NCBI GenBank assembly: GCA_017454745.1
Contig: JAFTCL010000069.1
Coordinates: 17,826 to 81,825, forward strand
Source of the DNA: Kiritimatiellia bacterium
GTDB lineage: Bacteria > Verrucomicrobiota > Kiritimatiellia > RFP12 > UBA1067
DNA length: 64,000 nucleotides
Direction of reading: 5' to 3'
The position numbers and the translations under genes are program-made. Below are positions 1 to 64,000 of this stretch, one piece after another. How positions within the stretch are numbered: the first letter of the stretch is position 1; the number at the start of each line of letters is the position of its first letter. The notes under the pieces were generated by a model. It was not told the DNA's origin and searched no databases. It saw nothing but the letters and a program-made list of their open reading frames with translations.

Positions 1-972
1 GAAGTGCTTCGCAGAATGTGCTACTCGCAAAATAACGGCGGGAAAACCATGGAAGTGTTGCTGGACGGTCTAACTTCAGGCACCACCTACGAGATCCGTT
101 TCTATTCCCGCCAGTACAGTTCGGGCACACGCAACGTGACAATTTCGTTCGATCCGAACGGAAGCGACACCCCGACCGAGTCCCACACCGTAAACATCGA
201 CGATGCGGCCAACCACCCCTGCTACTTCGGCTTCCGGTTCAAAGCCGCCGGAACAACGTACAAGTTCACCCACCTGTCGCCGGATAACGGTAATACCTGG
301 CATATGTACGGCATGAGTCTTGAAGCGGTTGAGGATGCCGGCAACGTCCGTACCTTCAACATCACCACCGACCAGAGCTACGACGGCACCATATCCGGCA
401 TCGGTATCGTGAACAAGACCGGGGCGGGCAAGTTGACCCTCAACGGGCAGGTAAGCGCCACCGGTTTCTGGACGGTCAGCAACGGCGGTCTGGCGTTGGC
501 GAACCCCGACTCCACGCTCTTCAAGCTGAGCGTCAAGGAAGGCGCGACCTTCGGCGGTATGGGCACCATCACCGGCACCGCCGGTTTTGCCTCCGGTTCT
601 ACATTGGAGCTTGGCGTGCCAGGCGTACCCGGCACGCTCACGCTGGCGGCGTCCGACAACGTGTTTGCCAACGGCACCAATCTGCGCGTCAACCACACGG
701 CTAACGAGACCTCGACGCTGACGGTCGGCGACATCGCGCTGCCCGACCAGTTGGCGGTAACCATGGTTCCGGACACTGCGGGAGTAAAGCTCTTTGGGAA
801 TCGTGTGCTGATTCAGAGCGCAAACGGTTTCTACAATCCGCCGGACTTGTCCAACTGGACGGTTGTTGACGAAACCGGCGAAGCCATCAACGGCATGGAA
901 ATCCGTTACTCCGATGACGCCAAGGCCATTTTGATCAGCGGAACCAGCGGCACGCTTATTATTCTGCAGTAG
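1..972 (+). CDS. 3' portion of a large secreted surface protein with autotransporter-associated beta-strand repeats (5' end outside window)
   Basis: Frame 1 is open from the window edge to TAG at 970-972. Gly/Thr/Asn-rich repeats (GAGKLTLNGQVSATGFWTVSNGGLALANP, GATFGGMGTITGTAGFASGSTLELG) resemble the autotransporter-associated beta-strand repeat common in PVC bacteria. A strong terminator follows. Confidence 0.6.
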   Translation, partial: EVLRRMCYSQNNGGKTMEVLLDGLTSGTTYEIRFYSRQYSSGTRNVTISFDPNGSDTPTESHTVNIDDAANHPCYFGFRFKAAGTTYKFTHLSPDNGNTWHMYGMSLEAVEDAGNVRTFNITTDQSYDGTISGIGIVNKTGAGKLTLNGQVSATGFWTVSNGGLALANPDSTLFKLSVKEGATFGGMGTITGTAGFASGSTLELGVPGVPGTLTLAASDNVFANGTNLRVNHTANETSTLTVGDIALPDQLAVTMVPDTAGVKLFGNRVLIQSANGFYNPPDLSNWTVVDETGEAINGMEIRYSDDAKAILISGTSGTLIILQ

Positions 973-986
973 CGTAATTCAACCAA

Positions 987-1019
987 ATCCGGAACATTTT
1001 CTGGTGTTCCGGATTTTTT
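987..1019 (+). terminator. Rho-independent terminator
   Basis: Perfect 10-bp stem ATCCGGAACA / TGTTCCGGAT (987-996 / 1005-1014) with an 8-nt loop, followed directly by a T6 run (1014-1019). Confidence 0.8.
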
Positions 1020-1034
1020 AAAAGGGGTTATTCC

Positions 1035-1961
1035 ATGATTGTGATAGTAGGAAGTACCAACACCGATATGGTGGTGAAATCCCCGCGCATTCCGGCAGCA
1101 GGGGAAACCATTCTAGGCGGACGTTTCCTGATGAATCCGGGTGGCAAAGGCGCCAACCAGGCGGTGGCAGCCGCCAGATTGGGCGGAGAAGTCGCGTTCG
1201 TGGCGAAAGTCGGCGATGATCTGTTCGGGCGGGAAGCGACCGGCCTATTCAAACGCGAAGGTATCCGTACCGAAGGCGTGACGGTTGACAAAACCGAAGC
1301 TTCGGGCGTGGCGCTGATTATGGTCGACAAAAAGGGCGAGAACTGCATCAGCGTCGCCTCCGGCGCGAACATGAAACTGTCGGCAAAGGATTTTGCCGCC
1401 GCGTTAAAAAAGGTTGGAAAGCCTACATTGTTGTTGGCCCAACTGGAAACCCCGATAACCACCATCGCGGCGGTGGCAGAATACGCGGCGAAAAACGGCG
1501 TGCCCTTCATTCTCAACCCGGCGCCCGCCGCCAAACTTCCGTCCAAGGTTTTCAAGGGCATCTCCATCATAACCCCCAACGAAACCGAGACCGAATTGCT
1601 CACCGGAATCAAGGTGGTTGACCTTGAAAGCGCGGCAACCGCCGCTGCGGCATTTGTCAAAAAAGGCGTTAAGCGGGTAGTGATTACCCTCGGCTCAAAA
1701 GGGTCGTATGTTTGGGAAAACGGTTCGGGACAGCTGGTAAAAGCCAAAAAGGTTAAGGCGGTGGACACCACGGCGGCCGGAGACGTATACAACGGCGCGT
1801 TGGCGGTGGCATTGGATGAAGGCAAGTCGCTGGTAGAGGCGGTAACCTTCGCCACGGCGGCGGCCGCAATTTCGGTTACCCGCATGGGTGCCCAAGCGTC
1901 AGCTCCCTATCGCAAGGAGATCTCGGCGAAACGCTGCGCCAGCAGACGCAAAACCAAATAA
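1035..1961 (+). CDS. rbsK: Ribokinase (PfkB family)
   Basis: N-terminal VVGSTNTDMV and GGKGANQAVAAARLG motifs and the C-terminal DTTAAGDVYNGALAVAL anion-hole motif are typical of ribokinase. ATG start, about 308 aa. Confidence 0.9.
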   Translation: MIVIVGSTNTDMVVKSPRIPAAGETILGGRFLMNPGGKGANQAVAAARLGGEVAFVAKVGDDLFGREATGLFKREGIRTEGVTVDKTEASGVALIMVDKKGENCISVASGANMKLSAKDFAAALKKVGKPTLLLAQLETPITTIAAVAEYAAKNGVPFILNPAPAAKLPSKVFKGISIITPNETETELLTGIKVVDLESAATAAAAFVKKGVKRVVITLGSKGSYVWENGSGQLVKAKKVKAVDTTAAGDVYNGALAVALDEGKSLVEAVTFATAAAAISVTRMGAQASAPYRKEISAKRCASRRKTK

Positions 1962-2027
1962 CGGGAAAATCGGACCTCGCCCGGCGAGGTTCACAATAAT
2001 CCATCCATCGATGAAGGAGTCAAGGTT

Positions 2028-3041
2028 ATGTTATTCGTTTCAAACTACGCGTTGGCGGTTTTCTTTTGCGTGATCACCATGCTGTGCTGGGGTTCCTGGG
2101 GCAACACCCAGAAACTGGCCGGCAAGACCTGGCGTTACGAGCTGTTCTACTGGGACTATGTGATCGGCGTGCTGCTGTTCGCCATCATCTCCGGTTTCAC
2201 CGCCGGAAGTATGGGCGGTGCGACGGAATGGGGTTTTGTGGCCAACTTGAAGCAGGCGGATCCGGCAAACATCGGCTGGGCGTTGCTGGGCGGCGTGGTT
2301 TTCAATGCCGCGAACATCCTGCTTGCGGCGGCGATCTCCATCGCCGGCATGAGCGTGGCGTTTCCGGTCGGTATCGGTCTGGCGCTGGTGCTGGGGGTTA
2401 TTTATAACTACGTGATCGCCCCCAAAGGCGATCCGGTGCTACTGTTCGCCGGAGTAGCGATTATCGTGGTGGCGATTCTCTGCAACGCTTTCGCGTATAA
2501 ACTCAAGACCGGCAAAGGAGAGAAAAACTCCAACTTGGCCAAAGGCATCGCGCTGTCGGTGGTGTGCGGAATTTTGATGGCTTTCTTCTACGGATTCGTT
2601 GCCCGCACGATGGACATGGAATTCACCAAAGCCGCCCCGGACGCGGGGAAAATGACCCCGTACAGCGCGTTCTTTGTGTTCGCCGCCGGGGTGTTCTTAA
2701 GCACCTTCGTCTTCAATGCAATCGCCATGCGCAAACCGGTAAGCGGCGAACCGATCACCGAGAGCGAGTATTTCAAGGGCAACTTCCCGATTCATCTGGT
2801 GGGTATTCTCGGCGGTTTGATCTGGGGTCTGGGCAACGGCATCAATCTGGTGGCGGCCGGGAAAGCCGGCCCGGCCATATCTTACGGACTGGGCCAAGGC
2901 GCAACCCTCGTTTCCGCGCTTTGGGGTATTCTGGTCTGGAAAGAATTCGCCAATGCGCCCAAGGCGGCCAATCGGCTAAACTTCGCAATGTTTGTGCTGT
3001 TTTTAATCGGTCTTGGAGCGATTATTAAAGCCGGCATGTGA
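2028..3041 (+). CDS. Sugar permease of the DMT superfamily (GRP/RhaT-like, about 10 TM)
   Basis: Polytopic hydrophobic protein. N-terminal CWGSWGNTQK and C-terminal GLGNGINLVAAGKAGPAISYGLGQGATLVSALWGILVWKEF resemble glucose/ribose porter family permeases. GAAGGAG RBS upstream; sits next to ribokinase. Confidence 0.65.
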   Translation: MLFVSNYALAVFFCVITMLCWGSWGNTQKLAGKTWRYELFYWDYVIGVLLFAIISGFTAGSMGGATEWGFVANLKQADPANIGWALLGGVVFNAANILLAAAISIAGMSVAFPVGIGLALVLGVIYNYVIAPKGDPVLLFAGVAIIVVAILCNAFAYKLKTGKGEKNSNLAKGIALSVVCGILMAFFYGFVARTMDMEFTKAAPDAGKMTPYSAFFVFAAGVFLSTFVFNAIAMRKPVSGEPITESEYFKGNFPIHLVGILGGLIWGLGNGINLVAAGKAGPAISYGLGQGATLVSALWGILVWKEFANAPKAANRLNFAMFVLFLIGLGAIIKAGM

Positions 3042-3113
3042 TTTTCTCATTGATTTATGCCGCAGTTTGTTGTAAATTGCGGTGTTGTTCATCCAATAAG
3101 TTAAGGAGCACTT

Positions 3114-4094
3114 ATGAAGAAATTGTGGTTTGGCGGCGCGGTGGCGCTGTTCGGCATGGTGGCAATGGCGGCAGATTTCGACCCCTACATCGGACGTTGG
3201 GCTTTGACCATCCCCGGTGGCGGCGCGGGTTGGCTGGGAGTTGAACAACAGAACGGGCAACTCAAGAGTTCTCTTCTTTGGGGTGGTGGCAGCGTGATGC
3301 CAATGCCGGAGACCAAAATGGCGGACGGTAAATTGCAGGTGATCCGCAAACACGGGCGTAAGGAAAACGGCCAGAATGTGACATGGATTGAGACCATCAC
3401 CGCCACCTTGGACGGCGACAACATGAAGCTCACCACCCGTACCGTTGACCAGGACGGCAAAGAGCGCGGCAAGGCCGATTTTACCGGCAAGCGGATTCCG
3501 GCGCTCCCCCCTGCCCCGGATCTGACGAAGATCAAGTTCGGCACGCCGATCCAACTCTTCAAGAAAGATAGCATCGAAGGTTGGGAGTTGATGAACAAGA
3601 ACGCGGCCAACGGCTGGTCGATGAAAGACGGCGTTTTGAGCAACCGCGTCAAGGGGCCGGACGGCAAACGCCGCCACTGCACCAACATCAAGACCACCGC
3701 GAACTTTGAGGATTTCAACCTCAAGACCGATGTCAGGATGCTGCCGGGCGGCAACAGCGGCATTTATCTGCGAGGCATTTACGAGATTCAGATGGCCGAC
3801 ACCTACGGCCAGCCCCGCGACTCCCACCACATGGGCGGCCTTTACAGCCGGGTTACCCCGTCGGTAGCGGCGGAGAAACCGGCCGGCGAATGGCAGACCG
3901 TGGACATCACGCTCTGCGACCGCCATGTCACTGTGATTCTCAACGGGCAAAAGATTATCGACAACCAGCCATGCCTCGGTTGCACCGGCGGAGCATTGAC
4001 CTCCGACGAGTTCAAGCCCGGACCGATCTACCTTCAGGGCGACCACACCGATGTCGATTACCGCAACATGGTGCTTACCCCGATTGTCAAGTAG
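3114..4094 (+). CDS. Exported DUF1080 (3-keto-disaccharide hydrolase-like, concanavalin fold) protein
   Basis: Signal peptide MKKLWFGGAVALFGMVAMA. C-terminal half (GWSMKDGVLSN...NSGIYLRGIYEIQMADTYG...GPIYLQGDHTDVDYRNMVLTPI) matches the DUF1080 pattern. AAGGAG RBS. Confidence 0.8.
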   Translation: MKKLWFGGAVALFGMVAMAADFDPYIGRWALTIPGGGAGWLGVEQQNGQLKSSLLWGGGSVMPMPETKMADGKLQVIRKHGRKENGQNVTWIETITATLDGDNMKLTTRTVDQDGKERGKADFTGKRIPALPPAPDLTKIKFGTPIQLFKKDSIEGWELMNKNAANGWSMKDGVLSNRVKGPDGKRRHCTNIKTTANFEDFNLKTDVRMLPGGNSGIYLRGIYEIQMADTYGQPRDSHHMGGLYSRVTPSVAAEKPAGEWQTVDITLCDRHVTVILNGQKIIDNQPCLGCTGGALTSDEFKPGPIYLQGDHTDVDYRNMVLTPIVK

Positions 4095-4107
4095 TCAGGA
4101 TTGCTAA

Positions 4108-5127
4108 ATGGCCAGCAAATTCTTCAGGATGTGCGCGTGTTTCACGGTCGCCGTAATGGCGGCGACCGTGGTTTTGGCGGCGGACACGGAAAAGAAAAAG
4201 AACGAGAAGCCGAAAAAGGTTTCCGTACTGCTCCGTGAAGCCAACAAAATGATCAACGAAGCGCAAGAGGCTTACGTAAACGGCGAAAGCCAGAAAGCCA
4301 TTGAACTTTACCGGAAAACACTCAAGGAAATCGAGCGGGTCGAGATGGAAAATCAAGACCGGGTCGGCACTTCCGAGTTCGCGCCGGTAAAATTCCGCAA
4401 GTCGCTCTGCGAAACCGAGATCGACCGCATCATCCTGGAGGAGGCTAACGCCAACGCACGCACTTTGTCCGTCACCGACACCACCGAGCTGGAAAAGAAA
4501 CGTCTGGAGCGCAAACGCGCCGCCCAGACCAACAATGTGCCGGACAAGGCGGTGTCGCTGGTAGCCAAAAAATCCGACGGTACGATAGTTGAAAAACGTC
4601 AGGAAACGAAGAAGGAACCCGCCGCAAACACTGAAAAGTCGGCAACCGATTCCGAGCCACCCAAAGTTGATATTGCGGCGGCAATCAGTTTTGCCCGCGA
4701 TATGATGGCCGTCGAGCATTTTGATGACGCAAAGGCATCGCTTCTCAAGGTCCTGCGGAATGCCCCCGAACACCGTGAAGGGCGGTTGTTGATGGCGGCG
4801 CTTCAGATACGCACCGGCGACCCGCAGGACGCGGTTGTGGTGCTGGACGATTTGCTTGAAGATTTCCCGAACGACGAGTCGGCATTGCTGATGGCGGCGG
4901 GCGCGAATTTCGCGATTGCCGGTTACACCAAAGCAATGTCGCTGCTCGACCGCGCGATGAAGGTCAACCCCAAGCGGCCGGACGGCTATTTTAACATGGC
5001 CTGGCTACTGCTGGAAATGAATCCGCAAGACCTTGACCAGCCGGAAATGTATTACCGCCAATCGGTAAAACTTGGCGGTTCCCGTGATCAGGAGTTGGAA
5101 AAACGCCTCGGTATCAAAAAGAATTGA
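4108..5127 (+). CDS. Exported TPR-repeat protein with a Lys/Glu-rich linker
   Basis: Signal peptide, a charged low-complexity middle, and a C-terminal TPR-like helical repeat region (DDAKASLLKVLRNAPEH..., YTKAMSLLDRAMKVNPKRPDGYFNMAWLL). Confidence 0.7.
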   Translation: MASKFFRMCACFTVAVMAATVVLAADTEKKKNEKPKKVSVLLREANKMINEAQEAYVNGESQKAIELYRKTLKEIERVEMENQDRVGTSEFAPVKFRKSLCETEIDRIILEEANANARTLSVTDTTELEKKRLERKRAAQTNNVPDKAVSLVAKKSDGTIVEKRQETKKEPAANTEKSATDSEPPKVDIAAAISFARDMMAVEHFDDAKASLLKVLRNAPEHREGRLLMAALQIRTGDPQDAVVVLDDLLEDFPNDESALLMAAGANFAIAGYTKAMSLLDRAMKVNPKRPDGYFNMAWLLLEMNPQDLDQPEMYYRQSVKLGGSRDQELEKRLGIKKN

Positions 5128-5160
5128 CCGAGTTATTTTTTTGTTTGTTGAAACAAACCA

Positions 5161-5196
5161 ACGGCCCGGCAAGTTGCTTGCCGGGCCGTTTTTATT
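5161..5196. terminator. Bidirectional rho-independent terminator between convergent genes
   Basis: Perfect 13-bp stem ACGGCCCGGCAAG / CTTGCCGGGCCGT (5161-5173 / 5177-5189) followed by TTTTATT. T-rich sequence is also present on the other strand. Lies between the TPR gene stop (5127) and the fucosidase stop (5204). Confidence 0.75.
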
Positions 5197-5203
5197 AAAC
5201 CGG

Positions 5204-6397
5204 TTACTTGATTTCGCGTTTTTCAACCGTCGGGAACTCGCCGTTCCGGATGGTGATGGTGTAAAGCACGCTCCCCTTGCAGGTTTTTGCGGTTTGAGTG
5301 CCATCACTGTTTTTAACAAACCCGACCCCGCGGGTGCCGTAAATCGCTTCTCCGTTTTTCTCAAACCACTTTCCAACCAGCGCCATCACCTCCACCGCTT
5401 TGGCGGGGAACTGCCCGGAACCATCGGGCCCGATGTTCATCAACAGATTGCTGTCCTTACCCGCCGCACGGGCAACCATAGACACGACATCCTCGGCAGT
5501 GCGAAAATCTTTCTCGCCGATCCTATAACCCCAGACCCGTTTCTGGATAACATCGCACTGCTCGATCGGACGATCATTGATGACCGGCTGGTTTTTCGAA
5601 TACCCGCCATCGCCGTTATCGCCCGGCAAGTCGCGTTCAAACAGCTGGATATCCTCCTTGTCGCGGATCGGCTGATGGTTGTTGTTCGCTACCAAGGTGT
5701 GCTTGGAATGGATGAAATCATACAGCGTGTCAAAATCCCAGTCCAAAGTACGTTCCCACTTGCCGTCTTTGTTGAAGGCATGTTCCCATTCGCCGTCAAA
5801 CCAGATGTTGCCGGGATGGTAATTGTCAATCAGCTCGCCGATCTGTCCCAACATAAACTTCTTGTAAGAGGCGTAGTCTCCGGGCTGGTTGCCGCGAACC
5901 GAACGGGCGCAGCTTCCGGCGGGATAATCCGTGCGGTGCCAATCCATCAAAGAATAATAAAAATTAAGCTGAAGGCCGGCTTGACGGCAAGCCACTGCCA
6001 GTTCGCCCAGTATGTCGCGTTTGAACGGCGTGTTGGCGATGTTGTAACCGTCGTCAACCTTGGTCGGCCAAAGCGAAAACCCGTCGTGATGGCGCGAGGT
6101 TATGGTAATGTATTTCGCGCCGGCGCCCTTGACGACCCGCACCCATTCGTTCGCGTCAAACTTCGACGGGCAGAACCCGTACATCATCCGCGAATACGCC
6201 GCCTCGTCAAGATGCCCCTGCTGCAAATACCATTCGCCCTGCGCGTAGTTAGCGTAAATCCCCCAGTGGATAAAAACGCCAAAACGCTGATCGGCAAAAC
6301 TTTTTCTAGCCTCAAGATTCCAAGGTTCCGGCCGGTAATCGGCTTTAACCGCAACCGATAGCGCCGTCAAAGCCACAAACGCAACGAGTCTCTTCAT
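5204..6397 (-). CDS. Alpha-L-fucosidase, glycoside hydrolase family 29
   Basis: Signal peptide. FGVFIHWGIYANYAQGEWY, AGAKYITITSRHHDGFSLW and WFDGEWE are characteristic GH29 blocks. Confidence 0.9.
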   Translation of the reverse strand: MKRLVAFVALTALSVAVKADYRPEPWNLEARKSFADQRFGVFIHWGIYANYAQGEWYLQQGHLDEAAYSRMMYGFCPSKFDANEWVRVVKGAGAKYITITSRHHDGFSLWPTKVDDGYNIANTPFKRDILGELAVACRQAGLQLNFYYSLMDWHRTDYPAGSCARSVRGNQPGDYASYKKFMLGQIGELIDNYHPGNIWFDGEWEHAFNKDGKWERTLDWDFDTLYDFIHSKHTLVANNNHQPIRDKEDIQLFERDLPGDNGDGGYSKNQPVINDRPIEQCDVIQKRVWGYRIGEKDFRTAEDVVSMVARAAGKDSNLLMNIGPDGSGQFPAKAVEVMALVGKWFEKNGEAIYGTRGVGFVKNSDGTQTAKTCKGSVLYTITIRNGEFPTVEKREIK

Positions 6398-6463
6398 ATT
6401 CTTGTTCTCCTAACTTGGTGTCACAAAAAACACATCCCCTGCCGCCAGCAAACGCGGGCACGG

Positions 6464-8725
6464 TTAATCCTCAAACTTAGCGCGGACCGTAATTTCGCCC
6501 GTACCGAGCCGACGAACCGCCGCCATCGCACGTCCAAAAAAGAGCGGTTGCACCGGCGACGCGAAGCCGGTACGTTCATGCGGATTACCGTTCCCCGCAC
6601 CGACAATCTCGCCCGGCCCCTCGACCGTAATCCGCACTTTGGACTCATTCCAAGGGTCAAGCCGCCCCTGTTCATCTACTGCTTCAATGCGGACGAAAAA
6701 GATTTCGTCCGCAGGGCGCGAATAGGGGTCGGTTACGCAGCGAACCGAAACCGCCTTTCCTGCGGTTTCCCGCACATCCTCACCGATTTGCCGCCCGTTG
6801 CGGTAGGCAACCACCTTTAGCGCGCCTGGCTCAAAGGGAACATCCCGCCAGGTCAGACGGTAACGGTCGCAGATGCGGTAATAATCGCCCACGCCGTCTT
6901 TCATAAAGTCGACCGGATAGTCGATGTCGGGAAGTTTCGACCGCTTACCGAACGATTTGCCATTCAGGAAAAGCTCCGCCTCGTCACCGGAAGTGTAAAC
7001 CATCACCGTCACTTTATCCGCTCGCCCGTCCCAATTCCAATGCGGAACAAGGTGAATCGTCTCCGCATCCTTTTTCCAATAGGAACGGTAGAGCCAAAAG
7101 CGGTCTTTGGGAAAACCGGTGAGGTCAACGATTCCAAAGGATGAGCTGCGAGCCTTGCCTGTTTTCCCCGTCCATGGCGCGGGTTCGCCAAGGTAGTCAA
7201 TGCCGGTCCAGACAAACTCGCCCGCCATCCAACGGTCTTTCTCCATCCGCCAAAATTCCACATCCGGAATGTCGCTGTAACTGGCGGCGGTATAATCGTA
7301 ACCGCAGGTGCGGTGGTGCTCCCAATCGTAGCCGGTGCGGCCCGTGGCGGGCTGACCATTACCGAAATACCCGTAATCGCTGAACGAGCTGCACGATTCG
7401 GTGTAAACCATCGGGATTTTAGGATACTTGGTCTTCATCGGCATATAACGGCGGGCATAGTTCCAACCGGTCAGGTCGAGATCCTGAAATGCGTCTATGG
7501 TGTCCGCCCGCCAAGCCGCAATGCCTACCTGCCGCGTAGGGTCTTCTCCCAACACCACATCGCGGAATTTTCGGCAGCTGGTCCGGCTCACACCGGTGAA
7601 GTACCGCGCAGTCTGGCCGTCAATCTCGTTGCCGATCGACCACGCCACCACGCAAGGATGATTGCGGTCGCGGCGGACGAACGACCTGAGAATGCCGGAG
7701 ATGTACTCCTCCCAATTATCGGTTCCCGTCCATCCGGCGGAACCGTCCCATTTGTCAAAGCACTCGTCCCAAACCACAAAACCCATTTCATCGCAAAGCT
7801 CGAGCAGTTTCGGGTCCGGGCAGTTGTGCGAAGTGCGGATGGCATTCACACCCATATCCCGCATAATGGCAAGCTGGCGGCGAAGCGCATCCTTGTTGGC
7901 CACCATACCGATCAGCCCCAAGTCTGAATGCAGGCACACGCCTTTTAACTGCAACCGACGGCCGTTAAGATGGAATCCGTCAGCTGTCGTGAAGGACGCG
8001 GTACGAATCCCGTAACGGTAAACTTCACCGCCAATCTCAACCGAATAAAGATACGGATTGTCAACATCCCAAAGATGCGGTTTTTCCACTTTGATATTGC
8101 GGCGCTTCAATTCTCCGTTGTCCATTCGCCACTCCATCGCCACGCTGGCCAACTCGGCAGACACTTCCTGAGTACGGATAACCACCGTCCCCGGCACCAC
8201 ATGTCCTTTCGGCAGGATGCGAAGCCGCACGTCGCGATAGATTCCCCCGCCGCAGTAAAAACGAGTCCATTGGCGATGAGTGTCCGCCTTGACCGCCACT
8301 TCGTTTTCTCCGGCTTTCAGCACCCGTCCAACGCGAATCGAGAAACCAAGATAGCCGTAGCCAGACCCGCCGACGGCGACACCGTTCACCGTGACCTGTG
8401 GACGCGCCATTACGCCGTCGAACTCCAGATACGCCTCGCCGCCCTCCGCCAAAATCTTGGCATCCTCGTCGGAAACCGTGAAATTACGGCGATACTCCCC
8501 GGTGGCCTGCCACGGCAACATTCCAGCGCCGGGATTGAACTTTGGGTCAAAGTCATAACCGATCGCCCAATCGTGCGGCACCCGCACCTCGCGCCAATCG
8601 GCTTCTCCTTCTTTCTTGAACTGCCACGGCCCGTTAAGGTCCATCTTCGCGGCTACCACCCCACCGGACATACCGGCCGCCAAAGCGGAAATCAACCAAA
8701 ACTTGAAACCCGAATCTCGTTTCAT
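6464..8725 (-). CDS. Glycoside hydrolase family 2 (beta-galactosidase/beta-glucuronidase-like)
   Basis: GH2 sugar-binding N-domain (NGPWQFKKE...VRVPHDW). TIM-barrel blocks GVNAIRTSHNCPDPKLLELCDEMGFVVWDE and HPCVVAWSIGNE (acid/base NE). I prefer the ATG at 8725 (GGAGG 4 nt upstream) over the TTG at 8740 used by the ORF track. Confidence 0.85.
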   Translation of the reverse strand: MKRDSGFKFWLISALAAGMSGGVVAAKMDLNGPWQFKKEGEADWREVRVPHDWAIGYDFDPKFNPGAGMLPWQATGEYRRNFTVSDEDAKILAEGGEAYLEFDGVMARPQVTVNGVAVGGSGYGYLGFSIRVGRVLKAGENEVAVKADTHRQWTRFYCGGGIYRDVRLRILPKGHVVPGTVVIRTQEVSAELASVAMEWRMDNGELKRRNIKVEKPHLWDVDNPYLYSVEIGGEVYRYGIRTASFTTADGFHLNGRRLQLKGVCLHSDLGLIGMVANKDALRRQLAIMRDMGVNAIRTSHNCPDPKLLELCDEMGFVVWDECFDKWDGSAGWTGTDNWEEYISGILRSFVRRDRNHPCVVAWSIGNEIDGQTARYFTGVSRTSCRKFRDVVLGEDPTRQVGIAAWRADTIDAFQDLDLTGWNYARRYMPMKTKYPKIPMVYTESCSSFSDYGYFGNGQPATGRTGYDWEHHRTCGYDYTAASYSDIPDVEFWRMEKDRWMAGEFVWTGIDYLGEPAPWTGKTGKARSSSFGIVDLTGFPKDRFWLYRSYWKKDAETIHLVPHWNWDGRADKVTVMVYTSGDEAELFLNGKSFGKRSKLPDIDYPVDFMKDGVGDYYRICDRYRLTWRDVPFEPGALKVVAYRNGRQIGEDVRETAGKAVSVRCVTDPYSRPADEIFFVRIEAVDEQGRLDPWNESKVRITVEGPGEIVGAGNGNPHERTGFASPVQPLFFGRAMAAVRRLGTGEITVRAKFED

Positions 8726-8770
8726 AGCACCTCCAAACAACCCGAATCAAAATCGATTTAATCGCAATCC

Positions 8771-9805
8771 TCAATCGACAAACCGCACCTTAACGCAAGA
8801 AAGCCGATAATTGCCGTCCTGCGTAGCTTTGCCTTGGAAGAAAAGGTAAACCTGTTCGTCATCATCGACAAAAATCCCCGGATGTCCGCTTTCCGCCGCG
8901 TTCCAACTACCTTCGGGACCGTGCGGAAACACGGGATGGTCAGAATATCTGGTAAAGGCCACGCCGTCGCTTGACCACGCCACGCCGATCTGCTGTTTCT
9001 CGTGGTTGTACGCCCCGGCATAAAAAAGATACCAAATCCCTTTGCGGAAATATACGGTCGGGGCTTCAATGCAATGCATCTCCCAAGTGCGTTCCGGCTT
9101 GAAGAACGGCTTGTCCAACGTCATTTCCGTCCATGTGCCGGCGTCATAAGACGACCCCCAGGGTGCCCACGCCATGCCCAACTGCTGGACTTCTTTGGTC
9201 GGGTGTTCCCGCGTGGCGTACATCAGCATCAAGCGATCGCCGACACGGTAAACCTCGGCATCAATCGCCCGCTCGATCGACCAGCGGTTGTGAGGCACAA
9301 AAGCCGGTTCGGGGTTGGCGCAGCGAAACGTCAGGCCGTCATCGCTGGTGGCATGCCAAATCACGTTGTTGCCTTTGAAAATTTGCTGGTGGAAGATGTG
9401 GATTTTACCGCCGAACTTTTTCACGCATGGCGCCGCCCCGGCGTAAACCGCAGGCAAGCCCTCTATCTTAATGTCGCCAATACGCGTCCAATCCGTAAGG
9501 TTGGTGCTGACGGCCAGGCCGGTTCCCCACCTCCCCCGAATCCAGTCCTTCGGCCTTTTATCATCGGGGAAATCGCAGACGGAATAGTACATGAGATAAC
9601 GCCCGCCATGCCGGATTACCGTCATGTCCTTGGCAAAAGGCTGCCCTTTGCGCAAATGTACCGGATCACCGTATAACATCTGCCGCGGCATATCTTCGAA
9701 TTCAATACGGGCGCAAGGCCGCTCCGTTTTGCCGTTCGCCGACACGGCAAGCCCAAATAACGCTACCGCCATCGACAATACTTTTGTGGTTGCCATCGCT
9801 TTCAT
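8771..9805 (-). CDS. Exported five-bladed beta-propeller glycoside hydrolase (GH43-like; family not resolved)
   Basis: Signal peptide. Blocks YLMYYS, GLAVSTNLTDWTRIG, LMLMYATRE, EAPTVYFRKGIWYLFYAG and IGVAWSSDGVAFTR look like GH43/GH32-clan propeller blades. AAGGAG RBS. Confidence 0.55.
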   Translation of the reverse strand: MKAMATTKVLSMAVALFGLAVSANGKTERPCARIEFEDMPRQMLYGDPVHLRKGQPFAKDMTVIRHGGRYLMYYSVCDFPDDKRPKDWIRGRWGTGLAVSTNLTDWTRIGDIKIEGLPAVYAGAAPCVKKFGGKIHIFHQQIFKGNNVIWHATSDDGLTFRCANPEPAFVPHNRWSIERAIDAEVYRVGDRLMLMYATREHPTKEVQQLGMAWAPWGSSYDAGTWTEMTLDKPFFKPERTWEMHCIEAPTVYFRKGIWYLFYAGAYNHEKQQIGVAWSSDGVAFTRYSDHPVFPHGPEGSWNAAESGHPGIFVDDDEQVYLFFQGKATQDGNYRLSCVKVRFVD

Positions 9806-9923
9806 CGTCCCGACTCCTTAAAAAAAACCGCTAAAATCTGTTCCGCCACTACAGCTTCACTTCACGAGGATTACTGGAATTATACCCCATAGTCCTTTTT
9901 GCCGCAAGCGTAAAATTCCTGCA

Positions 9924-9953
9924 TTGACTAACCGCAAACAGTTGGACTATAAT
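9924..9953 (+). promoter_or_regulatory. Sigma70-like promoter (TTGACT-N18-TATAAT), possibly giving a leaderless transcript
   Basis: TTGACT at 9924-9929 and TATAAT at 9948-9953. The -10 element ends 7 nt before the ATG at 9961, and there is no Shine-Dalgarno sequence in between. Confidence 0.45.
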
Positions 9954-9960
9954 ACATGGC

Positions 9961-10938
9961 ATGAAAATCAATCTTAATCGACGCACTTTTTTATCCGTTG
10001 GGACCGGCGCTGTTCTCGCCGCCGAAATCCCCTGGTCTGCCGCTGCCCGTACCCCTGCTCCCGCACAGCTAAAACTTAAACAGCTGGAAATCGAGGTCGG
10101 CGCGAATAAACCGTTTGGCGCGGTACAGGTTTCCGACACCCATCTTACCCGCGTTGACAAACGCGATGACGACCGGAAAATCAAACTGGCGGCAGCCCGC
10201 AACTTCGCGCCGCTCGCTGAGCATTACCTGGACGAGGCCATCCATAACGCAAAAACCAATGGCGATTTGCTGTTGCATACCGGCGACATGATTGATTTCG
10301 TCAGCGCCGCCAACCTTAACTGCGCCGGCGGACATTTCTCCGACGGCGACTGGTTTGTAAGCAGCGGCAACCACGAGTTCAGCAAATACGTTGGCGAGGC
10401 GAAAGAGGACGAAGCTTACAAACAGGACAGTTACAGCAGAGTTCAGGAGGAATACCCGAACGATCTGACGTTCGCCTCCCGCATCGTCAACGGCGTCAAC
10501 TTCGTCGCTTTGGATGACGTGTACTACAACATCACCGAGAAGCAACACGGGTTGTTTGAGAAGGAGATTGAAAAAGGTCTGCCGATCGTGATGATGTGCC
10601 ATGTGCCGCTATACGGGCCAAAACTTTATGACTACGTGATGAGCCACACCAACCAGCGTTGCGCTTACGTTACCGGTGCGCCGCTGGAATGCACGGAAAC
10701 CTACGAAAAAGGTGCCGCCTACCCCGCCGGGCAGGAATGGCGTCACCGGGCCGTACAGCAAAAAACCGACCGGCCGACCGCCGATTTCATCAAATGGCTT
10801 AAAGAGCAGAAGCTGCTGAAAGCGATTCTGTGCGGACATCTCCACCATTTCTTCGAGGAACGTTTTTCACCTACCGCGATGCAATACGTTTGCAGCGCCA
10901 CCTTCAAGGGCGAAGCGTATGCTATCCGTTTCAAGTAA
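9961..10938 (+). CDS. Tat-exported calcineurin-like metallophosphoesterase
   Basis: Twin-arginine signal NRRTFLSVGTGAVLAA. Phosphoesterase motifs VSDTHL, HTGDMIDF, SGNHEF, MMCHVP and CGHLHH. Confidence 0.8.
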   Translation: MKINLNRRTFLSVGTGAVLAAEIPWSAAARTPAPAQLKLKQLEIEVGANKPFGAVQVSDTHLTRVDKRDDDRKIKLAAARNFAPLAEHYLDEAIHNAKTNGDLLLHTGDMIDFVSAANLNCAGGHFSDGDWFVSSGNHEFSKYVGEAKEDEAYKQDSYSRVQEEYPNDLTFASRIVNGVNFVALDDVYYNITEKQHGLFEKEIEKGLPIVMMCHVPLYGPKLYDYVMSHTNQRCAYVTGAPLECTETYEKGAAYPAGQEWRHRAVQQKTDRPTADFIKWLKEQKLLKAILCGHLHHFFEERFSPTAMQYVCSATFKGEAYAIRFK

Positions 10939-10941
10939 ACG

Positions 10942-12984
10942 ATGAAAGAATTCCCGTCCGAATTCGTGCTCCAGTCCAAGTTTCGTCCCACCGGCGACCA
11001 GCCCCAGGCCATTGCGGCGTTATGCGATGGCCTGCTCCACGGCAAACAACGGTTGGTGCTTCAGGGCGTAACCGGATCCGGCAAAACGTTCACGATGGCC
11101 AACCTCATCAAGGCGTGGGGGAAGCAAACGCTGGTGATTTCCCACAACAAAACTCTGGCGGCGCAACTCTACGCCGAGCTGAAATCATTTTTCCCCGACA
11201 ACGCGGTCGAGTATTTTATCAGCTATTACGACTATTACCAGCCCGAAGCCTACATTCCGCAAACCGATACCTACATCGAAAAGGACGCATCGGTTAACGA
11301 TGAAATCGAGCGGTTCCGCCTCGGAGCCACCAATGCCCTGATTGGGCGCAAGGACGTGATTGTGGTTGCATCGGTCTCCTGCATCTACGGTTTGGGCGAG
11401 CCGGAAAGCTACAAGGACATGCTCATCGAGATCCGCGAGGGTCTGGATCTTCAGCGGGAATTGCTTTTGACCGAACTGGTTAACATCCAATATCAGCGCA
11501 ACGATTACGACCCGCAGCCCGGCATGTTCCGTGTGCGGGGCGATACGGTGGACATCTTTCCCTCTTATGACACCAACGCCATCCGCGTGGAATTTTTCGG
11601 GGAAACCATCGATACGTTGAGGGAACTCGATCCCCTCACCGGCCGCACCGGAGACCGTCTGAAATATGCCGTAATTTCTCCGGCGAAGCACTTTGTGTTG
11701 CCCAAAGACCGGATCACCCGCGCGATCGGACGCATTCAGGAAGAATTGGATTCTCAACTCAAGTTCTTTGAATCCAAAAACAAATTTCTGGAGGCACAAC
11801 GGTTGCGCCAGCGCACCGAATTCGATTTGGAAATGCTGCAGAAACTTGGTTACTGCAACGGCATCGAAAACTACTCACGCCATCTCGGCGGACGTCAGGC
11901 CGGGGATCCTCCCGCTTGCCTAATGGACTATTTCAACGGCGATTTCTTAACCATAATCGACGAATCACACGTCACGCTGCCCCAACTCCGGGCAATGTAC
12001 AACGGCGACCAGGCCCGCAAACACGTGTTGGTGGATAATGGGTTCCGGCTGCCGTCGGCTTTGGACAACCGTCCGCTGAATTTTGACGAATTCATGGCCA
12101 AGGTCGGGCCGATTCTCTTTGTCTCCGCCACTCCCGGCGTTTTCGAGCAAAGCCAATCCGACGTCACCGTAGAGCAAATCATCCGACCCACCGGACTGTT
12201 GGATCCGCCGGTAGAGGTCCGGCCGCTGGCGAACCAGATTGACGATCTGATGGAGGAAATCCGCAAAACCGCGGAACGCGGAGACCGCGTTCTGGTGACC
12301 ACCCTCACCAAACGCTCCGCCGAGGATCTTTCCGCCTACCTGCACGAAACCGGCATCCGTGTGGAATATCTGCACAGCGGCATCGATGCCATAGAGCGCG
12401 TGGAAATCCTCGGCCGATTGCGTAGAGGCGACTTCGATTGTCTGGTCGGCATTAATCTGCTGCGCGAAGGTCTGGACTTGCCGGAGGTCGCGCTGGTGGC
12501 GGTGCTGGACGCGGACAAAGAAGGCTTCCTGCGTTCCACCACCTCGCTGATTCAAACTGCGGGACGGACCGCCCGTCACGTCAACGGCAAGGTTATTCTG
12601 TACGCTGACCACATTACCGACGCGATGCGGGAGATGATCGACACCACAGAACGCCGCCGCGCAAAACAAGAGGCGTACAATCGGGAGCACAATATTACCC
12701 CGACCAGCGTCAAACGCGACCAGAACGATTCGCTCGCGATCTACGAAACCGCGCAGAGCATCGAGCGCGGGTCTATCGCGGCAGATTCTCCGGAGACTTA
12801 TGATATCCATCGCGTTATCGGGCATCTGGAGACCGAAATGCTCAAGGCGGCGGACGATTTGGAATTTGAGCGGGCGGCCTTGCTGCGCGATGAAATCAAG
12901 ATTCTGCGGCAAAAACTTGAAAATCCCAAAGGCACCAAACTGTTGCCTTTCACGCCGAAACGCCGCCGCACTTACCGGCGTTGA
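10942..12984 (+). CDS. uvrB: Excinuclease ABC subunit B
   Basis: Walker A GVTGSGKTFT, beta-hairpin region YDYYQPEAYIPQTDTYIEKD, DESHVT, helicase C motifs, and a C-terminal UVR domain (LEFERAALLRDEIKILR). Confidence 0.97.
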   Translation: MKEFPSEFVLQSKFRPTGDQPQAIAALCDGLLHGKQRLVLQGVTGSGKTFTMANLIKAWGKQTLVISHNKTLAAQLYAELKSFFPDNAVEYFISYYDYYQPEAYIPQTDTYIEKDASVNDEIERFRLGATNALIGRKDVIVVASVSCIYGLGEPESYKDMLIEIREGLDLQRELLLTELVNIQYQRNDYDPQPGMFRVRGDTVDIFPSYDTNAIRVEFFGETIDTLRELDPLTGRTGDRLKYAVISPAKHFVLPKDRITRAIGRIQEELDSQLKFFESKNKFLEAQRLRQRTEFDLEMLQKLGYCNGIENYSRHLGGRQAGDPPACLMDYFNGDFLTIIDESHVTLPQLRAMYNGDQARKHVLVDNGFRLPSALDNRPLNFDEFMAKVGPILFVSATPGVFEQSQSDVTVEQIIRPTGLLDPPVEVRPLANQIDDLMEEIRKTAERGDRVLVTTLTKRSAEDLSAYLHETGIRVEYLHSGIDAIERVEILGRLRRGDFDCLVGINLLREGLDLPEVALVAVLDADKEGFLRSTTSLIQTAGRTARHVNGKVILYADHITDAMREMIDTTERRRAKQEAYNREHNITPTSVKRDQNDSLAIYETAQSIERGSIAADSPETYDIHRVIGHLETEMLKAADDLEFERAALLRDEIKILRQKLENPKGTKLLPFTPKRRRTYRR

Positions 12985-12990
12985 AGCAGA

Positions 12991-13893
12991 TCATATTCCG
13001 CGTTCCTTGCGTACTTGCGCCCAAGCCTCGTTCAAACGGGCCATCTGTGCGTTGGCCCTGTCAACCAGCTCTTCCGACAACCCCTGCGCCCGCAAGTGGT
13101 CGGGATGAAGTTGCTTGGCCTTATTGCGGTAGGATTTTTTCAACTCATCGTTGGTCGCGTTTCGCGGGCATCCCAGAATCTGATACGGATCCATTTCTCG
13201 CTCGAAGGCGGACGAGCCGCTATTGGTATGTTTCCGTCCGCCACCGCCGCTTTTACTTGAACCGCCTACGTCGCCGCCATCGTCAAAGCCGCGCCGAGAA
13301 CACTGCCAGTAATACACATAACCGTCAATGTTCAAATATCGCGGCAAATTCTTCAGCATCTCCCGTTCGGCAGTCGACAGTTCACCGTCGGAAACCGCCA
13401 AGTCCCAAAGAATGTCGTAAACCGTTGTGCGCAGATTCTTGGCGGTGCAGCGCTCAAATTCGGCGGCGTATTCGTAAATGGTACGGATGTCGTTTTTCGT
13501 CAAACGGAACACTTCAACGCAATACTTGCGTTTTTCCTCGTCCAACCCCAAACGGGAGAACGCCAGTTCGCAATACTGTATCTCTTCCTTGGACACCCTG
13601 CCGTCCGCTTTCGCCAGCTTGGCAAACATGGAGGCAAGCGCGGCCAACACCACCAACTCCGACTCCACGCTACCGCCACTAAATTTACGGCGGCGTTTGA
13701 CGTCATCTGATTCGCTGCGCGGATTTCCGGCGGAAGAGCCGGTATTCGCGGCATGCGTACCATCTCCCAACACGCTGAAATCAGAATTGTGGTTCTCTAT
13801 CAAGTTGCCTACAACCGCGCCGATGATGCCGCCGAAAATTCCGCCGATTCGAAAGCCGGCATACGCGCCGATTACAGAACCCCACCAACCCAT
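12991..13893 (-). CDS. djlA: DjlA-type co-chaperone (N-terminal Gly-zipper TM segment, TerB-like domain, C-terminal J domain)
   Basis: N-terminal MGWWGSVIGAYAGFRIGGIFGGIIGAVVG. TerB-like middle (LAKADGRVSKEEI...AVSDGELSTAEREML). J domain DPYQILGCPRNATNDELKKSYRNKAKQLHPD. Confidence 0.8.
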   Translation of the reverse strand: MGWWGSVIGAYAGFRIGGIFGGIIGAVVGNLIENHNSDFSVLGDGTHAANTGSSAGNPRSESDDVKRRRKFSGGSVESELVVLAALASMFAKLAKADGRVSKEEIQYCELAFSRLGLDEEKRKYCVEVFRLTKNDIRTIYEYAAEFERCTAKNLRTTVYDILWDLAVSDGELSTAEREMLKNLPRYLNIDGYVYYWQCSRRGFDDGGDVGGSSKSGGGGRKHTNSGSSAFEREMDPYQILGCPRNATNDELKKSYRNKAKQLHPDHLRAQGLSEELVDRANAQMARLNEAWAQVRKERGI

Positions 13894-13911
13894 GACAATT
13901 CTCCGGGGAAA

Positions 13912-15042
13912 CTACACCTTAAAGAAAATTTTGTGCCGATACAAAAAATACAGGAAAAGCCAAACCACCGCCATATACCCGACTGTTGAGACCACTTCGG
14001 TGGCGGTTTTGGGGAACAGCCCGATTACCCCGCGGAAGAAAAAGCGGTTAGCGCGTTCAAAATCGATAAACCGGCTGGCCATGTAAATCGTGATAGAGTT
14101 CATGCCGATTACCCGGAAATAAAGCGTCCACTTTCTCAATTCCAGAACATCGATAATCCAGTAGAAAAGCGCGAACATCGCCAGCGAATACGAAGCCGCC
14201 GCCAATACAAAGGTGCTTGACCACAAAGCTTTGTTTATTGGATACCAGCGGCCCCACACTACAGCAACCACCCCAAAAACAAGTGCCGCGCCAAACATAA
14301 AGAGCGTCTTCTTTCCGCCGGACAAACCACTCTGGCGGTTGCGCACCAACGCACCGGTGAACATCCCCAGCAACGCGGTGGCAATCGCGGGAATCGCGCT
14401 CAGCAACCCTTCGGGGTCGTATTTTGCATTGTAAATATGGTTCGGGAAGAACGTCCGGTCAAACCAACAGCAAATGTTTCCCTCGACCGTAAACGGCGAG
14501 GCGTTCGGATGATCCGGTGCGGCGAAAAACCGCGTCAACGCCCAATAACCGGCCAGAATCAACAGCGTAACCGCGATTCTCGGCCATATTTTTTTCACCC
14601 GCGTCCAGATCAGCGCGGCGAACATCCACGCCAAACCGATACGCCCCAGCACGCTGAAAATCCGCAGGCGGGCGAAATTAAAATCCAGCATGCCGTTGTA
14701 AACCATACCCAATAAAAAGAGAACCAAGCCGCGCCGTATTATGCGCAAAGTGATTTTTGTTTCGCTGCTGCCGTTATCGCGCTGCTTTGCCAACGAAAAA
14801 GGAAAACTGATTCCGGCGATAAAAAGAAACAGCGGGAAAATCGTGTCATGGTGGGCAAAACCGTCCCAACGCACATGCGACATCTGTTTTACCAGCCAGC
14901 ACTCCGGCGAACCGCACAATTTGCAAACCCTCACCACCAGTGCCGACAAACCGGTGATAAACAACATGTCAAATCCGCGCAAAGCGTCTAACGACCACAA
15001 TCTGCCTTCTTTAGTCTGTTCCACGATCATTCCCCCTGTCAT
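13912..15042 (-). CDS. DUF5009 / heparan-alpha-glucosaminide N-acetyltransferase (HGSNAT)-like polytopic membrane acyltransferase
   Basis: RLWSLDALRGFDMLFITG near the N-terminus, HVRWDGFAHHDTIFPLFLFIAGISFPFS, and about 10 further TM segments. The start is ambiguous: ATG 15042 (overlaps the upstream TAA by 1 nt), ATG 15030, or GTG 15024 (GGGGGA 6 nt upstream). The 5' extension to 15144 in the ORF track overlaps the upstream gene and is not used. Confidence 0.8.
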   Translation of the reverse strand: MTGGMIVEQTKEGRLWSLDALRGFDMLFITGLSALVVRVCKLCGSPECWLVKQMSHVRWDGFAHHDTIFPLFLFIAGISFPFSLAKQRDNGSSETKITLRIIRRGLVLFLLGMVYNGMLDFNFARLRIFSVLGRIGLAWMFAALIWTRVKKIWPRIAVTLLILAGYWALTRFFAAPDHPNASPFTVEGNICCWFDRTFFPNHIYNAKYDPEGLLSAIPAIATALLGMFTGALVRNRQSGLSGGKKTLFMFGAALVFGVVAVVWGRWYPINKALWSSTFVLAAASYSLAMFALFYWIIDVLELRKWTLYFRVIGMNSITIYMASRFIDFERANRFFFRGVIGLFPKTATEVVSTVGYMAVVWLFLYFLYRHKIFFKV

Positions 15043-18026
15043 TAGTCCATGAGTTCCCGGCCATTCCGTATGGCCTCGTACACCCGAAGCTCCTGCGTCG
15101 CCCGCTGCCGGTAACGTTCTTCGCGTTCCCGGTCTTTGGCGCAAGGCACAAAACCGTCCATGTCAGCGCGTGGCTGTTCTTGCAATCGTTCGGCGCCCAC
15201 CTTGACCAGCCCGAGCACGGCATCATACGCCTCTCGCTGCGTGTTTTTATCCAATTTGGACAATATCCTGCTGCATTCCGGACGACCGAAATCAAGCTGC
15301 GCCCGTTGCCGCGCCGAATGCGCGTTGGCAATCCTTCCTCCGGTCAATTTCATTATCCGCTGGAGTTCTTCCTTGGTAAGCGGACTGCGTCCGCCGGGAT
15401 TGTTGGGATAAGCCACCTCGTAGCAGGGATAATAAGGCGCGTTGATATCGATCCAGGTTACGATCCGGTCCAGTTCCTCTGGCGAGAGTTTAACGTTGGC
15501 GTGTCCGCCTTCCAACTCGCGCACCAGCTTCGACACGGAGCTCCCCCACGAACGGGCGGGACGAATCTCCGCCGGACCGCCCCCGACGCAACTGATCGCC
15601 CCCAGCGCCCACAGGTCAACGTATGAAACATTGAAGTATGTGTCACGCCCGCCGGACAGGTTAAGTTTATCACCGGCCGGTTTTCCATAATCGTGGCATT
15701 TCACGCAATGGCGGTCAAAGACCGGCTGAACTTCTCGCTGGAACGAAAACAGTCTCGGTTTACCGTACCAACCGTTCAACTTGCTGGCTTTGCGCGACAT
15801 TGCAGACGGCAACCGCGAAATCGGCGGAACGTTCCCCACCCGGCTTTCGTGGCAACCAACGCATCCGTATGTTTCGCCCGGCTGGACATAGGCGCCTGAA
15901 CGCATCGACTGCACCATCTTGCCATCGGCGTCCAACGCCTGGAAATAAACGAAAGTGTTTCCCGGCACCTCGAAATACGCGCTGCCGTCGTCCGCCACCG
16001 GTACCGTGCCCAGAATCCGCTTGTTCTCGAAGCTGTGCCAATTCATCGCCGCAGCCATTTCGCCGTGTCCGTACCATCCCGTAGGACCGGTCCAATTGCG
16101 CTTTTCCGGAGATTCGACAATTCGCAGCGACTTGATTTCGCCGCGCTTCACCCCCTCCATGTGGGTGCCCACATACACGTCCTGCAGATAAAAATAACCC
16201 GGCCCGTTGGGATGGGAATAATCCCGCCGCGTCGGAATCACCGGGGCTGTTTTGGACGCCCGCACCGGCATTGGGCTCCAACACCCCGGCGCCTCAAAAT
16301 AAAACGGCACTTCGTTGCCGAAACGATCCACATAAGCCAATCCCGACTCCTCGCCACGCCCAGTCATCCAGCTGCACAGGAAATGGCCGTCGTCCAACGG
16401 AAACGGGTCGGAGAATTTCAAACCGATACTTTTAGTCGAATCAAAATCTTCTCCGCCGGTGTGGATGCGGTTGCGGTAATCCGCCGGCCACGTCTGAACC
16501 ACCGGGGATTTCCCGTCCACCCCGAGATTACGGTCGATTACGCCCAACGCGCCCCAAGGCCGGTCGTGGCAAGATCCCAGCACCGCAATCACCCGCGAAG
16601 TGCTGCCGCCAATCGGACGGGCATTAATCACGCAACCGGGACTGGTGGTGTTGTTCCCCCAAAAGATCGCGTGCCCGGTACCGTCGGGGTTGCATACCCA
16701 CAACCCTTGGGCATCGCCGAAATTCCGGTCCACATATTCCCAGCGGTCATACAGCACCCTGCCGTCCGGCAACACCGACGAGTGTCCCTCGAACAGCGTC
16801 GATTTGCCAATTTGGATAATGTTGGCACCGTTCGGACGCATACGGAACAGGTTGCACATGATATGACGGTTGCACATGCAATACTTCGGTTCGCGGGTGG
16901 AAGAAAACACGATGTCGCCGTCCGGCAGCCACGCCGGATCAATGTCCGTCACACCTTTGGCGAAGGTGAGCTGGCGCAAACCGCTGCCGTCAACATTAAC
17001 CGTCCAGATCTTGTAGTCCTCATCCTTGCCGGTACGCATGGCGAAAACCACTTTTGTGCCGGAGGAGTCCAGCTCCGGGTCGCGCACTGTGCGCCCCGGC
17101 AACTCCGGCACCACCACCGTGACTTTGCCGGTATTTACGTCCAGTAATTTCAGTGCGCCTTGGGTGACGTATTTGGCTTCGTTAATCTCGCCGCATTGGA
17201 AAAGGGTGGCGGTGTTGTGGTGATCGGAACGGTACTGCCCCCGGGTGGTAAAGAGAATCAGCTGACGGTTCACCAGCGGATTTTCCTTCACCAAAGCCTC
17301 CGCCTGCAACTTTTCCAAACCCTCCGCATCGCCGGCTTCACAAGCGCGGTCGTATGCGGCGCGGAATTCCGTTGCGGGATATTCGGGAAACCTTTTTCCC
17401 AGCTCCTCAAACGCCGCCGGCAATCCGGCAAAACGTTTCATCGCCGCCAGATTTTGGGTTTTTCGCATATCATCAAAATGCTTCGCGGTGGCGGCAGGGT
17501 CGATCCGCCCCTCGCAAACCACCTCGTCCACGGTAACGTGTCCCCAACCGCCGGTCGCCCCGTCGAAGGCACGGAAGAAAACCGGTTTGCCAACCGATTC
17601 CGGCACTTGAATTACCTGCGGATACATGTGCTCGTGGTTGCGTCCGCGCGCAGAAGCCACGACTTTTCCATCGATTGAGCATACTGCGAAGTACACCTTC
17701 TCGCCAGCGCCGCCGCCGACCCGCACCTTAACCTCCGGAGCCGACAGCACCACCACCGGCGAATCTACGATACCGATGAAACCGTCGTACGGGGTTCCGT
17801 TGTCGCGCTCCAAAGTGGAGAGAAACCATCTGCCTTCTTTGGAATAGGGCGATTGCGGAGCGTTGTGCTCCCGTTCCCGCCCGCAAACCAGCTGGCCGAA
17901 CTTTCCTTCCACCACCCGCCAACCCTGCAAATCGCCGCTTTCAAAATCAAAGCGAACCGTCTCCGCCAGCGCCGAGCCAGCGCGGCATAACGTCGCCGCA
18001 AGAACCAACAACCATAACTTTGCCAC
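15042..18026 (-). CDS. Exported PD40-type beta-propeller protein with two CxxCH haem-c motifs (HzsA-like architecture), paralog 1; N-terminal jelly-roll-like module
   Basis: GTG start with an AAGGA RBS and signal peptide AKLWLLVLAATLCRAGSALA. TolB/PD40-like blades (DPAWLPDGDIVFSSTR, LPDGRVLYDRWEYVDR). CVGCH at 15849-15863 and CVKCH at 15693-15707 (VQPVFDRHCVKCHDYG, PSCyt1-like). Clear paralogy to 18421-20928 and 25248-28226. Confidence 0.85.
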   Translation of the reverse strand: MAKLWLLVLAATLCRAGSALAETVRFDFESGDLQGWRVVEGKFGQLVCGREREHNAPQSPYSKEGRWFLSTLERDNGTPYDGFIGIVDSPVVVLSAPEVKVRVGGGAGEKVYFAVCSIDGKVVASARGRNHEHMYPQVIQVPESVGKPVFFRAFDGATGGWGHVTVDEVVCEGRIDPAATAKHFDDMRKTQNLAAMKRFAGLPAAFEELGKRFPEYPATEFRAAYDRACEAGDAEGLEKLQAEALVKENPLVNRQLILFTTRGQYRSDHHNTATLFQCGEINEAKYVTQGALKLLDVNTGKVTVVVPELPGRTVRDPELDSSGTKVVFAMRTGKDEDYKIWTVNVDGSGLRQLTFAKGVTDIDPAWLPDGDIVFSSTREPKYCMCNRHIMCNLFRMRPNGANIIQIGKSTLFEGHSSVLPDGRVLYDRWEYVDRNFGDAQGLWVCNPDGTGHAIFWGNNTTSPGCVINARPIGGSTSRVIAVLGSCHDRPWGALGVIDRNLGVDGKSPVVQTWPADYRNRIHTGGEDFDSTKSIGLKFSDPFPLDDGHFLCSWMTGRGEESGLAYVDRFGNEVPFYFEAPGCWSPMPVRASKTAPVIPTRRDYSHPNGPGYFYLQDVYVGTHMEGVKRGEIKSLRIVESPEKRNWTGPTGWYGHGEMAAAMNWHSFENKRILGTVPVADDGSAYFEVPGNTFVYFQALDADGKMVQSMRSGAYVQPGETYGCVGCHESRVGNVPPISRLPSAMSRKASKLNGWYGKPRLFSFQREVQPVFDRHCVKCHDYGKPAGDKLNLSGGRDTYFNVSYVDLWALGAISCVGGGPAEIRPARSWGSSVSKLVRELEGGHANVKLSPEELDRIVTWIDINAPYYPCYEVAYPNNPGGRSPLTKEELQRIMKLTGGRIANAHSARQRAQLDFGRPECSRILSKLDKNTQREAYDAVLGLVKVGAERLQEQPRADMDGFVPCAKDREREERYRQRATQELRVYEAIRNGRELMD

Positions 18027-18073
18027 TTGCCAATCCTTTTCAAAACTGCCAAACCGTCAAAAGCAACAACGCT

Positions 18074-18102
18074 AATATACACCATCCAACTTCATATTGC
18101 AA
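18074..18102 (-). promoter_or_regulatory. Candidate sigma70-like promoter for paralog 1 (TTGCAA-N17-TATATT on the minus strand)
   Basis: The minus strand reads TTGCAA (18102-18097), a 17-nt spacer, then TATATT (18079-18074). This lies about 48 nt upstream of the GTG start at 18026. Confidence 0.35.
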
Positions 18103-18263
18103 CACTTGAGACGAAGGAATTGTAATCGAACGTCTTCCGTGTGGTGCGGCGCGTTGGGATTATTATTTGCTGCAGTGATCAACGGCTTGTGCCCTATCCC
18201 GAGAACAATCGGAATCTGCACCGTCCTACCCGCGAGCGTATTATCGCTCACCGTACGTGGCGG

Positions 18264-18431
18264 ATGCTGCAGGAAGCACGGGACAAGATCGCGGAGATGG
18301 AAGAGACGGTCAATGACCTGAAGCTCCGCCGGTACGAGCTGAAGAAAGCCCGGCTGGCGACCCTCCACCGCTACGCTGAATTGACGGACATGAGCCAAGA
18401 CGTCTCTGCCGGGACATCCCCTACTCCATGA
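18264..18431 (+). CDS. Candidate small coiled-coil protein (55 aa) or 3' remnant of a lost gene
   Basis: MLQEARDKIAEMEETVNDLKLRRYELKKARLATLHRYAELTDMSQDVSAGTSPTP. Hand-counted third-position G+C is about three quarters (42/55), similar to bona fide genes here, and lower upstream of the ATG. It converges on paralog 2 and overlaps its 3' end by 11 nt. No recognisable family. Confidence 0.25.
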   Translation: MLQEARDKIAEMEETVNDLKLRRYELKKARLATLHRYAELTDMSQDVSAGTSPTP

Positions 18432-20928
18432 TTGGCTCGACCACCTTGCCGTCCCGCTGATCTTCCGGCTTGTGGTCATGCCCGATATACTGCGCGTTGG
18501 AATCCATCCATAGTATGAGACGCGCCCATTCGTCCATCGTCAATGCGACATCGTGATGTCCCTTGCGCAGCATCTTATAAAGCGGCGAGCCGAGTGCGCC
18601 GGTCGTGCAGGGTAGGGAGTAGGATGGTTCCTGGAACCCCTCGCCGCCACCCTGATACTTATGGGTAATCTGGTATTCCCTCGTGAAGAAATGGACATGC
18701 GGACGAAGCGACATATACGAGGTACTCAACCCCATCGGATTCTTCCGCCAATCTCCAGCCCGCAGATCCGGCGCCTTCGCGTCGCGCTTCTCGCCGTGGC
18801 ATTTCACGCATTTGGCGTCCAGCACCGGCTGTACCAGACGGGGATAGGAAAAGGGCTTGGCCCCCTCGATCGCCGGGGCGATCTTGCTGGGGGAGCGCTT
18901 CACCGCCAACGGTGTCGGCGTTGTTCCTGTCTTGAACGATCCGGGCCGCCGTTCGTGGCACCCGTTGCACATCAACCGCTCGCCCGGCTTGACATAGGTA
19001 TCGCTCCGCATGTTCTGCACGCACCGGCCTTCACCGTCCAACGCCTGGAAATAGAGCGGCACATCCACCGGTGCCTCGAAATAGGCGCTGCCGTCCGACT
19101 CGACGGGAACCGTCCCCAGACACTGCCGCGCGACCTGAAGATACTCGCCGCCCAGACGCGGCTCGCCGTTGATAGGGAAGATCTTCGGCAACACCTGCCA
19201 GACCCGGAGCGCCTTCACTACCGTCCCCTCCGGGAAGGGCTCCTTGGCGTTGTAGACATTCATCAGCCCGATCAGCGCCGTCTTGGGCAACTGATTGTCG
19301 GGGATCGGATCGGGACGCTTCCCATCGGCATCGGCGGGCCGACCGCGCAGGCTCTGCTCCGCCATCTGCGGCGGAATCTCGCGCGGTCCCAACGGGATCG
19401 GATCGAGGCAGGAGATTGTCGGATGGGTATAAAGTCGCGTCTTGTTGCCGAATGCGTCCAGCAGCACAATCGAGTATCGCCGGATGGAGGGCGGATTGTA
19501 GAAACCGTTCCCGTTCCCGTCATAGACGCAGAGGTAATACTTCTCGCTCAACGGCCAGGCGGTCGCGTAGGAACCGCTCGAACGACCTTTCCCCGCCTCG
19601 CTCTCCGCAAAGGGCTGTTCCGGCGTCAGCCGCCGGATACAGCTCATCTCGCCGTCATCCGGCACCGTCGGGTCGATGAGAACGAATGACCCGCACGCCC
19701 ACCCGTGGTGCGGCGCGGCGGTCGCCACATACTTCTGGCTGCCGGGAATCGACCGGACATTCATCTCCATCAAGGGGCCGCTCCCCCAACGGAGGCGCGT
19801 GTTGCCGTTGACCTCGCGAGGATCACGTCCGTCCGGTGTCGTAGTCCAGGCGTGGTGCGCCTGGCTGTGCCCGCGATCCACATAATCCCAACGGGTATAG
19901 ACGATCATCCCCGCGTGGTTGACACTCGGATGCCACTCGTTGGTTTCGTGCGGTGAGAGCTGGACGATATCGGAACCGTCGGCGAACATCGAGTGAAGCG
20001 TGAAGGTCGGGACAGGACGTCCGTGGCACCTGCCGAATCCGCCCCGGCGCTCGGAGATGAATGCGACTCTGCCGTTGGGCAGCCAGCACGGATCGAAATC
20101 GTTCACCGTCCCGGTCGTCAGCTGCACCAATCCAGAACCATCCGCGTTGCACTTGAAGATATGCCAAACTGTGTCGTCCTCCCACTTACGGATATCCGGT
20201 TTTCCCCGCGTGTAGGCAAAAAGGATCTCCTTCCCGTCATACGACACATCGGGCGAGAGATAGCCTCCGCGCCCGAGTTGCTGTCCCTTCCACGTACCCG
20301 CCTCGATTGTCCGCCCGTACAGAATGTCTCGTGCGACTGGATGGTCGGAGAAGGGGTTCTCCAGCACATACAGGCCATCACCAAAGCTGGCACCCCGCAA
20401 CGTCGCGTGGAAGCCGAAATACTGGTCACACATATGCGAGCCGCCGTGATACTCGTCAAACGGCTTGGGCTCATGTGTCACAAACACCAGCCGGTCGATC
20501 CCCTTCAAAAGCGGATTGGAAAGCGCCAGTTTTCGATTCACGGCCATTAGCCGCGAGAAGAAGGGGAATCGCATCTCCGCCCAATCGCGGAAGGGAACCT
20601 TCGCTGTTTCCGAGGCCAACGCATCCATCTCTGTCTTGGCCCAGCCGACATCCACACCCGCCTCGGCCAGATCATCCGCCAACGCGCGGGTCCGACGGAA
20701 GAGCACATCCAGCGGATCCTTGTCCACGGGAAGAATCGTCGCCGCCACATTCACCGCCTGATCGGGATTCCGTGACGGCAACCGTTTCCAATTGTCGATA
20801 TCCCGGCGGATAAGATCCCATGCCTCATGGGTATCCGGCGCGAAACCTCCCGCGTCGGGATATTCCGCAGCCATTCCGGCAATCGCCACGCATCCCCACA
20901 CAAATAACCACCAAATATCAATCCGCAT
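18421..20928 (-). CDS. Exported PD40-type beta-propeller protein with two CxxCH haem-c motifs (HzsA-like architecture), paralog 2; helical N-terminal module
   Basis: ATG with a GGAGGAG RBS and a signal peptide. DPCWLPNGRVAFISERR and YTRWDYVDR. CNGCH at 18955-18969 and CVKCH at 18796-18810 (VQPVLDAKCVKCHGEK). Confidence 0.85.
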   Translation of the reverse strand: MRIDIWWLFVWGCVAIAGMAAEYPDAGGFAPDTHEAWDLIRRDIDNWKRLPSRNPDQAVNVAATILPVDKDPLDVLFRRTRALADDLAEAGVDVGWAKTEMDALASETAKVPFRDWAEMRFPFFSRLMAVNRKLALSNPLLKGIDRLVFVTHEPKPFDEYHGGSHMCDQYFGFHATLRGASFGDGLYVLENPFSDHPVARDILYGRTIEAGTWKGQQLGRGGYLSPDVSYDGKEILFAYTRGKPDIRKWEDDTVWHIFKCNADGSGLVQLTTGTVNDFDPCWLPNGRVAFISERRGGFGRCHGRPVPTFTLHSMFADGSDIVQLSPHETNEWHPSVNHAGMIVYTRWDYVDRGHSQAHHAWTTTPDGRDPREVNGNTRLRWGSGPLMEMNVRSIPGSQKYVATAAPHHGWACGSFVLIDPTVPDDGEMSCIRRLTPEQPFAESEAGKGRSSGSYATAWPLSEKYYLCVYDGNGNGFYNPPSIRRYSIVLLDAFGNKTRLYTHPTISCLDPIPLGPREIPPQMAEQSLRGRPADADGKRPDPIPDNQLPKTALIGLMNVYNAKEPFPEGTVVKALRVWQVLPKIFPINGEPRLGGEYLQVARQCLGTVPVESDGSAYFEAPVDVPLYFQALDGEGRCVQNMRSDTYVKPGERLMCNGCHERRPGSFKTGTTPTPLAVKRSPSKIAPAIEGAKPFSYPRLVQPVLDAKCVKCHGEKRDAKAPDLRAGDWRKNPMGLSTSYMSLRPHVHFFTREYQITHKYQGGGEGFQEPSYSLPCTTGALGSPLYKMLRKGHHDVALTMDEWARLILWMDSNAQYIGHDHKPEDQRDGKVVEPIME

Positions 20929-21303
20929 CTTCTTCTCCTCCCATTTATCGTAACGTTCCAGCCTGTAACTTCCAACGCAAAGGGAGAGGGATCGTTTAAC
21001 ACTCCCTCAACTCTCAAACGCTTAACCCTCACAACTTCCTTAGAACGACGCCTTCAGATTGATGCCGCCCCACAGGCAGTCCTCATCCCAACCGGCAGCC
21101 TCGTTCGCCCGCGCGTCCGTCCACAGCAGGGAGGTCCACGAAAGTAACGTACACCGCCCCACCCAAAACAATTGCACACGTGACACATAACACTTTCTTC
21201 ATCTCGTCTCATTGTGTTCACTTTCACACCTTCACGGAATAGAGAAATGATAGCGGAAAACAATCCCCTCACACAATACCCCTCTTTAACGCCACACAGA
21301 AAA

Positions 21304-23460
21304 TCAGCGAATGATGAGGACAAATCCTCCGACTTCCGTATATCCGAAAAGTTCGAGTTCGGAGACATTACCCCAGAAGTTGATACTGTCATCTGGATTT
21401 TTGACGAAAACATACCGATATGCAATCGATGAAGTACCAATGACCTCACTCCACTGCATCTGGCCGTTGGCTGTGAAGGGTTCAGAGATGACATCGTAGT
21501 TCGTGCTCCAGTTCTCGTCGTCGTTCGACCCACAAACGACAGCACCTGTTAGGCGACCCCAGATGTCGGCGTTGGTGCTGTTGCGCGTGCAGGCACGGGC
21601 CGAAGTCACCACCCGCGGGCAACGGAGATCGACGCCCAGCGCCACGCCCTTGCCGCTCGCCCAGTCCACATTGTCCGCCAAATCGCAACAGGTATCCGTG
21701 TTGCCGTCGAACGCAAACCGAGGATGAGCCATCGCGTTATAAGGATAACCCTTGTAGATTACCGAAACACCCGGACGCAGTTTCGTCTTATCGGACGAAT
21801 CGCGCTCAAGCTGACGAATGTCACCGGCCAACACAGTATGCGAACGTTCGCCTTCCTGTTCTCCGGCCGTACAGGAGACGGCATAATGGTAGACGCGACC
21901 CGACCTAACCTGAGTGTCGATAAACTCCGTTGTCGAGGTTTCGAGGGTGGCGACAGGAACCCACTCAACGGTTCCGTGTTCACGACGATAAACCTTATAG
22001 CCGTCCACGCGCACATCGGAGATCGCCGCAGCCGACCATGTGAGCTTATACCCGCCAGCTGCCTTCTCGACGGCCAACGCCGTCGGCACGGCCGTTACCA
22101 TCGAACAGAACTCAATTTCCGCAATGCTGCCGTAACTGCCGTCGGGAGCATGATAGCGGATGTAACGCGTAGCGACCGGATTGTCAAGCACTACCGTCAC
22201 CACCGTCCGCTCCGGCGGCTTCGCAGCAATCGTATGGATCGTCTGCACGTTTACCATAAATTCGGAGTCTTCAGCCGTCTGAAAATAACCGTCCTTTACC
22301 GTTCCCTCGCCGCCTAGACCATTACTATTATTGCGCCGCCACACATAGCGGATTGCCGTGATGTGACGAGATTCGCCGAAATCCTGTCCGAACCAGGCGT
22401 TATTGGTCTCGGCGTCCGCCTTCGCTACATCAACAAATGACTCCATGTCACCGTCAAAGCTGTGCGTTCCGTCTCGTCCTGCACTATAACTGGACGTCGT
22501 GCCTATGTAGGCCCCCAGATTCCATACTCGGTACGGCAGCGTCCATTCAATCCATTCGCTTGCACCCACCGGCGTTGCGGCCCGGAGGCGATAGATGACA
22601 GCATCTTTCGTCGCGTCGGCAACGCGTAGCAACGAGTAGTCGCTGTTTGTCTGGGTGAAGTACAGGGCGGCGGCGGATTCCCACGTCTCTCCCGCCATCT
22701 TGCTCTGGAGCAGGAAGGTCGTACCAGGCTGGGCCTCGGTTAGCAGAACGTTGACAAAGCCGTTGAACCGATCAACGCATTTGACCGTCGGCAACTGTCC
22801 GGCCTCGCCATCGGCCGGTAGATTCTCGGCATCATAGCCGAGAAATTCGAGTTCGGTGCAATTGCCGCACATTGTACCCGGTACGTCTCCAGACGTATAG
22901 GAGACAGGGCCTATGATACGGAAATAAGTGAAGGCCTTGAACGCACCTGAAACGGGATTGGTCACACGCTGTAGAACCAGCTGAGCTTGTTGTGTTCCAA
23001 AGTTTGCATCGTCTGTGATTACGTGAATCGTTTCCGCATCCGAGAAATCCGCGTGAGTGGCACCCTGGATGAGACAACCGTGTAAGCGGTGGCGCCTACC
23101 CGAACGGCAGTTGACGCGAATCGCGGTTACGATCTTTGGACGGGTGAATCCTATACCAGCCCAGCAGCCGCCGGCCTGTGCCGCCGTGCCGGGCGGGTCA
23201 AAGTAATTGGAGGAGACGGTCGTGTTTCCATCGAAGATCTGCTCCTTCGTATGTCCGTTGTTGTTCCAAGACCCTTCCGTTCCGTAAACAACGAGCTTGC
23301 CCTGCTCATCGACGATCAAGTCACTGTTGGACGGTGTTGCATTGTCGTTCAACAGTTCGCCCGTCCAGTCATATGCCAAAGCCGACGAACCGAAAACAAT
23401 CGTCAATGCCACCGTTACGCAGATTGACGCGAACACAGTGCGAATCATCTTAGTTTTCAT
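21304..23460 (-). CDS. Secreted protein with three F5/8 type C (discoidin)-like domains and one fibronectin type III domain
   Basis: Signal peptide MKTKMIRTVFASICVTVALTIVFGSSALA. Three FDG(N/D)-type discoidin-like modules (IFDGNTTVSSNYFDPP, HSFDGDMESFVDV, FAFDGNTDTCCDL). Fn3 segment (PTALAVEKAAGGYKLTWSAA...GYKVYRRE...YHYAVS). AGGAAGGA RBS. Confidence 0.8.
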   Translation of the reverse strand: MKTKMIRTVFASICVTVALTIVFGSSALAYDWTGELLNDNATPSNSDLIVDEQGKLVVYGTEGSWNNNGHTKEQIFDGNTTVSSNYFDPPGTAAQAGGCWAGIGFTRPKIVTAIRVNCRSGRRHRLHGCLIQGATHADFSDAETIHVITDDANFGTQQAQLVLQRVTNPVSGAFKAFTYFRIIGPVSYTSGDVPGTMCGNCTELEFLGYDAENLPADGEAGQLPTVKCVDRFNGFVNVLLTEAQPGTTFLLQSKMAGETWESAAALYFTQTNSDYSLLRVADATKDAVIYRLRAATPVGASEWIEWTLPYRVWNLGAYIGTTSSYSAGRDGTHSFDGDMESFVDVAKADAETNNAWFGQDFGESRHITAIRYVWRRNNSNGLGGEGTVKDGYFQTAEDSEFMVNVQTIHTIAAKPPERTVVTVVLDNPVATRYIRYHAPDGSYGSIAEIEFCSMVTAVPTALAVEKAAGGYKLTWSAAAISDVRVDGYKVYRREHGTVEWVPVATLETSTTEFIDTQVRSGRVYHYAVSCTAGEQEGERSHTVLAGDIRQLERDSSDKTKLRPGVSVIYKGYPYNAMAHPRFAFDGNTDTCCDLADNVDWASGKGVALGVDLRCPRVVTSARACTRNSTNADIWGRLTGAVVCGSNDDENWSTNYDVISEPFTANGQMQWSEVIGTSSIAYRYVFVKNPDDSINFWGNVSELELFGYTEVGGFVLIIR

Positions 23461-23666
23461 CCTTTATTCCTTCCTTGTTTGGTTAATGATTAACTCCAAC
23501 CAATTTCAAATTGGCATTGGTAAGTCGATGATCATGCGTTTTCTCCTGCGGGAGGTTCCCACTCGAATGACGGCGGCTACACTTTGCCGTTGTGCTGGGC
23601 ACAAACGGTTTGTCGTTGGTTCCAAATCGCCGAGGAAATAAAGTCCGTCCGTCCTGAAAATACAAA

Positions 23667-23699
23667 ACGACAGGCCGCAAACCGTCTGCGACCTGTCGT
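23667..23699 (-). terminator. Candidate terminator downstream of the Rpn gene
   Basis: Stem ACGACAGG / CCTGTCGT (23667-23674 / 23692-23699) with an inner CGCA/TGCG pairing. On the minus strand it is followed by TTTGTATTTTCA. Confidence 0.4.
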
Positions 23700-23755
23700 C
23701 TGAAATGGTGTAAAACCGCACGAAAAGCGCGTTTACTGCGTTTTCTCTTAAGTTA

Positions 23756-23768
23756 CCCCCCCCCCCCC
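23756..23768. repeat. Homopolymeric C13 (G13 on the minus strand) tract in an intergenic region
   Basis: Direct count: 13 consecutive C at 23756-23768, 89 bp beyond the Rpn stop and about 296 bp upstream of the discoidin gene start. Confidence 0.95.
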
Positions 23769-23856
23769 GCCATCTGCGCAACGCCGTCCAAACGCGTTCT
23801 CCACGCGCCTGTGGCAATCCACCCGCCGATGTTATGAGTTGTGGGTATCATCGTGG

Positions 23857-24759
23857 TCATTTGAGCTTTCCGATCTCCGCGGCGGAAAGGCCGGTCGCCG
23901 CCGCGATCTGCGCGTCAGTAAGATTCATGGCCTTTAGGTTCCGAGCTGTCTGGAGTTTGTCGTTACGCAACATCTCAACCGCCGCGTCGCGCTCCGCCAT
24001 TGCCGCGTCGCGCTCCGCAAACGCCCTGTCCATGTAGGCTTTCTTTGTCGCCTCGATGCTGACGCGGTCCCAGAATCCGTCGTATGCGGCCCTCTCCGCG
24101 TCGTTGAGTCCAGACTCCCTCACGATCTCCAGTGCCTCACCCGTCTGCGGATTGTCGAGAAGGTCCTGCGACACCTCGTCCGCGCCGTCAGGGTCGATCT
24201 CGGTCAGGAACCGGAGCCAGAGAACCTGCATCTTCTTCTCGGTGAAGTTCTTCGCCTTGAACTTGGGGAGCTCCACGAACACAAGGTGCAGCCCGTCAAG
24301 CACCTTGTCGGAGCGGAGGTCGTGCACGAGATGGTAGTAGTGGTAGTACCCGTCCAGTTCCGGCTCGAAGGTGTGGTTCACCAGACTCAGGGAATAGACG
24401 GGCTGGAGCATCTGGTAGTTGTCGCCCTTCGGCAACTGCCGGACATACGCCTTGGCGGAATTGAGCAGAACCCTCTGTCTGAAGTCGGGGAACCATTCCA
24501 TCTGCATCTCGACGATGAACTTGCGCCCGCCCGTCTCCCCGCACCGCACATCGACGATGGTGCTCTTGCCGAGCGGCGTTTCCGGCACCATTTCCGGCGT
24601 CATGTATTCAATCGACTCGATTTTCTTGCCCTCGTCAAGGGGCAGCAGGGCGTTAAGGAGGCTCATGACGAGATTCTTGTGCTCGCCAAAAACCTTCTTG
24701 AAAGTCACATCCGCCTTTGGATCAAGGTACTTTGCCACGTCTTTTGCCTCTGCTTCCAT
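23857..24759 (-). CDS. Rpn-family recombination-promoting nuclease / PD-(D/E)XK putative transposase
   Basis: KYLDPKADVTFKKVFGEHKNLVMSLLNALLP, IVDVRCGETGGRKFIVEMQMEWFPDFRQRVLLNSAKAY, and a C-terminal helical tail (ARNLKAMNLTDAQIAAATGLSAAEIGKL) are typical of the Rpn / T_den_put_tspse family. Confidence 0.85.
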   Translation of the reverse strand: MEAEAKDVAKYLDPKADVTFKKVFGEHKNLVMSLLNALLPLDEGKKIESIEYMTPEMVPETPLGKSTIVDVRCGETGGRKFIVEMQMEWFPDFRQRVLLNSAKAYVRQLPKGDNYQMLQPVYSLSLVNHTFEPELDGYYHYYHLVHDLRSDKVLDGLHLVFVELPKFKAKNFTEKKMQVLWLRFLTEIDPDGADEVSQDLLDNPQTGEALEIVRESGLNDAERAAYDGFWDRVSIEATKKAYMDRAFAERDAAMAERDAAVEMLRNDKLQTARNLKAMNLTDAQIAAATGLSAAEIGKLK

Positions 24760-25247
24760 TCATGGGCATGTCTAATTGAGGAAACAAGAATACTTTATCA
24801 AAATCGCCGTGGGATTGCAAGCGCGAAAGCGTGAAAATCAAACCCGTGTAGAAAGTCAAGCGCGACTTCGCCGACAAGCCGGTCTGAAGTCTCACGCAAT
24901 TCTTACCTCTGTTCTGTCATCATTCCTAATTCCTGTCCCCCGTAATCGCAACTACGCTTTTATCAGCAATTTTAGTAATTCCGTTTACTAAATTCTACCG
25001 GTCTTCCTCCAAAAACAGGATGCAATCACGACCGGTTTCGCGTATAGTGTTGCCATTAACACTGGATGAGGATTATAAGAATACGCTACTGCTACTGTAT
25101 GATGGTTCTGCTTCTCCCGCTTTTCAAACTTTTCACGCAGAAGAATGCGGAAAGAACGGTAAATTTCGCTTGTAGTTCCTGATTACCAACGCCACCGGCT
25201 ACTCCCTAATCTCTAACCCCTATTCACTAACCTCTAACCCCTGTTCT

Positions 25248-28226
25248 CTACCATATCACATCCCGGAAATCCACGTCATTCCGGAGGTCTAGCATTGGCC
25301 GCGCTTTTACGATTTCATCAAGAAGCCGTTTGTAATCAGGATCGTCCTTGCCCGAAAAAATACCCGCAGAGATGCCTTCCTTCAACCAAGAATTACGTTC
25401 CGGATGGTCGTAACGGACATAAAACTGGTACGGGAGTTTCACATCCTTTCGTTTCTCAATCTCATTCTTAACGGCGGTAATTGATGATGGCAATATTCTC
25501 CGGCAACCGCGCAAATCATCCTGCCGCGATTGCGATGTGCCGTAATACGGGACATCAAGGTCGATCCAAAGATGAATCCGCAACCGCTCATCCGCAGTTA
25601 AAGACACACGGGGTTTCCCGTTCTCCGCCGGATGACCGGATGCGATGACTTGCGACAGTTTGCTCACCGGGCTTCCCCACGTCTTCGGAGTAATCCACAA
25701 AATGTTTTCTTCCAATCCGTTGAAGGTGGGAATCCAACTGGTGTAAGGGTTCCTGCCAAAGTTTTTCATATATGGTTTGACATCACCGCCGCTTTCCGCC
25801 CCCGTACCTTTCCGCGCAAGATTTTCGTACGCGACATTGAAATAGTCCGTACGGTCGCCGGTAAGTTCAGGTTCGGGTGCGCCGTCTTCGCCGCTGTGGC
25901 ATTTAACACAATGGCGGCTGAGAACCGGTTGCACAACGCGGGCGAAACTGAAGCCGTCGTCACTGCCCCACGGCGGAGGCACGAGCTTGGCCGGCGGACG
26001 TTGCGCGGCCATTGACTTGCCGATCTGCACCGGAGAGACCGAAACGTAATTGCGGTTGGCATGGCAACCGATGCAGCTCTGCCGCTCCCCCGGCATAAAA
26101 TGCGTAAAAGTGCGCATGCGCTGCACAGCACGCCCCTCCGCGTCAAGCGGCAGAAAATATATCGGCACGTTCGCCGGGGCCAAAAAATGCGCACTGCCGT
26201 CGGCTTCCACCTCCGCGAACCCCCAAACCCGTTTCGGCGCATAGGTCGCGCCGCAGCTGACTACCGGGAATTGGAATCCGAATTGGCGCTTGTCCGTCTC
26301 GGCACGGATATCCTTTTCCATTTCCTGCACAACGGCGATTTTTTTGATTTCTCCCGGCTGAACGTAGCCCTCCAAACCAATCCGCACATCCTGCACCACG
26401 ATTTCCGCGAACGGCCCGATTGATTTGTCGCACTGTTCCGCCCGCTGCGCCAACGGTTTGGCGCGAGGTTCAAGCGGTTGGGGAGAATACCAGCCCAGAC
26501 CATCCTTAGGAGCTTTCACAAGGGTGTGAACGTTATCGGAATCATACTCGCGCAGTTGAATCTCGCCGGCACGTGAAACAAGATACCGGCCACCGTCAAC
26601 CGGGAAAGGCGTCGTGTACGGACCGCGGATCCCGTTACCGCGTATGCCATTTTCCACGGGCGGCACTTTCACCTCCGGAGTGAGATTTCGGATCGCCTGC
26701 TGCGCGTTGCCGCCAAGCGATACATCCACCAGTCCCACCGCCCCGTTGCACGGCCCGTTATGCGAGGTCATGATGCAAAGGTAAACACCGGAACGTCCGG
26801 GAACGTCATGCGCGAACATAAATGTCGCCGGCGAAAGCACTCTGTTACCAAAGATGCCGGATAGCCCGGTTCCGTCAGGTTGAATCGCCCACAGGCTTTG
26901 GATTGGGATCGCGGGACGATCCACATATTCCCAGCGGCTGAAGAGAATCCGCCCGTCGCCCATAACGGTAGGCGTGAAATCGGTAAGATAGTTTGCCGAA
27001 AGCCGCACCGCGTTTTTACCATCGCCGTCGGCGCGGTAAAGTACGGGCGAGGTAGAGGTCCAACAATAAGCGAAAGCCGGTTTACGGTCGGAGGTGAACG
27101 CGATACCGCCGTCAGGAAGCCAACAGGCGTTCTGGTTGTTACAAGTCCCGTGAATCACCTTCTCCAACCCGGATCCGTCCGAATTAATGCACCAGATGGC
27201 AAACGGTTCGCTCATGCTGCGCTTTCCGCTGAAAAGGATTCTTTGTCCGTCATAAGACACTTGCGCATCGATAATAATGCCTTCGGAGGCGTCAACCAAG
27301 CGCCTAACCACGCCTTTTTCGAAGTCGCAAACATATAAACCTCCGCCTTTAGACAAGCCTTCTACATGGTAGGTATAAACGTGGCTCGGATGAAGCGAAC
27401 GGCGTTTCACCAACACCATCGCTCTGATTTCGCTTTCCACGGTTTGCGGTAACGCCGCGTTGAGCATTGGAGTCGCGACGTTTGGATCTTGCCCAAAGTT
27501 TGCCACTATTGTGCCGGCATCGTTACCGGCATGTAGAACCGCAGTTCCAACCGGGAGGAGCCTATCCTCTTTGCGGGCGTGGCGAAAACGAATCTTGAGC
27601 GCTTTGAGATTGGCCGCCGCTTCGGGAAGCGTGGCTTGGGTAGTCACATATTTTTTCCACCCCCCGGTATAAGGCAGAAAAACGGTCGCGATCAACCGTT
27701 GCGGATTTTCGGCATCGAAAAGTTCTATACATGAATCCTGCATTCCCGAAGAGTGGTGGAAAGAAATTTGCCGCGAGGGAGGTTCGGAGAAATCAAACCC
27801 TCGGTAGACACAACTTGCGCCTTCACGCAAATGGCCGATTTCCAATCCCCATTTGGTCTGATAACCGTCACCAAGTCCTTGACGTTCAACCGCGTCCGCC
27901 CCCTGAACGGTCTTCCCGTTTGAAGTTATTCCCGCAATGTTTACCAGACATTCTCCGGGACATGAAACAACTTCATCGGAATAATTTTCAAGCAAAATCA
28001 GTTCCGCACCTTCTTGAGAAAGCCGCCCCGCCGGACCGCCAACCGAACCGTCCTGGTTCAAAATACTGTCCGTGAACGGATTCACGCCGCTGAACCAGGA
28101 AAAAGGGATTTGCACACTCCAAGTTCCGTCACCTTGTTTTGTCCAGCCCTTTACCGGATGGGCAGAAACCATGGCGACTACGAATACCCCGGGCAAAAAA
28201 ATCGCGGCAAACTTATTAATCGTCAT
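25248..28226 (-). CDS. Exported PD40-type beta-propeller protein with two CxxCH haem-c motifs (HzsA-like architecture), paralog 3; N-terminal CBM6/35-like module
   Basis: I prefer the ATG at 28226 (GAGGAG 10 nt upstream, then signal peptide MTINKFAAIFLPGVFVVAMVSA) over the ORF-track start at 28475, which runs through the upstream gene. NACWLPDGGIAFTSDRK and FSRWEYVDR. CIGCH at 26061-26075 and CVKCH at 25896-25910. Confidence 0.85.
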   Translation of the reverse strand: MTINKFAAIFLPGVFVVAMVSAHPVKGWTKQGDGTWSVQIPFSWFSGVNPFTDSILNQDGSVGGPAGRLSQEGAELILLENYSDEVVSCPGECLVNIAGITSNGKTVQGADAVERQGLGDGYQTKWGLEIGHLREGASCVYRGFDFSEPPSRQISFHHSSGMQDSCIELFDAENPQRLIATVFLPYTGGWKKYVTTQATLPEAAANLKALKIRFRHARKEDRLLPVGTAVLHAGNDAGTIVANFGQDPNVATPMLNAALPQTVESEIRAMVLVKRRSLHPSHVYTYHVEGLSKGGGLYVCDFEKGVVRRLVDASEGIIIDAQVSYDGQRILFSGKRSMSEPFAIWCINSDGSGLEKVIHGTCNNQNACWLPDGGIAFTSDRKPAFAYCWTSTSPVLYRADGDGKNAVRLSANYLTDFTPTVMGDGRILFSRWEYVDRPAIPIQSLWAIQPDGTGLSGIFGNRVLSPATFMFAHDVPGRSGVYLCIMTSHNGPCNGAVGLVDVSLGGNAQQAIRNLTPEVKVPPVENGIRGNGIRGPYTTPFPVDGGRYLVSRAGEIQLREYDSDNVHTLVKAPKDGLGWYSPQPLEPRAKPLAQRAEQCDKSIGPFAEIVVQDVRIGLEGYVQPGEIKKIAVVQEMEKDIRAETDKRQFGFQFPVVSCGATYAPKRVWGFAEVEADGSAHFLAPANVPIYFLPLDAEGRAVQRMRTFTHFMPGERQSCIGCHANRNYVSVSPVQIGKSMAAQRPPAKLVPPPWGSDDGFSFARVVQPVLSRHCVKCHSGEDGAPEPELTGDRTDYFNVAYENLARKGTGAESGGDVKPYMKNFGRNPYTSWIPTFNGLEENILWITPKTWGSPVSKLSQVIASGHPAENGKPRVSLTADERLRIHLWIDLDVPYYGTSQSRQDDLRGCRRILPSSITAVKNEIEKRKDVKLPYQFYVRYDHPERNSWLKEGISAGIFSGKDDPDYKRLLDEIVKARPMLDLRNDVDFRDVIW

Positions 28227-28767
28227 TATGCGTTTTCTCCTCAGCCATATCGTACCATTTGGGGTCGCGGCGCGGCGGGCATAACCGGCGCAAAAATTCC
28301 TGGGCCGCGTTTTTAGCCGTTTTTGTTCCGGAATCGGACTCAAACGGATTCTCCAGATCAAAGACTTCTTTAAACTGCTCGTCGATCTTCTCCGGGTCCT
28401 CTCCGGCCTCGATGCGGGCCATCGCCTCGCGCACGTCCGCGTTGAAGCGAAGCCCCCCCTGCTCCGCCATTTCACGCATCACCTTGACCGCCTCGGCGGG
28501 ATCGGCATCATCATCATTCATCGCGTCCAACCGCCGCCCCATCTTGCTGATCAGCTCTTCCTGCTCGGCCTGGGATATTTCGTCACGGTCGCCCCCCCCG
28601 AGGTCTTCGCGGTCCCCGGATTTGACAATGTGCGAAAAACTGGAAACTTGGCGCGAAAGTTTCCCGCCGCAGTCCGGGCATTCCGGCACCGTAACGGTAT
28701 CCACACGCTGGGAACGGAAGGTGTAAACGGTATGGCAGTTTTTGCAGTAAAACTCATACAACGGCAT
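28216..28767 (-). CDS. FmdB-family CxxC...CxxC zinc-ribbon protein with a long acidic C-terminal extension
   Basis: MPLYEFYCKNCHTVYTF...VPECPDCGG is the FmdB/CxxC_CxxC_SSSS signature. ATG at 28767 with GGGGGA upstream. The ORF-track 5' extension to 29004 overlaps rnc and is not used. Confidence 0.75.
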   Translation of the reverse strand: MPLYEFYCKNCHTVYTFRSQRVDTVTVPECPDCGGKLSRQVSSFSHIVKSGDREDLGGGDRDEISQAEQEELISKMGRRLDAMNDDDADPAEAVKVMREMAEQGGLRFNADVREAMARIEAGEDPEKIDEQFKEVFDLENPFESDSGTKTAKNAAQEFLRRLCPPRRDPKWYDMAEEKTHNDD

Positions 28768-28792
28768 TGCTATTCCCCCGATGTATAAAGGG

Positions 28793-29515
28793 TTACGTTT
28801 TTTTCGAAAGTTTTTCCAGCAGCTGCCTTGCCGCCTCGGTCTCTGCGGCATGTTTGCTTCCGGCGCTGGCAACCGCGAAAATGCCATCCGGCAATACGGC
28901 GCGAACCTCAAAAAGCGGCGCGTGGGACGGGCCGGAACTGGAAACCAACTCATACACCGGGAATCCCCGCCAGCCGTTGCTTTGGGCAATCTCCTGCAAG
29001 GCACCCTTGGGGTTTTCTTCCACTATCGCCCGCTGGATCGAATCCACCTCCACGCCAATCTGCAAATGCCGGTAAATCTGTTCCGCAGCCTCCAAACTTC
29101 CGTCGCACCAAGCGGCGCCAAATATCGCCTCCATCGCGTCGGCGAGAAAATTCAGGTTGTCGCGGCCATTCTGACAGTTTTGCCCGGCGCCGAGACGAAG
29201 GTATTCGCCGACCCCCACGCGGCGGGCCAACTCGCCTAACGCGACGCCGGAAGCCAAATGGCTGCGCATCTTGGTCAAAGAACCTTCCTTGACCCCGGTG
29301 AACTGGTTGAATAGCTGTTGCGCCGACAAAAGACCGAAGACCGCATCGCCAAGAAACTCCAGCCGCTGGTTATCGTTGGTAGATGCCAAACTGGGGTGGT
29401 CGTTACGGTAAGACGGGGTGGTCAACGCCTCCACCAGCAACGACTTGTCCTTAAACTCATACCCCAACGTCGCCTCAAGCGGCGCCAGGTTAACGCTCTT
29501 TGGGGTCTTCCGCAT
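28793..29515 (-). CDS. rnc: Ribonuclease III
   Basis: RNase III signature NQRLEFLGDAVFGLL, catalytic-domain blocks, and a C-terminal dsRNA-binding domain (GPSHAPLFEVRAV...GSKHAAETEAARQLLEKL). Confidence 0.93.
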   Translation of the reverse strand: MRKTPKSVNLAPLEATLGYEFKDKSLLVEALTTPSYRNDHPSLASTNDNQRLEFLGDAVFGLLSAQQLFNQFTGVKEGSLTKMRSHLASGVALGELARRVGVGEYLRLGAGQNCQNGRDNLNFLADAMEAIFGAAWCDGSLEAAEQIYRHLQIGVEVDSIQRAIVEENPKGALQEIAQSNGWRGFPVYELVSSSGPSHAPLFEVRAVLPDGIFAVASAGSKHAAETEAARQLLEKLSKKT

Positions 29516-29518
29516 AAA

Positions 29519-30106
29519 CTACAGCACACCTTTGCTGGAAGGGATCCCCGACTCGCGCGGGTCCGGTTCGACCGCCATGCGGAAAGCGCGCGCAAAACTT
29601 TTGAAAATCCCTTCGCAAACGTGGTGGGCCTCGTCCCCGTAAATCTCGCGGGCATGGAGATTCATCTTTGCCTCTACGGTAAGAGCGCGAAAAAACTCCT
29701 CGAACAGTTTCACCTCGAAATCACGGACCATGGCGTGCTTGCGCGGGGTGGCAAACACCAGAAACGGCCGGCCGCCCAAATCCAGCGCCACTTCACACAG
29801 CGCATCGTCCATTGGCAAACTGAAAAAACCGTAACGGCGGATACCGCGGCGGTCGCCCAGCGCTTCACGGATGCAGGCCCCCATAGTGAGGCCGACATCC
29901 TCCACCGTGTGGTGGTAGTCCACATTCAGATCGCCTTGGGCGCGCACCGAGAGATCCACCAGCGAGTGGCGGGAAAAAAGCGTAAGCATGTGGTCAAAAA
30001 AACCGATGCCGGTGTCGATGTCCGCCTGCCCGGTACCGTCAAGATTCAAAGTTACGGTGATATCGGTTTCAAATGTTTTGCGGTGTAAAGTTGCGTTGCG
30101 GGACAT
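29519..30106 (-). CDS. hisB: Imidazoleglycerol-phosphate dehydratase
   Basis: RKTFETDITVTLNLDG, DTGIGFFDHMLTLFSRHS, DYHHTVEDVGL and GDEAHHVCEGIFKSFARAF are the canonical IGPD motifs. Confidence 0.93.
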   Translation of the reverse strand: MSRNATLHRKTFETDITVTLNLDGTGQADIDTGIGFFDHMLTLFSRHSLVDLSVRAQGDLNVDYHHTVEDVGLTMGACIREALGDRRGIRRYGFFSLPMDDALCEVALDLGGRPFLVFATPRKHAMVRDFEVKLFEEFFRALTVEAKMNLHAREIYGDEAHHVCEGIFKSFARAFRMAVEPDPRESGIPSSKGVL

Positions 30107-30925
30107 TTAATCACCCTCCTTCTTGAGCCGACCGGTGGCCAATTCGCGAAGCCGGATCAGCCAAATACACAACACGTACATGAACATCATCGGGACGGCC
30201 ATCACAATTTGCGAAATCGGGTCCGGCGGCGTGAGCACCATCGCCATCGCGAAAATAACCACCACCGCCACGCGCCATTGTCCGATAAGGGTTTTAGACG
30301 ATATCATTCCAAACCATCCAAGCACCACCAGCAACAACGGCACCTGAAAAGCCAGGCCGAACGCCACCAGGGTTTTCATCACCAGCGTGATGTAAGGCAT
30401 GGTGTTGAAAAACGCCAAATCCAATCCCATCCATTGGTTGACTTTCATCAGCACGTCAATCGCGATGGATAAGGTTGCGGCGTATGCCATCCAAACACCG
30501 GACAAAAACAATACCGTGGAAAAGAAAAGCGAAAAAAGGATTATCATCCGCTCGCTGCGCTTCAAACCGGGGAAAACAAAGCGCGAGACAAAAAAGAACA
30601 GTAGCGGCAACGCCAAGACCGTACCGCCCCAAAGCATAATTTTGAAGAGCACTTCGAAGCCGCCGGTGGCCTCCATCGTCTGCAGCGACATGTGCTCGGC
30701 AAGTTTGGCGTAACGCTCCTGCGTCAGCAGTTTGGCGATCGGGGCTTGCAGCCATCTCAACACCGTAGGGGCAAAGGGGATGATTACGATGATGCTGGCT
30801 ACCCACGTGATGCCGCAATGGATCAAGCAATCCCGCAGATCGATCAAATGCTCGATAAACGGTCGCGGCGGATCGTTGTATTCGTCCTCGCCGTCGGCGC
30901 CCATAAAGAAACGGCCGATTTTCAC
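30107..30925 (-). CDS. tatC: Twin-arginine translocase subunit TatC
   Basis: N-terminal FIEHLIDLRDCLI (the H-L-x-E-L-R-like TatC motif), six TM segments, about 270 aa. Its start overlaps the upstream tatA/B stop by 4 nt, and its stop abuts the hisB ATG (TAAATG). Confidence 0.88.
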   Translation of the reverse strand: MKIGRFFMGADGEDEYNDPPRPFIEHLIDLRDCLIHCGITWVASIIVIIPFAPTVLRWLQAPIAKLLTQERYAKLAEHMSLQTMEATGGFEVLFKIMLWGGTVLALPLLFFFVSRFVFPGLKRSERMIILFSLFFSTVLFLSGVWMAYAATLSIAIDVLMKVNQWMGLDLAFFNTMPYITLVMKTLVAFGLAFQVPLLLVVLGWFGMISSKTLIGQWRVAVVVIFAMAMVLTPPDPISQIVMAVPMMFMYVLCIWLIRLRELATGRLKKEGD

Positions 30926-31452
30926 GCTTTGGCCTCCGGGGTTGCGGGCGTCGGCTCCGGATCGGCGGCACTGCGACTGCTTTCGGCCATCGCCGATTCA
31001 TCCACCGCGCGATCTACGATCGGAGCTTCACCGGTTGCGCCGGATTCCGTCGAGGTTTCCGCTGCCGCGTCATCGGCTTCCGGCGGAATGTCGGAGAGCT
31101 GGGTGGATGACCACTGGTCTTCATTGCCGGGATACGGCGACTCGCCGGACAACGAATCCTCCGGCAGAGAAGAATATGGATCTTCCGTTGTACCGTCATC
31201 GTATTTCGGCACCCCGTCAGCATCGGTTGACGAAGATTCAGGAGTCTTAACCGGCTCCTGATCCATGGTCAGCAGCTGGCGGCGGAACTCATCCGCCGCA
31301 CGGCGAAAAACCTCGCTCATGCGCCCGATTTTTCTTGCGATTCCAGGCAACCGTTTGGGACCGACCACCACCAGAATCACCACGAACCAAACCACCCATT
31401 CGCCTAAGCCGACACTGTCGAAAACAAGCGCAACGCGAGGAATAAACGTCAT
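30922..31452 (-). CDS. tatA: TatA/TatB-family Sec-independent translocase component with a long acidic Ser/Pro/Glu-rich tail
   Basis: TM helix plus amphipathic helix: LGEWVVWFVVILVVVGPKRLPGIARKIGRMSEVFRRAADEFRRQL (GPxRLP as in TatB/TatA). The exact start is uncertain. Confidence 0.75.
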   Translation of the reverse strand: MTFIPRVALVFDSVGLGEWVVWFVVILVVVGPKRLPGIARKIGRMSEVFRRAADEFRRQLLTMDQEPVKTPESSSTDADGVPKYDDGTTEDPYSSLPEDSLSGESPYPGNEDQWSSTQLSDIPPEADDAAAETSTESGATGEAPIVDRAVDESAMAESSRSAADPEPTPATPEAKA

Positions 31453-31475
31453 GGTGCAACTTCCAGCACAAAGAA

Positions 31476-31507
31476 GGTTTTCCGCGCCATTTAAGGCACG
31501 GAAAACC
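31476..31507 (-). terminator. Candidate rho-independent terminator after pal
   Basis: 9-bp stem GGTTTTCCG / CGGAAAACC (31476-31484 / 31499-31507). On the minus strand it is followed by TTCTTTGTG. Confidence 0.5.
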
Positions 31508-31527
31508 GGGAAAAACTAACTCTTGTT

Positions 31528-32121
31528 CTAACGCTGATAAAGCGCGAACTCGCCGCGGCGGTTAAGGCGCCAAGTCTCTTCGCCGGAACCGATCACAGCG
31601 GGCTTCTCCTCTCCATAGCTGCGGGTCTGGATGCGGTCGGCGGCAACGCCGAGGTTAACGAGGATCGAACGGATCGTCTGGGCGCGGTTTTCACCCAGCG
31701 AAAGGTTGTACTCGTTGCTGCCGCGCTCGTCGCAGTGGCCCTCGACCACCAGCACGTGGTTGTTGTTTTGGAGCAGATCCTGCGCCACGGCGTTAATCTT
31801 GGGCATCTCCTGCGGCGGGATGGAATAGCTGTCGAACCCGAAATAAACCGGATTGAAACGGATGTCGGTAACCGGCTGCAATACATCCTCGAACCGGGCG
31901 CCGCTGATAACGTTGCCCATCTCGTCGGTAATGCGGTTGAGGTCGGTAGCGCCGGAGAAACCGCTGCCGACGTCATTCACACCGTCACCGGTACCCAAAA
32001 CCGAACGGTCTTTGCTCCACGGCCAGCGCCAAGAGCCGTCCGCATTCTTGCATCCGGTGTCAGTGAAAACCAGCGCGCACATCAGCGCGGCGTTAACCAT
32101 CATCAGTTTGCTAATCTGCAT
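31528..32121 (-). CDS. pal: Peptidoglycan-associated lipoprotein (OmpA-family)
   Basis: Lipobox LVFTDTGC. OmpA-like domain FDSYSIPPQE...LVVEGHCDERGSNEYNLSLGENRAQTIRSILVNLGV. Sits directly downstream of tolB. Confidence 0.9.
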   Translation of the reverse strand: MQISKLMMVNAALMCALVFTDTGCKNADGSWRWPWSKDRSVLGTGDGVNDVGSGFSGATDLNRITDEMGNVISGARFEDVLQPVTDIRFNPVYFGFDSYSIPPQEMPKINAVAQDLLQNNNHVLVVEGHCDERGSNEYNLSLGENRAQTIRSILVNLGVAADRIQTRSYGEEKPAVIGSGEETWRLNRRGEFALYQR

Positions 32122-32166
32122 GGAATGATTCCTTTGTTTGTTTTGTTAAGGTTGCGTGTGAAGATG

Positions 32167-33372
32167 CTACTTGTCGGACCAGTCTGGAGAAAGCCAATTT
32201 CCCGGAATGTTGAACAGCTTGACCGGAGGATCGCCCTCGACATCCAGAAGGTAAAGCGCTGAACGGCATGAACAAACCAGGTGGCGCCCGTCAGGGGCCC
32301 ACGACGGATGCTCGCACTCTCCGCCAGGACCGGGAATGATCCGACTCGAACTGTCTCCCGACGCACTCATGATGGCGACCTCGTAACCGCTGCGCTTGGT
32401 GGCGTAGGCGATCTGGCCGTTCGGGCCCCAATCGGGGTTGACGTTCTCCGTCCCTTTGTAGGTCAACCGCCGGGATTGCCCGCTGGCCACATCAACGACG
32501 TAAATCTGCGGTTTTCCGGTGGCATCGGAGACATAGGCAATGCAACGGCCGTCCGGCGACCAACAGGGGCTGGCCTCCGCTCCGTGCGGGGTATTGGTGA
32601 GACGGCGGATCCGGCCCGAAGAAAGACTCAGCACATACAGTTCGGGATTCCCCTGGTAGGAAAGAATCAGGGCCGCGCGCGAACCGTCCGGCGAGATGTC
32701 CGCGCCGGTGTTGAGTCCCCGGAACGGGGCCAGCGCTTTACGGTATCCACCCGTCTGGTTGATGCGGTAAATCGCCGGATAGCCGTGCAGGAAACTGGTG
32801 TAGTAGATGTCATGTCCGTTCGGTGCCCAGCGCGGTCCCACCGCGGCCACATTATCCCGGGTCAATTGCAACACCCCCATACCGTTGGCATCGCAAACGT
32901 AAACGTCGGCGCGGTTTGCCCCGCGACGGTTGACAAAGGTGATTTTAGACTGGGCAATGCCTTTCTTGCCGGCGATCTGCTTGACCATCTCGTCCGCCAA
33001 CTGGTGGGCCTGACGGCGCACCTCGGTCTGCCCGGAAGACACCCTGGCCCAGCCAAAACGTTTTCCGCCCCAAGCGACATCACACCGGGTCTGAATCCCG
33101 CCACCGGCGTCCGCCACCGTTCCCGACACATTGACCGAACCGTTCTGCGCGACCGTAAACCAGCCGGACAACTCCAAATCGCGGGTCAGGGTCTGCACAA
33201 AAAGCCGTCCATTAGGACCGGTCGCGCTAAGCCTGGCTAACGAAACCGCGTCTTTCTTAGCACCCGGCTTCACCACGGTAATCAATGGGGACGCAGCCAG
33301 CGCCTCTTCGCCAGGGAAAGCCCCGGAAAGCAACGCCAAAACCGCAATCGACAAGCAAAAATTACGAAACAT
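32167..33372 (-). CDS. tolB: Tol-Pal system beta-propeller protein TolB
   Basis: Signal peptide, an N-terminal TolB domain, and repeated PD40 blades (SPDGSRAALILSYQGNPELYVLSL, SPDGRCIAYVSDATGKPQIYVVDV, WGPNGQIAYATKRSGYEVAIMS). Confidence 0.9.
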   Translation of the reverse strand: MFRNFCLSIAVLALLSGAFPGEEALAASPLITVVKPGAKKDAVSLARLSATGPNGRLFVQTLTRDLELSGWFTVAQNGSVNVSGTVADAGGGIQTRCDVAWGGKRFGWARVSSGQTEVRRQAHQLADEMVKQIAGKKGIAQSKITFVNRRGANRADVYVCDANGMGVLQLTRDNVAAVGPRWAPNGHDIYYTSFLHGYPAIYRINQTGGYRKALAPFRGLNTGADISPDGSRAALILSYQGNPELYVLSLSSGRIRRLTNTPHGAEASPCWSPDGRCIAYVSDATGKPQIYVVDVASGQSRRLTYKGTENVNPDWGPNGQIAYATKRSGYEVAIMSASGDSSSRIIPGPGGECEHPSWAPDGRHLVCSCRSALYLLDVEGDPPVKLFNIPGNWLSPDWSDK

Positions 33373-33528
33373 AGAAACTCCTCAAAAACGCAAATTATTA
33401 TATGACAAAACGCCGCTTGGGGGCAAGCCGATTTTGTTCCGATTGGAGAAAAAAAAGACAAAATCCGGTTTCTGAGTCGCGATACGCCCCACCATCAGTC
33501 CGGCTTTGCATTTTTTGTCGATAATTCA

Positions 33529-33557
33529 TTGCCTAAAACCTCGCGAAATAGTAGAAT
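33529..33557 (+). promoter_or_regulatory. Candidate sigma70-like promoter for the flavodiiron gene (TTGCCT-N17-TAGAAT)
   Basis: TTGCCT at 33529-33534 and TAGAAT at 33552-33557. AGAGGAG Shine-Dalgarno at 33609-33615, before the ATG at 33620. Confidence 0.4.
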
Positions 33558-33619
33558 ATGCTAGTTTTTTGTTTGGAATTCTGTTTCGAGTTTTCTTGAT
33601 TACCGTTTAGAGGAGACGC

Positions 33620-34789
33620 ATGAAAATCACAGACGACATCAAGTACGTCGGGGTCAACGACCACCAAGTGGATTTGTTCGAAGGGCAATTCGAGGTGCCG
33701 CTGGGCATGGCTTACAACTCATACGTGGTGATTGACGACCAAACCACGGTCTTTGACACGGTCGACCGGCATTTTGGCGACGAATGGCTGGACAACATCC
33801 GTAAAACATTGGGCAGCCGCACCCCGGATTATCTAATCGTCCAGCACATGGAACCGGATCACAGCGCCAACATCGAAAAATTCATGGAGGCATTTCCCAA
33901 CGCTAAGCTGGTGGCGTCCGACAAAGCGTTCGCGATGATGCTCAACTTTTTCGGCACCGACTGGAACGACAGGAAGATCGCAGTCAAGGAAGGTTCTACA
34001 CTCAATACCGGTAAACACACTTTCAATTTCATCGCCGCGCCGATGGTTCACTGGCCCGAGGTTATCATGACGTATGACAGTTGCGACAAAGCGCTGTTCT
34101 CGGCGGACGGCTTCGGCAAGTTCGGCGCTAAGGACGTCGAGGATCCCGAAGGCTGGGATTGCGAGGCGCGCCGTTACTACTTCGGCATTGTCGGCAAGTA
34201 CGGGGCGCAAGTCCAAGCGGTTTTGAAGAAGGCAGCCGGGCTGGAAATTAAGCTGATTCTGCCGTTGCACGGGCCCATCCACGACACCCCGGAAACGATC
34301 GGCCACGTAATCAAACAATACAGCACCTGGTCCGCCTATGACGTAGAGACCGACGGCGTATGTATCGCCTACACCTCGGTTTACGGCCACACTAAAGCCG
34401 CGGTCGAAAAGCTCGCCGAACTGCTTAAGGCCCGCGGTTGCCCCAAAGTCGCCGTTGCCGACCTTGCCCGCGACGATATGTTTGAGACAATAGAGGACGG
34501 TTTCCGTTATGGAAAGCTCGTGCTTGCCACCACCACCTATAACGGCGACATTTTCCCGTTCATGCGCACCTACATCACCCATCTGCTGGAGCGCAACTAC
34601 CAGAAGCGCACCATCGGACTGATTGAAAACGGCAGTTGGGTGCCCACTGCGGCCAAAGTCATGAAAGCCATGTTCGAGAAGTCCAAAAACATCGCTTTCT
34701 GCGAAAACACCGTCACCATCAAATCGGCGCTAAACGAACAATCGCTGCAACAGCTTGCCGCGCTGGCGGACGAACTTTGCCGCGGTTGA
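33620..34789 (+). CDS. fprA: FprA-family flavodiiron protein (metallo-beta-lactamase-like di-iron domain plus flavodoxin-like domain)
   Basis: Di-iron motif VQHMEPDHSAN (H-x-E-x-D-H). C-terminal flavodoxin-like domain beginning CIAYTSVYGHTKAAVEKLAELL. About 389 aa, typical for class A FDPs. Confidence 0.85.
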   Translation: MKITDDIKYVGVNDHQVDLFEGQFEVPLGMAYNSYVVIDDQTTVFDTVDRHFGDEWLDNIRKTLGSRTPDYLIVQHMEPDHSANIEKFMEAFPNAKLVASDKAFAMMLNFFGTDWNDRKIAVKEGSTLNTGKHTFNFIAAPMVHWPEVIMTYDSCDKALFSADGFGKFGAKDVEDPEGWDCEARRYYFGIVGKYGAQVQAVLKKAAGLEIKLILPLHGPIHDTPETIGHVIKQYSTWSAYDVETDGVCIAYTSVYGHTKAAVEKLAELLKARGCPKVAVADLARDDMFETIEDGFRYGKLVLATTTYNGDIFPFMRTYITHLLERNYQKRTIGLIENGSWVPTAAKVMKAMFEKSKNIAFCENTVTIKSALNEQSLQQLAALADELCRG

Positions 34790-34835
34790 AATTAAATCCA
34801 TTCCCAAATGGCGGGCGCCGCATAGGATAATCGCC

Positions 34836-35978
34836 GTGTTTTTTATTGTCATACTTCTTTTTTCCCTCTTGGTGTGGGCCGGACTTGAAATCGCTTTGGT
34901 GCGCCATCTGGGACTTAAGCTGTGGCAACGTCTGGCAGTAGATGCGTTGCTTTTGCTTGCGACGCAGAAATTCTGGGTTTACTTTTTTGTCGGCGGAAAC
35001 TTTTTCCTGCCGGAAATCCCGGTACTCATGTATCGAATCACGGGATGGGTGTGCGCCGGATGCGAGATGCTGTTCGGATTGGTGGTGCTGTTCCGGATTG
35101 TCAACTTTCGCAAACCCAGGGCGGAATATGTGCCAAGATTGCGCCGCGCCACGCTCTGGATGGTTTTGACGGCGGCGCTCGTTTCCGCCTACGGGATTTA
35201 CGAGGGAGCGCGTGTTCCCCGGATAAAACGGGTCAACATCCAATTCCCCGACCTGCCGGAAGCGTTCAACGGTTACCGGATCGCGATGCTCACCGACATC
35301 CATTGCGGCGCGGCGGCCAAGCGCTCGCGCACGGAAAAAATCGTCCGCGCAACGAATCTCCTTAACGCCGACGCGATATGCCTTACCGGAGATTTGGTGG
35401 ACGGACTGCCGAACAAATACCGTAGCGAACTGGAACCGTTGCGGGATTTGACAGCCAAGGACGGGGTGTTCGGCTGTACCGGAAACCATGAATATTACTC
35501 AAAATACCAACTCTGGCGGCCGATCTGGATTAACGAATGGCACATCCGCATGCTGGACGGCGAAAGCGCGGAGATTCGTCGCGGCGACGACACGCTGGCA
35601 ATCGGCGGCGTTTGCGACGAAGCCGGCACCACAGCCCCGCCTGCGGCCCGTTGGTCCGCCCCGGACGTAAACGCGGCGTTTGCCAAAGCCAATCCATCCG
35701 CATTCAAGATTCTGTTGCGCCACCGCCCAACCGGATTGGAAGAAGCGGACAAGGCGGGAGTGAGATTGCAATTGTCCGGGCACACCCACGGTGGAGCGAT
35801 CATCGGGTTTGACCTGCTGGTGCGGGAAATCAACGACCACCATGTGCGAGGTCTATACCGTAACGGCGACACCCGGCTCTACCTATCTGCCGGCAGCGGA
35901 CAGTGGGGCGGTTTCCCGTTACGGCTCGGCGTGCCATCCGAAATCACAGAAATCACCTTGGTAAGAAACGCTCCCTGA
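34836..35978 (+). CDS. Membrane-anchored metallophosphoesterase (YkuE/YaeI-like)
   Basis: N-terminal TM helices, then LTDIHCG, TGDLVDG, GNHEYY and SGHTHGG. The ORF is open from TTG 34755 (inside fprA). I prefer GTG 34836 (AGGA 8 nt upstream), but the start is uncertain. Confidence 0.75.
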   Translation: MFFIVILLFSLLVWAGLEIALVRHLGLKLWQRLAVDALLLLATQKFWVYFFVGGNFFLPEIPVLMYRITGWVCAGCEMLFGLVVLFRIVNFRKPRAEYVPRLRRATLWMVLTAALVSAYGIYEGARVPRIKRVNIQFPDLPEAFNGYRIAMLTDIHCGAAAKRSRTEKIVRATNLLNADAICLTGDLVDGLPNKYRSELEPLRDLTAKDGVFGCTGNHEYYSKYQLWRPIWINEWHIRMLDGESAEIRRGDDTLAIGGVCDEAGTTAPPAARWSAPDVNAAFAKANPSAFKILLRHRPTGLEEADKAGVRLQLSGHTHGGAIIGFDLLVREINDHHVRGLYRNGDTRLYLSAGSGQWGGFPLRLGVPSEITEITLVRNAP

Positions 35979-36006
35979 CCGTTTCGCGAAACATTTGCCG
36001 AGATAC

Positions 36007-37233
36007 TTATTCGTAGCGGAGACAGTCGATCGGGTTGAGCCGCGAAGCGCGTAACGCGGGATAAAAACCGAAAAACACCCCGACCATCGCGCTGAACAGG
36101 AACGACACCAGCACCGACGAGGTGGTAATCAAAATCGGCCAGTTTTGAAGATTTCCGACGGTTTTTGCCCCTACCACCCCTACCGCGACGCCGATCAACC
36201 CGCCGACAGTGGAAAGCACCATCGATTCCGCGATGAATTGCAGCAGAATGTCGCTGGGAGTCGCCCCGATTGCCATACGCAACCCGATTTCACGGGTACG
36301 CTCCGTTACCGACACCAGCATGATGTTCATGATGCCGATACCTCCCACCACCAGCGAAATTGACGCCACCGTGGTCAGCAGAATGGTCATCAGCTTACTG
36401 ACGCTACCGATCGTGTTGCTGATTTCCGTGGTATCGATCAGGTTGACGTCCGGATCCCCGGACGGCCTTATCTTGTGGCGCTGCTTGATCAACGCCTCGA
36501 TCTCTTTCTTGGCAGCGTCCATGTCGTCCAACGAATACAATGAGACGTTAAGCATGTTGACGTTGTTGAATTTGGATTTCTGCAGCACCCGCTTTACCGT
36601 GGTATATGGCGCAAGAATCACGTCGTCCTGGTCTTGCCCCATCGCATTACTGCCCTTGTGCTCCATTACCCCCAGCACCTTAAACGGCATATTCTTGATG
36701 CGGATCACCTTGCCAATCGGGTCGCCATCTCCAAACAAATTCTCAACCACGGTGGTACCGAGAATACAGACGCGCGAACCGATACGCTGCTCCGTGTCCG
36801 AGAAAAAGATCCCCTGCCCTATATTCCAGTTGCGCACCGTAGGATAATCTACCGAAACCCCTTGGACCTGCGTTGCCCAGTTTTTCTCCTGGTAAATAAT
36901 CTGCCCGCTGGTACGCACCATCGGGGACACCGCCTTGACATAGTGGGATATGTCTTTGGTAATGGCGATGCCGTCATCTGCTGTAAGGGTCTGGAAACCG
37001 CCCGATCCGGAACGCACCCCGCCCATATTGCGGCTGGCGGGAAAAACCATAATCAGGTTGCTGCCCATGTTGTTGATCTCATTGACCATCATGGTCGACG
37101 CCCCCTGCCCGATCGACACCACCGCGATTACCGCCGCGATGCCGACAATGATTCCCAGCGCGGTTAACAGCGAACGGGTTTTGTTGCGGGCGATCGCCCG
37201 AAGCGCCACCTTAAAAATCATCCACAAATTCAT
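36007..37233 (-). CDS. MacB/FtsX-type ABC transporter permease
   Basis: N-terminal TM helix, a roughly 220-aa periplasmic domain (MacB_PCD-like), and a C-terminal 3-TM FtsX domain (ISLVVGGIGIMNIMLVSVTERTREIGLRMAIGA). Confidence 0.85.
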   Translation of the reverse strand: MNLWMIFKVALRAIARNKTRSLLTALGIIVGIAAVIAVVSIGQGASTMMVNEINNMGSNLIMVFPASRNMGGVRSGSGGFQTLTADDGIAITKDISHYVKAVSPMVRTSGQIIYQEKNWATQVQGVSVDYPTVRNWNIGQGIFFSDTEQRIGSRVCILGTTVVENLFGDGDPIGKVIRIKNMPFKVLGVMEHKGSNAMGQDQDDVILAPYTTVKRVLQKSKFNNVNMLNVSLYSLDDMDAAKKEIEALIKQRHKIRPSGDPDVNLIDTTEISNTIGSVSKLMTILLTTVASISLVVGGIGIMNIMLVSVTERTREIGLRMAIGATPSDILLQFIAESMVLSTVGGLIGVAVGVVGAKTVGNLQNWPILITTSSVLVSFLFSAMVGVFFGFYPALRASRLNPIDCLRYE

Positions 37234-37245
37234 GTGAACAGTCTC

Positions 37246-37917
37246 CTACTGGCTGACGATCAACCCATCACGAACCACGATCCGACGTTTAGCGTACGCA
37301 GCGATATCATCTTCGTGGGTGACCATAACCACCGTAATGCCTTCTTTGTTCAACTCGGTAAACAGCTTCATGATTTCCACGCTCGACTTGGTGTCAAGGT
37401 TACCGGTCGGCTCATCAGCCAACAGCACCGGAGGGTCGTTCATCAACGCCCGCGCGATCGCCACGCGTTGCTGCTGTCCGCCGGAAAGCTGTGCCGGGGT
37501 GTGGTGCACCCGCTCTCCCAATCCGACCCGTTCCAACAGCTCCATCGCCCGCGCTGCACGCTTCTGTTTCTGATATTTCGGATGGTAGAAGGTCGGCAAC
37601 TCAACATTCTCTAGAGCGCTGGTGCGGGCCAAGAGATTAAAGTTCTGGAATACAAACCCCAGCTTCTGGTTGCGGACATGAGCCAACTCAGACTTGGTCA
37701 TCCCGCTCACCTGTATCCCGTCCAATTTGTACGAACCCGACGTCGGCACGTCCAAACAACCCAGAATGTTCAACAACGTGCTTTTGCCGGAACCGGACGC
37801 GCCCATGATGGCGACGAACTCTCCGTTATCAATGTTTAACGACACCCCGGCAAGCGCGTTGACCGTCACGTCACCGATGGTGTAGGTTTTCATCAAATCT
37901 TTGACTTCAATTAGCAT
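37246..37917 (-). CDS. ABC transporter ATP-binding protein (MacB/LolD-like)
   Basis: Walker A GASGSGKST, Q-loop, signature LSGGQQQRVAIARAL, Walker B PPVLLADEPTGNLD. I prefer ATG 37917 over the TTG at 37926. Confidence 0.9.
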   Translation of the reverse strand: MLIEVKDLMKTYTIGDVTVNALAGVSLNIDNGEFVAIMGASGSGKSTLLNILGCLDVPTSGSYKLDGIQVSGMTKSELAHVRNQKLGFVFQNFNLLARTSALENVELPTFYHPKYQKQKRAARAMELLERVGLGERVHHTPAQLSGGQQQRVAIARALMNDPPVLLADEPTGNLDTKSSVEIMKLFTELNKEGITVVMVTHEDDIAAYAKRRIVVRDGLIVSQ

Positions 37918-37979
37918 GGTTTGCAACCCTTCATTGGGTTAAACATTAAACAGCTGCTAAAAATTGCCGCAAAAAACAA

Positions 37980-38951
37980 TCACTCGCACATTTCCTTGAC
38001 CGCGGCTTTAATGTCGGCCACGGAAGGAATCAAGGTCAGTTCCAACGGTTTGCTGGCCGGGAACGGCAAGTCTGGCGAGGTAATGCGGCGCACCGGCGCC
38101 TCCAGATAATCTTGAGCGCCTTCGGCGATCCTGGCCGCGATCTCCGCCGAGAAACCGCCGGTAAGCGGACCCTCCTCCACCACGATTGCCCGACCGGTGT
38201 GTGTTACCGATTCCAGCACGGTGTCCATATCGAGCGGGCTGAGCGAGCAAAGATCAATCACCTCCACGCTGTAGCCGTCATTAGCCAACTCCGCCGCCGC
38301 CCGGCGCGCCAAGATAGTCATGTACGACCAGGCGACAATGGTGATGTCGTCACCCTCAGTCACCCTTTTTGCGAACCCGATCGGCTGCGGCGGAGGCAAT
38401 TCGTCGGGCATCTCGAACCGCAACGGATAAAGCAGCTTGTGTTCCAAAAAGATCACCGGGTTATCGTCGTGGATGGAAGCCTGCAACAGCGCAGATGCGT
38501 CCAAAGCGTTTGACGGCGCGACGACTTTGATGCCGGGAGTACCCAAAAACAACCGCTCCAGCGACTGCGAATGCGTAGCGCCGTAACCGCGCCCCGCCCC
38601 AGGCGGAGTACGCAATACCATCGGGCACTTCTGTCCGTAAATCGGATGGAGCTTTGCCGCCAGATTGACCATCTGGTCAACCGCCAAAGTAATGAAATCC
38701 ATAAACATGATTTCCATTACCGGACGCAACCCGGCCACCGCCGCCCCAATGGCGATGCCGGTTATGGCCTGCTCGGAAATCGGCGTGTTGCGGATACGCT
38801 CCGGGCCGAACTCGTCAATCAAACCGCGGGTCACGCCAAACGCGCCGCCGTAAACCCCGATATCCTCGCCCAACAGAAAAACCGACTCGTCATTGCGCAA
38901 CTCCTGCGCCAAGGTCTCGCGAATCGCCTGGGTAAAAGTGATGTTTCTCAT
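37980..38951 (-). CDS. 2-oxoacid (pyruvate/acetoin-type) dehydrogenase E1 component beta subunit
   Basis: Transketolase-like pyrimidine-binding and C-terminal domains: EDIGVYGGAFGVTRGL, NTPISEQAITGIAIGAAVAGLRPV, RTPPGAGRGYGATHSQS. Confidence 0.85.
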   Translation of the reverse strand: MRNITFTQAIRETLAQELRNDESVFLLGEDIGVYGGAFGVTRGLIDEFGPERIRNTPISEQAITGIAIGAAVAGLRPVMEIMFMDFITLAVDQMVNLAAKLHPIYGQKCPMVLRTPPGAGRGYGATHSQSLERLFLGTPGIKVVAPSNALDASALLQASIHDDNPVIFLEHKLLYPLRFEMPDELPPPQPIGFAKRVTEGDDITIVAWSYMTILARRAAAELANDGYSVEVIDLCSLSPLDMDTVLESVTHTGRAIVVEEGPLTGGFSAEIAARIAEGAQDYLEAPVRRITSPDLPFPASKPLELTLIPSVADIKAAVKEMCE

Positions 38952-38980
38952 GGTATCCTCGGTATAACAAAAATCATAAA

Positions 38981-39928
38981 CTAAGCGAACAGCCGCGTTT
39001 TGAAACGCGCGGCATCGGCTGACGGGGAATTCTCGGCGAACTCAACACAGCGGTTGATAACGGCCTCCGCCTCGGATTTTGTCTGTTCCAACTGCTCCGG
39101 CGTGGCTTCACCGCGGGCCAGCAACAGCTTTTCCAAATTGGCGATGGGGTCGTTCTTTTTGGCCTCGTTCTCCTCTTCGCGGGTCCGGTAAACCCTGGGA
39201 TCACCCTTTGAATGGCCGGAAAACCGATAGGTCAAAACCTCCAGCAATGCCGGTCCGTTGCCCGCCCGCGCGGACTCGACCAATTCCGAAACTGCGGCGC
39301 AAAGTCCTTCGACATCGTTGCCGTCAGTACGTTTGCCCGGAATTCCGTAGGCTGCCGCCCGGTCGCAAACCACCGGGTTGGCCAATCCCACGGCGATCGG
39401 GGTGGACATGGCGTAGCGGTTGTTTTCCACAATATAGACCACTGGCAGTTTCCACAGTGCGGCAAGGTTGATTGCTTCGTGGAACATTCCCTCGTTAGAG
39501 GCGCCGTCGCCCAGAATACACGCCACCACGCGACCGGTTTTACGGACTTTCGCCTCCATTGCCAAACCCGCCGCGAACGCCATACTGCCGGCGGTGATTC
39601 CGTTCGCGCCGTAAAAACCGATTTCCGGAGCCATCATCATTTGGCTGCCGCCGTATCCGTGGGAATAACCGGTATCGCGCCCGAAAAGCTCGGCCATCAC
39701 CCGGGCCGGATCCGCCCCGCGCGCTATAAAATGGCCGTGCCCGCGGTGGGTTGAGGTCATCGCGTCCTGCGGTTTCAACGCGGCGGCAATGCCTACCGCC
39801 ACCCCCTCCTGCCCCACGCAGGTGTGCGCCGTACCCATGATGCGCCCTTCAAGGAAGAATTTCTCGATGGTCTCCTCAAAGAGCCGGATGATCCGCATTG
39901 TGGTCAAATCCGCCAAGGTTGCTTTCAT
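38981..39928 (-). CDS. 2-oxoacid dehydrogenase E1 component alpha subunit (TPP-dependent)
   Basis: TPP-binding fold with GDGASNEGMFHEAINLAALWKLPVVYIVENNRYAMST. Paired with the beta subunit 29 nt downstream. Confidence 0.85.
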   Translation of the reverse strand: MKATLADLTTMRIIRLFEETIEKFFLEGRIMGTAHTCVGQEGVAVGIAAALKPQDAMTSTHRGHGHFIARGADPARVMAELFGRDTGYSHGYGGSQMMMAPEIGFYGANGITAGSMAFAAGLAMEAKVRKTGRVVACILGDGASNEGMFHEAINLAALWKLPVVYIVENNRYAMSTPIAVGLANPVVCDRAAAYGIPGKRTDGNDVEGLCAAVSELVESARAGNGPALLEVLTYRFSGHSKGDPRVYRTREEENEAKKNDPIANLEKLLLARGEATPEQLEQTKSEAEAVINRCVEFAENSPSADAARFKTRLFA

Positions 39929-39949
39929 AATCGTCTCTCCCCTCTCTGA

Positions 39950-42900
39950 TCAAAACGCCCGGTTAACGCGAAACCGGTAACTTCCGGACTGTAATCTAAA
40001 GTTACTCACGCCATCGGCGTTACCCAAATTCAATACCCCGGCGGCTTGCTTGACCGGAAGCAACGACTCGGTCACCGGGCCGTATTCGGAATTTGGAAGC
40101 GCCAGAGCGGCCTCGGTGTTCACCGGAACCTGCACTTCCACTTCCATGCCGCCATTGTCGCGCCGCCAGAGGCATCGGCACTCGCCGCGAACGGTTTGCA
40201 AAACGCAATCGGCAAAATCCAGCCCCGGCATGAATACGGGTTTGAAAGCTATCTCGCGGTAACCGGGCTGCGCTGGCGTAATGCCGCAAATCCGGGTGGA
40301 AAAATGCGCCGCCACCCCGGAGAACATCGCATGGTTGTGCGAATTCATACCGCCCCGGAAGGTCCACTGCTCCCACAACGTGGTGGCCCCGTTGGAACGC
40401 ATAAAACGAAAACCGGGATACTGCGGTTGACGGAGCATTTGGAACAAGATATCGGACCGGCCGATATCGCACAAAACTTGCGGCAGATACAACGTGCCGA
40501 ATATCCCGGTGTCCATGCGATAACGGTCGCGTTTAATAATAGTGTCGGCCAACTGTGCGGCAACTGCGGCGATGTCGCCGTCTGGAACAATGCCGAAAGC
40601 CAGCGGCAAAGCGCTCGTGGTTTGCGAACCGTCGCCGTAGGTATGGCGTTCGGGATGGTAGAAATGCGCGTTGAAGGCTTTGATCGCGGCCTCCAGATGG
40701 ACTTTGAATTTCTCACTTTCACCGGTTTTACCTAACACGCAGGCCGCATTTCGCATAACGGTCAGGCATTGGATGTTCAGCGCGGAATTAACCAACCGGT
40801 AGTCGGCGTGATAACCTTCCCATGTCCCGTCGTTAGGCGCGCACCAATCGCCAAACCCATCCTTGCAAATGTAGTCAGGAAAACGTTTCAACACCGATTC
40901 GACCTGTTTGGACATCGCGTCATACCAGCGTTCCAGAAAACGCCGATCGCCGTACTCGCGGTACAGCCGCCACGGCAAGGTAACCGCGTCGCCGTTCCAA
41001 TCCGGATTACCGGTACCTCCAGCGATATCCATCATCCATTTGTTATAGTATTTCGGCATCCAGAAATACATTAAGGCGGCATCTTCGTAAGCCTGGGAAT
41101 CCATCTGGCACGGGGTGCGCTCGTCGCGCATCGGGCAATCGGTCGGAATGCCTTGAAGATTGCTCAACATCGACCAAGTGGCGGCGTTCATTATCCAGTT
41201 CAGCTGGTCGTCTGAACAGTAAAAACGCCCGGCGCGTTCCAAATCGGCGTGGACCGCGCATTGCGCCAAATCGTCCGGCGTTGGCTTGCCGGGATAACCG
41301 GTGATCTCGGCGTAACGAAAACCGTGATAGGTGAAACGCGGTTCGTAGCTTTCCCATTCGCCGGTCCCGGCCAGAATGAAGGTGTCGGTGGATTTTGCGC
41401 CGCGGTTTGTCCACGGATCGATCATTCCGTCTTTGCCCAGCAGTTCGCTGTGCCGCAACACGATCCTGGCGCCCTTTGGACCTTTTGCGCGCACCCGAAC
41501 CCATCCGGCGCAATTTTGTCCGAAATCCGCCACGAACACACCGGGACGGGGTTCGGTTATTAGCAACGGCGGGCGGGTCTCGACCACCCGGCAGGGCGGA
41601 GCTTCGGCGGGCAGCAAAACGCCCGCCGACTCGCCAAGCGCGACCGGTTTCCAGCCATCGCCCGCTTTGCCAGGACGCGACCATTCCGGCGAGTCCTGCG
41701 CGGCATCATAAACCTCGCCGTGGTACAAACTGGCGTAAGACAGCGGGCTATCCTCGCGGTACTGCCACGAATTGTCGGTAACCACGGCATCGCGGCTTCC
41801 GTCAGCGTAGTTGACCAACAAATGGGCAATCGCGCATTTAGTTTTGGTCCACTTCCATCCCCAACGGCTGTAATCGTCGGAATATCCGGGGGCCAGCCAG
41901 ATACCAAGCGCGTTGTCTTCACCGCGCCGCAATGCGTCGGTGACTTCCAACGAATCGAAAAACACCTGACGCCCATACACGGTGTTTGCCGGGGCTGTCA
42001 CCCGGTTACCGATCTTTTTTCCGTTGACGTACAATTCGTAAAAGCCCAATCCGCATACCGAAACAAAAGCATCGCGTATCGGCTTGTCGGCCAAACGGAA
42101 AACCTTGCGCAGCCGCGGGCAATTTTTCGCCACCTCGCCGCCCAGCATGCAACTGCGCTCGTTCAACACCAACTGGCCCTTCTCCAATTTTGCGGAATCA
42201 AAATGGCACTGTTCCGGTCGATCGAAAGTGTCATGCAGCAGCACCTTACCGTCCAGCGAAGTGATTTTAAGTTCGTCAACCAAAGCCGCCTCGCCGCCGG
42301 TCAACCGGAAACCGACCGTACCGGACAGGAAATCGGAACTGTCTCGTTCGTCGATCGTCTTGCCATCGATGGCGGTCCGGATTTTTTTTCCGCGAAGTTC
42401 GATGTCCATCGTGTGCGGACCGTAAGGGTCAAACTGGCCACCGCCCATTTTTGATTCCAACGGAATATCGCCAAGAAAATTCCACTGGCCGTTTTTGCAT
42501 AGGTGCGGACGAAACATCGGCTTGCCGGAAACTTTCATATTGTACTGCCATACATAGCAGTTCCGCTCGTCCTTCGCGCGGAAAAAAACGCCGAAAGCGT
42601 CGTGTTTCAAAGTGAAGCGCACGGAAATGCGGCAATCGCCATAAGTGTACCGGTCCGTATGCGGCACCGTTACCCAATTGGCTCCGGACCAATCATCCGG
42701 CGACAATATGGCGATCCTGAACCGGCACGGTTTCGACCACGGAGAAAATTTACCTTTCGCGTCCGCCACCCGCAATCTGGCGAATGCGACCGTTCCCGGC
42801 TCCAGTTTCTTGCCGGCGTAAACCAAACTAGGCTCACTGTCCTGCCGGGCACATTGCCAGAGCAAAGCTTCGGTTTTACCGAAATCGTTCTCGCTTTTCG

Positions 42901-43123
42901 CCACCTCAAACTCATACCCTGCCTGACGCTGGCCGCGCACCGCGACATCGCTTTCGCGCAATGTCCAAGTGAAACGGGGTGTCGTGGTATTCACACCAAG
43001 CGGTTCGAGTTCATATTCGCAGCGAAGGGAATCCACCGCAAGATCGGCAATAACCGACCCTGCCGCAAACGTGAACAACAATAAAAGCCAATTTTTATGC
43101 ATACGCCCCCAAATTACGCGCAT
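39950..43123 (-). CDS. Alpha-L-rhamnosidase, glycoside hydrolase family 78, with an inserted concanavalin/LamG-like module
   Basis: N-terminal LRCEYELEPLGVNTTTPRFTWTL. GFYELYVNGKKIGNRV (rhamnosidase N-domain). Six-hairpin catalytic region (TDCPMRDERTPCQMDSQ, ...GATTLWEQW). Signal peptide. The start may be ATG 43102 (MHKNW...) rather than 43123. Confidence 0.85.
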   Translation of the reverse strand: MRVIWGRMHKNWLLLLFTFAAGSVIADLAVDSLRCEYELEPLGVNTTTPRFTWTLRESDVAVRGQRQAGYEFEVAKSENDFGKTEALLWQCARQDSEPSLVYAGKKLEPGTVAFARLRVADAKGKFSPWSKPCRFRIAILSPDDWSGANWVTVPHTDRYTYGDCRISVRFTLKHDAFGVFFRAKDERNCYVWQYNMKVSGKPMFRPHLCKNGQWNFLGDIPLESKMGGGQFDPYGPHTMDIELRGKKIRTAIDGKTIDERDSSDFLSGTVGFRLTGGEAALVDELKITSLDGKVLLHDTFDRPEQCHFDSAKLEKGQLVLNERSCMLGGEVAKNCPRLRKVFRLADKPIRDAFVSVCGLGFYELYVNGKKIGNRVTAPANTVYGRQVFFDSLEVTDALRRGEDNALGIWLAPGYSDDYSRWGWKWTKTKCAIAHLLVNYADGSRDAVVTDNSWQYREDSPLSYASLYHGEVYDAAQDSPEWSRPGKAGDGWKPVALGESAGVLLPAEAPPCRVVETRPPLLITEPRPGVFVADFGQNCAGWVRVRAKGPKGARIVLRHSELLGKDGMIDPWTNRGAKSTDTFILAGTGEWESYEPRFTYHGFRYAEITGYPGKPTPDDLAQCAVHADLERAGRFYCSDDQLNWIMNAATWSMLSNLQGIPTDCPMRDERTPCQMDSQAYEDAALMYFWMPKYYNKWMMDIAGGTGNPDWNGDAVTLPWRLYREYGDRRFLERWYDAMSKQVESVLKRFPDYICKDGFGDWCAPNDGTWEGYHADYRLVNSALNIQCLTVMRNAACVLGKTGESEKFKVHLEAAIKAFNAHFYHPERHTYGDGSQTTSALPLAFGIVPDGDIAAVAAQLADTIIKRDRYRMDTGIFGTLYLPQVLCDIGRSDILFQMLRQPQYPGFRFMRSNGATTLWEQWTFRGGMNSHNHAMFSGVAAHFSTRICGITPAQPGYREIAFKPVFMPGLDFADCVLQTVRGECRCLWRRDNGGMEVEVQVPVNTEAALALPNSEYGPVTESLLPVKQAAGVLNLGNADGVSNFRLQSGSYRFRVNRAF

Positions 43124-43262
43124 TCAATACCCCACTGAAGTTGTTTAGTCTATCAAACGGCGGTTTAAAATGCACTACAAAAATGGAGGGTATGCCCAAA
43201 TATTTTGCTGGCTGACGTTCAAAACGCCAACCAGCAAACTTGTCCGACTATTGGTGGGTTTC

Positions 43263-46200
43263 TTACGGCATTTCGACCATAACGAGGAAGAAGCGGTAGT
43301 AACCGCTGTTGATCTCTTCCTCAGTCAACGGTTCCGCGGACCACTCGTCCGTGATTTCTCGTTTGCCGTAAATCGCGTACACGCGGCGGATTTGCCCGTC
43401 CTCGTTCAAGTTCGGCACCCATCCGATATACACGTTACCATCTTCCAAGGTAATCGTGGCATAGAAACGATCATTCATGTCCGTCGGAACGGTTCCCGCA
43501 ATAAACTCATCCAAAAGCGTTATCGGAGTTCCGCCCATACCCAACTTACCAGTCGGAGATGACATCGCGCGCAAATAATCGGTGGCGGTGGCCGTCGCCG
43601 GGTCAATCCCGCCATACCGTACCATGAATGCGACGAACGATTCGTCATAGACGGCCTTCTCGGCCTGAAGCGCCTTTTCGTCATCACTGGCGGAGGCGTC
43701 TTCCTCCCAACTCACGCAGTCGAGATACCCGGACGCTCCGTTTGCGGCAATGAACGCCACTTGAACGAAGCCGGAACCGAGAACGAGGGCCGACTCGCTC
43801 CACGTTTCCACCGAGCAGGTGAGCGCCTCCACCCCGTTCGTCTTAACGCAATACGTGCCGGCCGTGCCGACCTTCTTCCAGTGGAACCGCAGCGTTCCCG
43901 GACCGACCACCCGCACCGCGAGCGTCGATTCCTGATTGGCGGCGGCGGACGAGATCGCATAGTCATTCCCGTAACACGCCTCACCGGTCTGCGCCAGCCA
44001 AGGCTGCTCCGCAGAGGTCGTCCAGATGAGATTCGGCGCCTGTTCGTCCGTATCAAGCGCCTCTTCCAACGTATGGAACGGGAGCGCCTCGAACGTATAG
44101 GTGAACGCCTTGTTGACGGCAGCGTAACGGACATCGAGCGAACCGTCCGCGTAACCCGTCACGAGATCGTCCAGCCCGTCGCCGTTGACATCAACCGCAA
44201 CCGGCCGCGACCGTTCATACAGGTTCGTGTTGGCCGCCCCGGCGAGGGTGAAGGGTTTCACGTCATCCCACGTTCCCGCCTCATCGCCGACGTAAAGCGC
44301 GAGTCCACCCTTGCCGTGACCGGTCACCAGTAACGGCTGCCCCTCGTAGATCCAATCCCCGCTGAACGCGGCGGCGCTCCGACGCGGCAAAACAGGATCG
44401 ACGACCAGATCCGCCCCGGACCGGTTCTTCAACGCAGTGCCGTCCAGACGGAGGAGCCGCCCGTCATCACCGCCGATGACGAGTCCGCCGTTCCAGACGG
44501 AGAGAACGGCTCGTTCACGTCCGGCGTTCACCCCTTCCAAGAACACGCCGTTCCTGTAAACTTTCCCGTCGTAGGTTCCATAATAGAGATCGCCCCCGAC
44601 TTTGGCCACCGAGACGCCGAGGCAGTTGGATGCCACAACGTTGTCCACCACGCACGCGTCTTTCGTTCCTGCAAAGTCATAATGGTAGGCTTCGCCCTTG
44701 CCATTCTTCTTCACGCCGACAACCAGCCCGCCATCGACCGTCGCGGGCACGGCATATTCGCCGTCCGCATTGAACAAGGGATCAGGCTTGGAGAATCGGA
44801 TGAAGGAATCCAACTCCGAATTCCCCTTCAGCGGATTGCCCGCCGTATCAGCGATTAGTCCCGCGTCGAGGAAGAGGCGCAGTTTCCCAACCGGCAACGC
44901 CCGTTCAGAGCGCGTCCAGACGATTGCGTTCTCGCTCCCCCGCCACCTGAACTGCGAGCTGGCGGCGGCGACCTCTCCAGTCACGGTTCCAGACTCATCC
45001 AGAAGTTGCAGCCGGATCGCGCGGTCAAGCCATCCGCCCGCCTTCAGCGCACTCAGGTTCACCGCTTCGGAGAAGATAAACTTGACCTGCGAGGCACCAT
45101 TGCTGGCAACCGTCAGGGCACCCGTTTCGCCATAGACCTCCATGCCGTCGAAAACAATTTGGAGCAGTTCCGGCGGTGTCGTGTCCGGCGGCGTATAGGA
45201 CCACGATATGCCGCATGTGTCGGCATCGAACTCGCCTGCCAGCCCGGACGAACGCTTTTCAACCCGCGAAATGTCCAGCGTCACGGTATACGTCCCCCCA
45301 GACGCCGTAAGGGCATCAAGCCCGGCGACAGTCCAAACAAGATTCGACTCATCCGTAGTGATTGTCAACGCGTCCGGTTCGAACGCGATCCACTCCCGAA
45401 CGCCGTGCCGGATCGAGAACCACTCCGCCGCCACCTGTCGCACAGGATCGGAGAAGACAATCTGCACGTCATTCGTGAGTTTCCCTTTTCCGCCATCCGG
45501 GAATCCGGCGAAGGTGAACGAAAGCGGAATCGCATCAATGAAGAATTCCTTTTCACTGTCTGACGTTTTGCCGCTGACATTGGCGCACCTGACAACAAGG
45601 ACACCCCGTCCGACGGGAAGCGTAACCGCCTTTTCCAACGAGGTCTCACCCGATTCCGGATAGAAGGTTTCCATCAGCACATCTTCCGTACCCGCCGCGT
45701 CACGCGCAAGGATTGTCACCGCATAAACATCCGCCCCAAGCGTCCCTGTCACAGTCACGTCGCGTTGCCAGGTCACGCCATCGGTATCGTTCGTTCCATA
45801 ATCGGGCGTGAAGGCGAGATCGGCGATAACGGCGGGCGGGAGATCCCTGTATTCCCATGTCATATCGCCGGTCGTCCCGACACCCGCGTTACCGCTGGCA
45901 TCCTTTACGGTCGCGGCATCGAACGTCAACGCATACATGCCGTCCTGCGTGATCAACGCATCGATACCGGAGAACGTGAACTGCGTTTCGGAAACCTGGA
46001 CAACCTTGGCCGACGCGGGCAACTCGATCCGCGCGCCGTCGCGCGTCAGCGTGAATCCGGCGACGGTGACGCTCGAAGCGAGAATCGGCTTGGAGAAGGT
46101 TAACGTCCAACGATGCGATCCGAACTGCTCGCCCTCGTCCGTCAAGGTTGCAGTCGGCGCGTTGGAGTCAATCGTCACGGTTGATGAGAATATCGCCTGA

Positions 46201-49200
46201 CCGTACACGCCGGAAGCGTTTCGGATCGTGCGGGTATCGATCTCGATCGTATGGGTTGAGGCGGAGGCGTTTGCCGACAGGAGGGTTGCGCCGGATGTCG
46301 CCGCCGCGACCGCCGCATCGAGTCCCAAAATCCGGAAACTGGTGTTGGCCTTGTTGAGCGGGGTAATGGAGACCGCGGAATCGGACACCATGTACCCGTC
46401 CACCTTAATCGCATCCGCCGTGAAAGACGCGGGGTCGATGGCGGCGGCGAACTGCACCGTCACATTCGAAACGCTGTTGACCGTCGTGCCTTCCAGCCAT
46501 CCTTTGATGGAGACGACGGCCGGCTTCTCGATGATGTAGTATGTCCAGCCGATCTGCCTGCCGGAAGACTTGCCGAGCGTCCCGGAGAGCGAGGTGACGC
46601 CCGACGAGAAGACCTGGACGATGAACCGTCCTTCAAGCTCGGCGAAATCCGGGTCGAAGGTCAGGGTGTAGCGCGTGTTGGTTTCGTCTTCGGATGAAAT
46701 CGCCGCCACGCCGTTGGTCAGCTCACCCTGATAGCGGACCGTGATGTCATCCGGCGTGAACGACGCCGGATCGATCGCCTTGGAGAAGGTCACGACGAGA
46801 TTCTCCACCGGGTTCGTGACAAGCGCATCCGCCGTGACACCCTCAAACCCGGTGACTTCCGGCGCATCGGACGGTTTGGCCTTCAGCGTGACCGTGTAGC
46901 TCTTCGTACCGGCGTTCGCCTCGACGTTAAAGAGGTGGAGGTGGGTCTCGATTCTCGGATCCGCGCCATCCACAAACGTGCGGTCGGTGATCCATGCGTT
47001 CCGGACTGGGAGAACCGCGCCGGCCGCATCCACAACTCCGATGACCTCGTAGTCTTCCGCGCCGGGCAACTTGACCTTGGTGTAGTAGGGCCCGCTGCCG
47101 GGCAATGCGGTTGTGATCGTGACCGAACAGGTCATACCGCCTATGGAACCGGATACCGATGCGGTCACATCGTTCCGCACATCCAGCACCTCGCCGTCCG
47201 CCCGGTAAAGTTTGTCGGGATTGCCGTACCGGGAGTGGTCGGCCGTCAGAAACGCGGGCAACGCGTCGCCGACATCCACACTTCGGATCAGCGCATGGAC
47301 ATCGACACTGCGGATGAGCGAGGTATCGACGATTCCCTGCGAGTTCAAATGGGTGACGGAGGCCCTCATGCCGCTGAAGTGGCCCTGCAGCGTCGAGGTC
47401 AACCACCACTGCGCGACGGTACTCGACCGCGCCTCGATCGTCCCGAGGTTCACATCGTTCAAGCCGAGGCCCGCCGTCGCGCCGTTAAGCGCCGCCGCGT
47501 CAAGGGTGTAGTCGGAGAGCCGGAAGTCGATCATCAACCCCTTCTCGTTCTCCACGATCTCCGGCTGGGCGCTCTCGATCGTCACATTCTTCGCGTCACC
47601 GTAGCCCTCGTTGCGGATGAGGACCGCCAGCTCCGCCGGCATCGAGGCCTCGACAATGTTCTTCGTGAATGGATTGTCGGCATAGACATCGCGCTGGACG
47701 AAGTAGTCGAGGTAGAGCTGGGACATCGGGTTCACCTCCAGCGTCACCGGCAACAGTGTGATTGTCGCCTCTTCGCCGCTGTAGGGATCGCGGTAATGCA
47801 CCTTCCCGCCGAAATTGTAGGCGACGGGAACTTCCGGCGCGGCCGCGACGGCGGGAACGAACTGGACAATGGCTGTCCCCTCCGTCTTCGCCGCGACATC
47901 GTTCACCCGGACGATATTGCTGCCGTTCGCCTCAAGCGCTCCGCCGGACTTCGCGGAAATCTCGAAGAGGTCGTTGCAGGTATCGCCATCGGCGTTCGTG
48001 ATTTCCAGCTCCAGCCAGACATTGGTCATCGCCGTCGTGTCGTGTCCGTTGTAGAGCGTGAGCGTTCCCTCGAACGCTTCGCGCGTCATGGTGTAGGTCT
48101 GCGATAGTTTGAGCGAGACCTTCGCGCAGACGGCAGACGAGCTTTCCGTAGAGTCGAGCGCCCCATTGAGCCAGTCGATGAAGACAAGCGTGAACATGCG
48201 GGCGATATTGTCGCACGTATAGTTCTTGGCGAAGTCGCAGGCCGCCCTCGAGCGCTTGGCGCAGGCAAGAAGGACATCCAGGCGCACGCAGTCCGCCGCG
48301 CCAAATCCTTCGGTGTACGCGTCATCCGCGTCTTCGATTCCGTCCACCATGTTGTTCCAGCGCCTCAGGAAGACGGCAAGTTCCACGTCGCTCACGCCTG
48401 CCGGCGGCTGCAATGGTTCAAGGTCGTTCTGCACGAACCTGTAATCTTCATCCATATAAAGAACGAAGCGCGCCAGGAATCTCAACAGTTCCTCGTATGT
48501 CGCGTTCATCCATCCATCGCTATCGCCAAAGGTCTCATTGAGGAAGTATGCAAACGCGCACAAATAATCGAGCACATATGCGACCGTGTCGATTTGAAGG
48601 TTCTGCGTAAGCTCCGGCGACCACATCGCCACCGTCTCGGCGAATGTCTTTTCTGTAGCAAGAAGCGCCACGGCTCGCGAAGCGACCGAACGACTCGGTG
48701 ACGATGCCGCCGACGACGAAGCGGCGCCAGACCCGAACAATCCCAGCGAAGAACCCGGCAAGCCCGATCCGTTCATGATCGGCAGGCAAGACTTCTTGAC
48801 CGGATCGAATGCATCGTCTATCTCCTTGATCGTATTAAGCGAATCGACAACGCTTGCGACCTTCGAGTTCTTGACCGAGTCAGGGAACGCATCCAGCACG
48901 TCCTTGAGGGTCGAGATGCCGCTCTTGATCTTGTCGGCGTTCGAGGAATTGCTGTCCGTGACGGTCGTATAGAAATTCATGATGCTCCTGGCCGCCTTGG
49001 TTCCGGAAAGCACATTGCCGTATCCATCGCTGGATTCAAAGCCGATGTCGTCGAGCACGTTGGCAAGCGACTCGGACAGCTCGGCCGTCGAGTTGAGTTG
49101 ATCGGAAATGGTCGAATCGGCATTCACCATTTTCTCGTAGAAATCTCCCAACTTCTGGAAGGCGTCTATCACATTGCCCGCGCCGGGGACGGCCTTACCG

Positions 49201-52200
49201 ACCGACATAAGCTCAAGATCCACTGCCGTCTTGGCAAGATCCTTTAGACACGGCGTTAGCGTATTGGAGACACCCCCGTTACAGCCGTCCTCGAACACCC
49301 AGAAGTCGCCGCCGTTCATTCCCGGCGGGATATTGACCGACTGCTCCACGCCGTTGCGTGAAGGCTCGGACGAGCCTGTTCCGAGGTACCTGATCGATGA
49401 AGGCGCGGCACTGTGCGGGCAGTTGTCGCCATACACGAGCTGGCGCGGACCCCGCACCCAGCGGTCGCCGTTGCACTTGTACTTGTAGACATACTTCGCG
49501 TAGTCGGTGCAGGGGTTGGAATCCGTCTCTCCGCCTTGAAGCGGTCCTGCGTGTGACGCGCCCGTTCCGCTTCCCGCACGGGAGATCTGCTGCACAACCT
49601 CCATCCCCGCGCCGCCGTATACCGCCGCGACGAAGGCGGACATCGACGGAGAGGCCGAGTCTCCGCCGAGCGCATCCGCGATGGCAGCGTGCGACATTCC
49701 GGAGGACGTCTCACCTGAATGTCCCGGATCGGCGACATAGCTCGCATAGTCTCCCTCAATCGAGTACGGCAACCGGTGCAGAACCACCGGCACCGCACGC
49801 GCCGCGCCCGCCGCGAGCGAGAAACTGCCCGAAGGGTAGATCCACACGTAGCCGTAGAACGACGGAAGATCGAACGACACGTCATCGGCGCGGATGAGGC
49901 CGAGGTTCGTGAACACGGCCTTCGTCGCGTAACTCTCCCCCGGCTGGAGCAAGGGAATCCTGTCGATGAAGTCGAACTTCACCACCGGAACGGGGACAGA
50001 GGTCTCGAACTCAAGGACGAGATCGACCTGATACTGATCTTCGATCTCCGTGCGCGTGACGGTCCAGTTGGCCGTGATCGCCTGGTACTGGAGGAACGCC
50101 GTGACGTTTGCCATCCGCCCCGGGTTCACCTCAACGGCGGCCGCGTAGTTGCCGTGCTTCGCCGCCGTGACGACGAGTTGATACGTCCCCTCCGGGATCT
50201 CGTCCGCGACGAAGAGTCCGCCCGGACCGCTGTATCCGTCCGCAACGATCTCGCCCGTGTACGGATTGGTGATCTTGACATAGGCGCCTTCCAGATGCGG
50301 CGCCGATTCTAGATTGTAGGTGGCGTCATCCACGCAATCAACCGTGATGGATCCCGTCTCCTCGCTTACCGCCATGAAGGTCATCGGGATCGTGAGGAAC
50401 GTCTGCTCCTCTTCTTCACCCTTATTCCGTCCATTCACGGCAAGGCGTCCGGAGAAGTTACGGTTCAGTTCAATGTCGTTGCCGGGCGTAAGCTCCAGCG
50501 TGACCGTCACGGACTGGCTATTCGTGAGCGAGGCGGTCTCCGCCCCTCCGACAACATGAAGCCATTCGACATCCGGCGAGAGGACGCACACATCGACCGC
50601 CTCACCGTAACCGAGGTTCGTAAGGTTGAACGAGACGGTCCGCCGTTTCCCTTTCGTCATCGTCGCGGATATCGACGCGGGGGCGCTTTCCAGATGCGCC
50701 TTCTTGGCCTGCGAGTAGAAATAGACGGGGATCGCCAACTCCGCGCCCTCCGCGCTCGTGAGGCAAATGGAGAATTTCTCGTAGTTCTTCCCGATGGAAG
50801 CCTTCTCCGCCGTGAACACACACTGGAACTCGATGAAATCCCCGGAGGCGAGAATGCCGTTTGCGGGGATACCGAGGATTTCGAGTCCGCAACTCTCCGG
50901 CATCCCGATCGCCTCCACCGTCACGCCGGTCAAATCGATGCCGCACGGATTCCGGATCCGCGCCGACGCATTCGTCACGACGTCGCCGAGTGTCAAGTCC
51001 TCCACGTACCGTGACGAGGCGAGTCCGCTCAACACGAACCCCGCCACGTCGCATGTGGTCTGCACCGCCGCCGCACCGAGGCCCGGATAACTCGCGCCGA
51101 TGTTGAAACGGCCGACCTCGCCCGTGAGCGGCGTGTAACTCGCGGCGAACTCGCCATTCCCGTCCGTGACGGCGGTAACCATTCTCCTCAGATTCCCGGA
51201 GATAAGATAGACCTCCACCTCCACGTTCGCGGCCCGGGTCGTGCCGTTGGGTTTCACCGCCACGCCGGTCACGGTGATCTTCTCGCCGGTCGCGTAAACC
51301 GGCTTGTCACACGCGACCTCCTCCACCACATACGAGGGGCTGACCGTCAACGCATCACTCCACGCCGAGTTGTTTGCGTCATCCAGTTCGGTAATCGTCC
51401 CGTTCGGATCGATGACGACGGCGATGCGGCCGTTACCGACCGTCTCCGGCGCAGTCACCTCCGCCACCACGTCCAGTGTCCCGTTGGTCGCGACGCCCCC
51501 ATCGGTCACGCCGGACAGGACAAGATCGTTTGCCGTGTAACGCCACGTATCATCCCCCTTCACCCAATAGATCGAATACGGCACACCCGAAACCCGATTT
51601 TGGAAACCGATATTCCTCACCTCGAATCCGACCTCGACCGTCTCCCCGGCAATGATGCCAGACTCGCCGGTCTGGATATTCTGGACAGTGAAATCCGGCA
51701 GATTCTGATCGGTCACCAGCACCCAGGATGAACCGACCGCAAAACCGTCGGCGAACGCATAGACCGAAACAATCTTCGACCCGTCCTCCTCGCCGTCATC
51801 CAGCGTCCGAATCGTCGCTGTCGCCGAATTGGCGCCCGCCGGAATCGTGACGGTTTCCGGAAGCGCGATCTCCCCCGGCCCGTCATGCATAAGCGCCACC
51901 GTCACATCCTCACTGACCTGCGTCGAATTGGCGCGGACCGTCAGAATACCCGCATTCTCCAAACCCTCGCGCATCGTCATCGGCTCGACCGAGACGAAAA
52001 GCGCCGGCCCGTCATTGTCGGTGATCACCAGTGTCTCCGACAACGCGCCCGTATCCGCCGGCGGCCACGAACAGCCGCACGAGTCGATGCGGATCGCCGC
52101 GTTGATGGTCACCTCCCGCGCACCGCCATCCTCCATCTCTTCATTATCGACCACGCCGATGGCGAAGCGGACGGACATCGTGTTCGCCGGAATCGTAACC

Positions 52201-55200
52201 GAACCTGGCAGGATCACGGCATTCTCCTCGCTCGCGGTGAGGTAGACCGTAATCGCCTTCTTCAGCTTCTCCGGATCGTCATCCGTCCGTTCAATCACCG
52301 CGTAAACCGCGTTCAGCCCGGCACCCTCCGAAACCGCCTCCGGTGAAAGCGTGAACGCGACACTGGGGATGTCATCATCCTCCAGAATGAAATCGTACTG
52401 CGCACTCTCGAATCCGCTCGCCGACGCCCGGAGCCGCAACGCCGCCGCCAACTCGCTTGACGTGTCGTTCACCGACGCGAAGGAAAACTCGGCGGATTCC
52501 TCGCCCGCCGCCAGCGTGATGGATGACGGATAGGTGAACTGCGACGTGCTGACCCCGCTCAGATAGACCGTCAGGCTCTTGTCCGAAACCGCCGCCGGAC
52601 GTGAGACGCGGATCGTGAGATTCGTCCCTTCGGTAAATGCGTTGGTCGCCACGCCGATGACGTCAATCGTCAACGCGGGAACCTCGTCATCCACAATCGT
52701 CAACGCCCGCTGAACCGCCGCAAAACCGTCCGCCGTCGCCGTGACCGCAACCGCCCTGTCACCGTCAACCGCGCCGTTATCCGCGACATTCACGTAGAAT
52801 CCCGCCGTCGCGTTGCCCGCGCGGATCGTCACACACTGCGGCATATTCGTGATCTGCGCGGCGGCATCCCCCGCCACCGCGAGCGTGACCTCAAGCGCCG
52901 TATCCCGACCGCCGCTCCGCTTGACCTCGCCCCTGATCGAACCGCCCTCGCGGATGGTGTCACTCAACGAAAGGGTGAGTTTCCCGTTCAACGTCGCGGA
53001 CCCGCTCAACGCCTCATGCGGACACTCGTCCTTCTGGATGACCTCGCCGTCGGTGTCAAGCCGGACCATCGCCTGGACAGCGCCCGAAAGGTCGATCGTG
53101 TCGGGAATCATGACAGTGAACACGCGCACCGACGCGGCATTCGTCGAGATATCCTCCGTCGCCCGCCAGCTCTGGAGTCTCACGCACCCCGTCCCGTTTG
53201 TCAGCCACAGCTGTTCCACCCATGGCGAAAATGCGGCGGCATCCCCCCGGTTCGTGACGACGTATGTGAAGGCCGCCGCCTCGCCGGGCGTAAGCGTCGC
53301 CGGAAGCGAGATCTCCTCGACCGCGAGATCGGGCAGGTTCACCTCCGTACGTCCCTCCGCCTCGTGGATACCGATGTCGGGACAGATGCCGCGTCCGTTC
53401 GGCTCGCCGACGGCGACGACATTCGTGGACGCCATGCGCGCGCTGCCGAAGTAGTCCGTCTCGGGCGCGTACTGTCCGCTACCCGCGTCCACCGCCGGCG
53501 AATCCGCCGCAATTCGGTAGAAAGTGTCCGCCAAAAACTTCGGGGCGCCTGCGATATTGCCCCCGCCGTAATTCGCCGCAGTGAATCTGCAATCGGAATC
53601 GAACAGGCTGTATTTGAAATTTCCCCGCGAACCCGCATCCGCGCAGCCGGATACGATGGTGTTGTAGGCCAGCGCGGAGTTGTTGTCCATCGCCGTCCCG
53701 CAATCGTCGATGACACAGTTGTAAAGCCGTATCTCGCCGTTCCAGTTCGCGGAGGAGACGCCCATCTCACTCGCACGGAGGACGCTGTTCGTCGCATAGA
53801 CGTAGGTGCCGCAAATCGCGCCGTTCCCAGAGTTCTGCACCGTCACGCGGTCGAGGTCGATTCGCGCGCCGTAGCCGTAGATCGAACCCGTCCCGGACTT
53901 CCCGCCGCCGTATTCGACTGTCGCGCACCGGAGAGTGACGCGGCCGCTGTTGCCGCCGATGAACTCCCAGTCACCGGCCGACTTCGTTTCGGCGACGGAC
54001 GTGAAGATGACGGGATTTTCCAGCGTTCCCGCCGCGACGATCGAACCGGAATTCTCCACCACAAGCGACGCTCCCTCGGCGAAACGGATTTCCGCGCCTG
54101 CCTCGATTGTCAGCACCGTGGACGATCCGCGGACCTTCAGCGGTGCCAGAATCTGGTACGGAACGCCCGCGCTCCACGTGACGGACTCGTTGATCGCTCC
54201 GGACTGTCCGACGCTGCCGTCGTCCATGAGCGTCATCACGCTGAACGAATTCCACGGATACGTCGTGGCATCGAATCCCGTCGCTCCCTCGCAGATGTAG
54301 AACATCGCGTCAGAAGGCAGGTATCTGAACGCATCGCCGCCGACCGTCGGTGCCTCGGCCGACGTGAACACGACACTTTTCAACGATGAACAATTATAGA
54401 ACGCATAGTTGCCGATGTTCGTCACCGTGTTCGGCACGATGACCGAGCAGAGGTTGGTATTGCTGCCGAACGCCCATTCGCCGATGTTCCCCAAGCAGCC
54501 GTCATCCGCAAGGTCAACCGTGCGGAGGTTTTTGCAGTTTTCAAACGCACTCCTCGCGAGTTCGCTGACACCGGAAACTGCCACGTTCTGTATAGCCTTA
54601 CCAGTGAAACCGGAAACGCGGGTATTCCCGTTACCGACGATGACGAGCGACACCCAGTTCGTCTGGCCGCCGAACACGCTGCCGTCAATCGTCCCGTCAT
54701 TTCCGTGCCAAATGACCTCCCGGATCGACTCGCAGTCGTCGAACACCCGACTACCGACATTCGTCACGCTCGAAGGAATTTCCACGCGCTCAAGCGAATG
54801 GCAGTACTGGAAGGCGTTGTATCTGATCGTCTCGACACTCGTTCCGATCACGGCGTTCGTCATCGCGTAGCAGTCGTAGAACGCATAGCTACCGATGTTC
54901 GTCACCGTGTTCGGCACGGCGACGGAGTAGAGATTGGTATTGCTGCCGAACGCCCATTCGCCGATGTTCCCCAAGCAGCCGTCATCCGCAAGGTCAACCG
55001 TGCGGAGGTTTTTGCAGTTTTCAAACGCACTCTTCGCGAGTTCGCTGACACCGGAAACTGCCACGTTCTGTATAGCCTTACCAGTGAAACCGGAAACGCG
55101 GGTATTCCCGTTACCGACGATGACGAGCGACACCCAGTTCGTCTGCCCGCTGAAGATGCCGCCGGAGATCGAGTCCACATTCGCGGTGATCGTCACATTC

Positions 55201-55997
55201 GACAGGCTGTCGCAGTTATTGAAGGCGTTGCCGCCGATGTTCGTGACGCTGTTGGGGATGACCACGTTTCCAAGGTTCCGGCAGTAGTTGAATGCACCTG
55301 ATCCGATCGACGTGACATGCGATGAGGCGGAAAGCCCCGGCGGCTCGGTGAACGAACATCCATAGAATGCGCTGTTCCCGATGATTTCGAGCGCATCGTC
55401 CTCGAACACGATGTCCTCAAGATTCGGATAGTTGTAGAAACAGTCGGTGCCAAGTTCCCTCACGCCGCTGATGCGGATGTGGCGCGGACGCTGGGCATAG
55501 CTGCTGTAGGAGTGGGCAAGGCGGGTGTTGCCGTTGCCGGATATGACGAGCGTCTGGAAGTTTTCAGATTGTGTCGGGAACATCCCGAGGTCGATGACAT
55601 CCGCCTGCGCGAGAATGACCGCATTCGTGATCCCAGAGCAGGAATGGAACACGTTGTCGGCGAGGTTCGTGACACTGGCGGGAATGAGGATGTCACCAAT
55701 CCCGTGGCAACTGTCGAACGCCCGACTCCCGATCTTACGGATCGTGTCGGGTATTTGGAAGGTCTTAATGTCTGGTTTACCTGAAAATGCGTTGTTGCCG
55801 ATCGCGGTAACGCTATACGTCACGTCATCTTTTTCGACTGATGACGGCAATATGAGCGATTCTGGGACCGTACCGGAAAGCCCCGTAACCGTGGCCTCCC
55901 GCATCGTCTCATCGTAATTGAAGTTAAAGACAAAATCATCACCGACCGCCAGTTTGGCAACAACCAAAACAAGCACGAACAACACATTTCTTTTCAT
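43263..55997 (-). CDS. Giant (4,244 aa) secreted multidomain surface protein
   Basis: Single uninterrupted ORF. I prefer ATG 55997 (GGGGAG RBS, signal peptide MKRNVLFVLVLVVAKLAVG). Domain order, with approximate coordinates:
- BspA-type LRR region, about 54230-55900 (SVTAIGNNAFSG..., VTNIGSYAFYDC).
- Beta-helix, about 53460-54200 (NSGNGAICGTYVYATNSVL...NCVIDDCGTAMDNN).
- CARDB-like modules at about 53270-53345 and 51600-51710.
- Four Calx-beta-like modules, about 51700-52990.
- Carboxypeptidase-regulatory-like module, about 50110-50300.
- Unassigned central region, about 47270-49760.
- Repeated SbsA/Big-like Ig modules, about 44830-46880 (VTFSKAIDPASFTPDDITV).
- FG-GAP-like region, about 44130-44780 (VDVNGDGLDDLVTGYADGSLDV).
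- C-terminal jelly-roll plus tail, 43263-44100. Confidence 0.85.
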   Translation of the reverse strand: MKRNVLFVLVLVVAKLAVGDDFVFNFNYDETMREATVTGLSGTVPESLILPSSVEKDDVTYSVTAIGNNAFSGKPDIKTFQIPDTIRKIGSRAFDSCHGIGDILIPASVTNLADNVFHSCSGITNAVILAQADVIDLGMFPTQSENFQTLVISGNGNTRLAHSYSSYAQRPRHIRISGVRELGTDCFYNYPNLEDIVFEDDALEIIGNSAFYGCSFTEPPGLSASSHVTSIGSGAFNYCRNLGNVVIPNSVTNIGGNAFNNCDSLSNVTITANVDSISGGIFSGQTNWVSLVIVGNGNTRVSGFTGKAIQNVAVSGVSELAKSAFENCKNLRTVDLADDGCLGNIGEWAFGSNTNLYSVAVPNTVTNIGSYAFYDCYAMTNAVIGTSVETIRYNAFQYCHSLERVEIPSSVTNVGSRVFDDCESIREVIWHGNDGTIDGSVFGGQTNWVSLVIVGNGNTRVSGFTGKAIQNVAVSGVSELARSAFENCKNLRTVDLADDGCLGNIGEWAFGSNTNLCSVIVPNTVTNIGNYAFYNCSSLKSVVFTSAEAPTVGGDAFRYLPSDAMFYICEGATGFDATTYPWNSFSVMTLMDDGSVGQSGAINESVTWSAGVPYQILAPLKVRGSSTVLTIEAGAEIRFAEGASLVVENSGSIVAAGTLENPVIFTSVAETKSAGDWEFIGGNSGRVTLRCATVEYGGGKSGTGSIYGYGARIDLDRVTVQNSGNGAICGTYVYATNSVLRASEMGVSSANWNGEIRLYNCVIDDCGTAMDNNSALAYNTIVSGCADAGSRGNFKYSLFDSDCRFTAANYGGGNIAGAPKFLADTFYRIAADSPAVDAGSGQYAPETDYFGSARMASTNVVAVGEPNGRGICPDIGIHEAEGRTEVNLPDLAVEEISLPATLTPGEAAAFTYVVTNRGDAAAFSPWVEQLWLTNGTGCVRLQSWRATEDISTNAASVRVFTVMIPDTIDLSGAVQAMVRLDTDGEVIQKDECPHEALSGSATLNGKLTLSLSDTIREGGSIRGEVKRSGGRDTALEVTLAVAGDAAAQITNMPQCVTIRAGNATAGFYVNVADNGAVDGDRAVAVTATADGFAAVQRALTIVDDEVPALTIDVIGVATNAFTEGTNLTIRVSRPAAVSDKSLTVYLSGVSTSQFTYPSSITLAAGEESAEFSFASVNDTSSELAAALRLRASASGFESAQYDFILEDDDIPSVAFTLSPEAVSEGAGLNAVYAVIERTDDDPEKLKKAITVYLTASEENAVILPGSVTIPANTMSVRFAIGVVDNEEMEDGGAREVTINAAIRIDSCGCSWPPADTGALSETLVITDNDGPALFVSVEPMTMREGLENAGILTVRANSTQVSEDVTVALMHDGPGEIALPETVTIPAGANSATATIRTLDDGEEDGSKIVSVYAFADGFAVGSSWVLVTDQNLPDFTVQNIQTGESGIIAGETVEVGFEVRNIGFQNRVSGVPYSIYWVKGDDTWRYTANDLVLSGVTDGGVATNGTLDVVAEVTAPETVGNGRIAVVIDPNGTITELDDANNSAWSDALTVSPSYVVEEVACDKPVYATGEKITVTGVAVKPNGTTRAANVEVEVYLISGNLRRMVTAVTDGNGEFAASYTPLTGEVGRFNIGASYPGLGAAAVQTTCDVAGFVLSGLASSRYVEDLTLGDVVTNASARIRNPCGIDLTGVTVEAIGMPESCGLEILGIPANGILASGDFIEFQCVFTAEKASIGKNYEKFSICLTSAEGAELAIPVYFYSQAKKAHLESAPASISATMTKGKRRTVSFNLTNLGYGEAVDVCVLSPDVEWLHVVGGAETASLTNSQSVTVTLELTPGNDIELNRNFSGRLAVNGRNKGEEEEQTFLTIPMTFMAVSEETGSITVDCVDDATYNLESAPHLEGAYVKITNPYTGEIVADGYSGPGGLFVADEIPEGTYQLVVTAAKHGNYAAAVEVNPGRMANVTAFLQYQAITANWTVTRTEIEDQYQVDLVLEFETSVPVPVVKFDFIDRIPLLQPGESYATKAVFTNLGLIRADDVSFDLPSFYGYVWIYPSGSFSLAAGAARAVPVVLHRLPYSIEGDYASYVADPGHSGETSSGMSHAAIADALGGDSASPSMSAFVAAVYGGAGMEVVQQISRAGSGTGASHAGPLQGGETDSNPCTDYAKYVYKYKCNGDRWVRGPRQLVYGDNCPHSAAPSSIRYLGTGSSEPSRNGVEQSVNIPPGMNGGDFWVFEDGCNGGVSNTLTPCLKDLAKTAVDLELMSVGKAVPGAGNVIDAFQKLGDFYEKMVNADSTISDQLNSTAELSESLANVLDDIGFESSDGYGNVLSGTKAARSIMNFYTTVTDSNSSNADKIKSGISTLKDVLDAFPDSVKNSKVASVVDSLNTIKEIDDAFDPVKKSCLPIMNGSGLPGSSLGLFGSGAASSSAASSPSRSVASRAVALLATEKTFAETVAMWSPELTQNLQIDTVAYVLDYLCAFAYFLNETFGDSDGWMNATYEELLRFLARFVLYMDEDYRFVQNDLEPLQPPAGVSDVELAVFLRRWNNMVDGIEDADDAYTEGFGAADCVRLDVLLACAKRSRAACDFAKNYTCDNIARMFTLVFIDWLNGALDSTESSSAVCAKVSLKLSQTYTMTREAFEGTLTLYNGHDTTAMTNVWLELEITNADGDTCNDLFEISAKSGGALEANGSNIVRVNDVAAKTEGTAIVQFVPAVAAAPEVPVAYNFGGKVHYRDPYSGEEATITLLPVTLEVNPMSQLYLDYFVQRDVYADNPFTKNIVEASMPAELAVLIRNEGYGDAKNVTIESAQPEIVENEKGLMIDFRLSDYTLDAAALNGATAGLGLNDVNLGTIEARSSTVAQWWLTSTLQGHFSGMRASVTHLNSQGIVDTSLIRSVDVHALIRSVDVGDALPAFLTADHSRYGNPDKLYRADGEVLDVRNDVTASVSGSIGGMTCSVTITTALPGSGPYYTKVKLPGAEDYEVIGVVDAAGAVLPVRNAWITDRTFVDGADPRIETHLHLFNVEANAGTKSYTVTLKAKPSDAPEVTGFEGVTADALVTNPVENLVVTFSKAIDPASFTPDDITVRYQGELTNGVAAISSEDETNTRYTLTFDPDFAELEGRFIVQVFSSGVTSLSGTLGKSSGRQIGWTYYIIEKPAVVSIKGWLEGTTVNSVSNVTVQFAAAIDPASFTADAIKVDGYMVSDSAVSITPLNKANTSFRILGLDAAVAAATSGATLLSANASASTHTIEIDTRTIRNASGVYGQAIFSSTVTIDSNAPTATLTDEGEQFGSHRWTLTFSKPILASSVTVAGFTLTRDGARIELPASAKVVQVSETQFTFSGIDALITQDGMYALTFDAATVKDASGNAGVGTTGDMTWEYRDLPPAVIADLAFTPDYGTNDTDGVTWQRDVTVTGTLGADVYAVTILARDAAGTEDVLMETFYPESGETSLEKAVTLPVGRGVLVVRCANVSGKTSDSEKEFFIDAIPLSFTFAGFPDGGKGKLTNDVQIVFSDPVRQVAAEWFSIRHGVREWIAFEPDALTITTDESNLVWTVAGLDALTASGGTYTVTLDISRVEKRSSGLAGEFDADTCGISWSYTPPDTTPPELLQIVFDGMEVYGETGALTVASNGASQVKFIFSEAVNLSALKAGGWLDRAIRLQLLDESGTVTGEVAAASSQFRWRGSENAIVWTRSERALPVGKLRLFLDAGLIADTAGNPLKGNSELDSFIRFSKPDPLFNADGEYAVPATVDGGLVVGVKKNGKGEAYHYDFAGTKDACVVDNVVASNCLGVSVAKVGGDLYYGTYDGKVYRNGVFLEGVNAGRERAVLSVWNGGLVIGGDDGRLLRLDGTALKNRSGADLVVDPVLPRRSAAAFSGDWIYEGQPLLVTGHGKGGLALYVGDEAGTWDDVKPFTLAGAANTNLYERSRPVAVDVNGDGLDDLVTGYADGSLDVRYAAVNKAFTYTFEALPFHTLEEALDTDEQAPNLIWTTSAEQPWLAQTGEACYGNDYAISSAAANQESTLAVRVVGPGTLRFHWKKVGTAGTYCVKTNGVEALTCSVETWSESALVLGSGFVQVAFIAANGASGYLDCVSWEEDASASDDEKALQAEKAVYDESFVAFMVRYGGIDPATATATDYLRAMSSPTGKLGMGGTPITLLDEFIAGTVPTDMNDRFYATITLEDGNVYIGWVPNLNEDGQIRRVYAIYGKREITDEWSAEPLTEEEINSGYYRFFLVMVEMP
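54398..55147. repeat. Near-identical tandem duplication inside the LRR region of the giant gene (two ~270-bp copies at an exact 480-bp offset)
   Basis: 54398-54667 matches 54878-55147. The core 54454-54665 vs 54934-55145 (212 bp) differs at a single position (54553). At the protein level: QTNWVSLVIVGNGNTRVSGFTGKAIQNVAVSGVSELA(K/R)SAFENCKNLRTVDLADDGCLGNIGEWAFGSNTNL, twice. Confidence 0.95.
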
Positions 55998-56030
55998 GCG
56001 GCACTCCCCTGAGGCTATTAAGAACAAAAA

Positions 56031-58175
56031 TCACATCTCCACCAGCGCAAAACCATCCGCCACCACATATCCCGAAGACTTTGCCGGAATAACGCGCAAT
56101 GTTGCGCCGGGAGCCAGGTCGAACTCGCCGAGTTTTACCCACTGGCCGGTATTTTGTGCCTGATCCGCCGTGAAAGCGACGGTCTTCCCATCCGAGACGA
56201 TCTCAAAAGCGGTCTTTGAACCTTGCTTTGCGCTCCAGCTGTACGGGACTCTCCCCATAATTGCATAACGGCCGCTCTTCCCAACGGGCAACGGGTAGAT
56301 CGCGGGTTCCGCCTTTTGCGACGGGAAGTGCGCAAAACCGCCGACCTGCTCCCCGTTGCAGTTTCGTCCGCGGCGCCACCCGGTACCGAACTTAACACCC
56401 TCGCTCTCGTCATCAACGATCACCCACCCTGCGGTCTTCTTTTCCGGCACCCCCGGGAATCCGCCGCCAAGGCGTTCCTGAAGCGTGCGAACATGGCCGT
56501 TCTTGAATATGCCCCGCGGGGTCTCGCCAAGTTCGCGGCACATCGCCACCGCCTCGCCTGCGGCGACGCCGAGTTGGGAAAGCGTGTTTATCACCCGCGG
56601 ACCGCCAAGTCCGACATGGGTGCAACTGAAGCATCGTCCAGCCATAAACAGATTGGGAACGTTGCGCGAATAGATGCTGCGGTATGGAATCCAGTAGCGC
56701 CCGTATTGCGGCCCTTGGCAAGTCGTGAGAAAATCAACGCCAGGTTTACAGTTGTCATAGTGAAGATCGATTCCCCACGAACCGGAGGCAATGGCATCCT
56801 CGAATTCCGTATTGCCCGTTACGTCCTTCTGGGAATATATCCAATCGCCCATGATACGGCGAGACTCCCGTTTACCAAGCAGATAAGGGCAGAAATCCAA
56901 CACCCGGTTGGCATTTTCAGGACGCTTTTTAGCAAGCGAAAAAGCCCCGTAAATCGCAAGAAACAGACGGTCACGGATCTCCTCCGCCTCGTCAATCATG
57001 TCGCGATGAATGCCGTATTCCCAATTCCACTCGCCGTTGACCGCCACCTGCCCCTGCGCATGGGGTTCAGCCCACGGCGCGGAAAACTCCACCGGCGTGT
57101 TGGCAACGGCGCAGGTCCACATGAGCGAAGCACCCAGAGTGTCGTTGTCCGACTTTTCCGGGGCGCGATCCTCGTCAAATTCCGATTTTGCCTCGCGCCC
57201 CATACGCCAATCGGCTCCGGCCCAAAAGCCGACCCAGCCGTCACCGGTGGCGTCACAAAAGAACGGTGCCTCAAAACGTATTACGCGGTTAGACTTGAGA
57301 TCAAGCGCCTTGACGGCGGCAATTGCGCCGTCCGGTTTCTTTTCGACCCCGAACGCGCGGGTCGAGACGCGGAGATCGATATTCTTCTCATCGGACACAA
57401 TGCGCATCCGCCGAGCATCATCCAGAACGAGATTCCCGTCGCGGTTCATGAAGCGCCCGCGCAGTTCCCGTACGATGTCGTAACGCGCCTCCCCTCCGCT
57501 CCACACACGGATTTCGGAGGAGGCATTGCCGCCCAGTACCGGACGGTCCTGTACAAGCGCAACCTTAAGTCCGCGCCTCGCCGCTGCAACCGCCGCGCAT
57601 GTTCCAGGGAGCCCGCCGCCCACCACGACGAAATCAGCCTTGATGGTCTCGGCGATATTCGCTTCGTCAACCTTGAGCGGTCCGTCTGGAGGGACGTTTT
57701 TACGTACCTCCGGATCGAACACGATTCCGGCGCAACGCCCGTCAAATCCGGTCAAGTCTTCAAGCGCGACGATTACCACATTCCCCGCGATTTTCACGAG
57801 CCCGCCATCCTCCCAAGACCAATCGCGGGAACCGGCTCCAAACTCCTTGGCGAGGGGTTTGCCATCGACAAGCACGCGGAAACGCCCCGGAGCACCGTCA
57901 GCCCAGTTCTTCGCACGAACCCAAACGCGGTACTCGCCGGATTTAGGGAACGCAACCCGCGCTTTCGCGTCAGTCACGCGCACACCCAGACCGTGCGCAA
58001 TCAGGTAGGGAGATCCGACCACATCCATAAACTGCGCGTCAAGTGCCCAGCCGCCCGCGTCGAAACTCTGCGGATATACCGGAACTCTCGTTTCGCGCTC
58101 CGCCGCTCTTGCGGTTGAAGAGCATAATGCAACCGTCAGTATGGCACAACCGACCATTACGCATATTTTCATCAA
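56031..58175 (-). CDS. Exported FAD-dependent oxidoreductase (FAD_oxidored family) flanked by CBM-like beta-sandwich modules
   Basis: Signal peptide. Rossmann motif DFVVVGGGLPGTCAAVAAARRGLKVALVQDRPVLGGNASSE. N- and C-terminal beta-rich modules (RVWVRAKNWADGAPGRFRVLVDG; GQWVKLGEFDLAPGATLRV). The stop lies 33 nt upstream of the giant gene start. Confidence 0.8.
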   Translation of the reverse strand: MMKICVMVGCAILTVALCSSTARAAERETRVPVYPQSFDAGGWALDAQFMDVVGSPYLIAHGLGVRVTDAKARVAFPKSGEYRVWVRAKNWADGAPGRFRVLVDGKPLAKEFGAGSRDWSWEDGGLVKIAGNVVIVALEDLTGFDGRCAGIVFDPEVRKNVPPDGPLKVDEANIAETIKADFVVVGGGLPGTCAAVAAARRGLKVALVQDRPVLGGNASSEIRVWSGGEARYDIVRELRGRFMNRDGNLVLDDARRMRIVSDEKNIDLRVSTRAFGVEKKPDGAIAAVKALDLKSNRVIRFEAPFFCDATGDGWVGFWAGADWRMGREAKSEFDEDRAPEKSDNDTLGASLMWTCAVANTPVEFSAPWAEPHAQGQVAVNGEWNWEYGIHRDMIDEAEEIRDRLFLAIYGAFSLAKKRPENANRVLDFCPYLLGKRESRRIMGDWIYSQKDVTGNTEFEDAIASGSWGIDLHYDNCKPGVDFLTTCQGPQYGRYWIPYRSIYSRNVPNLFMAGRCFSCTHVGLGGPRVINTLSQLGVAAGEAVAMCRELGETPRGIFKNGHVRTLQERLGGGFPGVPEKKTAGWVIVDDESEGVKFGTGWRRGRNCNGEQVGGFAHFPSQKAEPAIYPLPVGKSGRYAIMGRVPYSWSAKQGSKTAFEIVSDGKTVAFTADQAQNTGQWVKLGEFDLAPGATLRVIPAKSSGYVVADGFALVEM

Positions 58176-58236
58176 ACGATTCCTCGTTTCAACCTGTTCA
58201 CAAATAAAATTGCCGTTCGCTTAACGTTTACCGCGT

Positions 58237-60384
58237 TTAGCGAGAAGTGACGACCATGCCTTGCCGCGCCAACTGCTTGAGTTGGTCAATGTCCAAACGC
58301 CCGCCGTGCGTAGTATGCCGTTTGGCGCAGAAAGGAGTGTAAAGGTCAACGGTAGGAACGCCCATCATATCGGCGACGCGGATTACCACTTCGGCAAATT
58401 TTCGTGAATCCGCCGCGTGTTCGCAAGGATGCTCGCCGGAAACGCAACCGCAATCCAAAAGCACGTCCAACGGCGGCGGGACCACTAAAACAAGCGAAGG
58501 CGATTCAATCGGGAGCGAGGACATAAAACCGGCCATAGCCGCTACGCGCCGCTCGAAATGCGCCAAATCCGCCCAATCGTCGACCTTTGGCAACGGCGCG
58601 TAAAAAATTGGACGCCCCTGGGGAATTTTTTTTAATTGCAGGAATGGGCACAACCACGCAATGCCGGTCATCGTCGCCTCGCCGGGATTATCCGACAAAT
58701 CCACCAGTGATACCGATTGGGCAACATCCGGTATCTGCCCTAGCGCCATAAAAAGTCCCTCGTCGGCCAACACGGGAACTGCGTCGGATTCGACGATCTT
58801 GGCGTTTGATTTTTCCTTGGGCATCCCTTTGGAGGCTCGCGGCACCACCAGCGAGATAAAATCCTCCCCAGCCCTTAAAGTTTCGCCGGAAACCGTATCG
58901 GGCAGCACATCGTACGGCTCATGCATCAACCGCAGCCGGCCTTGGCTCAACTGTACCTGCGCATGGGTTACGGTCCATGCCAAAGAATCCACATCAAGCG
59001 CGGACAACTGTCCAAGATACACCCGCGCCCAACCGCGATCGGTCGTCACCATCTCGGTGATATTGGACATCGAACCGTCGCGGTAAAAAACCGAAGCGTT
59101 GATGTTGAACCGCAGACCGTCACGTGCGGTGGTGCGCATCCTGATCATCGGGCGAAACCGGTCGGCGTCAGAACAAATCGGCGGTACGTCAACAATGCGC
59201 GACGATATCCACTCTTCGGAAAATGCCGGTTTGTCGCAGGACAAATCGAATTCGTAAACCGACTTCTGTCCGCCCCCCAACAGCTCCGATGCCACTCTCT
59301 GCGGCATCCGGCTACCCAGCAGAACCGTATTGAAAGTTTCCCCGCTTCCCACCAGTTTTCCGTCTATAATCCAGCGGCAAACCGAATTGGTCCCCCAACT
59401 TGCCCCGGCGTTCTTCAACGTGCATGGTACAAACAGTTCATCGGTTCCCGCGAAACGGTACGGCCTCCCGTAATCCGCTTCGGCGAAAGCGTGCACCAAT
59501 GAATCTTTCCGCTCCAGCCGGTAGGCCCGGAAATCTCCGCCGGTTACCGTAACTACCTCGTTCGCCAAAGTTTCCGCGCCGGGATGTTTCCAAGCCACGC
59601 CGGTATCTATCTCCTGACGGCACACGGTCATCACCCGCAGACAATGCAGACCGGCCGTGAGCGTTATCTTCTTTCCCTCGGTCCACTGTTTGGTGTTCAT
59701 TCCGGCCGGATGGGACATCCGCTCTTTGCCGTCGAGAACCAACCACACCGGGGATATGCCGGCCAATCCAAAAACCAGTTCGCAATTTTCCGGCACCATC
59801 AGCCAGGTCTGCATCCGCACCCAGTGGTTTTTGCGAGTCCAGTCGCCGCGGAACCAATCTTTGAAAGTCAATCGAGCGCCATCGAAATTGGCCACCGCAA
59901 AGTTGCGCGGCGGCCGGTCGAAACGGCCCTCCAAACCGCGCAGCTGCGCCAAGGTTTCAGGGAAATCCATACCGCCGGTACGGGCAGCCAGACCGCTGAC
60001 CGGCAACGGGTCGGCCGCATCGCCGAATCCGACCTCCACAGGCTTCTCCCCCGGCAAAGGGTAGATCCGAACGTTCTGGGCGTTCTTTAACGGAGTGGCG
60101 TTTACCAGAACGGACAACTTTCCTTCAGCCTTCCACAATACCTTAAGCTGCACCTCCCCGTCTTTGTAGAAAGCCTTGAGTGCCGACACCGGCTTGCCAT
60201 CCGTGGTATCCGGAATCGACACCATGAAATAATTGTCCGTGTCCTTGGCCACCGAAAACCGCTCCACCGCCGCATCCACTGCCCATGCCGGGCGGGGACG
60301 CGGCTCAGCGGCCATTGCTGCGGCGGCAGTCAGTGAAAATGCCAACGTTACGCCAAGGGAAAAAACGTTGCCGTGCCCAATCAC
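58237..60384 (-). CDS. Exported hypothetical protein with a PA14-like module and a degenerate SGNH-like C-terminal region
   Basis: I prefer GTG 60384 (GGAGG 7 nt upstream, overlapping the upstream TAG by 1 nt) followed by a signal peptide (GNVFSLGVTLAFSLTAAAAMA). The block FDGARLTFKDWFRGDWTRKNHWVRMQTWLMVPENCELVFG is PA14-like. Function unknown. Confidence 0.65.
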   Translation of the reverse strand: MIGHGNVFSLGVTLAFSLTAAAAMAAEPRPRPAWAVDAAVERFSVAKDTDNYFMVSIPDTTDGKPVSALKAFYKDGEVQLKVLWKAEGKLSVLVNATPLKNAQNVRIYPLPGEKPVEVGFGDAADPLPVSGLAARTGGMDFPETLAQLRGLEGRFDRPPRNFAVANFDGARLTFKDWFRGDWTRKNHWVRMQTWLMVPENCELVFGLAGISPVWLVLDGKERMSHPAGMNTKQWTEGKKITLTAGLHCLRVMTVCRQEIDTGVAWKHPGAETLANEVVTVTGGDFRAYRLERKDSLVHAFAEADYGRPYRFAGTDELFVPCTLKNAGASWGTNSVCRWIIDGKLVGSGETFNTVLLGSRMPQRVASELLGGGQKSVYEFDLSCDKPAFSEEWISSRIVDVPPICSDADRFRPMIRMRTTARDGLRFNINASVFYRDGSMSNITEMVTTDRGWARVYLGQLSALDVDSLAWTVTHAQVQLSQGRLRLMHEPYDVLPDTVSGETLRAGEDFISLVVPRASKGMPKEKSNAKIVESDAVPVLADEGLFMALGQIPDVAQSVSLVDLSDNPGEATMTGIAWLCPFLQLKKIPQGRPIFYAPLPKVDDWADLAHFERRVAAMAGFMSSLPIESPSLVLVVPPPLDVLLDCGCVSGEHPCEHAADSRKFAEVVIRVADMMGVPTVDLYTPFCAKRHTTHGGRLDIDQLKQLARQGMVVTSR

Positions 60385-61889
60385 TATTCGGCCTCCAGTT
60401 TCAGGTCGGTTGACGGTAGGCAGGCACCATCGGTGTGGAACAGGCACTTGGGCTTAGGACCGGTAAAGTCAAGCTCAAGCTTTGATTTTGCCGCCTCGTG
60501 AGTGTACCAAACTCGGGCAGTGAACTTTCCGTTTTCAGTCCATGCCCCGCTGGCTGCGGTGTTCAGCGTTCCCAACAATCCGAACGCTCCGAGCGGATCG
60601 ACCGTGGCGTCGGTAAGCGAAGTCTCCCCTGTGCGCCATTTCTGATGGCCGACATTAAAGGCCACTTTACGCTTATCGCCCGACAGAACGATTTTCCAAC
60701 CCTCCTCGTCCGGTTCAAACCGCAACTCGTCAAATCCGCCGTTGTTGGGCTTCAATTTCCACGACCGGAGGTCTTTAACCACGCCTTCCCGTCCGCCGGC
60801 CACAGTGGCCAACCGGAGCGTCGCGCACTTCTCTCGCAATTTTGCCAACGCTTCGGGATTTTCCGGCAACGGAGCGTTCTTCATGGCCGGCAACAAATGC
60901 TCCCAAACCGTGTTGAACGCGCCTTGGAAATCGCCGAACAGCGCGGTGGCGCAAAACACCGCGTCCTGATCCGGCATCATAATCGTGAACTGCCCGCCCG
61001 CGCCATCGGCCCGGAAGCAGTTGTGCTGGCAGCGCCAAAATTGGAAACCGTAACCGCGATGCCAATCGTTGTTGTCGTAATCAGAAGCATTGCCGCAGTT
61101 GCGGGTGTGCTTGGAAGTTGCCAGCCGCACCCACTCGCGGGAAAGCACCTGCTTGCCGTTCCAAGCCCCTTCCTGAAGGTAGCACTGTCCAAAACGCGCC
61201 AAGTCTGTAGTCTTCATCGCCATCCCCCAGCCGCCGCACGGCACCCCGGACGGCGAATAGGTGGTTTCCACGCCGGTGATGCCCAACGGGTCGAAGAATT
61301 TTTCCTTCAGATATTCCATCATTTTGCGGCCGGTTTTCTTTTCGACAATCTCCGCCAACATATAGGTGGCGCAGGAGTCATAACGGAACATCGTGCCGGG
61401 ACGAACCGCAAAGTCGCTGGCCAGAAACGCCTTGACCCAATCGCCGGCGGGATCATTGCGGAAACTATCGCTTTTGGTTCCCGCGTTCATGGTCAGCAAA
61501 TCGCGGACGCGAAGCTGCTTGAGATTATCCGGAATCGTCGCGGGAAGTTTATCCGCAAAAATCTCCGCCACTTGTTCGTCAAGGTCAAGTTTACGTTCGT
61601 CAATCGCCAAACCGACCGCCGTGGCGGTGAAACTTTTGGAGTGCGAAAACAGCCGGTGCGGAGCGGTTTCGCGGTACGGATCCCACCAGCCGGAAGCGAC
61701 GATTTTTCCGTGTCGCACCAGCACAAAACTGTGCAGCACGTGAATGTCGCGCTCCGCCACGTTAATCCATTTCAGAATATCCTCCGAAGCGATTCCCTGC
61801 GATTCCGGCGTGGCGGTACCCAATTGCGCCCAAGCCCAATTCACACCGAGCAACGCCACCGCAAAACAATATCCAAACTTTAGTTTCAT
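60384..61889 (-). CDS. Exported beta-lactamase-fold serine hydrolase (class C / esterase-like) with a C-terminal beta-rich domain
   Basis: Signal peptide MKLKFGYCFAVALLGVNWAWA. S-x-x-K motif in RLFSHSKSFTATAVGLAI. About 500 aa. Confidence 0.8.
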   Translation of the reverse strand: MKLKFGYCFAVALLGVNWAWAQLGTATPESQGIASEDILKWINVAERDIHVLHSFVLVRHGKIVASGWWDPYRETAPHRLFSHSKSFTATAVGLAIDERKLDLDEQVAEIFADKLPATIPDNLKQLRVRDLLTMNAGTKSDSFRNDPAGDWVKAFLASDFAVRPGTMFRYDSCATYMLAEIVEKKTGRKMMEYLKEKFFDPLGITGVETTYSPSGVPCGGWGMAMKTTDLARFGQCYLQEGAWNGKQVLSREWVRLATSKHTRNCGNASDYDNNDWHRGYGFQFWRCQHNCFRADGAGGQFTIMMPDQDAVFCATALFGDFQGAFNTVWEHLLPAMKNAPLPENPEALAKLREKCATLRLATVAGGREGVVKDLRSWKLKPNNGGFDELRFEPDEEGWKIVLSGDKRKVAFNVGHQKWRTGETSLTDATVDPLGAFGLLGTLNTAASGAWTENGKFTARVWYTHEAAKSKLELDFTGPKPKCLFHTDGACLPSTDLKLEAE

Positions 61890-61928
61890 AATTTCCCCCT
61901 GCCCAAGAACCGCTTAACGGATGAAACA

Positions 61929-64000
61929 TTAATCCTCGAAAACCAAATCCGACTCCAGCGTTACCACCGCTTTGCCCCGGATATCCGCCGATGAAGCGCC
62001 GACCAGTATTTCGTATTCGCCTTTATCGGCGCGAAAACGGTGCGATAGCACATCGTAATAAGCTAAATCACGGGGGGTGACGGCGAGTTCGACATCAGCA
62101 GATTTTCCTGCCGGAACCGCGACTTTTGCGAACCCCTTCAGATCCTTCACGCAGCGCTCAACCTTGGGATTAAGCGCACTCACGTACAATTGCACGATTT
62201 CTTTACCGTCAACACGCCCGGAGTTGCTCACCTTCACCGATACGCTTACAGAATCGTCCGCCGCCGACAACGAACGTTTCGGAACCGACAGCTCGTAACC
62301 GAAGGTTGTGTAGCTCAAGCCGTGGCCGAACGGGAACATCGGCTCTATCTTCTTGAAATCATGCCAACGGTAACCAACGTAAAACCGCTCTTTGTAGATT
62401 ACGCTTTTTTTGCCGTAGGTACCCATCTGGGACACCGCCGTATCCTCATACCGCTTCGGCCAGGTGCAGGGCAGCTTCCCGGAGGGATTGACATCGCCGA
62501 ACAGCACCGCGGCCAAGGCGTGACCCGCCTCCTGTCCCAAGTAGGAAATCTGCACGAACGTCTTCGCCTCATCGGTCCAAGTGTATCCCACCGGAGTGCC
62601 GGAACGGCTCACCACCACCAACTTTTTAATGTTCCACTTCAAAATGTCGCGGATAGCCTCATCGTGCCCGGGCGGAAGATTCATGGAAACCCGGTCGCGG
62701 GACTCGGACTCCATGTTCTCCTTATACCCCAACTCCGTGCCGGTGAACAGCACCACCGCATCGGCAGCCTCGGCAGCGGCGCGCAATGCCCCCGCTTCGG
62801 AAACCGCGCCGCTGTCTTTATCCTGCTGCACGTGCCCGCCCGCGATTTCTGCGGCTTTGGTGTCGGTGGCAGCCGCCTTGGTGGCGACCTGCAACGGCAT
62901 CAGCGTAACTTTGGCATCCGCGCCAAGCCGCTCCTTGATGCCGGCGAAAGGAGTAATCTCGTAAGGCGAGTTGCCCTCGGCGGAACATCCTTTGCTGCAC
63001 TGCTTGGAATCGGCATTGCCGCCGATCACCAGTACCGTGCGGGTCTTGGCGGGGTCGAGCGGCAAAACCCCGGCATCGTTTTTAAGCAGCATCACGGACT
63101 CCTCGCCAATCCGGCGGGCTACGTCCTGATGCTCCTTGGTGTTACGGGAACCCTTGCCGCGGTCTGCTCCGGTAAGGAATCCGGTTTTCGCCATCACATA
63201 AAGCACGTGAAACGCCATCTCGTCAACCGTCCCCAACGGAACCTTGCCCTCTTTGACCGCCTCCGCCAGCGGATAAGTGCCTTTCTTGGGGTTGACGTAA
63301 TGGACAATCCCGTCGCCGCGGTTCATCTCGACATCGCCGCCCGCCAGCGCTCCCGGCACGCAACTGTGCTGCCCGCCCCAGTCGGTCACGATGATTCCCT
63401 TGAACCCCCAGCGGTCGCGCAAAATCGCCTTCTGGAGATACACATTCTCCGAGCACCAGAAACCGTTAACCTTGTTGTACGCGGTCATCAGCGAAAGCGA
63501 CCCGCCCTCTTTGACCGCCGCCTTGAACGCCGGCAGGTAAATCTCGTTGAGCGTGCGGTCGTCGCAAATCGTGTCGACCGAATTGCGTTCCAGCTCCTGG
63601 TTGTTCAGGCAGAAGTGCTTTACCGTGGTGGAAACGTTATGGCTTTGAACACCCTTAATCATCGGCACGCACATTTTGGCGGCCAAGACCGGGTCTTCCG
63701 AAAGATACTCCCAGTTGCGCCCGTTCAGCGGGGTACGCATGATGTTGACCCCCGGGCCAAGCAACTGGTCAACGCCCCGGTCGCGCATCTCGGCCCCCAG
63801 CACGTCGCCGTGCGCGTAAGCCAGTTCCGTATTCCAGGTCGCGGCCAGCGCCGAAAGGCACGGCAGCATCGTGTTCTGGCTTTTCGGCTTGGTGTACCCC
63901 CAGTCCCAACGGTTCATCTGCGGACGAACGGTGGCGGAGTTGTCACTCATCGTCCACTCGCTGTTGATTCCAACCCGGGGAATCGCCGGCAGGGTCATGG
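61929..64000 (-). CDS. Glycoside hydrolase family 3 (beta-glucosidase-like), N-terminus outside the window
   Basis: LPAIPRVGI..., KHFCLNNQE and GFKGIIVTDWGG (nucleophile Asp region), then the GH3 C-terminal domain and an Fn3-like domain (FGHGLSYTTF). The usual ~50-80 N-terminal residues and signal peptide are missing because the frame runs off the window. Confidence 0.88.
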   Translation of the reverse strand, partial: MTLPAIPRVGINSEWTMSDNSATVRPQMNRWDWGYTKPKSQNTMLPCLSALAATWNTELAYAHGDVLGAEMRDRGVDQLLGPGVNIMRTPLNGRNWEYLSEDPVLAAKMCVPMIKGVQSHNVSTTVKHFCLNNQELERNSVDTICDDRTLNEIYLPAFKAAVKEGGSLSLMTAYNKVNGFWCSENVYLQKAILRDRWGFKGIIVTDWGGQHSCVPGALAGGDVEMNRGDGIVHYVNPKKGTYPLAEAVKEGKVPLGTVDEMAFHVLYVMAKTGFLTGADRGKGSRNTKEHQDVARRIGEESVMLLKNDAGVLPLDPAKTRTVLVIGGNADSKQCSKGCSAEGNSPYEITPFAGIKERLGADAKVTLMPLQVATKAAATDTKAAEIAGGHVQQDKDSGAVSEAGALRAAAEAADAVVLFTGTELGYKENMESESRDRVSMNLPPGHDEAIRDILKWNIKKLVVVSRSGTPVGYTWTDEAKTFVQISYLGQEAGHALAAVLFGDVNPSGKLPCTWPKRYEDTAVSQMGTYGKKSVIYKERFYVGYRWHDFKKIEPMFPFGHGLSYTTFGYELSVPKRSLSAADDSVSVSVKVSNSGRVDGKEIVQLYVSALNPKVERCVKDLKGFAKVAVPAGKSADVELAVTPRDLAYYDVLSHRFRADKGEYEILVGASSADIRGKAVVTLESDLVFED

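Follow-up and report, generated by a model that had tools for sequence, protein, structure and literature searches.

Three HzsA-like paralogs with paired haem-c motifs in a Kiritimatiellia bacterium: candidate glycan-targeted oxidoreductases

What would a heterotrophic Kiritimatiellia bacterium do with three exported proteins built like the alpha subunit of hydrazine synthase (HzsA)? The three genes, here P1, P2 and P3, lie in a window of 64,000 nucleotides, the whole stretch of DNA analysed, as minus-strand open reading frames at the positions reported in the first-pass annotation (Table 1). Signal peptides, judged by eye, begin all three products, and AlphaFold predicted an N-terminal helix at residues 2–18 of P1 and P2. 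A twin-arginine motif is absent from the signal peptides of P1–P3, which fits expectation for Sec-exported c-type apocytochromes. GGAGGAG lies 6 nt upstream of the P2 ATG. The P3 frame could also open further upstream, with GTG at 28475, but the ATG at 28226 is preferred because GGAG lies ~10 nt upstream of it and a hydrophobic signal peptide results. BLASTP supported the paralogy, with pairwise identities of 30–31% over 600–690 residues (30% over 604 columns, E 1e-57; 31% over 622, E 3e-74; 30% over 686, E 5e-62), and every sequence block quoted earlier in its favor was found in the translations. P1–P3 are best explained as ancient paralogs, Sec-exported c-type haem proteins that belong to a very large family found mostly in PVC bacteria.

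Table 1. Features of the three genes, their products and adjoining genes (nucleotide positions in the window; residues of the respective protein).
Feature	Position	Strand	Residues and remarks
NagX/HGSNAT-like transmembrane glucosamine N-acetyltransferase	13912..15042	-	NCBIfam NagX NF046061
P1 gene	15042..18026	-	994 aa
P1 signal peptide			1-21
P1 N-terminal beta-sandwich			22-175
P1 helical linker			177-253
P1 TolB-type propeller			about 256-600
P1 HZS_alpha beta domain			629-727
P1 class-I cytochrome c-like domain			741-870
P1 helical tail			885-987
P1 Cys385	16872..16874	-	unpaired, near-invariant, in propeller
P1 Met708	15903..15905	-	14 residues before haem I; candidate sixth ligand or pocket residue
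P1 haem I CVGCH	15849..15863	-	C722-H726, C-terminal end of HZS_alpha domain
P1 haem II CVKCH	15693..15707	-	C774-H778, in cytochrome c-like domain
P1 His842 (in GGH)	15501..15503	-	candidate distal ligand of haem II
P2 gene	18421..20928	-	835 aa
P2 haem I CNGCH	18955..18969	-	C654-H658
P2 haem II CVKCH	18796..18810	-	C707-H711
Exported protein with two discoidin domains	21304..23460	-	F5_F8_type_C, E 5e-19
P3 gene	25248..28226	-	992 aa
P3 CBM6 module	27579..27857	-	124-216; PF03422, E 3.2e-8, 34.4 bits vs gathering score 28.9
P3 haem I CIGCH	26061..26075	-	C718-H722
P3 haem II CVKCH	25896..25910	-	C773-H777

Each protein contains exactly two CxxCH motifs, whose residue positions convert to the same nucleotides as first annotated; CxxxCH, CxxxxCH and CxxCK variants are absent from all three. 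Composition predicts ~0.01 CxxCH per protein, and two at equivalent positions in three proteins are therefore not a matter of chance. The Cys and His on which the haem assignment depended are invariant in 458–462 homologues. Among 465 family members, both motifs together with Met708, Arg709 and Glu718 (P1 numbering throughout) show 98–100% conservation: at haem I, C722 is retained in 462 of 462, C725 in 459 of 461 and H726 in 461 of 461 members, and the haem II motif in 458 of 458. Met708 is present in 462 of 462 members, Cys385 in 459 of 465 (99%), and the position of His842 holds His in 432 of 455 (95%).

The three proteins share the complete HzsA set of domains, namely a TolB-type propeller, an HZS_alpha beta-sandwich and a class-I cytochrome c-like domain. 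PF18582 (HZS_alpha) matched P1, P2 and P3 at E 6e-34, 1.5e-19 and 2.9e-23, all above the Pfam gathering score. Differences are found at the two ends. In the AlphaFold model of P1 (pLDDT 88.4, pTM 0.83), the N-terminal domain resembles MAM jelly-rolls by fold search (E about 7e-5); Pfam gave no match for this beta-sandwich, and its fold class is the sole ground for assuming that it binds sugar. P2 (pLDDT 85.7, pTM 0.88) represents the minimal architecture, in which a signal peptide and helical N-terminal region precede the propeller, HZS_alpha (599–659) and cytochrome c-like domain, with no tail. P3 runs from signal peptide and CBM6 through propeller, HZS_alpha (625–722) and cytochrome c-like domain to a tail that has lost a third haem motif; its CBM6 recurs in an ortholog at 78% identity (L002). 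Profile searches with the isolated C-terminal domains returned only class-I cytochrome c models, all below threshold, and PSCyt1 (PF07635) gave no match even at E <= 10, so that the PSCyt1 resemblance first proposed was not borne out.

Sequence and fold searches converge on HzsA. Kuenenia hydrazine synthase alpha (5C2V_A) is the sole sequence match in the PDB, with a profile match at E 3.5e-29, and it is the top Foldseek match of both modelled paralogs (P1, E 4e-31, TMt 0.58; P2, E 1.5e-29, TMq 0.56, TMt 0.60), leading TolB, the second-best fold, by ~20 orders of magnitude. The HzsA-like architecture originally proposed is thereby upheld. TolB of the Tol-Pal system shares the TolB/PD40-type propeller but lacks haem domains, and P1–P3 score 20–30 bits against its equivalog cut-off of 343. 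A separate TolB-type PD40 beta-propeller protein is encoded elsewhere in the window (32167–33372), adjoining an OmpA-family gene. As in P1–P3, the domain order of HzsA is propeller, HZS_alpha beta domain ending in CxxCH, and class-I cytochrome c with a second CxxCH; both motifs align, HzsA CSGCH with P1 haem I and CAMCH (the haem alpha-II site) with P1 haem II, and the conserved His842 falls within one residue of HzsA His772.

Despite this correspondence, P1, P2 and P3 are not hydrazine synthases. They share only 15–19% identity with HzsA and reach 77, 38 and 42 bits with the NCBIfam hydrazine_alpha model, whose equivalog cut-off is 800 bits. P1–P3 lack the HzsA ligand Tyr591, and none of 452 members has Tyr at +4 after CxGCH. 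HzsA has Ala where the family has its invariant Met708, and its pocket reads 'AL' and 'PYH' versus 'MR' and 'PGE' in the family. The extra N-terminal glycan-binding modules, and the C-terminal tail of P1 and P3, also set the paralogs apart, as does their heterotrophic host. No HZS beta or gamma gene was found in the window or in ~70 homolog neighbourhoods, and nothing else anammox-like was seen in the window, in line with the initial description.

The family itself is not new, contrary to what had been suggested: its members are already gathered in Pfam, and distant non-anammox HzsA homologues were described by Hagglund et al. (2025), who called them few (PMC12758564). Those sequences (clades I–IV, from Aquisphaera, Thermogutta, Novipirellula, Syntrophobacter and Opitutus terrae) were chosen by co-localisation with a fused beta-gamma (CCP-like) homologue, often with a CRTAC1/FG-GAP gene; Kiritimatiellia and sugar-binding fusions go unmentioned, and family size and GH fusions are not described (PMC12758564). 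They resemble P1–P3 in having an HZS_alpha domain outside anammox and a canonical haem I, in missing the catalytic HZS residues and in their uncharacterised function. However, no beta-gamma-type partner occurs at the loci studied here, and whereas clade I lacks His772 and clades II and III lack the haem II site (PMC12758564), the haem II motif and the His at the His772 position are both conserved in our set. The statement that no function has been characterised outside anammox stands, as we found none for non-anammox members.

At E <= 1e-30 the family comprises at least 3,891 clusters at 50% identity. It is mainly found in PVC bacteria (Kiritimatiellia, Lentisphaerota, Verrucomicrobiota, Planctomycetota) and also in Hydrogenedentota, Armatimonadota and Anaerolineales; its carriers include many strict anaerobes, rumen MAGs among them. 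Most non-Kiritimatiellia members have a third CxxCH in the tail. The core carries interchangeable glycan-binding or glycan-cleaving modules. Among 66 P3-like N-termini we counted DUF7402 (48), discoidin (35), CBM6 (2) and malectin (1); of 120 P2 orthologs, about 45 contain NPCBM and one has a GH2-type sugar-binding domain; P1 orthologs include GH5 and GH43 fusions. The longest representatives are fused to GH43, GH123, GH28, GDSL esterase or PA14, and 3 of 36 representatives to CCP_MauG.

Gene neighbourhoods are not conserved. The discoidin and HGSNAT-like neighbours named in the first-pass annotation are present. The NagX-like gene matches NF046061 over model positions 3–369 of 369 (E 5.8e-81; 272 bits, below the equivalog cut-off of 480), and its ATG overlaps the P1 TAA stop by one base (TAATG). 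The discoidin gene, 375 nt upstream of P2, is context only. The glycoside hydrolases invoked alongside them (GH2, GH43, GH78 and GH3) do lie in the window, but all at least 5 kb from the haem-protein genes, with housekeeping genes for UvrB, a TerB-DnaJ protein, TatAC and pyruvate dehydrogenase E1 in between. No cytochrome c maturation genes were seen in the window. Across 210 neighbour genes, two per side at about 70 homologous loci, no partner recurred beyond another paralog (the commonest family, 8), and the frequencies of CAZymes and sulfatases resemble those of the PVC background. A consistent CAZyme association was thus not found, although some Kiritimatiellia orthologs directly adjoin such genes: GH29 and CE15 at one locus; GH43, GDSL and SASA at another; and, at others, FAD_oxidored with GH92, and GFO/IDH/MocA with a BD-FAE esterase. 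These loci, like the overlap of P1 with the NagX-like gene, speak for a glycan link. Redox partners are hinted at by GFO_IDH_MocA and FAD_oxidored genes, which recur next to a few homologs, and by the CCP_MauG fusions.

We propose with moderate confidence that P1–P3 are glycan-targeted periplasmic haem-c oxidoreductases. The N-terminal module (CBM6 in P3, jelly-roll in P1) would tether the protein, at the cell surface or within the periplasm, to a poly- or oligosaccharide. The substrate, sugar-derived or a small molecule, may then enter a site made up of invariant residues of the propeller (R378, C385, R428, W429, Y431, D433, W443, D448, N458 and D498) and the equally invariant haem I pocket (M708, R709, E718, R/K729). 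Haem I is canonical, with His726 of CxxCH as presumed proximal ligand and no Tyr591 switch; haem II probably has two His ligands (His778 and His842). A soluble partner would exchange electrons with haem I, possibly via haem II; in some genomes this partner may be the neighbouring GFO/IDH/MocA or FAD oxidoreductase. In HZS, haem alpha-II was reported to be so remote from the other hemes that transfer would be inefficient (PMC12607021), and a relay from haem I to haem II therefore cannot be assumed. Further points against the proposal are the unconserved neighbourhoods, the lack of cytochrome c maturation genes in the window and the strict anaerobiosis of many carriers.

If Met708 and His842 are both axial, both haems are six-coordinate, which favors pure electron transfer over catalysis at iron. 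The proteins could accordingly be non-catalytic, glycan- or particle-tethered dihaem cytochromes that merely shuttle electrons, with the propeller as docking platform; electrons could come from periplasmic sugar dehydrogenases (GFO/IDH/MocA or FAD enzymes, as at the few loci above) or pass on to extracellular acceptors. The conservation of both residues is compatible with two low-spin haems, the C-terminal domain is class-I cytochrome c-like, and the third tail motif of most non-Kiritimatiellia members would give a three-haem wire. Reduction of AQDS and metals has, moreover, been described for Pontiella strains, which also have genes for periplasmic or extracellular c-cytochromes (PMC7356697). 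We nevertheless consider a carrier rather unlikely, as a 350-residue propeller with ~10 invariant polar or aromatic residues and an invariant free Cys exceeds carrier needs, the equivalent haem alpha-I of HZS is a catalytic, five-coordinate site, and the neighbourhoods hold no conserved partner gene.

GH, CE and CBM fusions are typical of CAZymes, and the propeller could instead be a lyase, hydrolase or lectin whose haems are structural or regulatory; its fold matches include oligogalacturonate lyase 3pe7 (E 1.8e-5) and lactonase 7ris, and Pfam returned a weak Pectate_lyase22 match (E 0.11). These are generic propeller matches, far weaker than that to HzsA, and haem motifs and candidate ligands conserved at 95–100% across thousands of diverged sequences are hard to explain by a structural cofactor, which makes a non-redox role improbable. 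Very improbable is HZS-like nitrogen chemistry, with NO, hydroxylamine or a related N-oxide bound at haem I and either detoxified or used in N-N/N-O chemistry, possibly on amino sugars: whole-chain homology to HzsA, the coupling of P1 to a glucosamine N-acetyltransferase-like gene and the few fusions to dihaem modules of the CCP/MauG type, whose fold HZS gamma shares, speak for it, but the hydrazine_alpha scores, the missing Tyr, the altered pocket, the absent beta and gamma genes, the presence of the family in rumen fermenters and the like conclusion of Hagglund et al. for other homologues (PMC12758564) speak against it.

A glycan-targeted oxidoreductase would have parallels in design. Fungal cellobiose dehydrogenase and the AA12 PQQ pyranose dehydrogenase with AA8 cytochrome and CBM1 are CBM-bearing sugar dehydrogenase–cytochrome fusions of similar logic, joining a binding module, a catalytic domain (a six-bladed propeller in AA12) and an electron-exporting cytochrome domain; they differ in their unrelated sequence and in using haem b with flavin or PQQ, and no PQQ or flavin site is evident in P1–P3. 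Within the PVC bacteria, He et al. (2017) described PSCyt-domain ('Planctomycete-specific cytochrome c') proteins with CBMs in Verrucomicrobia and Planctomycetes (PMC5615132). Like P1–P3, these are exported, highly paralogous c-type haem proteins with NPCBM, CBM6, PA14 or discoidin fusions and a suspected carbohydrate role (PMC5615132), and by our reading their haem II domain has a similar 'VQP(I/V)L..xC..CH ... W(I/M)D.NA' flavor; PSD/DUF1549/DUF1553 partners accompany them, in contrast to the TolB-type propeller and HZS_alpha domain here. The suggested glycan link draws on domain fusions instead of conserved neighbours, and the family probably carries out redox chemistry linked to polysaccharide breakdown.

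P1, P2 and P3, three paralogous proteins of the Kiritimatiellia window, are exported and combine a core like that of HzsA (the hydrazine synthase (HZS) alpha subunit of Kuenenia stuttgartiensis; PDB 5C2V chain A) with two conserved c-haem attachment sites, and their HZS_alpha-domain relatives, here called the family, often carry glycan-binding or glycan-cleaving modules; this much is established. Pairwise identity among the three is 30-31% over 604-686 aligned columns (BLASTP, E 1e-57 to 3e-74). Each contains exactly two CxxCH motifs, against a chance expectation of ~0.01 per protein, and begins with a hydrophobic, non-twin-arginine signal sequence, recognized by eye; AlphaFold predicts a helix at residues 2-18 of P1 and P2. 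Coordinates, ORFs, signal sequences, BLASTP identities and CxxCH positions thus confirm in full the first-pass annotation of three paralogous, exported, minus-strand two-CxxCH proteins. The P2 ATG is preceded by GGAGGAG 6 nt upstream. The P3 frame is open as far as a GTG at 28475; the ATG at 28226 is the likelier start because GGAG lies upstream of it and a signal peptide results from it. Recent tandem duplication was rejected, as the paralogs are ~30% identical to each other versus 55-79% to their own orthologs in other Kiritimatiellia. The best homologues come from entries named Kiritimatiellae/Kiritimatiellia bacterium, with 97% identity for P0001 and P0121.

A PD-(D/E)XK family transposase gene lies between the discoidin protein gene and P3, so P1-P3 do not form one uninterrupted cluster. 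Between P2 and P1, a 394-nt gap contains an unannotated 96-aa ORF whose C-terminal half is coiled-coil-like (…MLQEARDKIAEMEETVNDLKLRRYELKK…) and which may be a gene remnant. Elsewhere, the window encodes an envelope cluster (TatC, TatA/B, an OmpA-family (Pal-like) protein and a TolB-type PD40 beta-propeller protein distinct from the three haem proteins) and a giant ORF with BspA-type leucine-rich repeats, CARDB, Big_5 and FG-GAP-like repeats, presumably a cell-surface protein. No tRNA or Rfam matches were found in the window.

Genes, protein regions, conserved residues and ortholog neighbours. Nucleotide positions are those of the window unless a locus is named; residue numbers are those of P1 unless stated, and conservation was counted over 465 family members aligned to the profile.
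Feature	Position	Strand	Details
P1 TAA / NagX-like ATG overlap	15040-15044	minus	TAATG
P1	15042-18026	minus	994 aa
96-aa ORF	18141-18431	plus	
P2	18421-20928	minus	835 aa
Transposase gene	23857-24759	minus	PF12784, E 4e-40
P3	25248-28226	minus	992 aa
Envelope cluster	30107-33372	minus	
Giant ORF	43263-56027	minus	4254 aa
FAD-dependent oxidoreductase gene	56031-58175	minus	PF12831 fused to Golvesin_C
N-terminal beta-sandwich	residues 22-175		AlphaFold; MAM/jelly-roll-like, E about 7e-5
Helical linker	residues 177-253		AlphaFold
Propeller	residues about 256-600		AlphaFold
Beta domain ending in CVGCH	residues 609-722		AlphaFold
Helical cytochrome-like domain with CVKCH	residues 741-870		AlphaFold
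Helical tail	residues 885-987		AlphaFold
Propeller Cys	C385		near-invariant, kept 459/465
Residue before haem I	M708		kept 462/462
Residues before haem I	R709, E718		kept 98%
Haem I motif	C722		kept 462/462
Haem I motif	C725		kept 459/461
Haem I motif	H726		kept 461/461
Residue after haem I	R/K729		kept 97%
Haem II motif	C774, C777, H778		kept 458/458
Candidate haem II ligand	H842		kept 432/455 (95%)
P0016			adjoins GDSL, GH43, SASA, beta-helix
P0123			CE15 and GH29 upstream (29 nt gap), GH141-like downstream
P0122 (79%-identical P2 ortholog)	L087		PF12831 FAD_oxidored (12514-13878 of L087), 15 nt downstream, then GH92
P0233, P0215			DUF6259 and BD-FAE esterase; GFO/IDH/MocA at P0233 only

The Pfam model PF18582 (HZS_alpha; gathering score 26.6) matches P1 at 116.9 bits (E 6e-34), P2 at 70.7 bits (1.5e-19) and P3 at 82.7 bits (2.9e-23). 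HzsA (5C2V_A) is the sole PDB sequence match of P1 (E 6e-16), and a profile built from 12 family sequences also finds it (E 3.5e-29), the match spanning propeller, middle and C-terminal regions. AlphaFold models of P1 (pLDDT 88.4, pTM 0.83) and P2 (pLDDT 85.7, pTM 0.88) likewise retrieve 5c2v_A as the best solved structure in Foldseek (P1, E 4e-31, 808 columns, TMt 0.58; P2, E 1.5e-29, TMq 0.56, TMt 0.60), the fold alignments giving TM 0.56-0.60 over about 810-830 columns. Profile scores in all three proteins and the top structural match of P1 and P2 thereby bear out the proposed HzsA-like architecture. For both models, TolB propellers rank after 5C2V_A, some 20 orders of magnitude weaker. TolB has only the propeller fold in common with P1-P3, and TolB identity was ruled out (NCBIfam equivalog, 19.9-29.6 bits versus a cut-off of 343). 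In P2 the N-terminal region is helical and the C-terminal tail is missing; a CBM6 module is predicted in P3 (PF03422, aa 124-216, 34.4 bits versus a gathering score of 28.9). The C-terminal domains approach Cytochrome_CBB3 at 18-20.5 bits (E 6e-4 to 4e-3), below its gathering score of 27; the alpha-II haem domain of HzsA has been classed as a typical type I fold (PMC12607021). A PSCyt1-like context had been suggested for the second motif, haem II. That resemblance did not hold: PF07635 gave no match at E ≤ 1 with the full proteins or at E ≤ 10 with the isolated C-terminal domains, ruling out PSCyt1 membership.

Every Cys and His of the two CxxCH motifs is kept in 459/461 aligned family members or better. 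Around the first motif, haem I, Met708 is as constant as the motif itself, and the propeller contributes R378, R428, W429, Y431, D433, W443, D448, G449, N458, G492 and D498, each at least 97% conserved. A third CxxCH, ~150 residues past the second in the C-terminal tail, occurs in most members outside Kiritimatiellia and Verrucomicrobia (e.g. loci L012-L076), including most from Planctomycetota, Lentisphaerae and Armatimonadota. In the tail alignment, P3 and its near orthologs still have a tail but no longer this motif ('RRCASCH' to 'KRKDVK'), and P2, having no tail, has no such region.

The family is large. Searching 1.84 billion cluster representatives with a profile yielded 3,891 proteins at E ≤ 1e-30, rising to 38,849 at E ≤ 1e-10; with one genome scanned per species, at least 565 relatives emerged. 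Among those listed are Kiritimatiellia, Lentisphaerae/Victivallales, Verrucomicrobiota (including the cultured Persicirhabdus sediminis), many Planctomycetota and rumen MAGs, with a few relatives each in Hydrogenedentota, Armatimonadota and Anaerolineales. The c-cytochrome content varies between lineages: Pontiella strains have periplasmic ones, Kiritimatiella glycovorans none (PMC7356697).

The link to carbohydrates is strong and recurrent at the level of domain architecture. CBM6 occurs in P3 and its ortholog at L002; P3-like N-termini (n = 66) carry DUF7402 (48/66), discoidin (35/66) or malectin (1/66) domains. Of 120 P2 orthologs, ~45 have NPCBM and one has a sugar-binding domain of GH2 type; P1 orthologs are fused to GH5 and GH43, and the 36 longest family representatives include GH43, GH123, GH28, GDSL, PA14 and FGE-sulfatase domains. 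Gene neighbourhoods mostly lack such a link. Among 210 ORFs searched against Pfam, two on each side of ~70 homologous loci, the commonest neighbour is another HZS_alpha paralog (8), followed by sulfatase (4), PQQ_2 (4) and GFO_IDH_MocA (3); these frequencies look like PVC background. The consistent carbohydrate-gene setting anticipated from the window was not recovered around these loci, and a conserved operon partner was rejected. Synteny is lost even at the 79%-identical P2 ortholog. Several Kiritimatiellia orthologs directly adjoin CAZymes (see the table), and the other loci examined show none.

Individual loci have features of their own. On the unrelated contigs L001 and L090, NPCBM-bearing P2-type orthologs are preceded by DUF6259 and directly followed by an esterase of BD-FAE/COesterase type. 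Genes of the URO-D family (methyltransferase-like) occur close to P1-type orthologs (L084/L085 and L088), and radical-SAM genes close to one P1-type (L084/L085) and one P2-type ortholog (L089); L084 further encodes a second HZS_alpha paralog, which has discoidin domains, and the rhamnose transporter RhaT. The PF12831 FAD oxidoreductase, seen adjacent once (L087), is a possible redox partner; the window has its own PF12831 gene, fused to Golvesin_C. In the window, the start of a full-length NagX/HGSNAT-like transmembrane glucosamine N-acetyltransferase gene (E 5.8e-81) shares one base with the P1 stop. This overlap implies translational coupling, and the two genes are almost certainly co-expressed. 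At those P1 orthologs of other genomes that were checked, this pairing did not recur.

We give about even chances to P1-P3 being glycan-targeted haem oxidoreductases. The accessory module would anchor the protein on a polysaccharide or oligosaccharide, and the substrate site may lie where the invariant propeller residues meet a Met-Arg...Glu...Arg pocket at haem I. Haem I would exchange electrons with a soluble partner, perhaps via haem II, which is probably bis-His. The haem II CxxCH aligns with that of HzsA, and H842 aligns one residue off HzsA His772, the distal ligand of bis-His alpha-II, in a low-confidence stretch. In HZS, alpha-II reportedly sits outside efficient electron-transfer distance of the other haems (PMC12607021), so an internal relay between haem I and haem II cannot be assumed. 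The main alternative, a tethered electron carrier without catalysis, appears unlikely; it would gain if Met708 were the sixth ligand of haem I. Somewhat less probable still is a non-redox, CAZyme-like role in which the haems are structural.

HZS-like nitrogen chemistry is very improbable, and a true hydrazine synthase or cryptic anammox system was rejected on equivalog scores, iron ligand and missing partners. P1, P2 and P3 reach only 77.1, 38.1 and 42.2 bits against the HzsA equivalog NF052339 (cut-off 800). In HzsA, Tyr591, four residues past the motif His, is an iron ligand and His587 binds zinc (PMC12607021, PMC12758564). At this +4 position, 452 family members have V, N, T, E, L or R and are never Tyr-dominated; P1 has V, and neither P2 nor P3 has Tyr. 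HzsA reads VQTAL...RPYHGRICSGCHY, whereas the family reads VQxMRS...PGExxxCxGCHExR. The HzsA zinc site pairs His587 with propeller Cys303, and the family has its own near-invariant propeller Cys (P1 C385); phmmer against the PDB gave no HzsA alignment for the P1 propeller segment, the Cys303 region included. The remark that nothing else in the window is anammox-like was upheld: its scanned ORFs hold neither a CCP/MauG-like gamma nor a beta-propeller beta partner. Neither kind shows up among the commonest neighbour families of the surveyed loci. CCP/MauG-type dihaem modules are fused in 3 of the 36 longest representatives, two of which also match RoxA-like cytochrome c, an echo of the HZS alpha-gamma pairing. 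Separately, a 111-aa Kuenenia HzsA query against a 5.8-billion-protein collection returned five fragments (83-153 aa) and no full-length HzsA, an outcome that seems to stem from limits of the collection or the word-index search.

Non-anammox HzsA homologues have been described by Hagglund et al. 2025, who report 'few' alpha homologues and focus on beta-gamma-adjacent ones with catalytic residues missing (PMC12758564). Like P1-P3, these have HZS_alpha and a canonical haem I and have lost the HZS catalytic residues; unlike P1-P3, they share a gene cluster with a beta-gamma homologue and in some cases also with CRTAC1/FG-GAP. The only FG-GAP match in the window is the unrelated giant surface protein, >15 kb away. 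A stand-alone, CBM-decorated, massively expanded form, Kiritimatiellia members, the conserved Met/His/Cys set and the optional third haem are all absent from that account (PMC12758564). Our literature search found no other account of stand-alone CBM-decorated HZS_alpha proteins, and nothing relevant tying hydrazine-synthase-like proteins to Kiritimatiellia or glycoside hydrolases. Within PVC bacteria, the closest parallel in concept is the likewise uncharacterized PSCyt-plus-CBM gene class (PMC5615132), whose PSCyt1 profile P1-P3 do not match. The proposal of a novel redox family is partly anticipated, as Pfam and Hagglund et al. already cover relatives. We file P1-P3 as a new variant of an uncharacterized kind that Pfam already catalogues.

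A broader and rather doubtful reading is that the family may represent a new PVC haem-c carbohydrate redox class and also the stock from which anammox HzsA was recruited via an opened haem I. The former would be an unrecognized periplasmic 'auxiliary activity' family in PVC bacteria, strict anaerobes included, with a glycan-derived substrate oxidized or reduced at the propeller/haem I site; in the latter, that site would have been opened by a Met to Ala change together with a His-to-Tyr ligand switch. PVC polysaccharide degradation has been explained almost wholly by hydrolases, lyases and sulfatases, and a large CBM-decorated haem-c family points to undescribed redox steps or routes for electrons when glycans are broken down, also where guts and sediments are anoxic. 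HZS_alpha/hzsA-type matches in rumen, lake and soil metagenomes may belong to this family and should not be taken as anammox potential. For HZS, with 'few' distant homologues on record, de novo invention has been considered possible. The thousands of alpha-like proteins of full length found here in heterotrophic PVC bacteria provide a concrete ancestral pool for it and a testable path to the anammox active site, and the naturally occurring alpha-gamma-type fusions are relevant to how hydrazine synthase arose.

Follow-up and report, generated by a model that had tools for sequence, protein, structure and literature searches.

Kiritimatiellae and their relatives are abundant glycan degraders in the rumen, the gut and marine sediment. 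To our knowledge, it is not known how these bacteria export their many large surface proteins and how they hold them. The T9SS is, as far as we know, considered to occur only in Bacteroidota and allied lineages. Structures of its sorting domain (CTD) are present in the PDB, and a T9SS CTD of type B is found in SprB of Flavobacterium. RTX adhesins are secreted without a Sec signal; they have RTX repeats and, at the C-terminus, a T1SS signal. PEP-CTERM-type sorting is used in lineages that include Verrucomicrobiota, and the TSP3-type motif binds calcium in bacterial TSP3 repeats. BspA of Tannerella forsythia is a CTD-dependent T9SS cargo (PMC8869499).

Here, we describe a single gene of a rumen Kiritimatiellae bacterium for a 4,244-residue secreted protein, which is located in a window of 64 kb (the whole stretch of DNA that was analysed). 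We consider it fairly probable that this protein is a giant cell-surface fibre or adhesin and that its C-terminal tail is a new module for sorting or anchoring that takes the place of the T9SS CTD. This proposal draws on the position of the tail and on module swapping. An adhesin or scaffold function had already been put forward in the initial annotation and is still the most reasonable reading; the role of the head is assigned by analogy with BspA-type proteins.

Gene and domain architecture

The complete coding sequence is located on the minus strand (43263..55997), the strand being absent from the initial annotation, and involves 4,244 amino acids plus a stop codon at 43263-43265. The mass of the protein is about 445 kDa. 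On this strand the stop-free reading frame covers 43263..56027 (4,254 codons counted from TTG), and the ATG at 55997, which follows AGGGGAG at a spacing of 6 nt, is the likely translation start. A search for records identical to the 4,244-aa product retrieved none. The following features were assigned:

55941..55997, minus strand: Sec-type signal peptide, aa 1-19, MKRNVLFVLVLVVAKLAVG (sequence and hydropathy; predicted cleavage site)
54318..55940, minus strand: BspA-type LRR head, aa 20-560 (PF13306 match, self-similarity)
54366-54665 and 54846-55145, within the LRR region: two direct repeats of 300 nt, 93% identical, 480 nt apart
53340..54209, minus strand: probable right-handed beta-helix, aa 597-886 (sequence pattern only)
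52998..53339, minus strand: CARDB domain 1, aa 887-1000 (HMM match aa 889-991; PF07705, 22.9-24.0 bits, cut-off 22.7)
51699..52991, minus strand: four beta-sandwich-like repeats of ~110 aa, aa 1003-1433 (internal similarity, E down to 9e-11)
51342..51698, minus strand: CARDB domain 2, aa 1434-1552 (HMM match aa 1434-1544; PF07705, 29.6 bits, cut-off 22.7)
49773..51341, minus strand: run of Ig-like modules, aa 1553-2075 (weak MG2/Big and CarboxypepD_reg matches)
48141..49772, minus strand: Cys-rich, fast-evolving insert of ~540 aa, aa 2076-2619 (identity drop relative to the flanks)
46872..48140, minus strand: most conserved block, aa 2620-3042, starting with AVCAKVSLKLSQTYTMTREAFEGTL (family signature)
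44796..46871, minus strand: stalk of six Big-like modules divided by eye, aa 3043-3734 (Big_5 and weak Big matches)
44106..44795, minus strand: FG-GAP-like region, aa 3735-3964 (FG-GAP_3 in one stretch, 25.8 bits, cut-off 26.9)
43701..44045, minus strand: beta-sandwich or jelly-roll, aa ~3985-4099 (seven strands in a low-confidence model)
43266..43646, minus strand: tail module, aa ~4118-4244, with a recurrent core at aa ~4138-4244 (profile matches, model)

Behind its LRR head, the protein carries a long series of beta-sandwich modules, about 20 or more in number. The N-terminus (MKRNVLFVLVLVVAKLAVG) combines a K/R n-region with a strongly hydrophobic h-region and carries no lipobox Cys, which agrees with the Sec signal peptide proposed initially. 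Behind the signal peptide, hydrophobicity nowhere reaches the level of a typical membrane helix (the best 19-mer has a KD of 1.59). The BspA-type LRRs were also confirmed: LRR_5 (PF13306) matched aa 20-560 in four stretches with an E-value of 3.5e-88 (292 bits, cut-off 27.7). Within this head, an internal duplication of ~160 aa is recent, the stretches aa 241-379 and 401-539 showing self-similarity at 67-100%.

Several module names proposed in the initial annotation stood only in part. Both CARDB copies exceeded the Pfam cut-off. The four repeats between them are real, but the Calx-beta label found neither an HMM nor a PDB match. Calx-beta (PF03160) gave no match in these repeats at E<=1, a search in which very weak matches may be lost to the HMMER filters, and the PDB profile search with aa 1000-1435 returned chance-level matches only and no Calx-beta. 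A carboxypeptidase-regulatory-like fold had been suggested, and a corresponding match (CarboxypepD_reg) was seen in the Ig-like run; it is weak, however, and lies, like that of MG2, below the Pfam cut-off. An alpha-2-macroglobulin-like architecture, which the MG-like domains, the insertion of a helical domain into a beta-sandwich and the sequence GVEQ had brought to mind, was rejected: MG2 remained sub-threshold (20.5 vs 32.8 bits), no A2M/TED match was obtained in Pfam or the PDB, and GVEQ lacks the thioester Cys of CxEQ. For the stalk, Big_5 exceeded its cut-off at aa 3295-3374 (38 bits) and two further Ig-like modules were matched weakly, the weak matches in the stalk involving Big_5, Big_12 and Big_13. 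Big_5 is confirmed, but the proposed number of at least eight modules is too high when compared with the six divided by eye, of which modules 1 and 2 are the only pair with detectable mutual similarity. An FG-GAP match was also obtained, but it stayed below the cut-off.

Relationship to a family of giant proteins

The core of the protein (aa ~890-3600) is homologous to a widespread giant-protein family, which in Bacteroidota ends in the T9SS sorting domain and for which neither Pfam nor NCBIfam contains a model. The family carries the signature KLSQ[TK]YTM..TREAFEGT and is recognised by a collinear CARDB-block-Big core with a Cys-rich insert between its halves; this arrangement was found here. 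Homologues were retrieved with a 283-aa query from within aa 2080-3040, and for the conserved block 105 metagenomic relatives were found at 35-51% identity. Coverage in 79 homologues defined a shared core from at least aa 1200 to 2075 and from aa 2500 to 3600, aa 1200 being the limit of the fetched flanks in this analysis. Locus L017, which is collinear from aa 888 (32% identity over 1,201 aa, 40% over 458 aa), takes the core back to that position, so that the part conserved across phyla starts with CARDB domain 1. The segment aa 1551-2050 aligned in 84-94% of the 79 distant homologues, and this share decreased to 48% at aa 2051-2100. When compared with the orthologues, the Ig-like run (aa 1553-2075) exhibited 75-94% identity with a peak of 87-94% at aa 1801-1900/2000.

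The C-terminus was visible in 70 metagenomic relatives. Here, we found Por_Secre_tail (PF18962) in 56 of them and the tail of our protein in three. The initial annotation had considered that homologues might turn out to belong to an adhesin family that is well described and whose anchor is known. Half of this was borne out. A known anchor was indeed found, namely the T9SS CTD, but the family that carries it is the one that lacks a Pfam or NCBIfam model. The FG-GAP-like region is restricted to the tail-bearing clade (coverage in distant homologues 3%). In this clade, the T9SS sorting domain is replaced by the FG-GAP-like region, the jelly-roll and a tail of ~110-125 aa. The protein is informative because the known anchor of its family is exchanged here for the tail, and this exchange within one homologous giant family points to an unknown way of surface display.

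The C-terminal tail module

The tail reads as quoted in the initial annotation, and its consensus is ..YP.F..KFG.DF..AL...TGK.D..G....VWQDYVAGTDPTD....F.A.I....G.P.V.W.P.LN.....R.Y.V.GK..L.D..W.......Y.FFKVTVEMP. A search of the library with the tail profile yielded 1,337 representatives (protein clusters) at E<=1e-3 and 558 at E<=1e-10. Within the 64-kb window, no other tail-bearing gene was detected. Our protein scored 116 bits against the ~105-aa module profile, the first row of which is this very copy, and pairwise identities with 38 distant members ranged between 28 and 40%. Neither Pfam-A 2025 nor NCBIfam 20.0 contains a model of the tail, and our literature searches yielded no account of this module or of T9SS-like export in Kiritimatiellae. 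The structural model of the tail is confident (pLDDT 88.6) and involves three helices, a hairpin, a helix and then a four-stranded sheet, but no fold match was obtained for it in the PDB. The recurrence in other proteins that had been proposed for the tail was strongly borne out, and the position is nearly always C-terminal; the taxonomic range, given initially as PVC, is confirmed for Kiritimatiellae MAGs only. Also in line with the initial annotation, LPXTG, PEP-CTERM and T9SS CTD motifs are all missing from the protein.

We next consider 163 tail sequences (148 new matches and 15 orthologue fragments). In 150 of them (92%), the tail ends no more than 12 aa from the C-terminus. The remaining 13 copies (~8%) are internal; behind them come a linker, which is either acidic or rich in Gly, and additional domains. 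Signal-peptide-like N-termini were present in 91 of 130 complete-looking tail carriers (about 70%). Apart from the tail, the more than one thousand carriers are unrelated. The cargo is diverse but LRR_5 dominates (49 of 74 proteins), and CHB_HEX_C_1, Flg_new, BACON, FGE-sulfatase, Peptidase_C10 and Ntn hydrolase domains were also observed.

According to the scheme that we favour, the tail would direct the protein to the cell surface after Sec export or would hold it there. It may be recognised by a machine of the outer membrane that exports or attaches proteins, or it may dock onto a receptor at the surface. Because 13 of the 163 copies are internal and precede further domains, a docking or binding module fits better than a strict secretion signal. 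The LRR head, perhaps together with the beta-helix, would then be placed at the far end of the stalk, where the head may bind a partner such as a plant or host glycoprotein or another microbe. In a more far-reaching version, the tail might be the signal by which cargo is recognised and attached in a hitherto undescribed pathway of Kiritimatiellota (perhaps also of related PVC lineages) for secretion across the outer membrane or for anchoring at the surface. Such a pathway would be the functional equivalent of that using the CTD, with hundreds of cargo proteins, among them BspA-type LRR adhesins; the giant protein would represent a natural sorting-domain swap on a homologous passenger. This version is put forward tentatively, as a possible scheme and not as a probable one.

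Alternatively, the tail could be a ligand-binding, calcium-binding or oligomerisation module that is terminal by coincidence in many extracellular proteins, and display or release of the protein would proceed otherwise, for instance by T2SS transport of the folded protein. The internal copies with domains behind them are compatible with this explanation, and so is the half thrombospondin-type-3-like motif AGTDPTD within the tail. Moreover, a T2SS pseudopilin gene adjoins one tail-bearing gene, and dedicated machinery was not found. No candidate partner gene is conserved beside the tail-bearing genes. However, a location at the extreme C-terminus in 92% of the copies, over very different cargo, is not what one expects from CBMs and similar binding modules, which are normally less position-restricted, and in one homologous protein family the tail sits where the T9SS CTD sits. 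We regard this alternative as rather unlikely. If the tail only binds, the new domain family would still be useful, but ordinary. The locus provides a concrete handle on the export and retention of large surface proteins: a compact module of ~110 residues marks more than 1,300 protein clusters.

Possible catalytic function

The beta-helix region (aa 597-886) had been labelled pectate-lyase-like. For this segment, no beta-helix, lyase or hydrolase HMM of Pfam matched even at E<=1, and the profile search with aa 597-890 against PDB sequences gave chance-level matches only. Since the pectate-lyase label has no HMM support, a catalytic beta-helix is unsupported. A choice_anch_Q (choice-of-anchor Q) match at aa 829-858, at the end of this region, reached 20.5 bits (cut-off 25). 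The C-terminal jelly-roll of the initial annotation is beta-rich in the model and showed weak Foldseek matches to CBM35/CBM6/GOLD (E 1e-3 to 1e-2). However, these matches come from a model of aa 3865-4244 that was built on a shallow alignment of close orthologues and reached a pLDDT of 47, with an unreliable FG-GAP part.

One might assume that the protein mainly functions as enzyme or glycan-capturing scaffold, in which a beta-helix lyase or hydrolase and a CBM jelly-roll act together with the adjacent glycoside hydrolases. The window is in fact rich in glycan-degrading genes (GH78, GH3, GH2, GH43, fucosidase), and both the beta-helix-like sequence pattern and the CBM35/CBM6 resemblance would suit such a role. 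Nevertheless, we consider it quite improbable, because the HMM searches remained negative, because aa 597-886 have no sequence relative in the PDB and because the CBM-like match depends on the low-confidence model. Synteny with GH78 is retained in the closest MAG only and is lost in the other orthologues; for this reason, a conserved operon with GH78 was rejected.

Conserved block and fast-evolving insert

The insert (aa 2076-2619) and the conserved block (aa 2620-3042) had both been overlooked in the initial annotation. They constitute two more uncharacterised elements that are shared across phyla. The block exhibits a mean column identity of 89% in the orthologues and spans ~420 aa; it has no Pfam match, and the profile of aa 2600-3045 matched PDB sequences at chance level only.

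The insert diverges rapidly. Its identity to the orthologues is 43-71% at aa 2101-2300 and 23-54% at aa 2301-2600, whereas that of the flanks is about 75-94%. Both pS and pN are raised and a mosaic pattern was seen in the comparison with L003, a UBA1211 contig. The insert contains a conserved Cys motif (NPC..Y.KY.Y.Y.C.GDRW...DNCP...GVEQ.VNIPPGM.GG.FW.FE.GC.GG), which is followed by a low-complexity stretch and by a variable region with an RWNN motif; the variable part is probably alpha-helical. A Cys-motif insert between two conserved halves also occurs in the wider giant-protein family, and in distant homologues the insert is not alignable (median length 342 aa). No Pfam match was obtained, and the profile of aa 2140-2640 yielded only chance-level matches to PDB sequences. 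The insert may be an exposed variable region, which would be under diversifying pressure and exchanged by recombination. A diversity-generating retroelement seems an unlikely source of the variation, the variable stretch of ~500 aa with indels being unlike DGR targets.

Contiguity of the reading frame

The single uninterrupted 12.7-kb ORF of the initial annotation proved to be sound. At ~59% GC, the by-chance stop rate is roughly 0.033 per codon and according to our own arithmetic the probability of encountering no stop is about e^-140. In two independent rumen Kiritimatiellae MAGs, RUG10884 (L006) and RGIG5820 (L009), the orthologous frame contains no stop in the 3,713 aa that are available and is collinear with aa 505-4244 (67-70% identity), and this independently backs the contiguity. 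The dN/dS ratio is well below 1 over most of the gene. Among the distant metagenomic relatives, 78 of 80 loci have no stop anywhere in the 1,333 aa upstream of the conserved block, with stop-free lengths of at least 2,000-3,000 aa. Interruptions were observed in L008 (stop), L001 and L003 (N-gaps) and L016 and L017 (frameshifts). The pair of 300-nt repeats (54366..55145) is the only site at which the number of units could be wrong as a result of short-read assembly. An assembly artefact or a pseudogene-like chimera, for which these 93% identical repeats, the interrupted relatives and the mosaic pattern of the central region relative to L003 might be quoted, is hardly credible in view of a gene that is open here, in both independent MAGs and in 78 of 80 distant relatives and that shows such dN/dS values.

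Comparison with known systems

PEP-CTERM/exosortase systems share with the tail that they represent a C-terminal sorting solution for many secreted proteins of a lineage. They differ in that our protein has no PEP motif, no C-terminal transmembrane helix (maximum hydropathy in the last 60 aa 0.18) and no basic tail, and NCBIfam sorting-signal models matched neither this protein nor the tail set. The RTX adhesins LapA and MpIBP and Flavobacterium SprB resemble our protein in their size of several thousand residues, in their long Ig-like stalk and, presumably, in a ligand-binding region at one end. In contrast to RTX adhesins, a Sec signal is present here and no RTX repeat (HemolysinCabind) was matched.

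Dockerin/cohesin and SLH systems also involve a small module, which is mostly C-terminal and sometimes internal and is attached to many secreted proteins of one lineage, enzymes as well as binding proteins, that are not related to each other. The calcium-loop-like D-P-T-D motif of the tail is reminiscent of dockerins, but it occurs as a single motif and not as duplicated F-hand. Neither the Dockerin_1 nor the SLH model matched our protein or any member of the tail set, and no cohesin-like partner was found.

The T9SS CTD differs from the tail in sequence (hhalign probability 0.1%), and its models PF18962, CHU_C (PF13585) and TIGR04183 matched neither this protein nor 74 tail-bearing proteins. 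The tail fold is without PDB match, and about 8% of the tail copies are internal. Within the 64 kb of the genome that the window covers, no T9SS gene was seen. T9SS CTD cargo and our protein share a Sec signal, a multidomain passenger and a folded domain of ~100 aa at the extreme C-terminus. The LRR head belongs to the same Pfam family as that of T. forsythia BspA, and 56 of 70 giant homologues of the core carry PF18962. Since BspA is a T9SS CTD cargo in Tannerella, the same class of cargo is found on the CTD in one phylum and on the tail in another. The job of the tail would be equivalent to that of the CTD in Bacteroidota.

Open reading frame and contiguity of the giant gene

The minus-strand frame of the giant gene is open from 56027 to 43263. 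Its first ATG (55997) lies 34 nt past the stop codon of the upstream gene and is preceded by AGGGGAG at a spacer of 6 nt; a start at this codon yields the 4,244-aa product that the initial annotation had proposed. By calculation the local base composition would give about 0.033 stops per codon and thus, chance cannot account for a frame that stays open for so long. The N-terminus (MKRNVLFVLVLVVAKLAVG/DD) resembles a Sec signal peptide, as had been suggested before, and has no lipobox. Hydropathy analysis revealed no typical membrane helix beyond the signal peptide (best 19-mer KD 1.59) and no hydrophobic character in the final 60 residues.

To identify relatives of the giant gene, we carried out a pattern scan with one genome per species and found nine loci, all from Kiritimatiellae or "Verrucomicrobia UBA" MAGs of mostly rumen or gut origin. 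The closest relative (UBA1200) is 92% identical in the last 380 aa, and its genes downstream of the orthologue are 91–99% identical to those of the window. In RUG10884 and RGIG5820 no stop interrupts the orthologous frame along the 3,713 aa fetched, which are collinear with aa 505–4244 of the window protein (67–70% identity). Moreover, dN/dS is far below 1 across most of the gene. Thus, independent assemblies largely dispel the initial concern about contiguity. The sole assembly-sensitive spot is a 300-nt direct repeat pair (93% identical) inside the LRR region.

Several other genes of the window were noted:
58237–60447, minus strand: ORF of 736 aa without Pfam match at E ≤ 1e-3; it lies two genes upstream of the giant gene and is flanked by a beta-lactamase-fold gene and a FAD-oxidoreductase/Golvesin_C gene
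15042–18026, 18421–20928 and 25248–28475, minus strand: three large paralogous-looking proteins (835–1,075 aa) in a glycoside-hydrolase-rich region, with the hydrazine synthase alpha middle domain (HZS_alpha) as sole or main Pfam match; one also carries CBM_6
23857–24759, minus strand: PD-(D/E)XK nuclease-family transposase gene (PDDEXK_2) within the glycan-utilisation region

Domain content

The following segments of the giant protein were distinguished:
aa 597–886: putative right-handed beta-helix by its look; the one database match is choice-of-anchor Q (20.5 bits)
aa 889–991 and 1434–1544: CARDB, Pfam match
aa 1003–1433: four repeats of about 110 aa
aa 1562–1637: MG2/Big-like, sub-threshold HMM match
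aa 1902–1967: CarboxypepD_reg, sub-threshold HMM match
aa 2076–2619: fast-evolving Cys-rich insert
aa 2620–3042: most conserved block
aa 3295–3374: Big_5, Pfam match
aa 3890–3952: FG-GAP, sub-threshold HMM match
aa ~4118–4244: C-terminal tail

The BspA-type LRRs (292 bits) and CARDB modules of the initial annotation were confirmed by Pfam. From its series of SbsA/Big-like modules one Big_5 was recovered, and additional Big_5, Big_12 and Big_13 matches stayed below threshold, as did those behind its carboxypeptidase-regulatory-like and FG-GAP labels. The four modules described as Calx-beta-like are real repeats according to internal self-similarity, but no Calx-beta HMM matched them even at E ≤ 1 and a PDB search with them found nothing. 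For the proposed jelly-roll, a poor model shows mostly beta structure and a weak similarity to CBM35/CBM6. About a quarter of the protein (aa 2000–3040) had no match in Pfam, NCBIfam or PDB sequences.

The tail is a widespread C-terminal module

A word-based search with the tail retrieved 15 close fragments only, whereas a profile search without word index yielded 1,337 matches at E ≤ 1e-3 and 558 at E ≤ 1e-10, counted as representatives of 50%-identity clusters and extending over window aa ~4138–4244. The recurrence of this module, proposed in the initial annotation, is thereby borne out. Among 163 sequences examined (148 new matches, 15 orthologue fragments), the distance between the end of the tail and the C-terminus is at most 12 residues in 150. 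A signal-peptide-like start was seen in 91 of 130 complete-looking carriers and BspA-type LRRs in 49 of the 74 scanned. Other carriers involve CHB_HEX_C_1/Fn3_assoc, Flg_new, BACON, FGE-sulfatase or Peptidase_C10 domains, and an Ntn-hydrolase-type protein of a second Kiritimatiellia MAG bears the tail as well. The module itself is not represented by any Pfam or NCBIfam model. An AlphaFold2 model based on a diverse 39-sequence alignment (pLDDT 88.6, pTM 0.75) places three helices first, then a hairpin, a helix that spans LLDEFIAGT and finally a sheet of four strands with one short helix. Foldseek found no match for this model in the PDB (best E 0.23, TM 0.24) and profile–profile comparison with type IX secretion (T9SS) C-terminal sorting domains (CTDs) was negative.

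In thirteen carriers the copy is internal, and an acidic or Gly-rich linker connects it to additional domains. In one such subfamily (P0022, P0050, P0057, P0069, P0137 and others) the tail ends with ..FFKVTVNI/M, and the conserved linker EETPDTEEELKFGDG leads into further LRR or Fn3-like domains. A T2SS pseudopilin gene (T2SSG) flanks the gene of a tail-bearing 866-aa Flg_new protein, and 5 nt downstream of the latter follows the gene of a conserved 214-aa protein without Pfam match; this arrangement recurs in three contigs (L013, 5946–6695 and 9770–10414; L014; L015). In the fragment P0015 (245 aa, ENA) a HisKA-like N-terminal part (precomputed PF00512) is joined directly to the tail; its contig measures 1.9 kb, and the gene is probably chimeric or wrongly called.

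Relatives of the giant protein and their C-termini

When aa 2618–2900 were used as query, we obtained proteins of 38–65% identity, including one from a Bacteroidales MAG. Two loci consist of strings of frameshifted genes collinear with window aa 1043–3608 (L016) and with aa 888–2075 and 2583–3033 (L017). Both strings are closed by Por_Secre_tail, and the Cys motif, the RWNN motif and the block start VCA..TREAFEGTL are recognisable in both. In these Bacteroidales homologues (L016, 9000–11500; L017, 8700–11400) protein similarity runs on across many small same-strand ORFs, which reflects either assemblies rich in indels or genes in decay.

We scanned metagenomes with the block and detected 105 relatives. 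Eighty loci were kept, and 78 of them show an uninterrupted frame across the full 1,333 aa that precede the block; these are thus all giant proteins. Their common core corresponds to window aa ≤1200–2075 and 2500–3600. The insert is unalignable among distant members (median length 342 aa vs. 544 aa in the window protein), and aa 3600–4244 are common to only two other loci when the close orthologue L018 is left out of the count.

For 70 relatives the stop codon was within the fetched DNA. Por_Secre_tail closes 56 of them and CHU_C also matches 21, whereas the tail closes three (L018, L019, L083). Thus, one homologous passenger bears either C-terminal module; judged from these sequences, most lineages carry it with a T9SS sorting domain and a Kiritimatiellae clade with the tail. 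A minority of the core family (L055, L073, L056, L058, L025, L066, L096) ends with neither (e.g., ...RIITQQLPN, ...NNGVSSRVPK), and such members may carry further alternative C-terminal modules.

A variable insert between conserved flanks

Sliding identity against the orthologues revealed a sharp trough and flanks of about 75–94% (aa 1800–2100, 2600–2900), the most conserved parts of the protein; both features had been missed by the initial annotation. Identity is 43–71% at aa 2101–2300 and lowest at aa 2301–2600 (23–54%, even vs. UBA1200). In the trough region a conserved Cys-rich motif comes first, followed by a low-complexity stretch and a variable segment that is probably helical and contains a conserved RWNN motif. 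In comparison with UBA1200, pS increases from 0.46 (aa 2101–2300) to 0.63–0.73 (aa 2301–2600), with flanks mostly at 0.2–0.45. The opposite trend was observed for UBA1211, with 0.03–0.05 at aa 2301–2600 (window ~48198–49097) and 0.15–0.47 in the flanks and the rest of the gene. This mosaic pattern suggests that the insert may have been exchanged by recombination; either this is the case or the UBA1211 contig, which has an N-gap at the insert boundary, is chimeric.

Functional interpretation

The observation behind the initial annotation is confirmed and its interpretation is borne out in part. Judged by sequence comparison, on which all functional statements here are based, the giant protein is best read as a long stalk that would present an LRR head, and the adhesin interpretation of the initial annotation is retained. 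Sequence comparisons gave no evidence supporting catalysis. Glycoside hydrolases are abundant around the giant gene, but this linkage is kept only in the nearest MAG. Giant mosaic surface proteins are nothing unusual in such bacteria; the value of the find lies in the tail, the anchor swap and two uncharacterised core elements. The tail constitutes a large, undescribed, confidently folding module family, and the natural anchor swap suggests what it may do. Three findings point to a role in surface sorting or anchoring: the tail sits almost always at the C-terminus of varied Sec-exported proteins, BspA-type LRR proteins prevail among this cargo, and on a homologous giant passenger the tail takes the place of the CTD. 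In view of the internal copies and a TSP3-like DPTD motif, the tail may instead be a module for docking or binding and no strict secretion signal. As for the sorting or anchoring role, the BspA-type LRR class is CTD-dependent T9SS cargo in Tannerella (PMC8869499).
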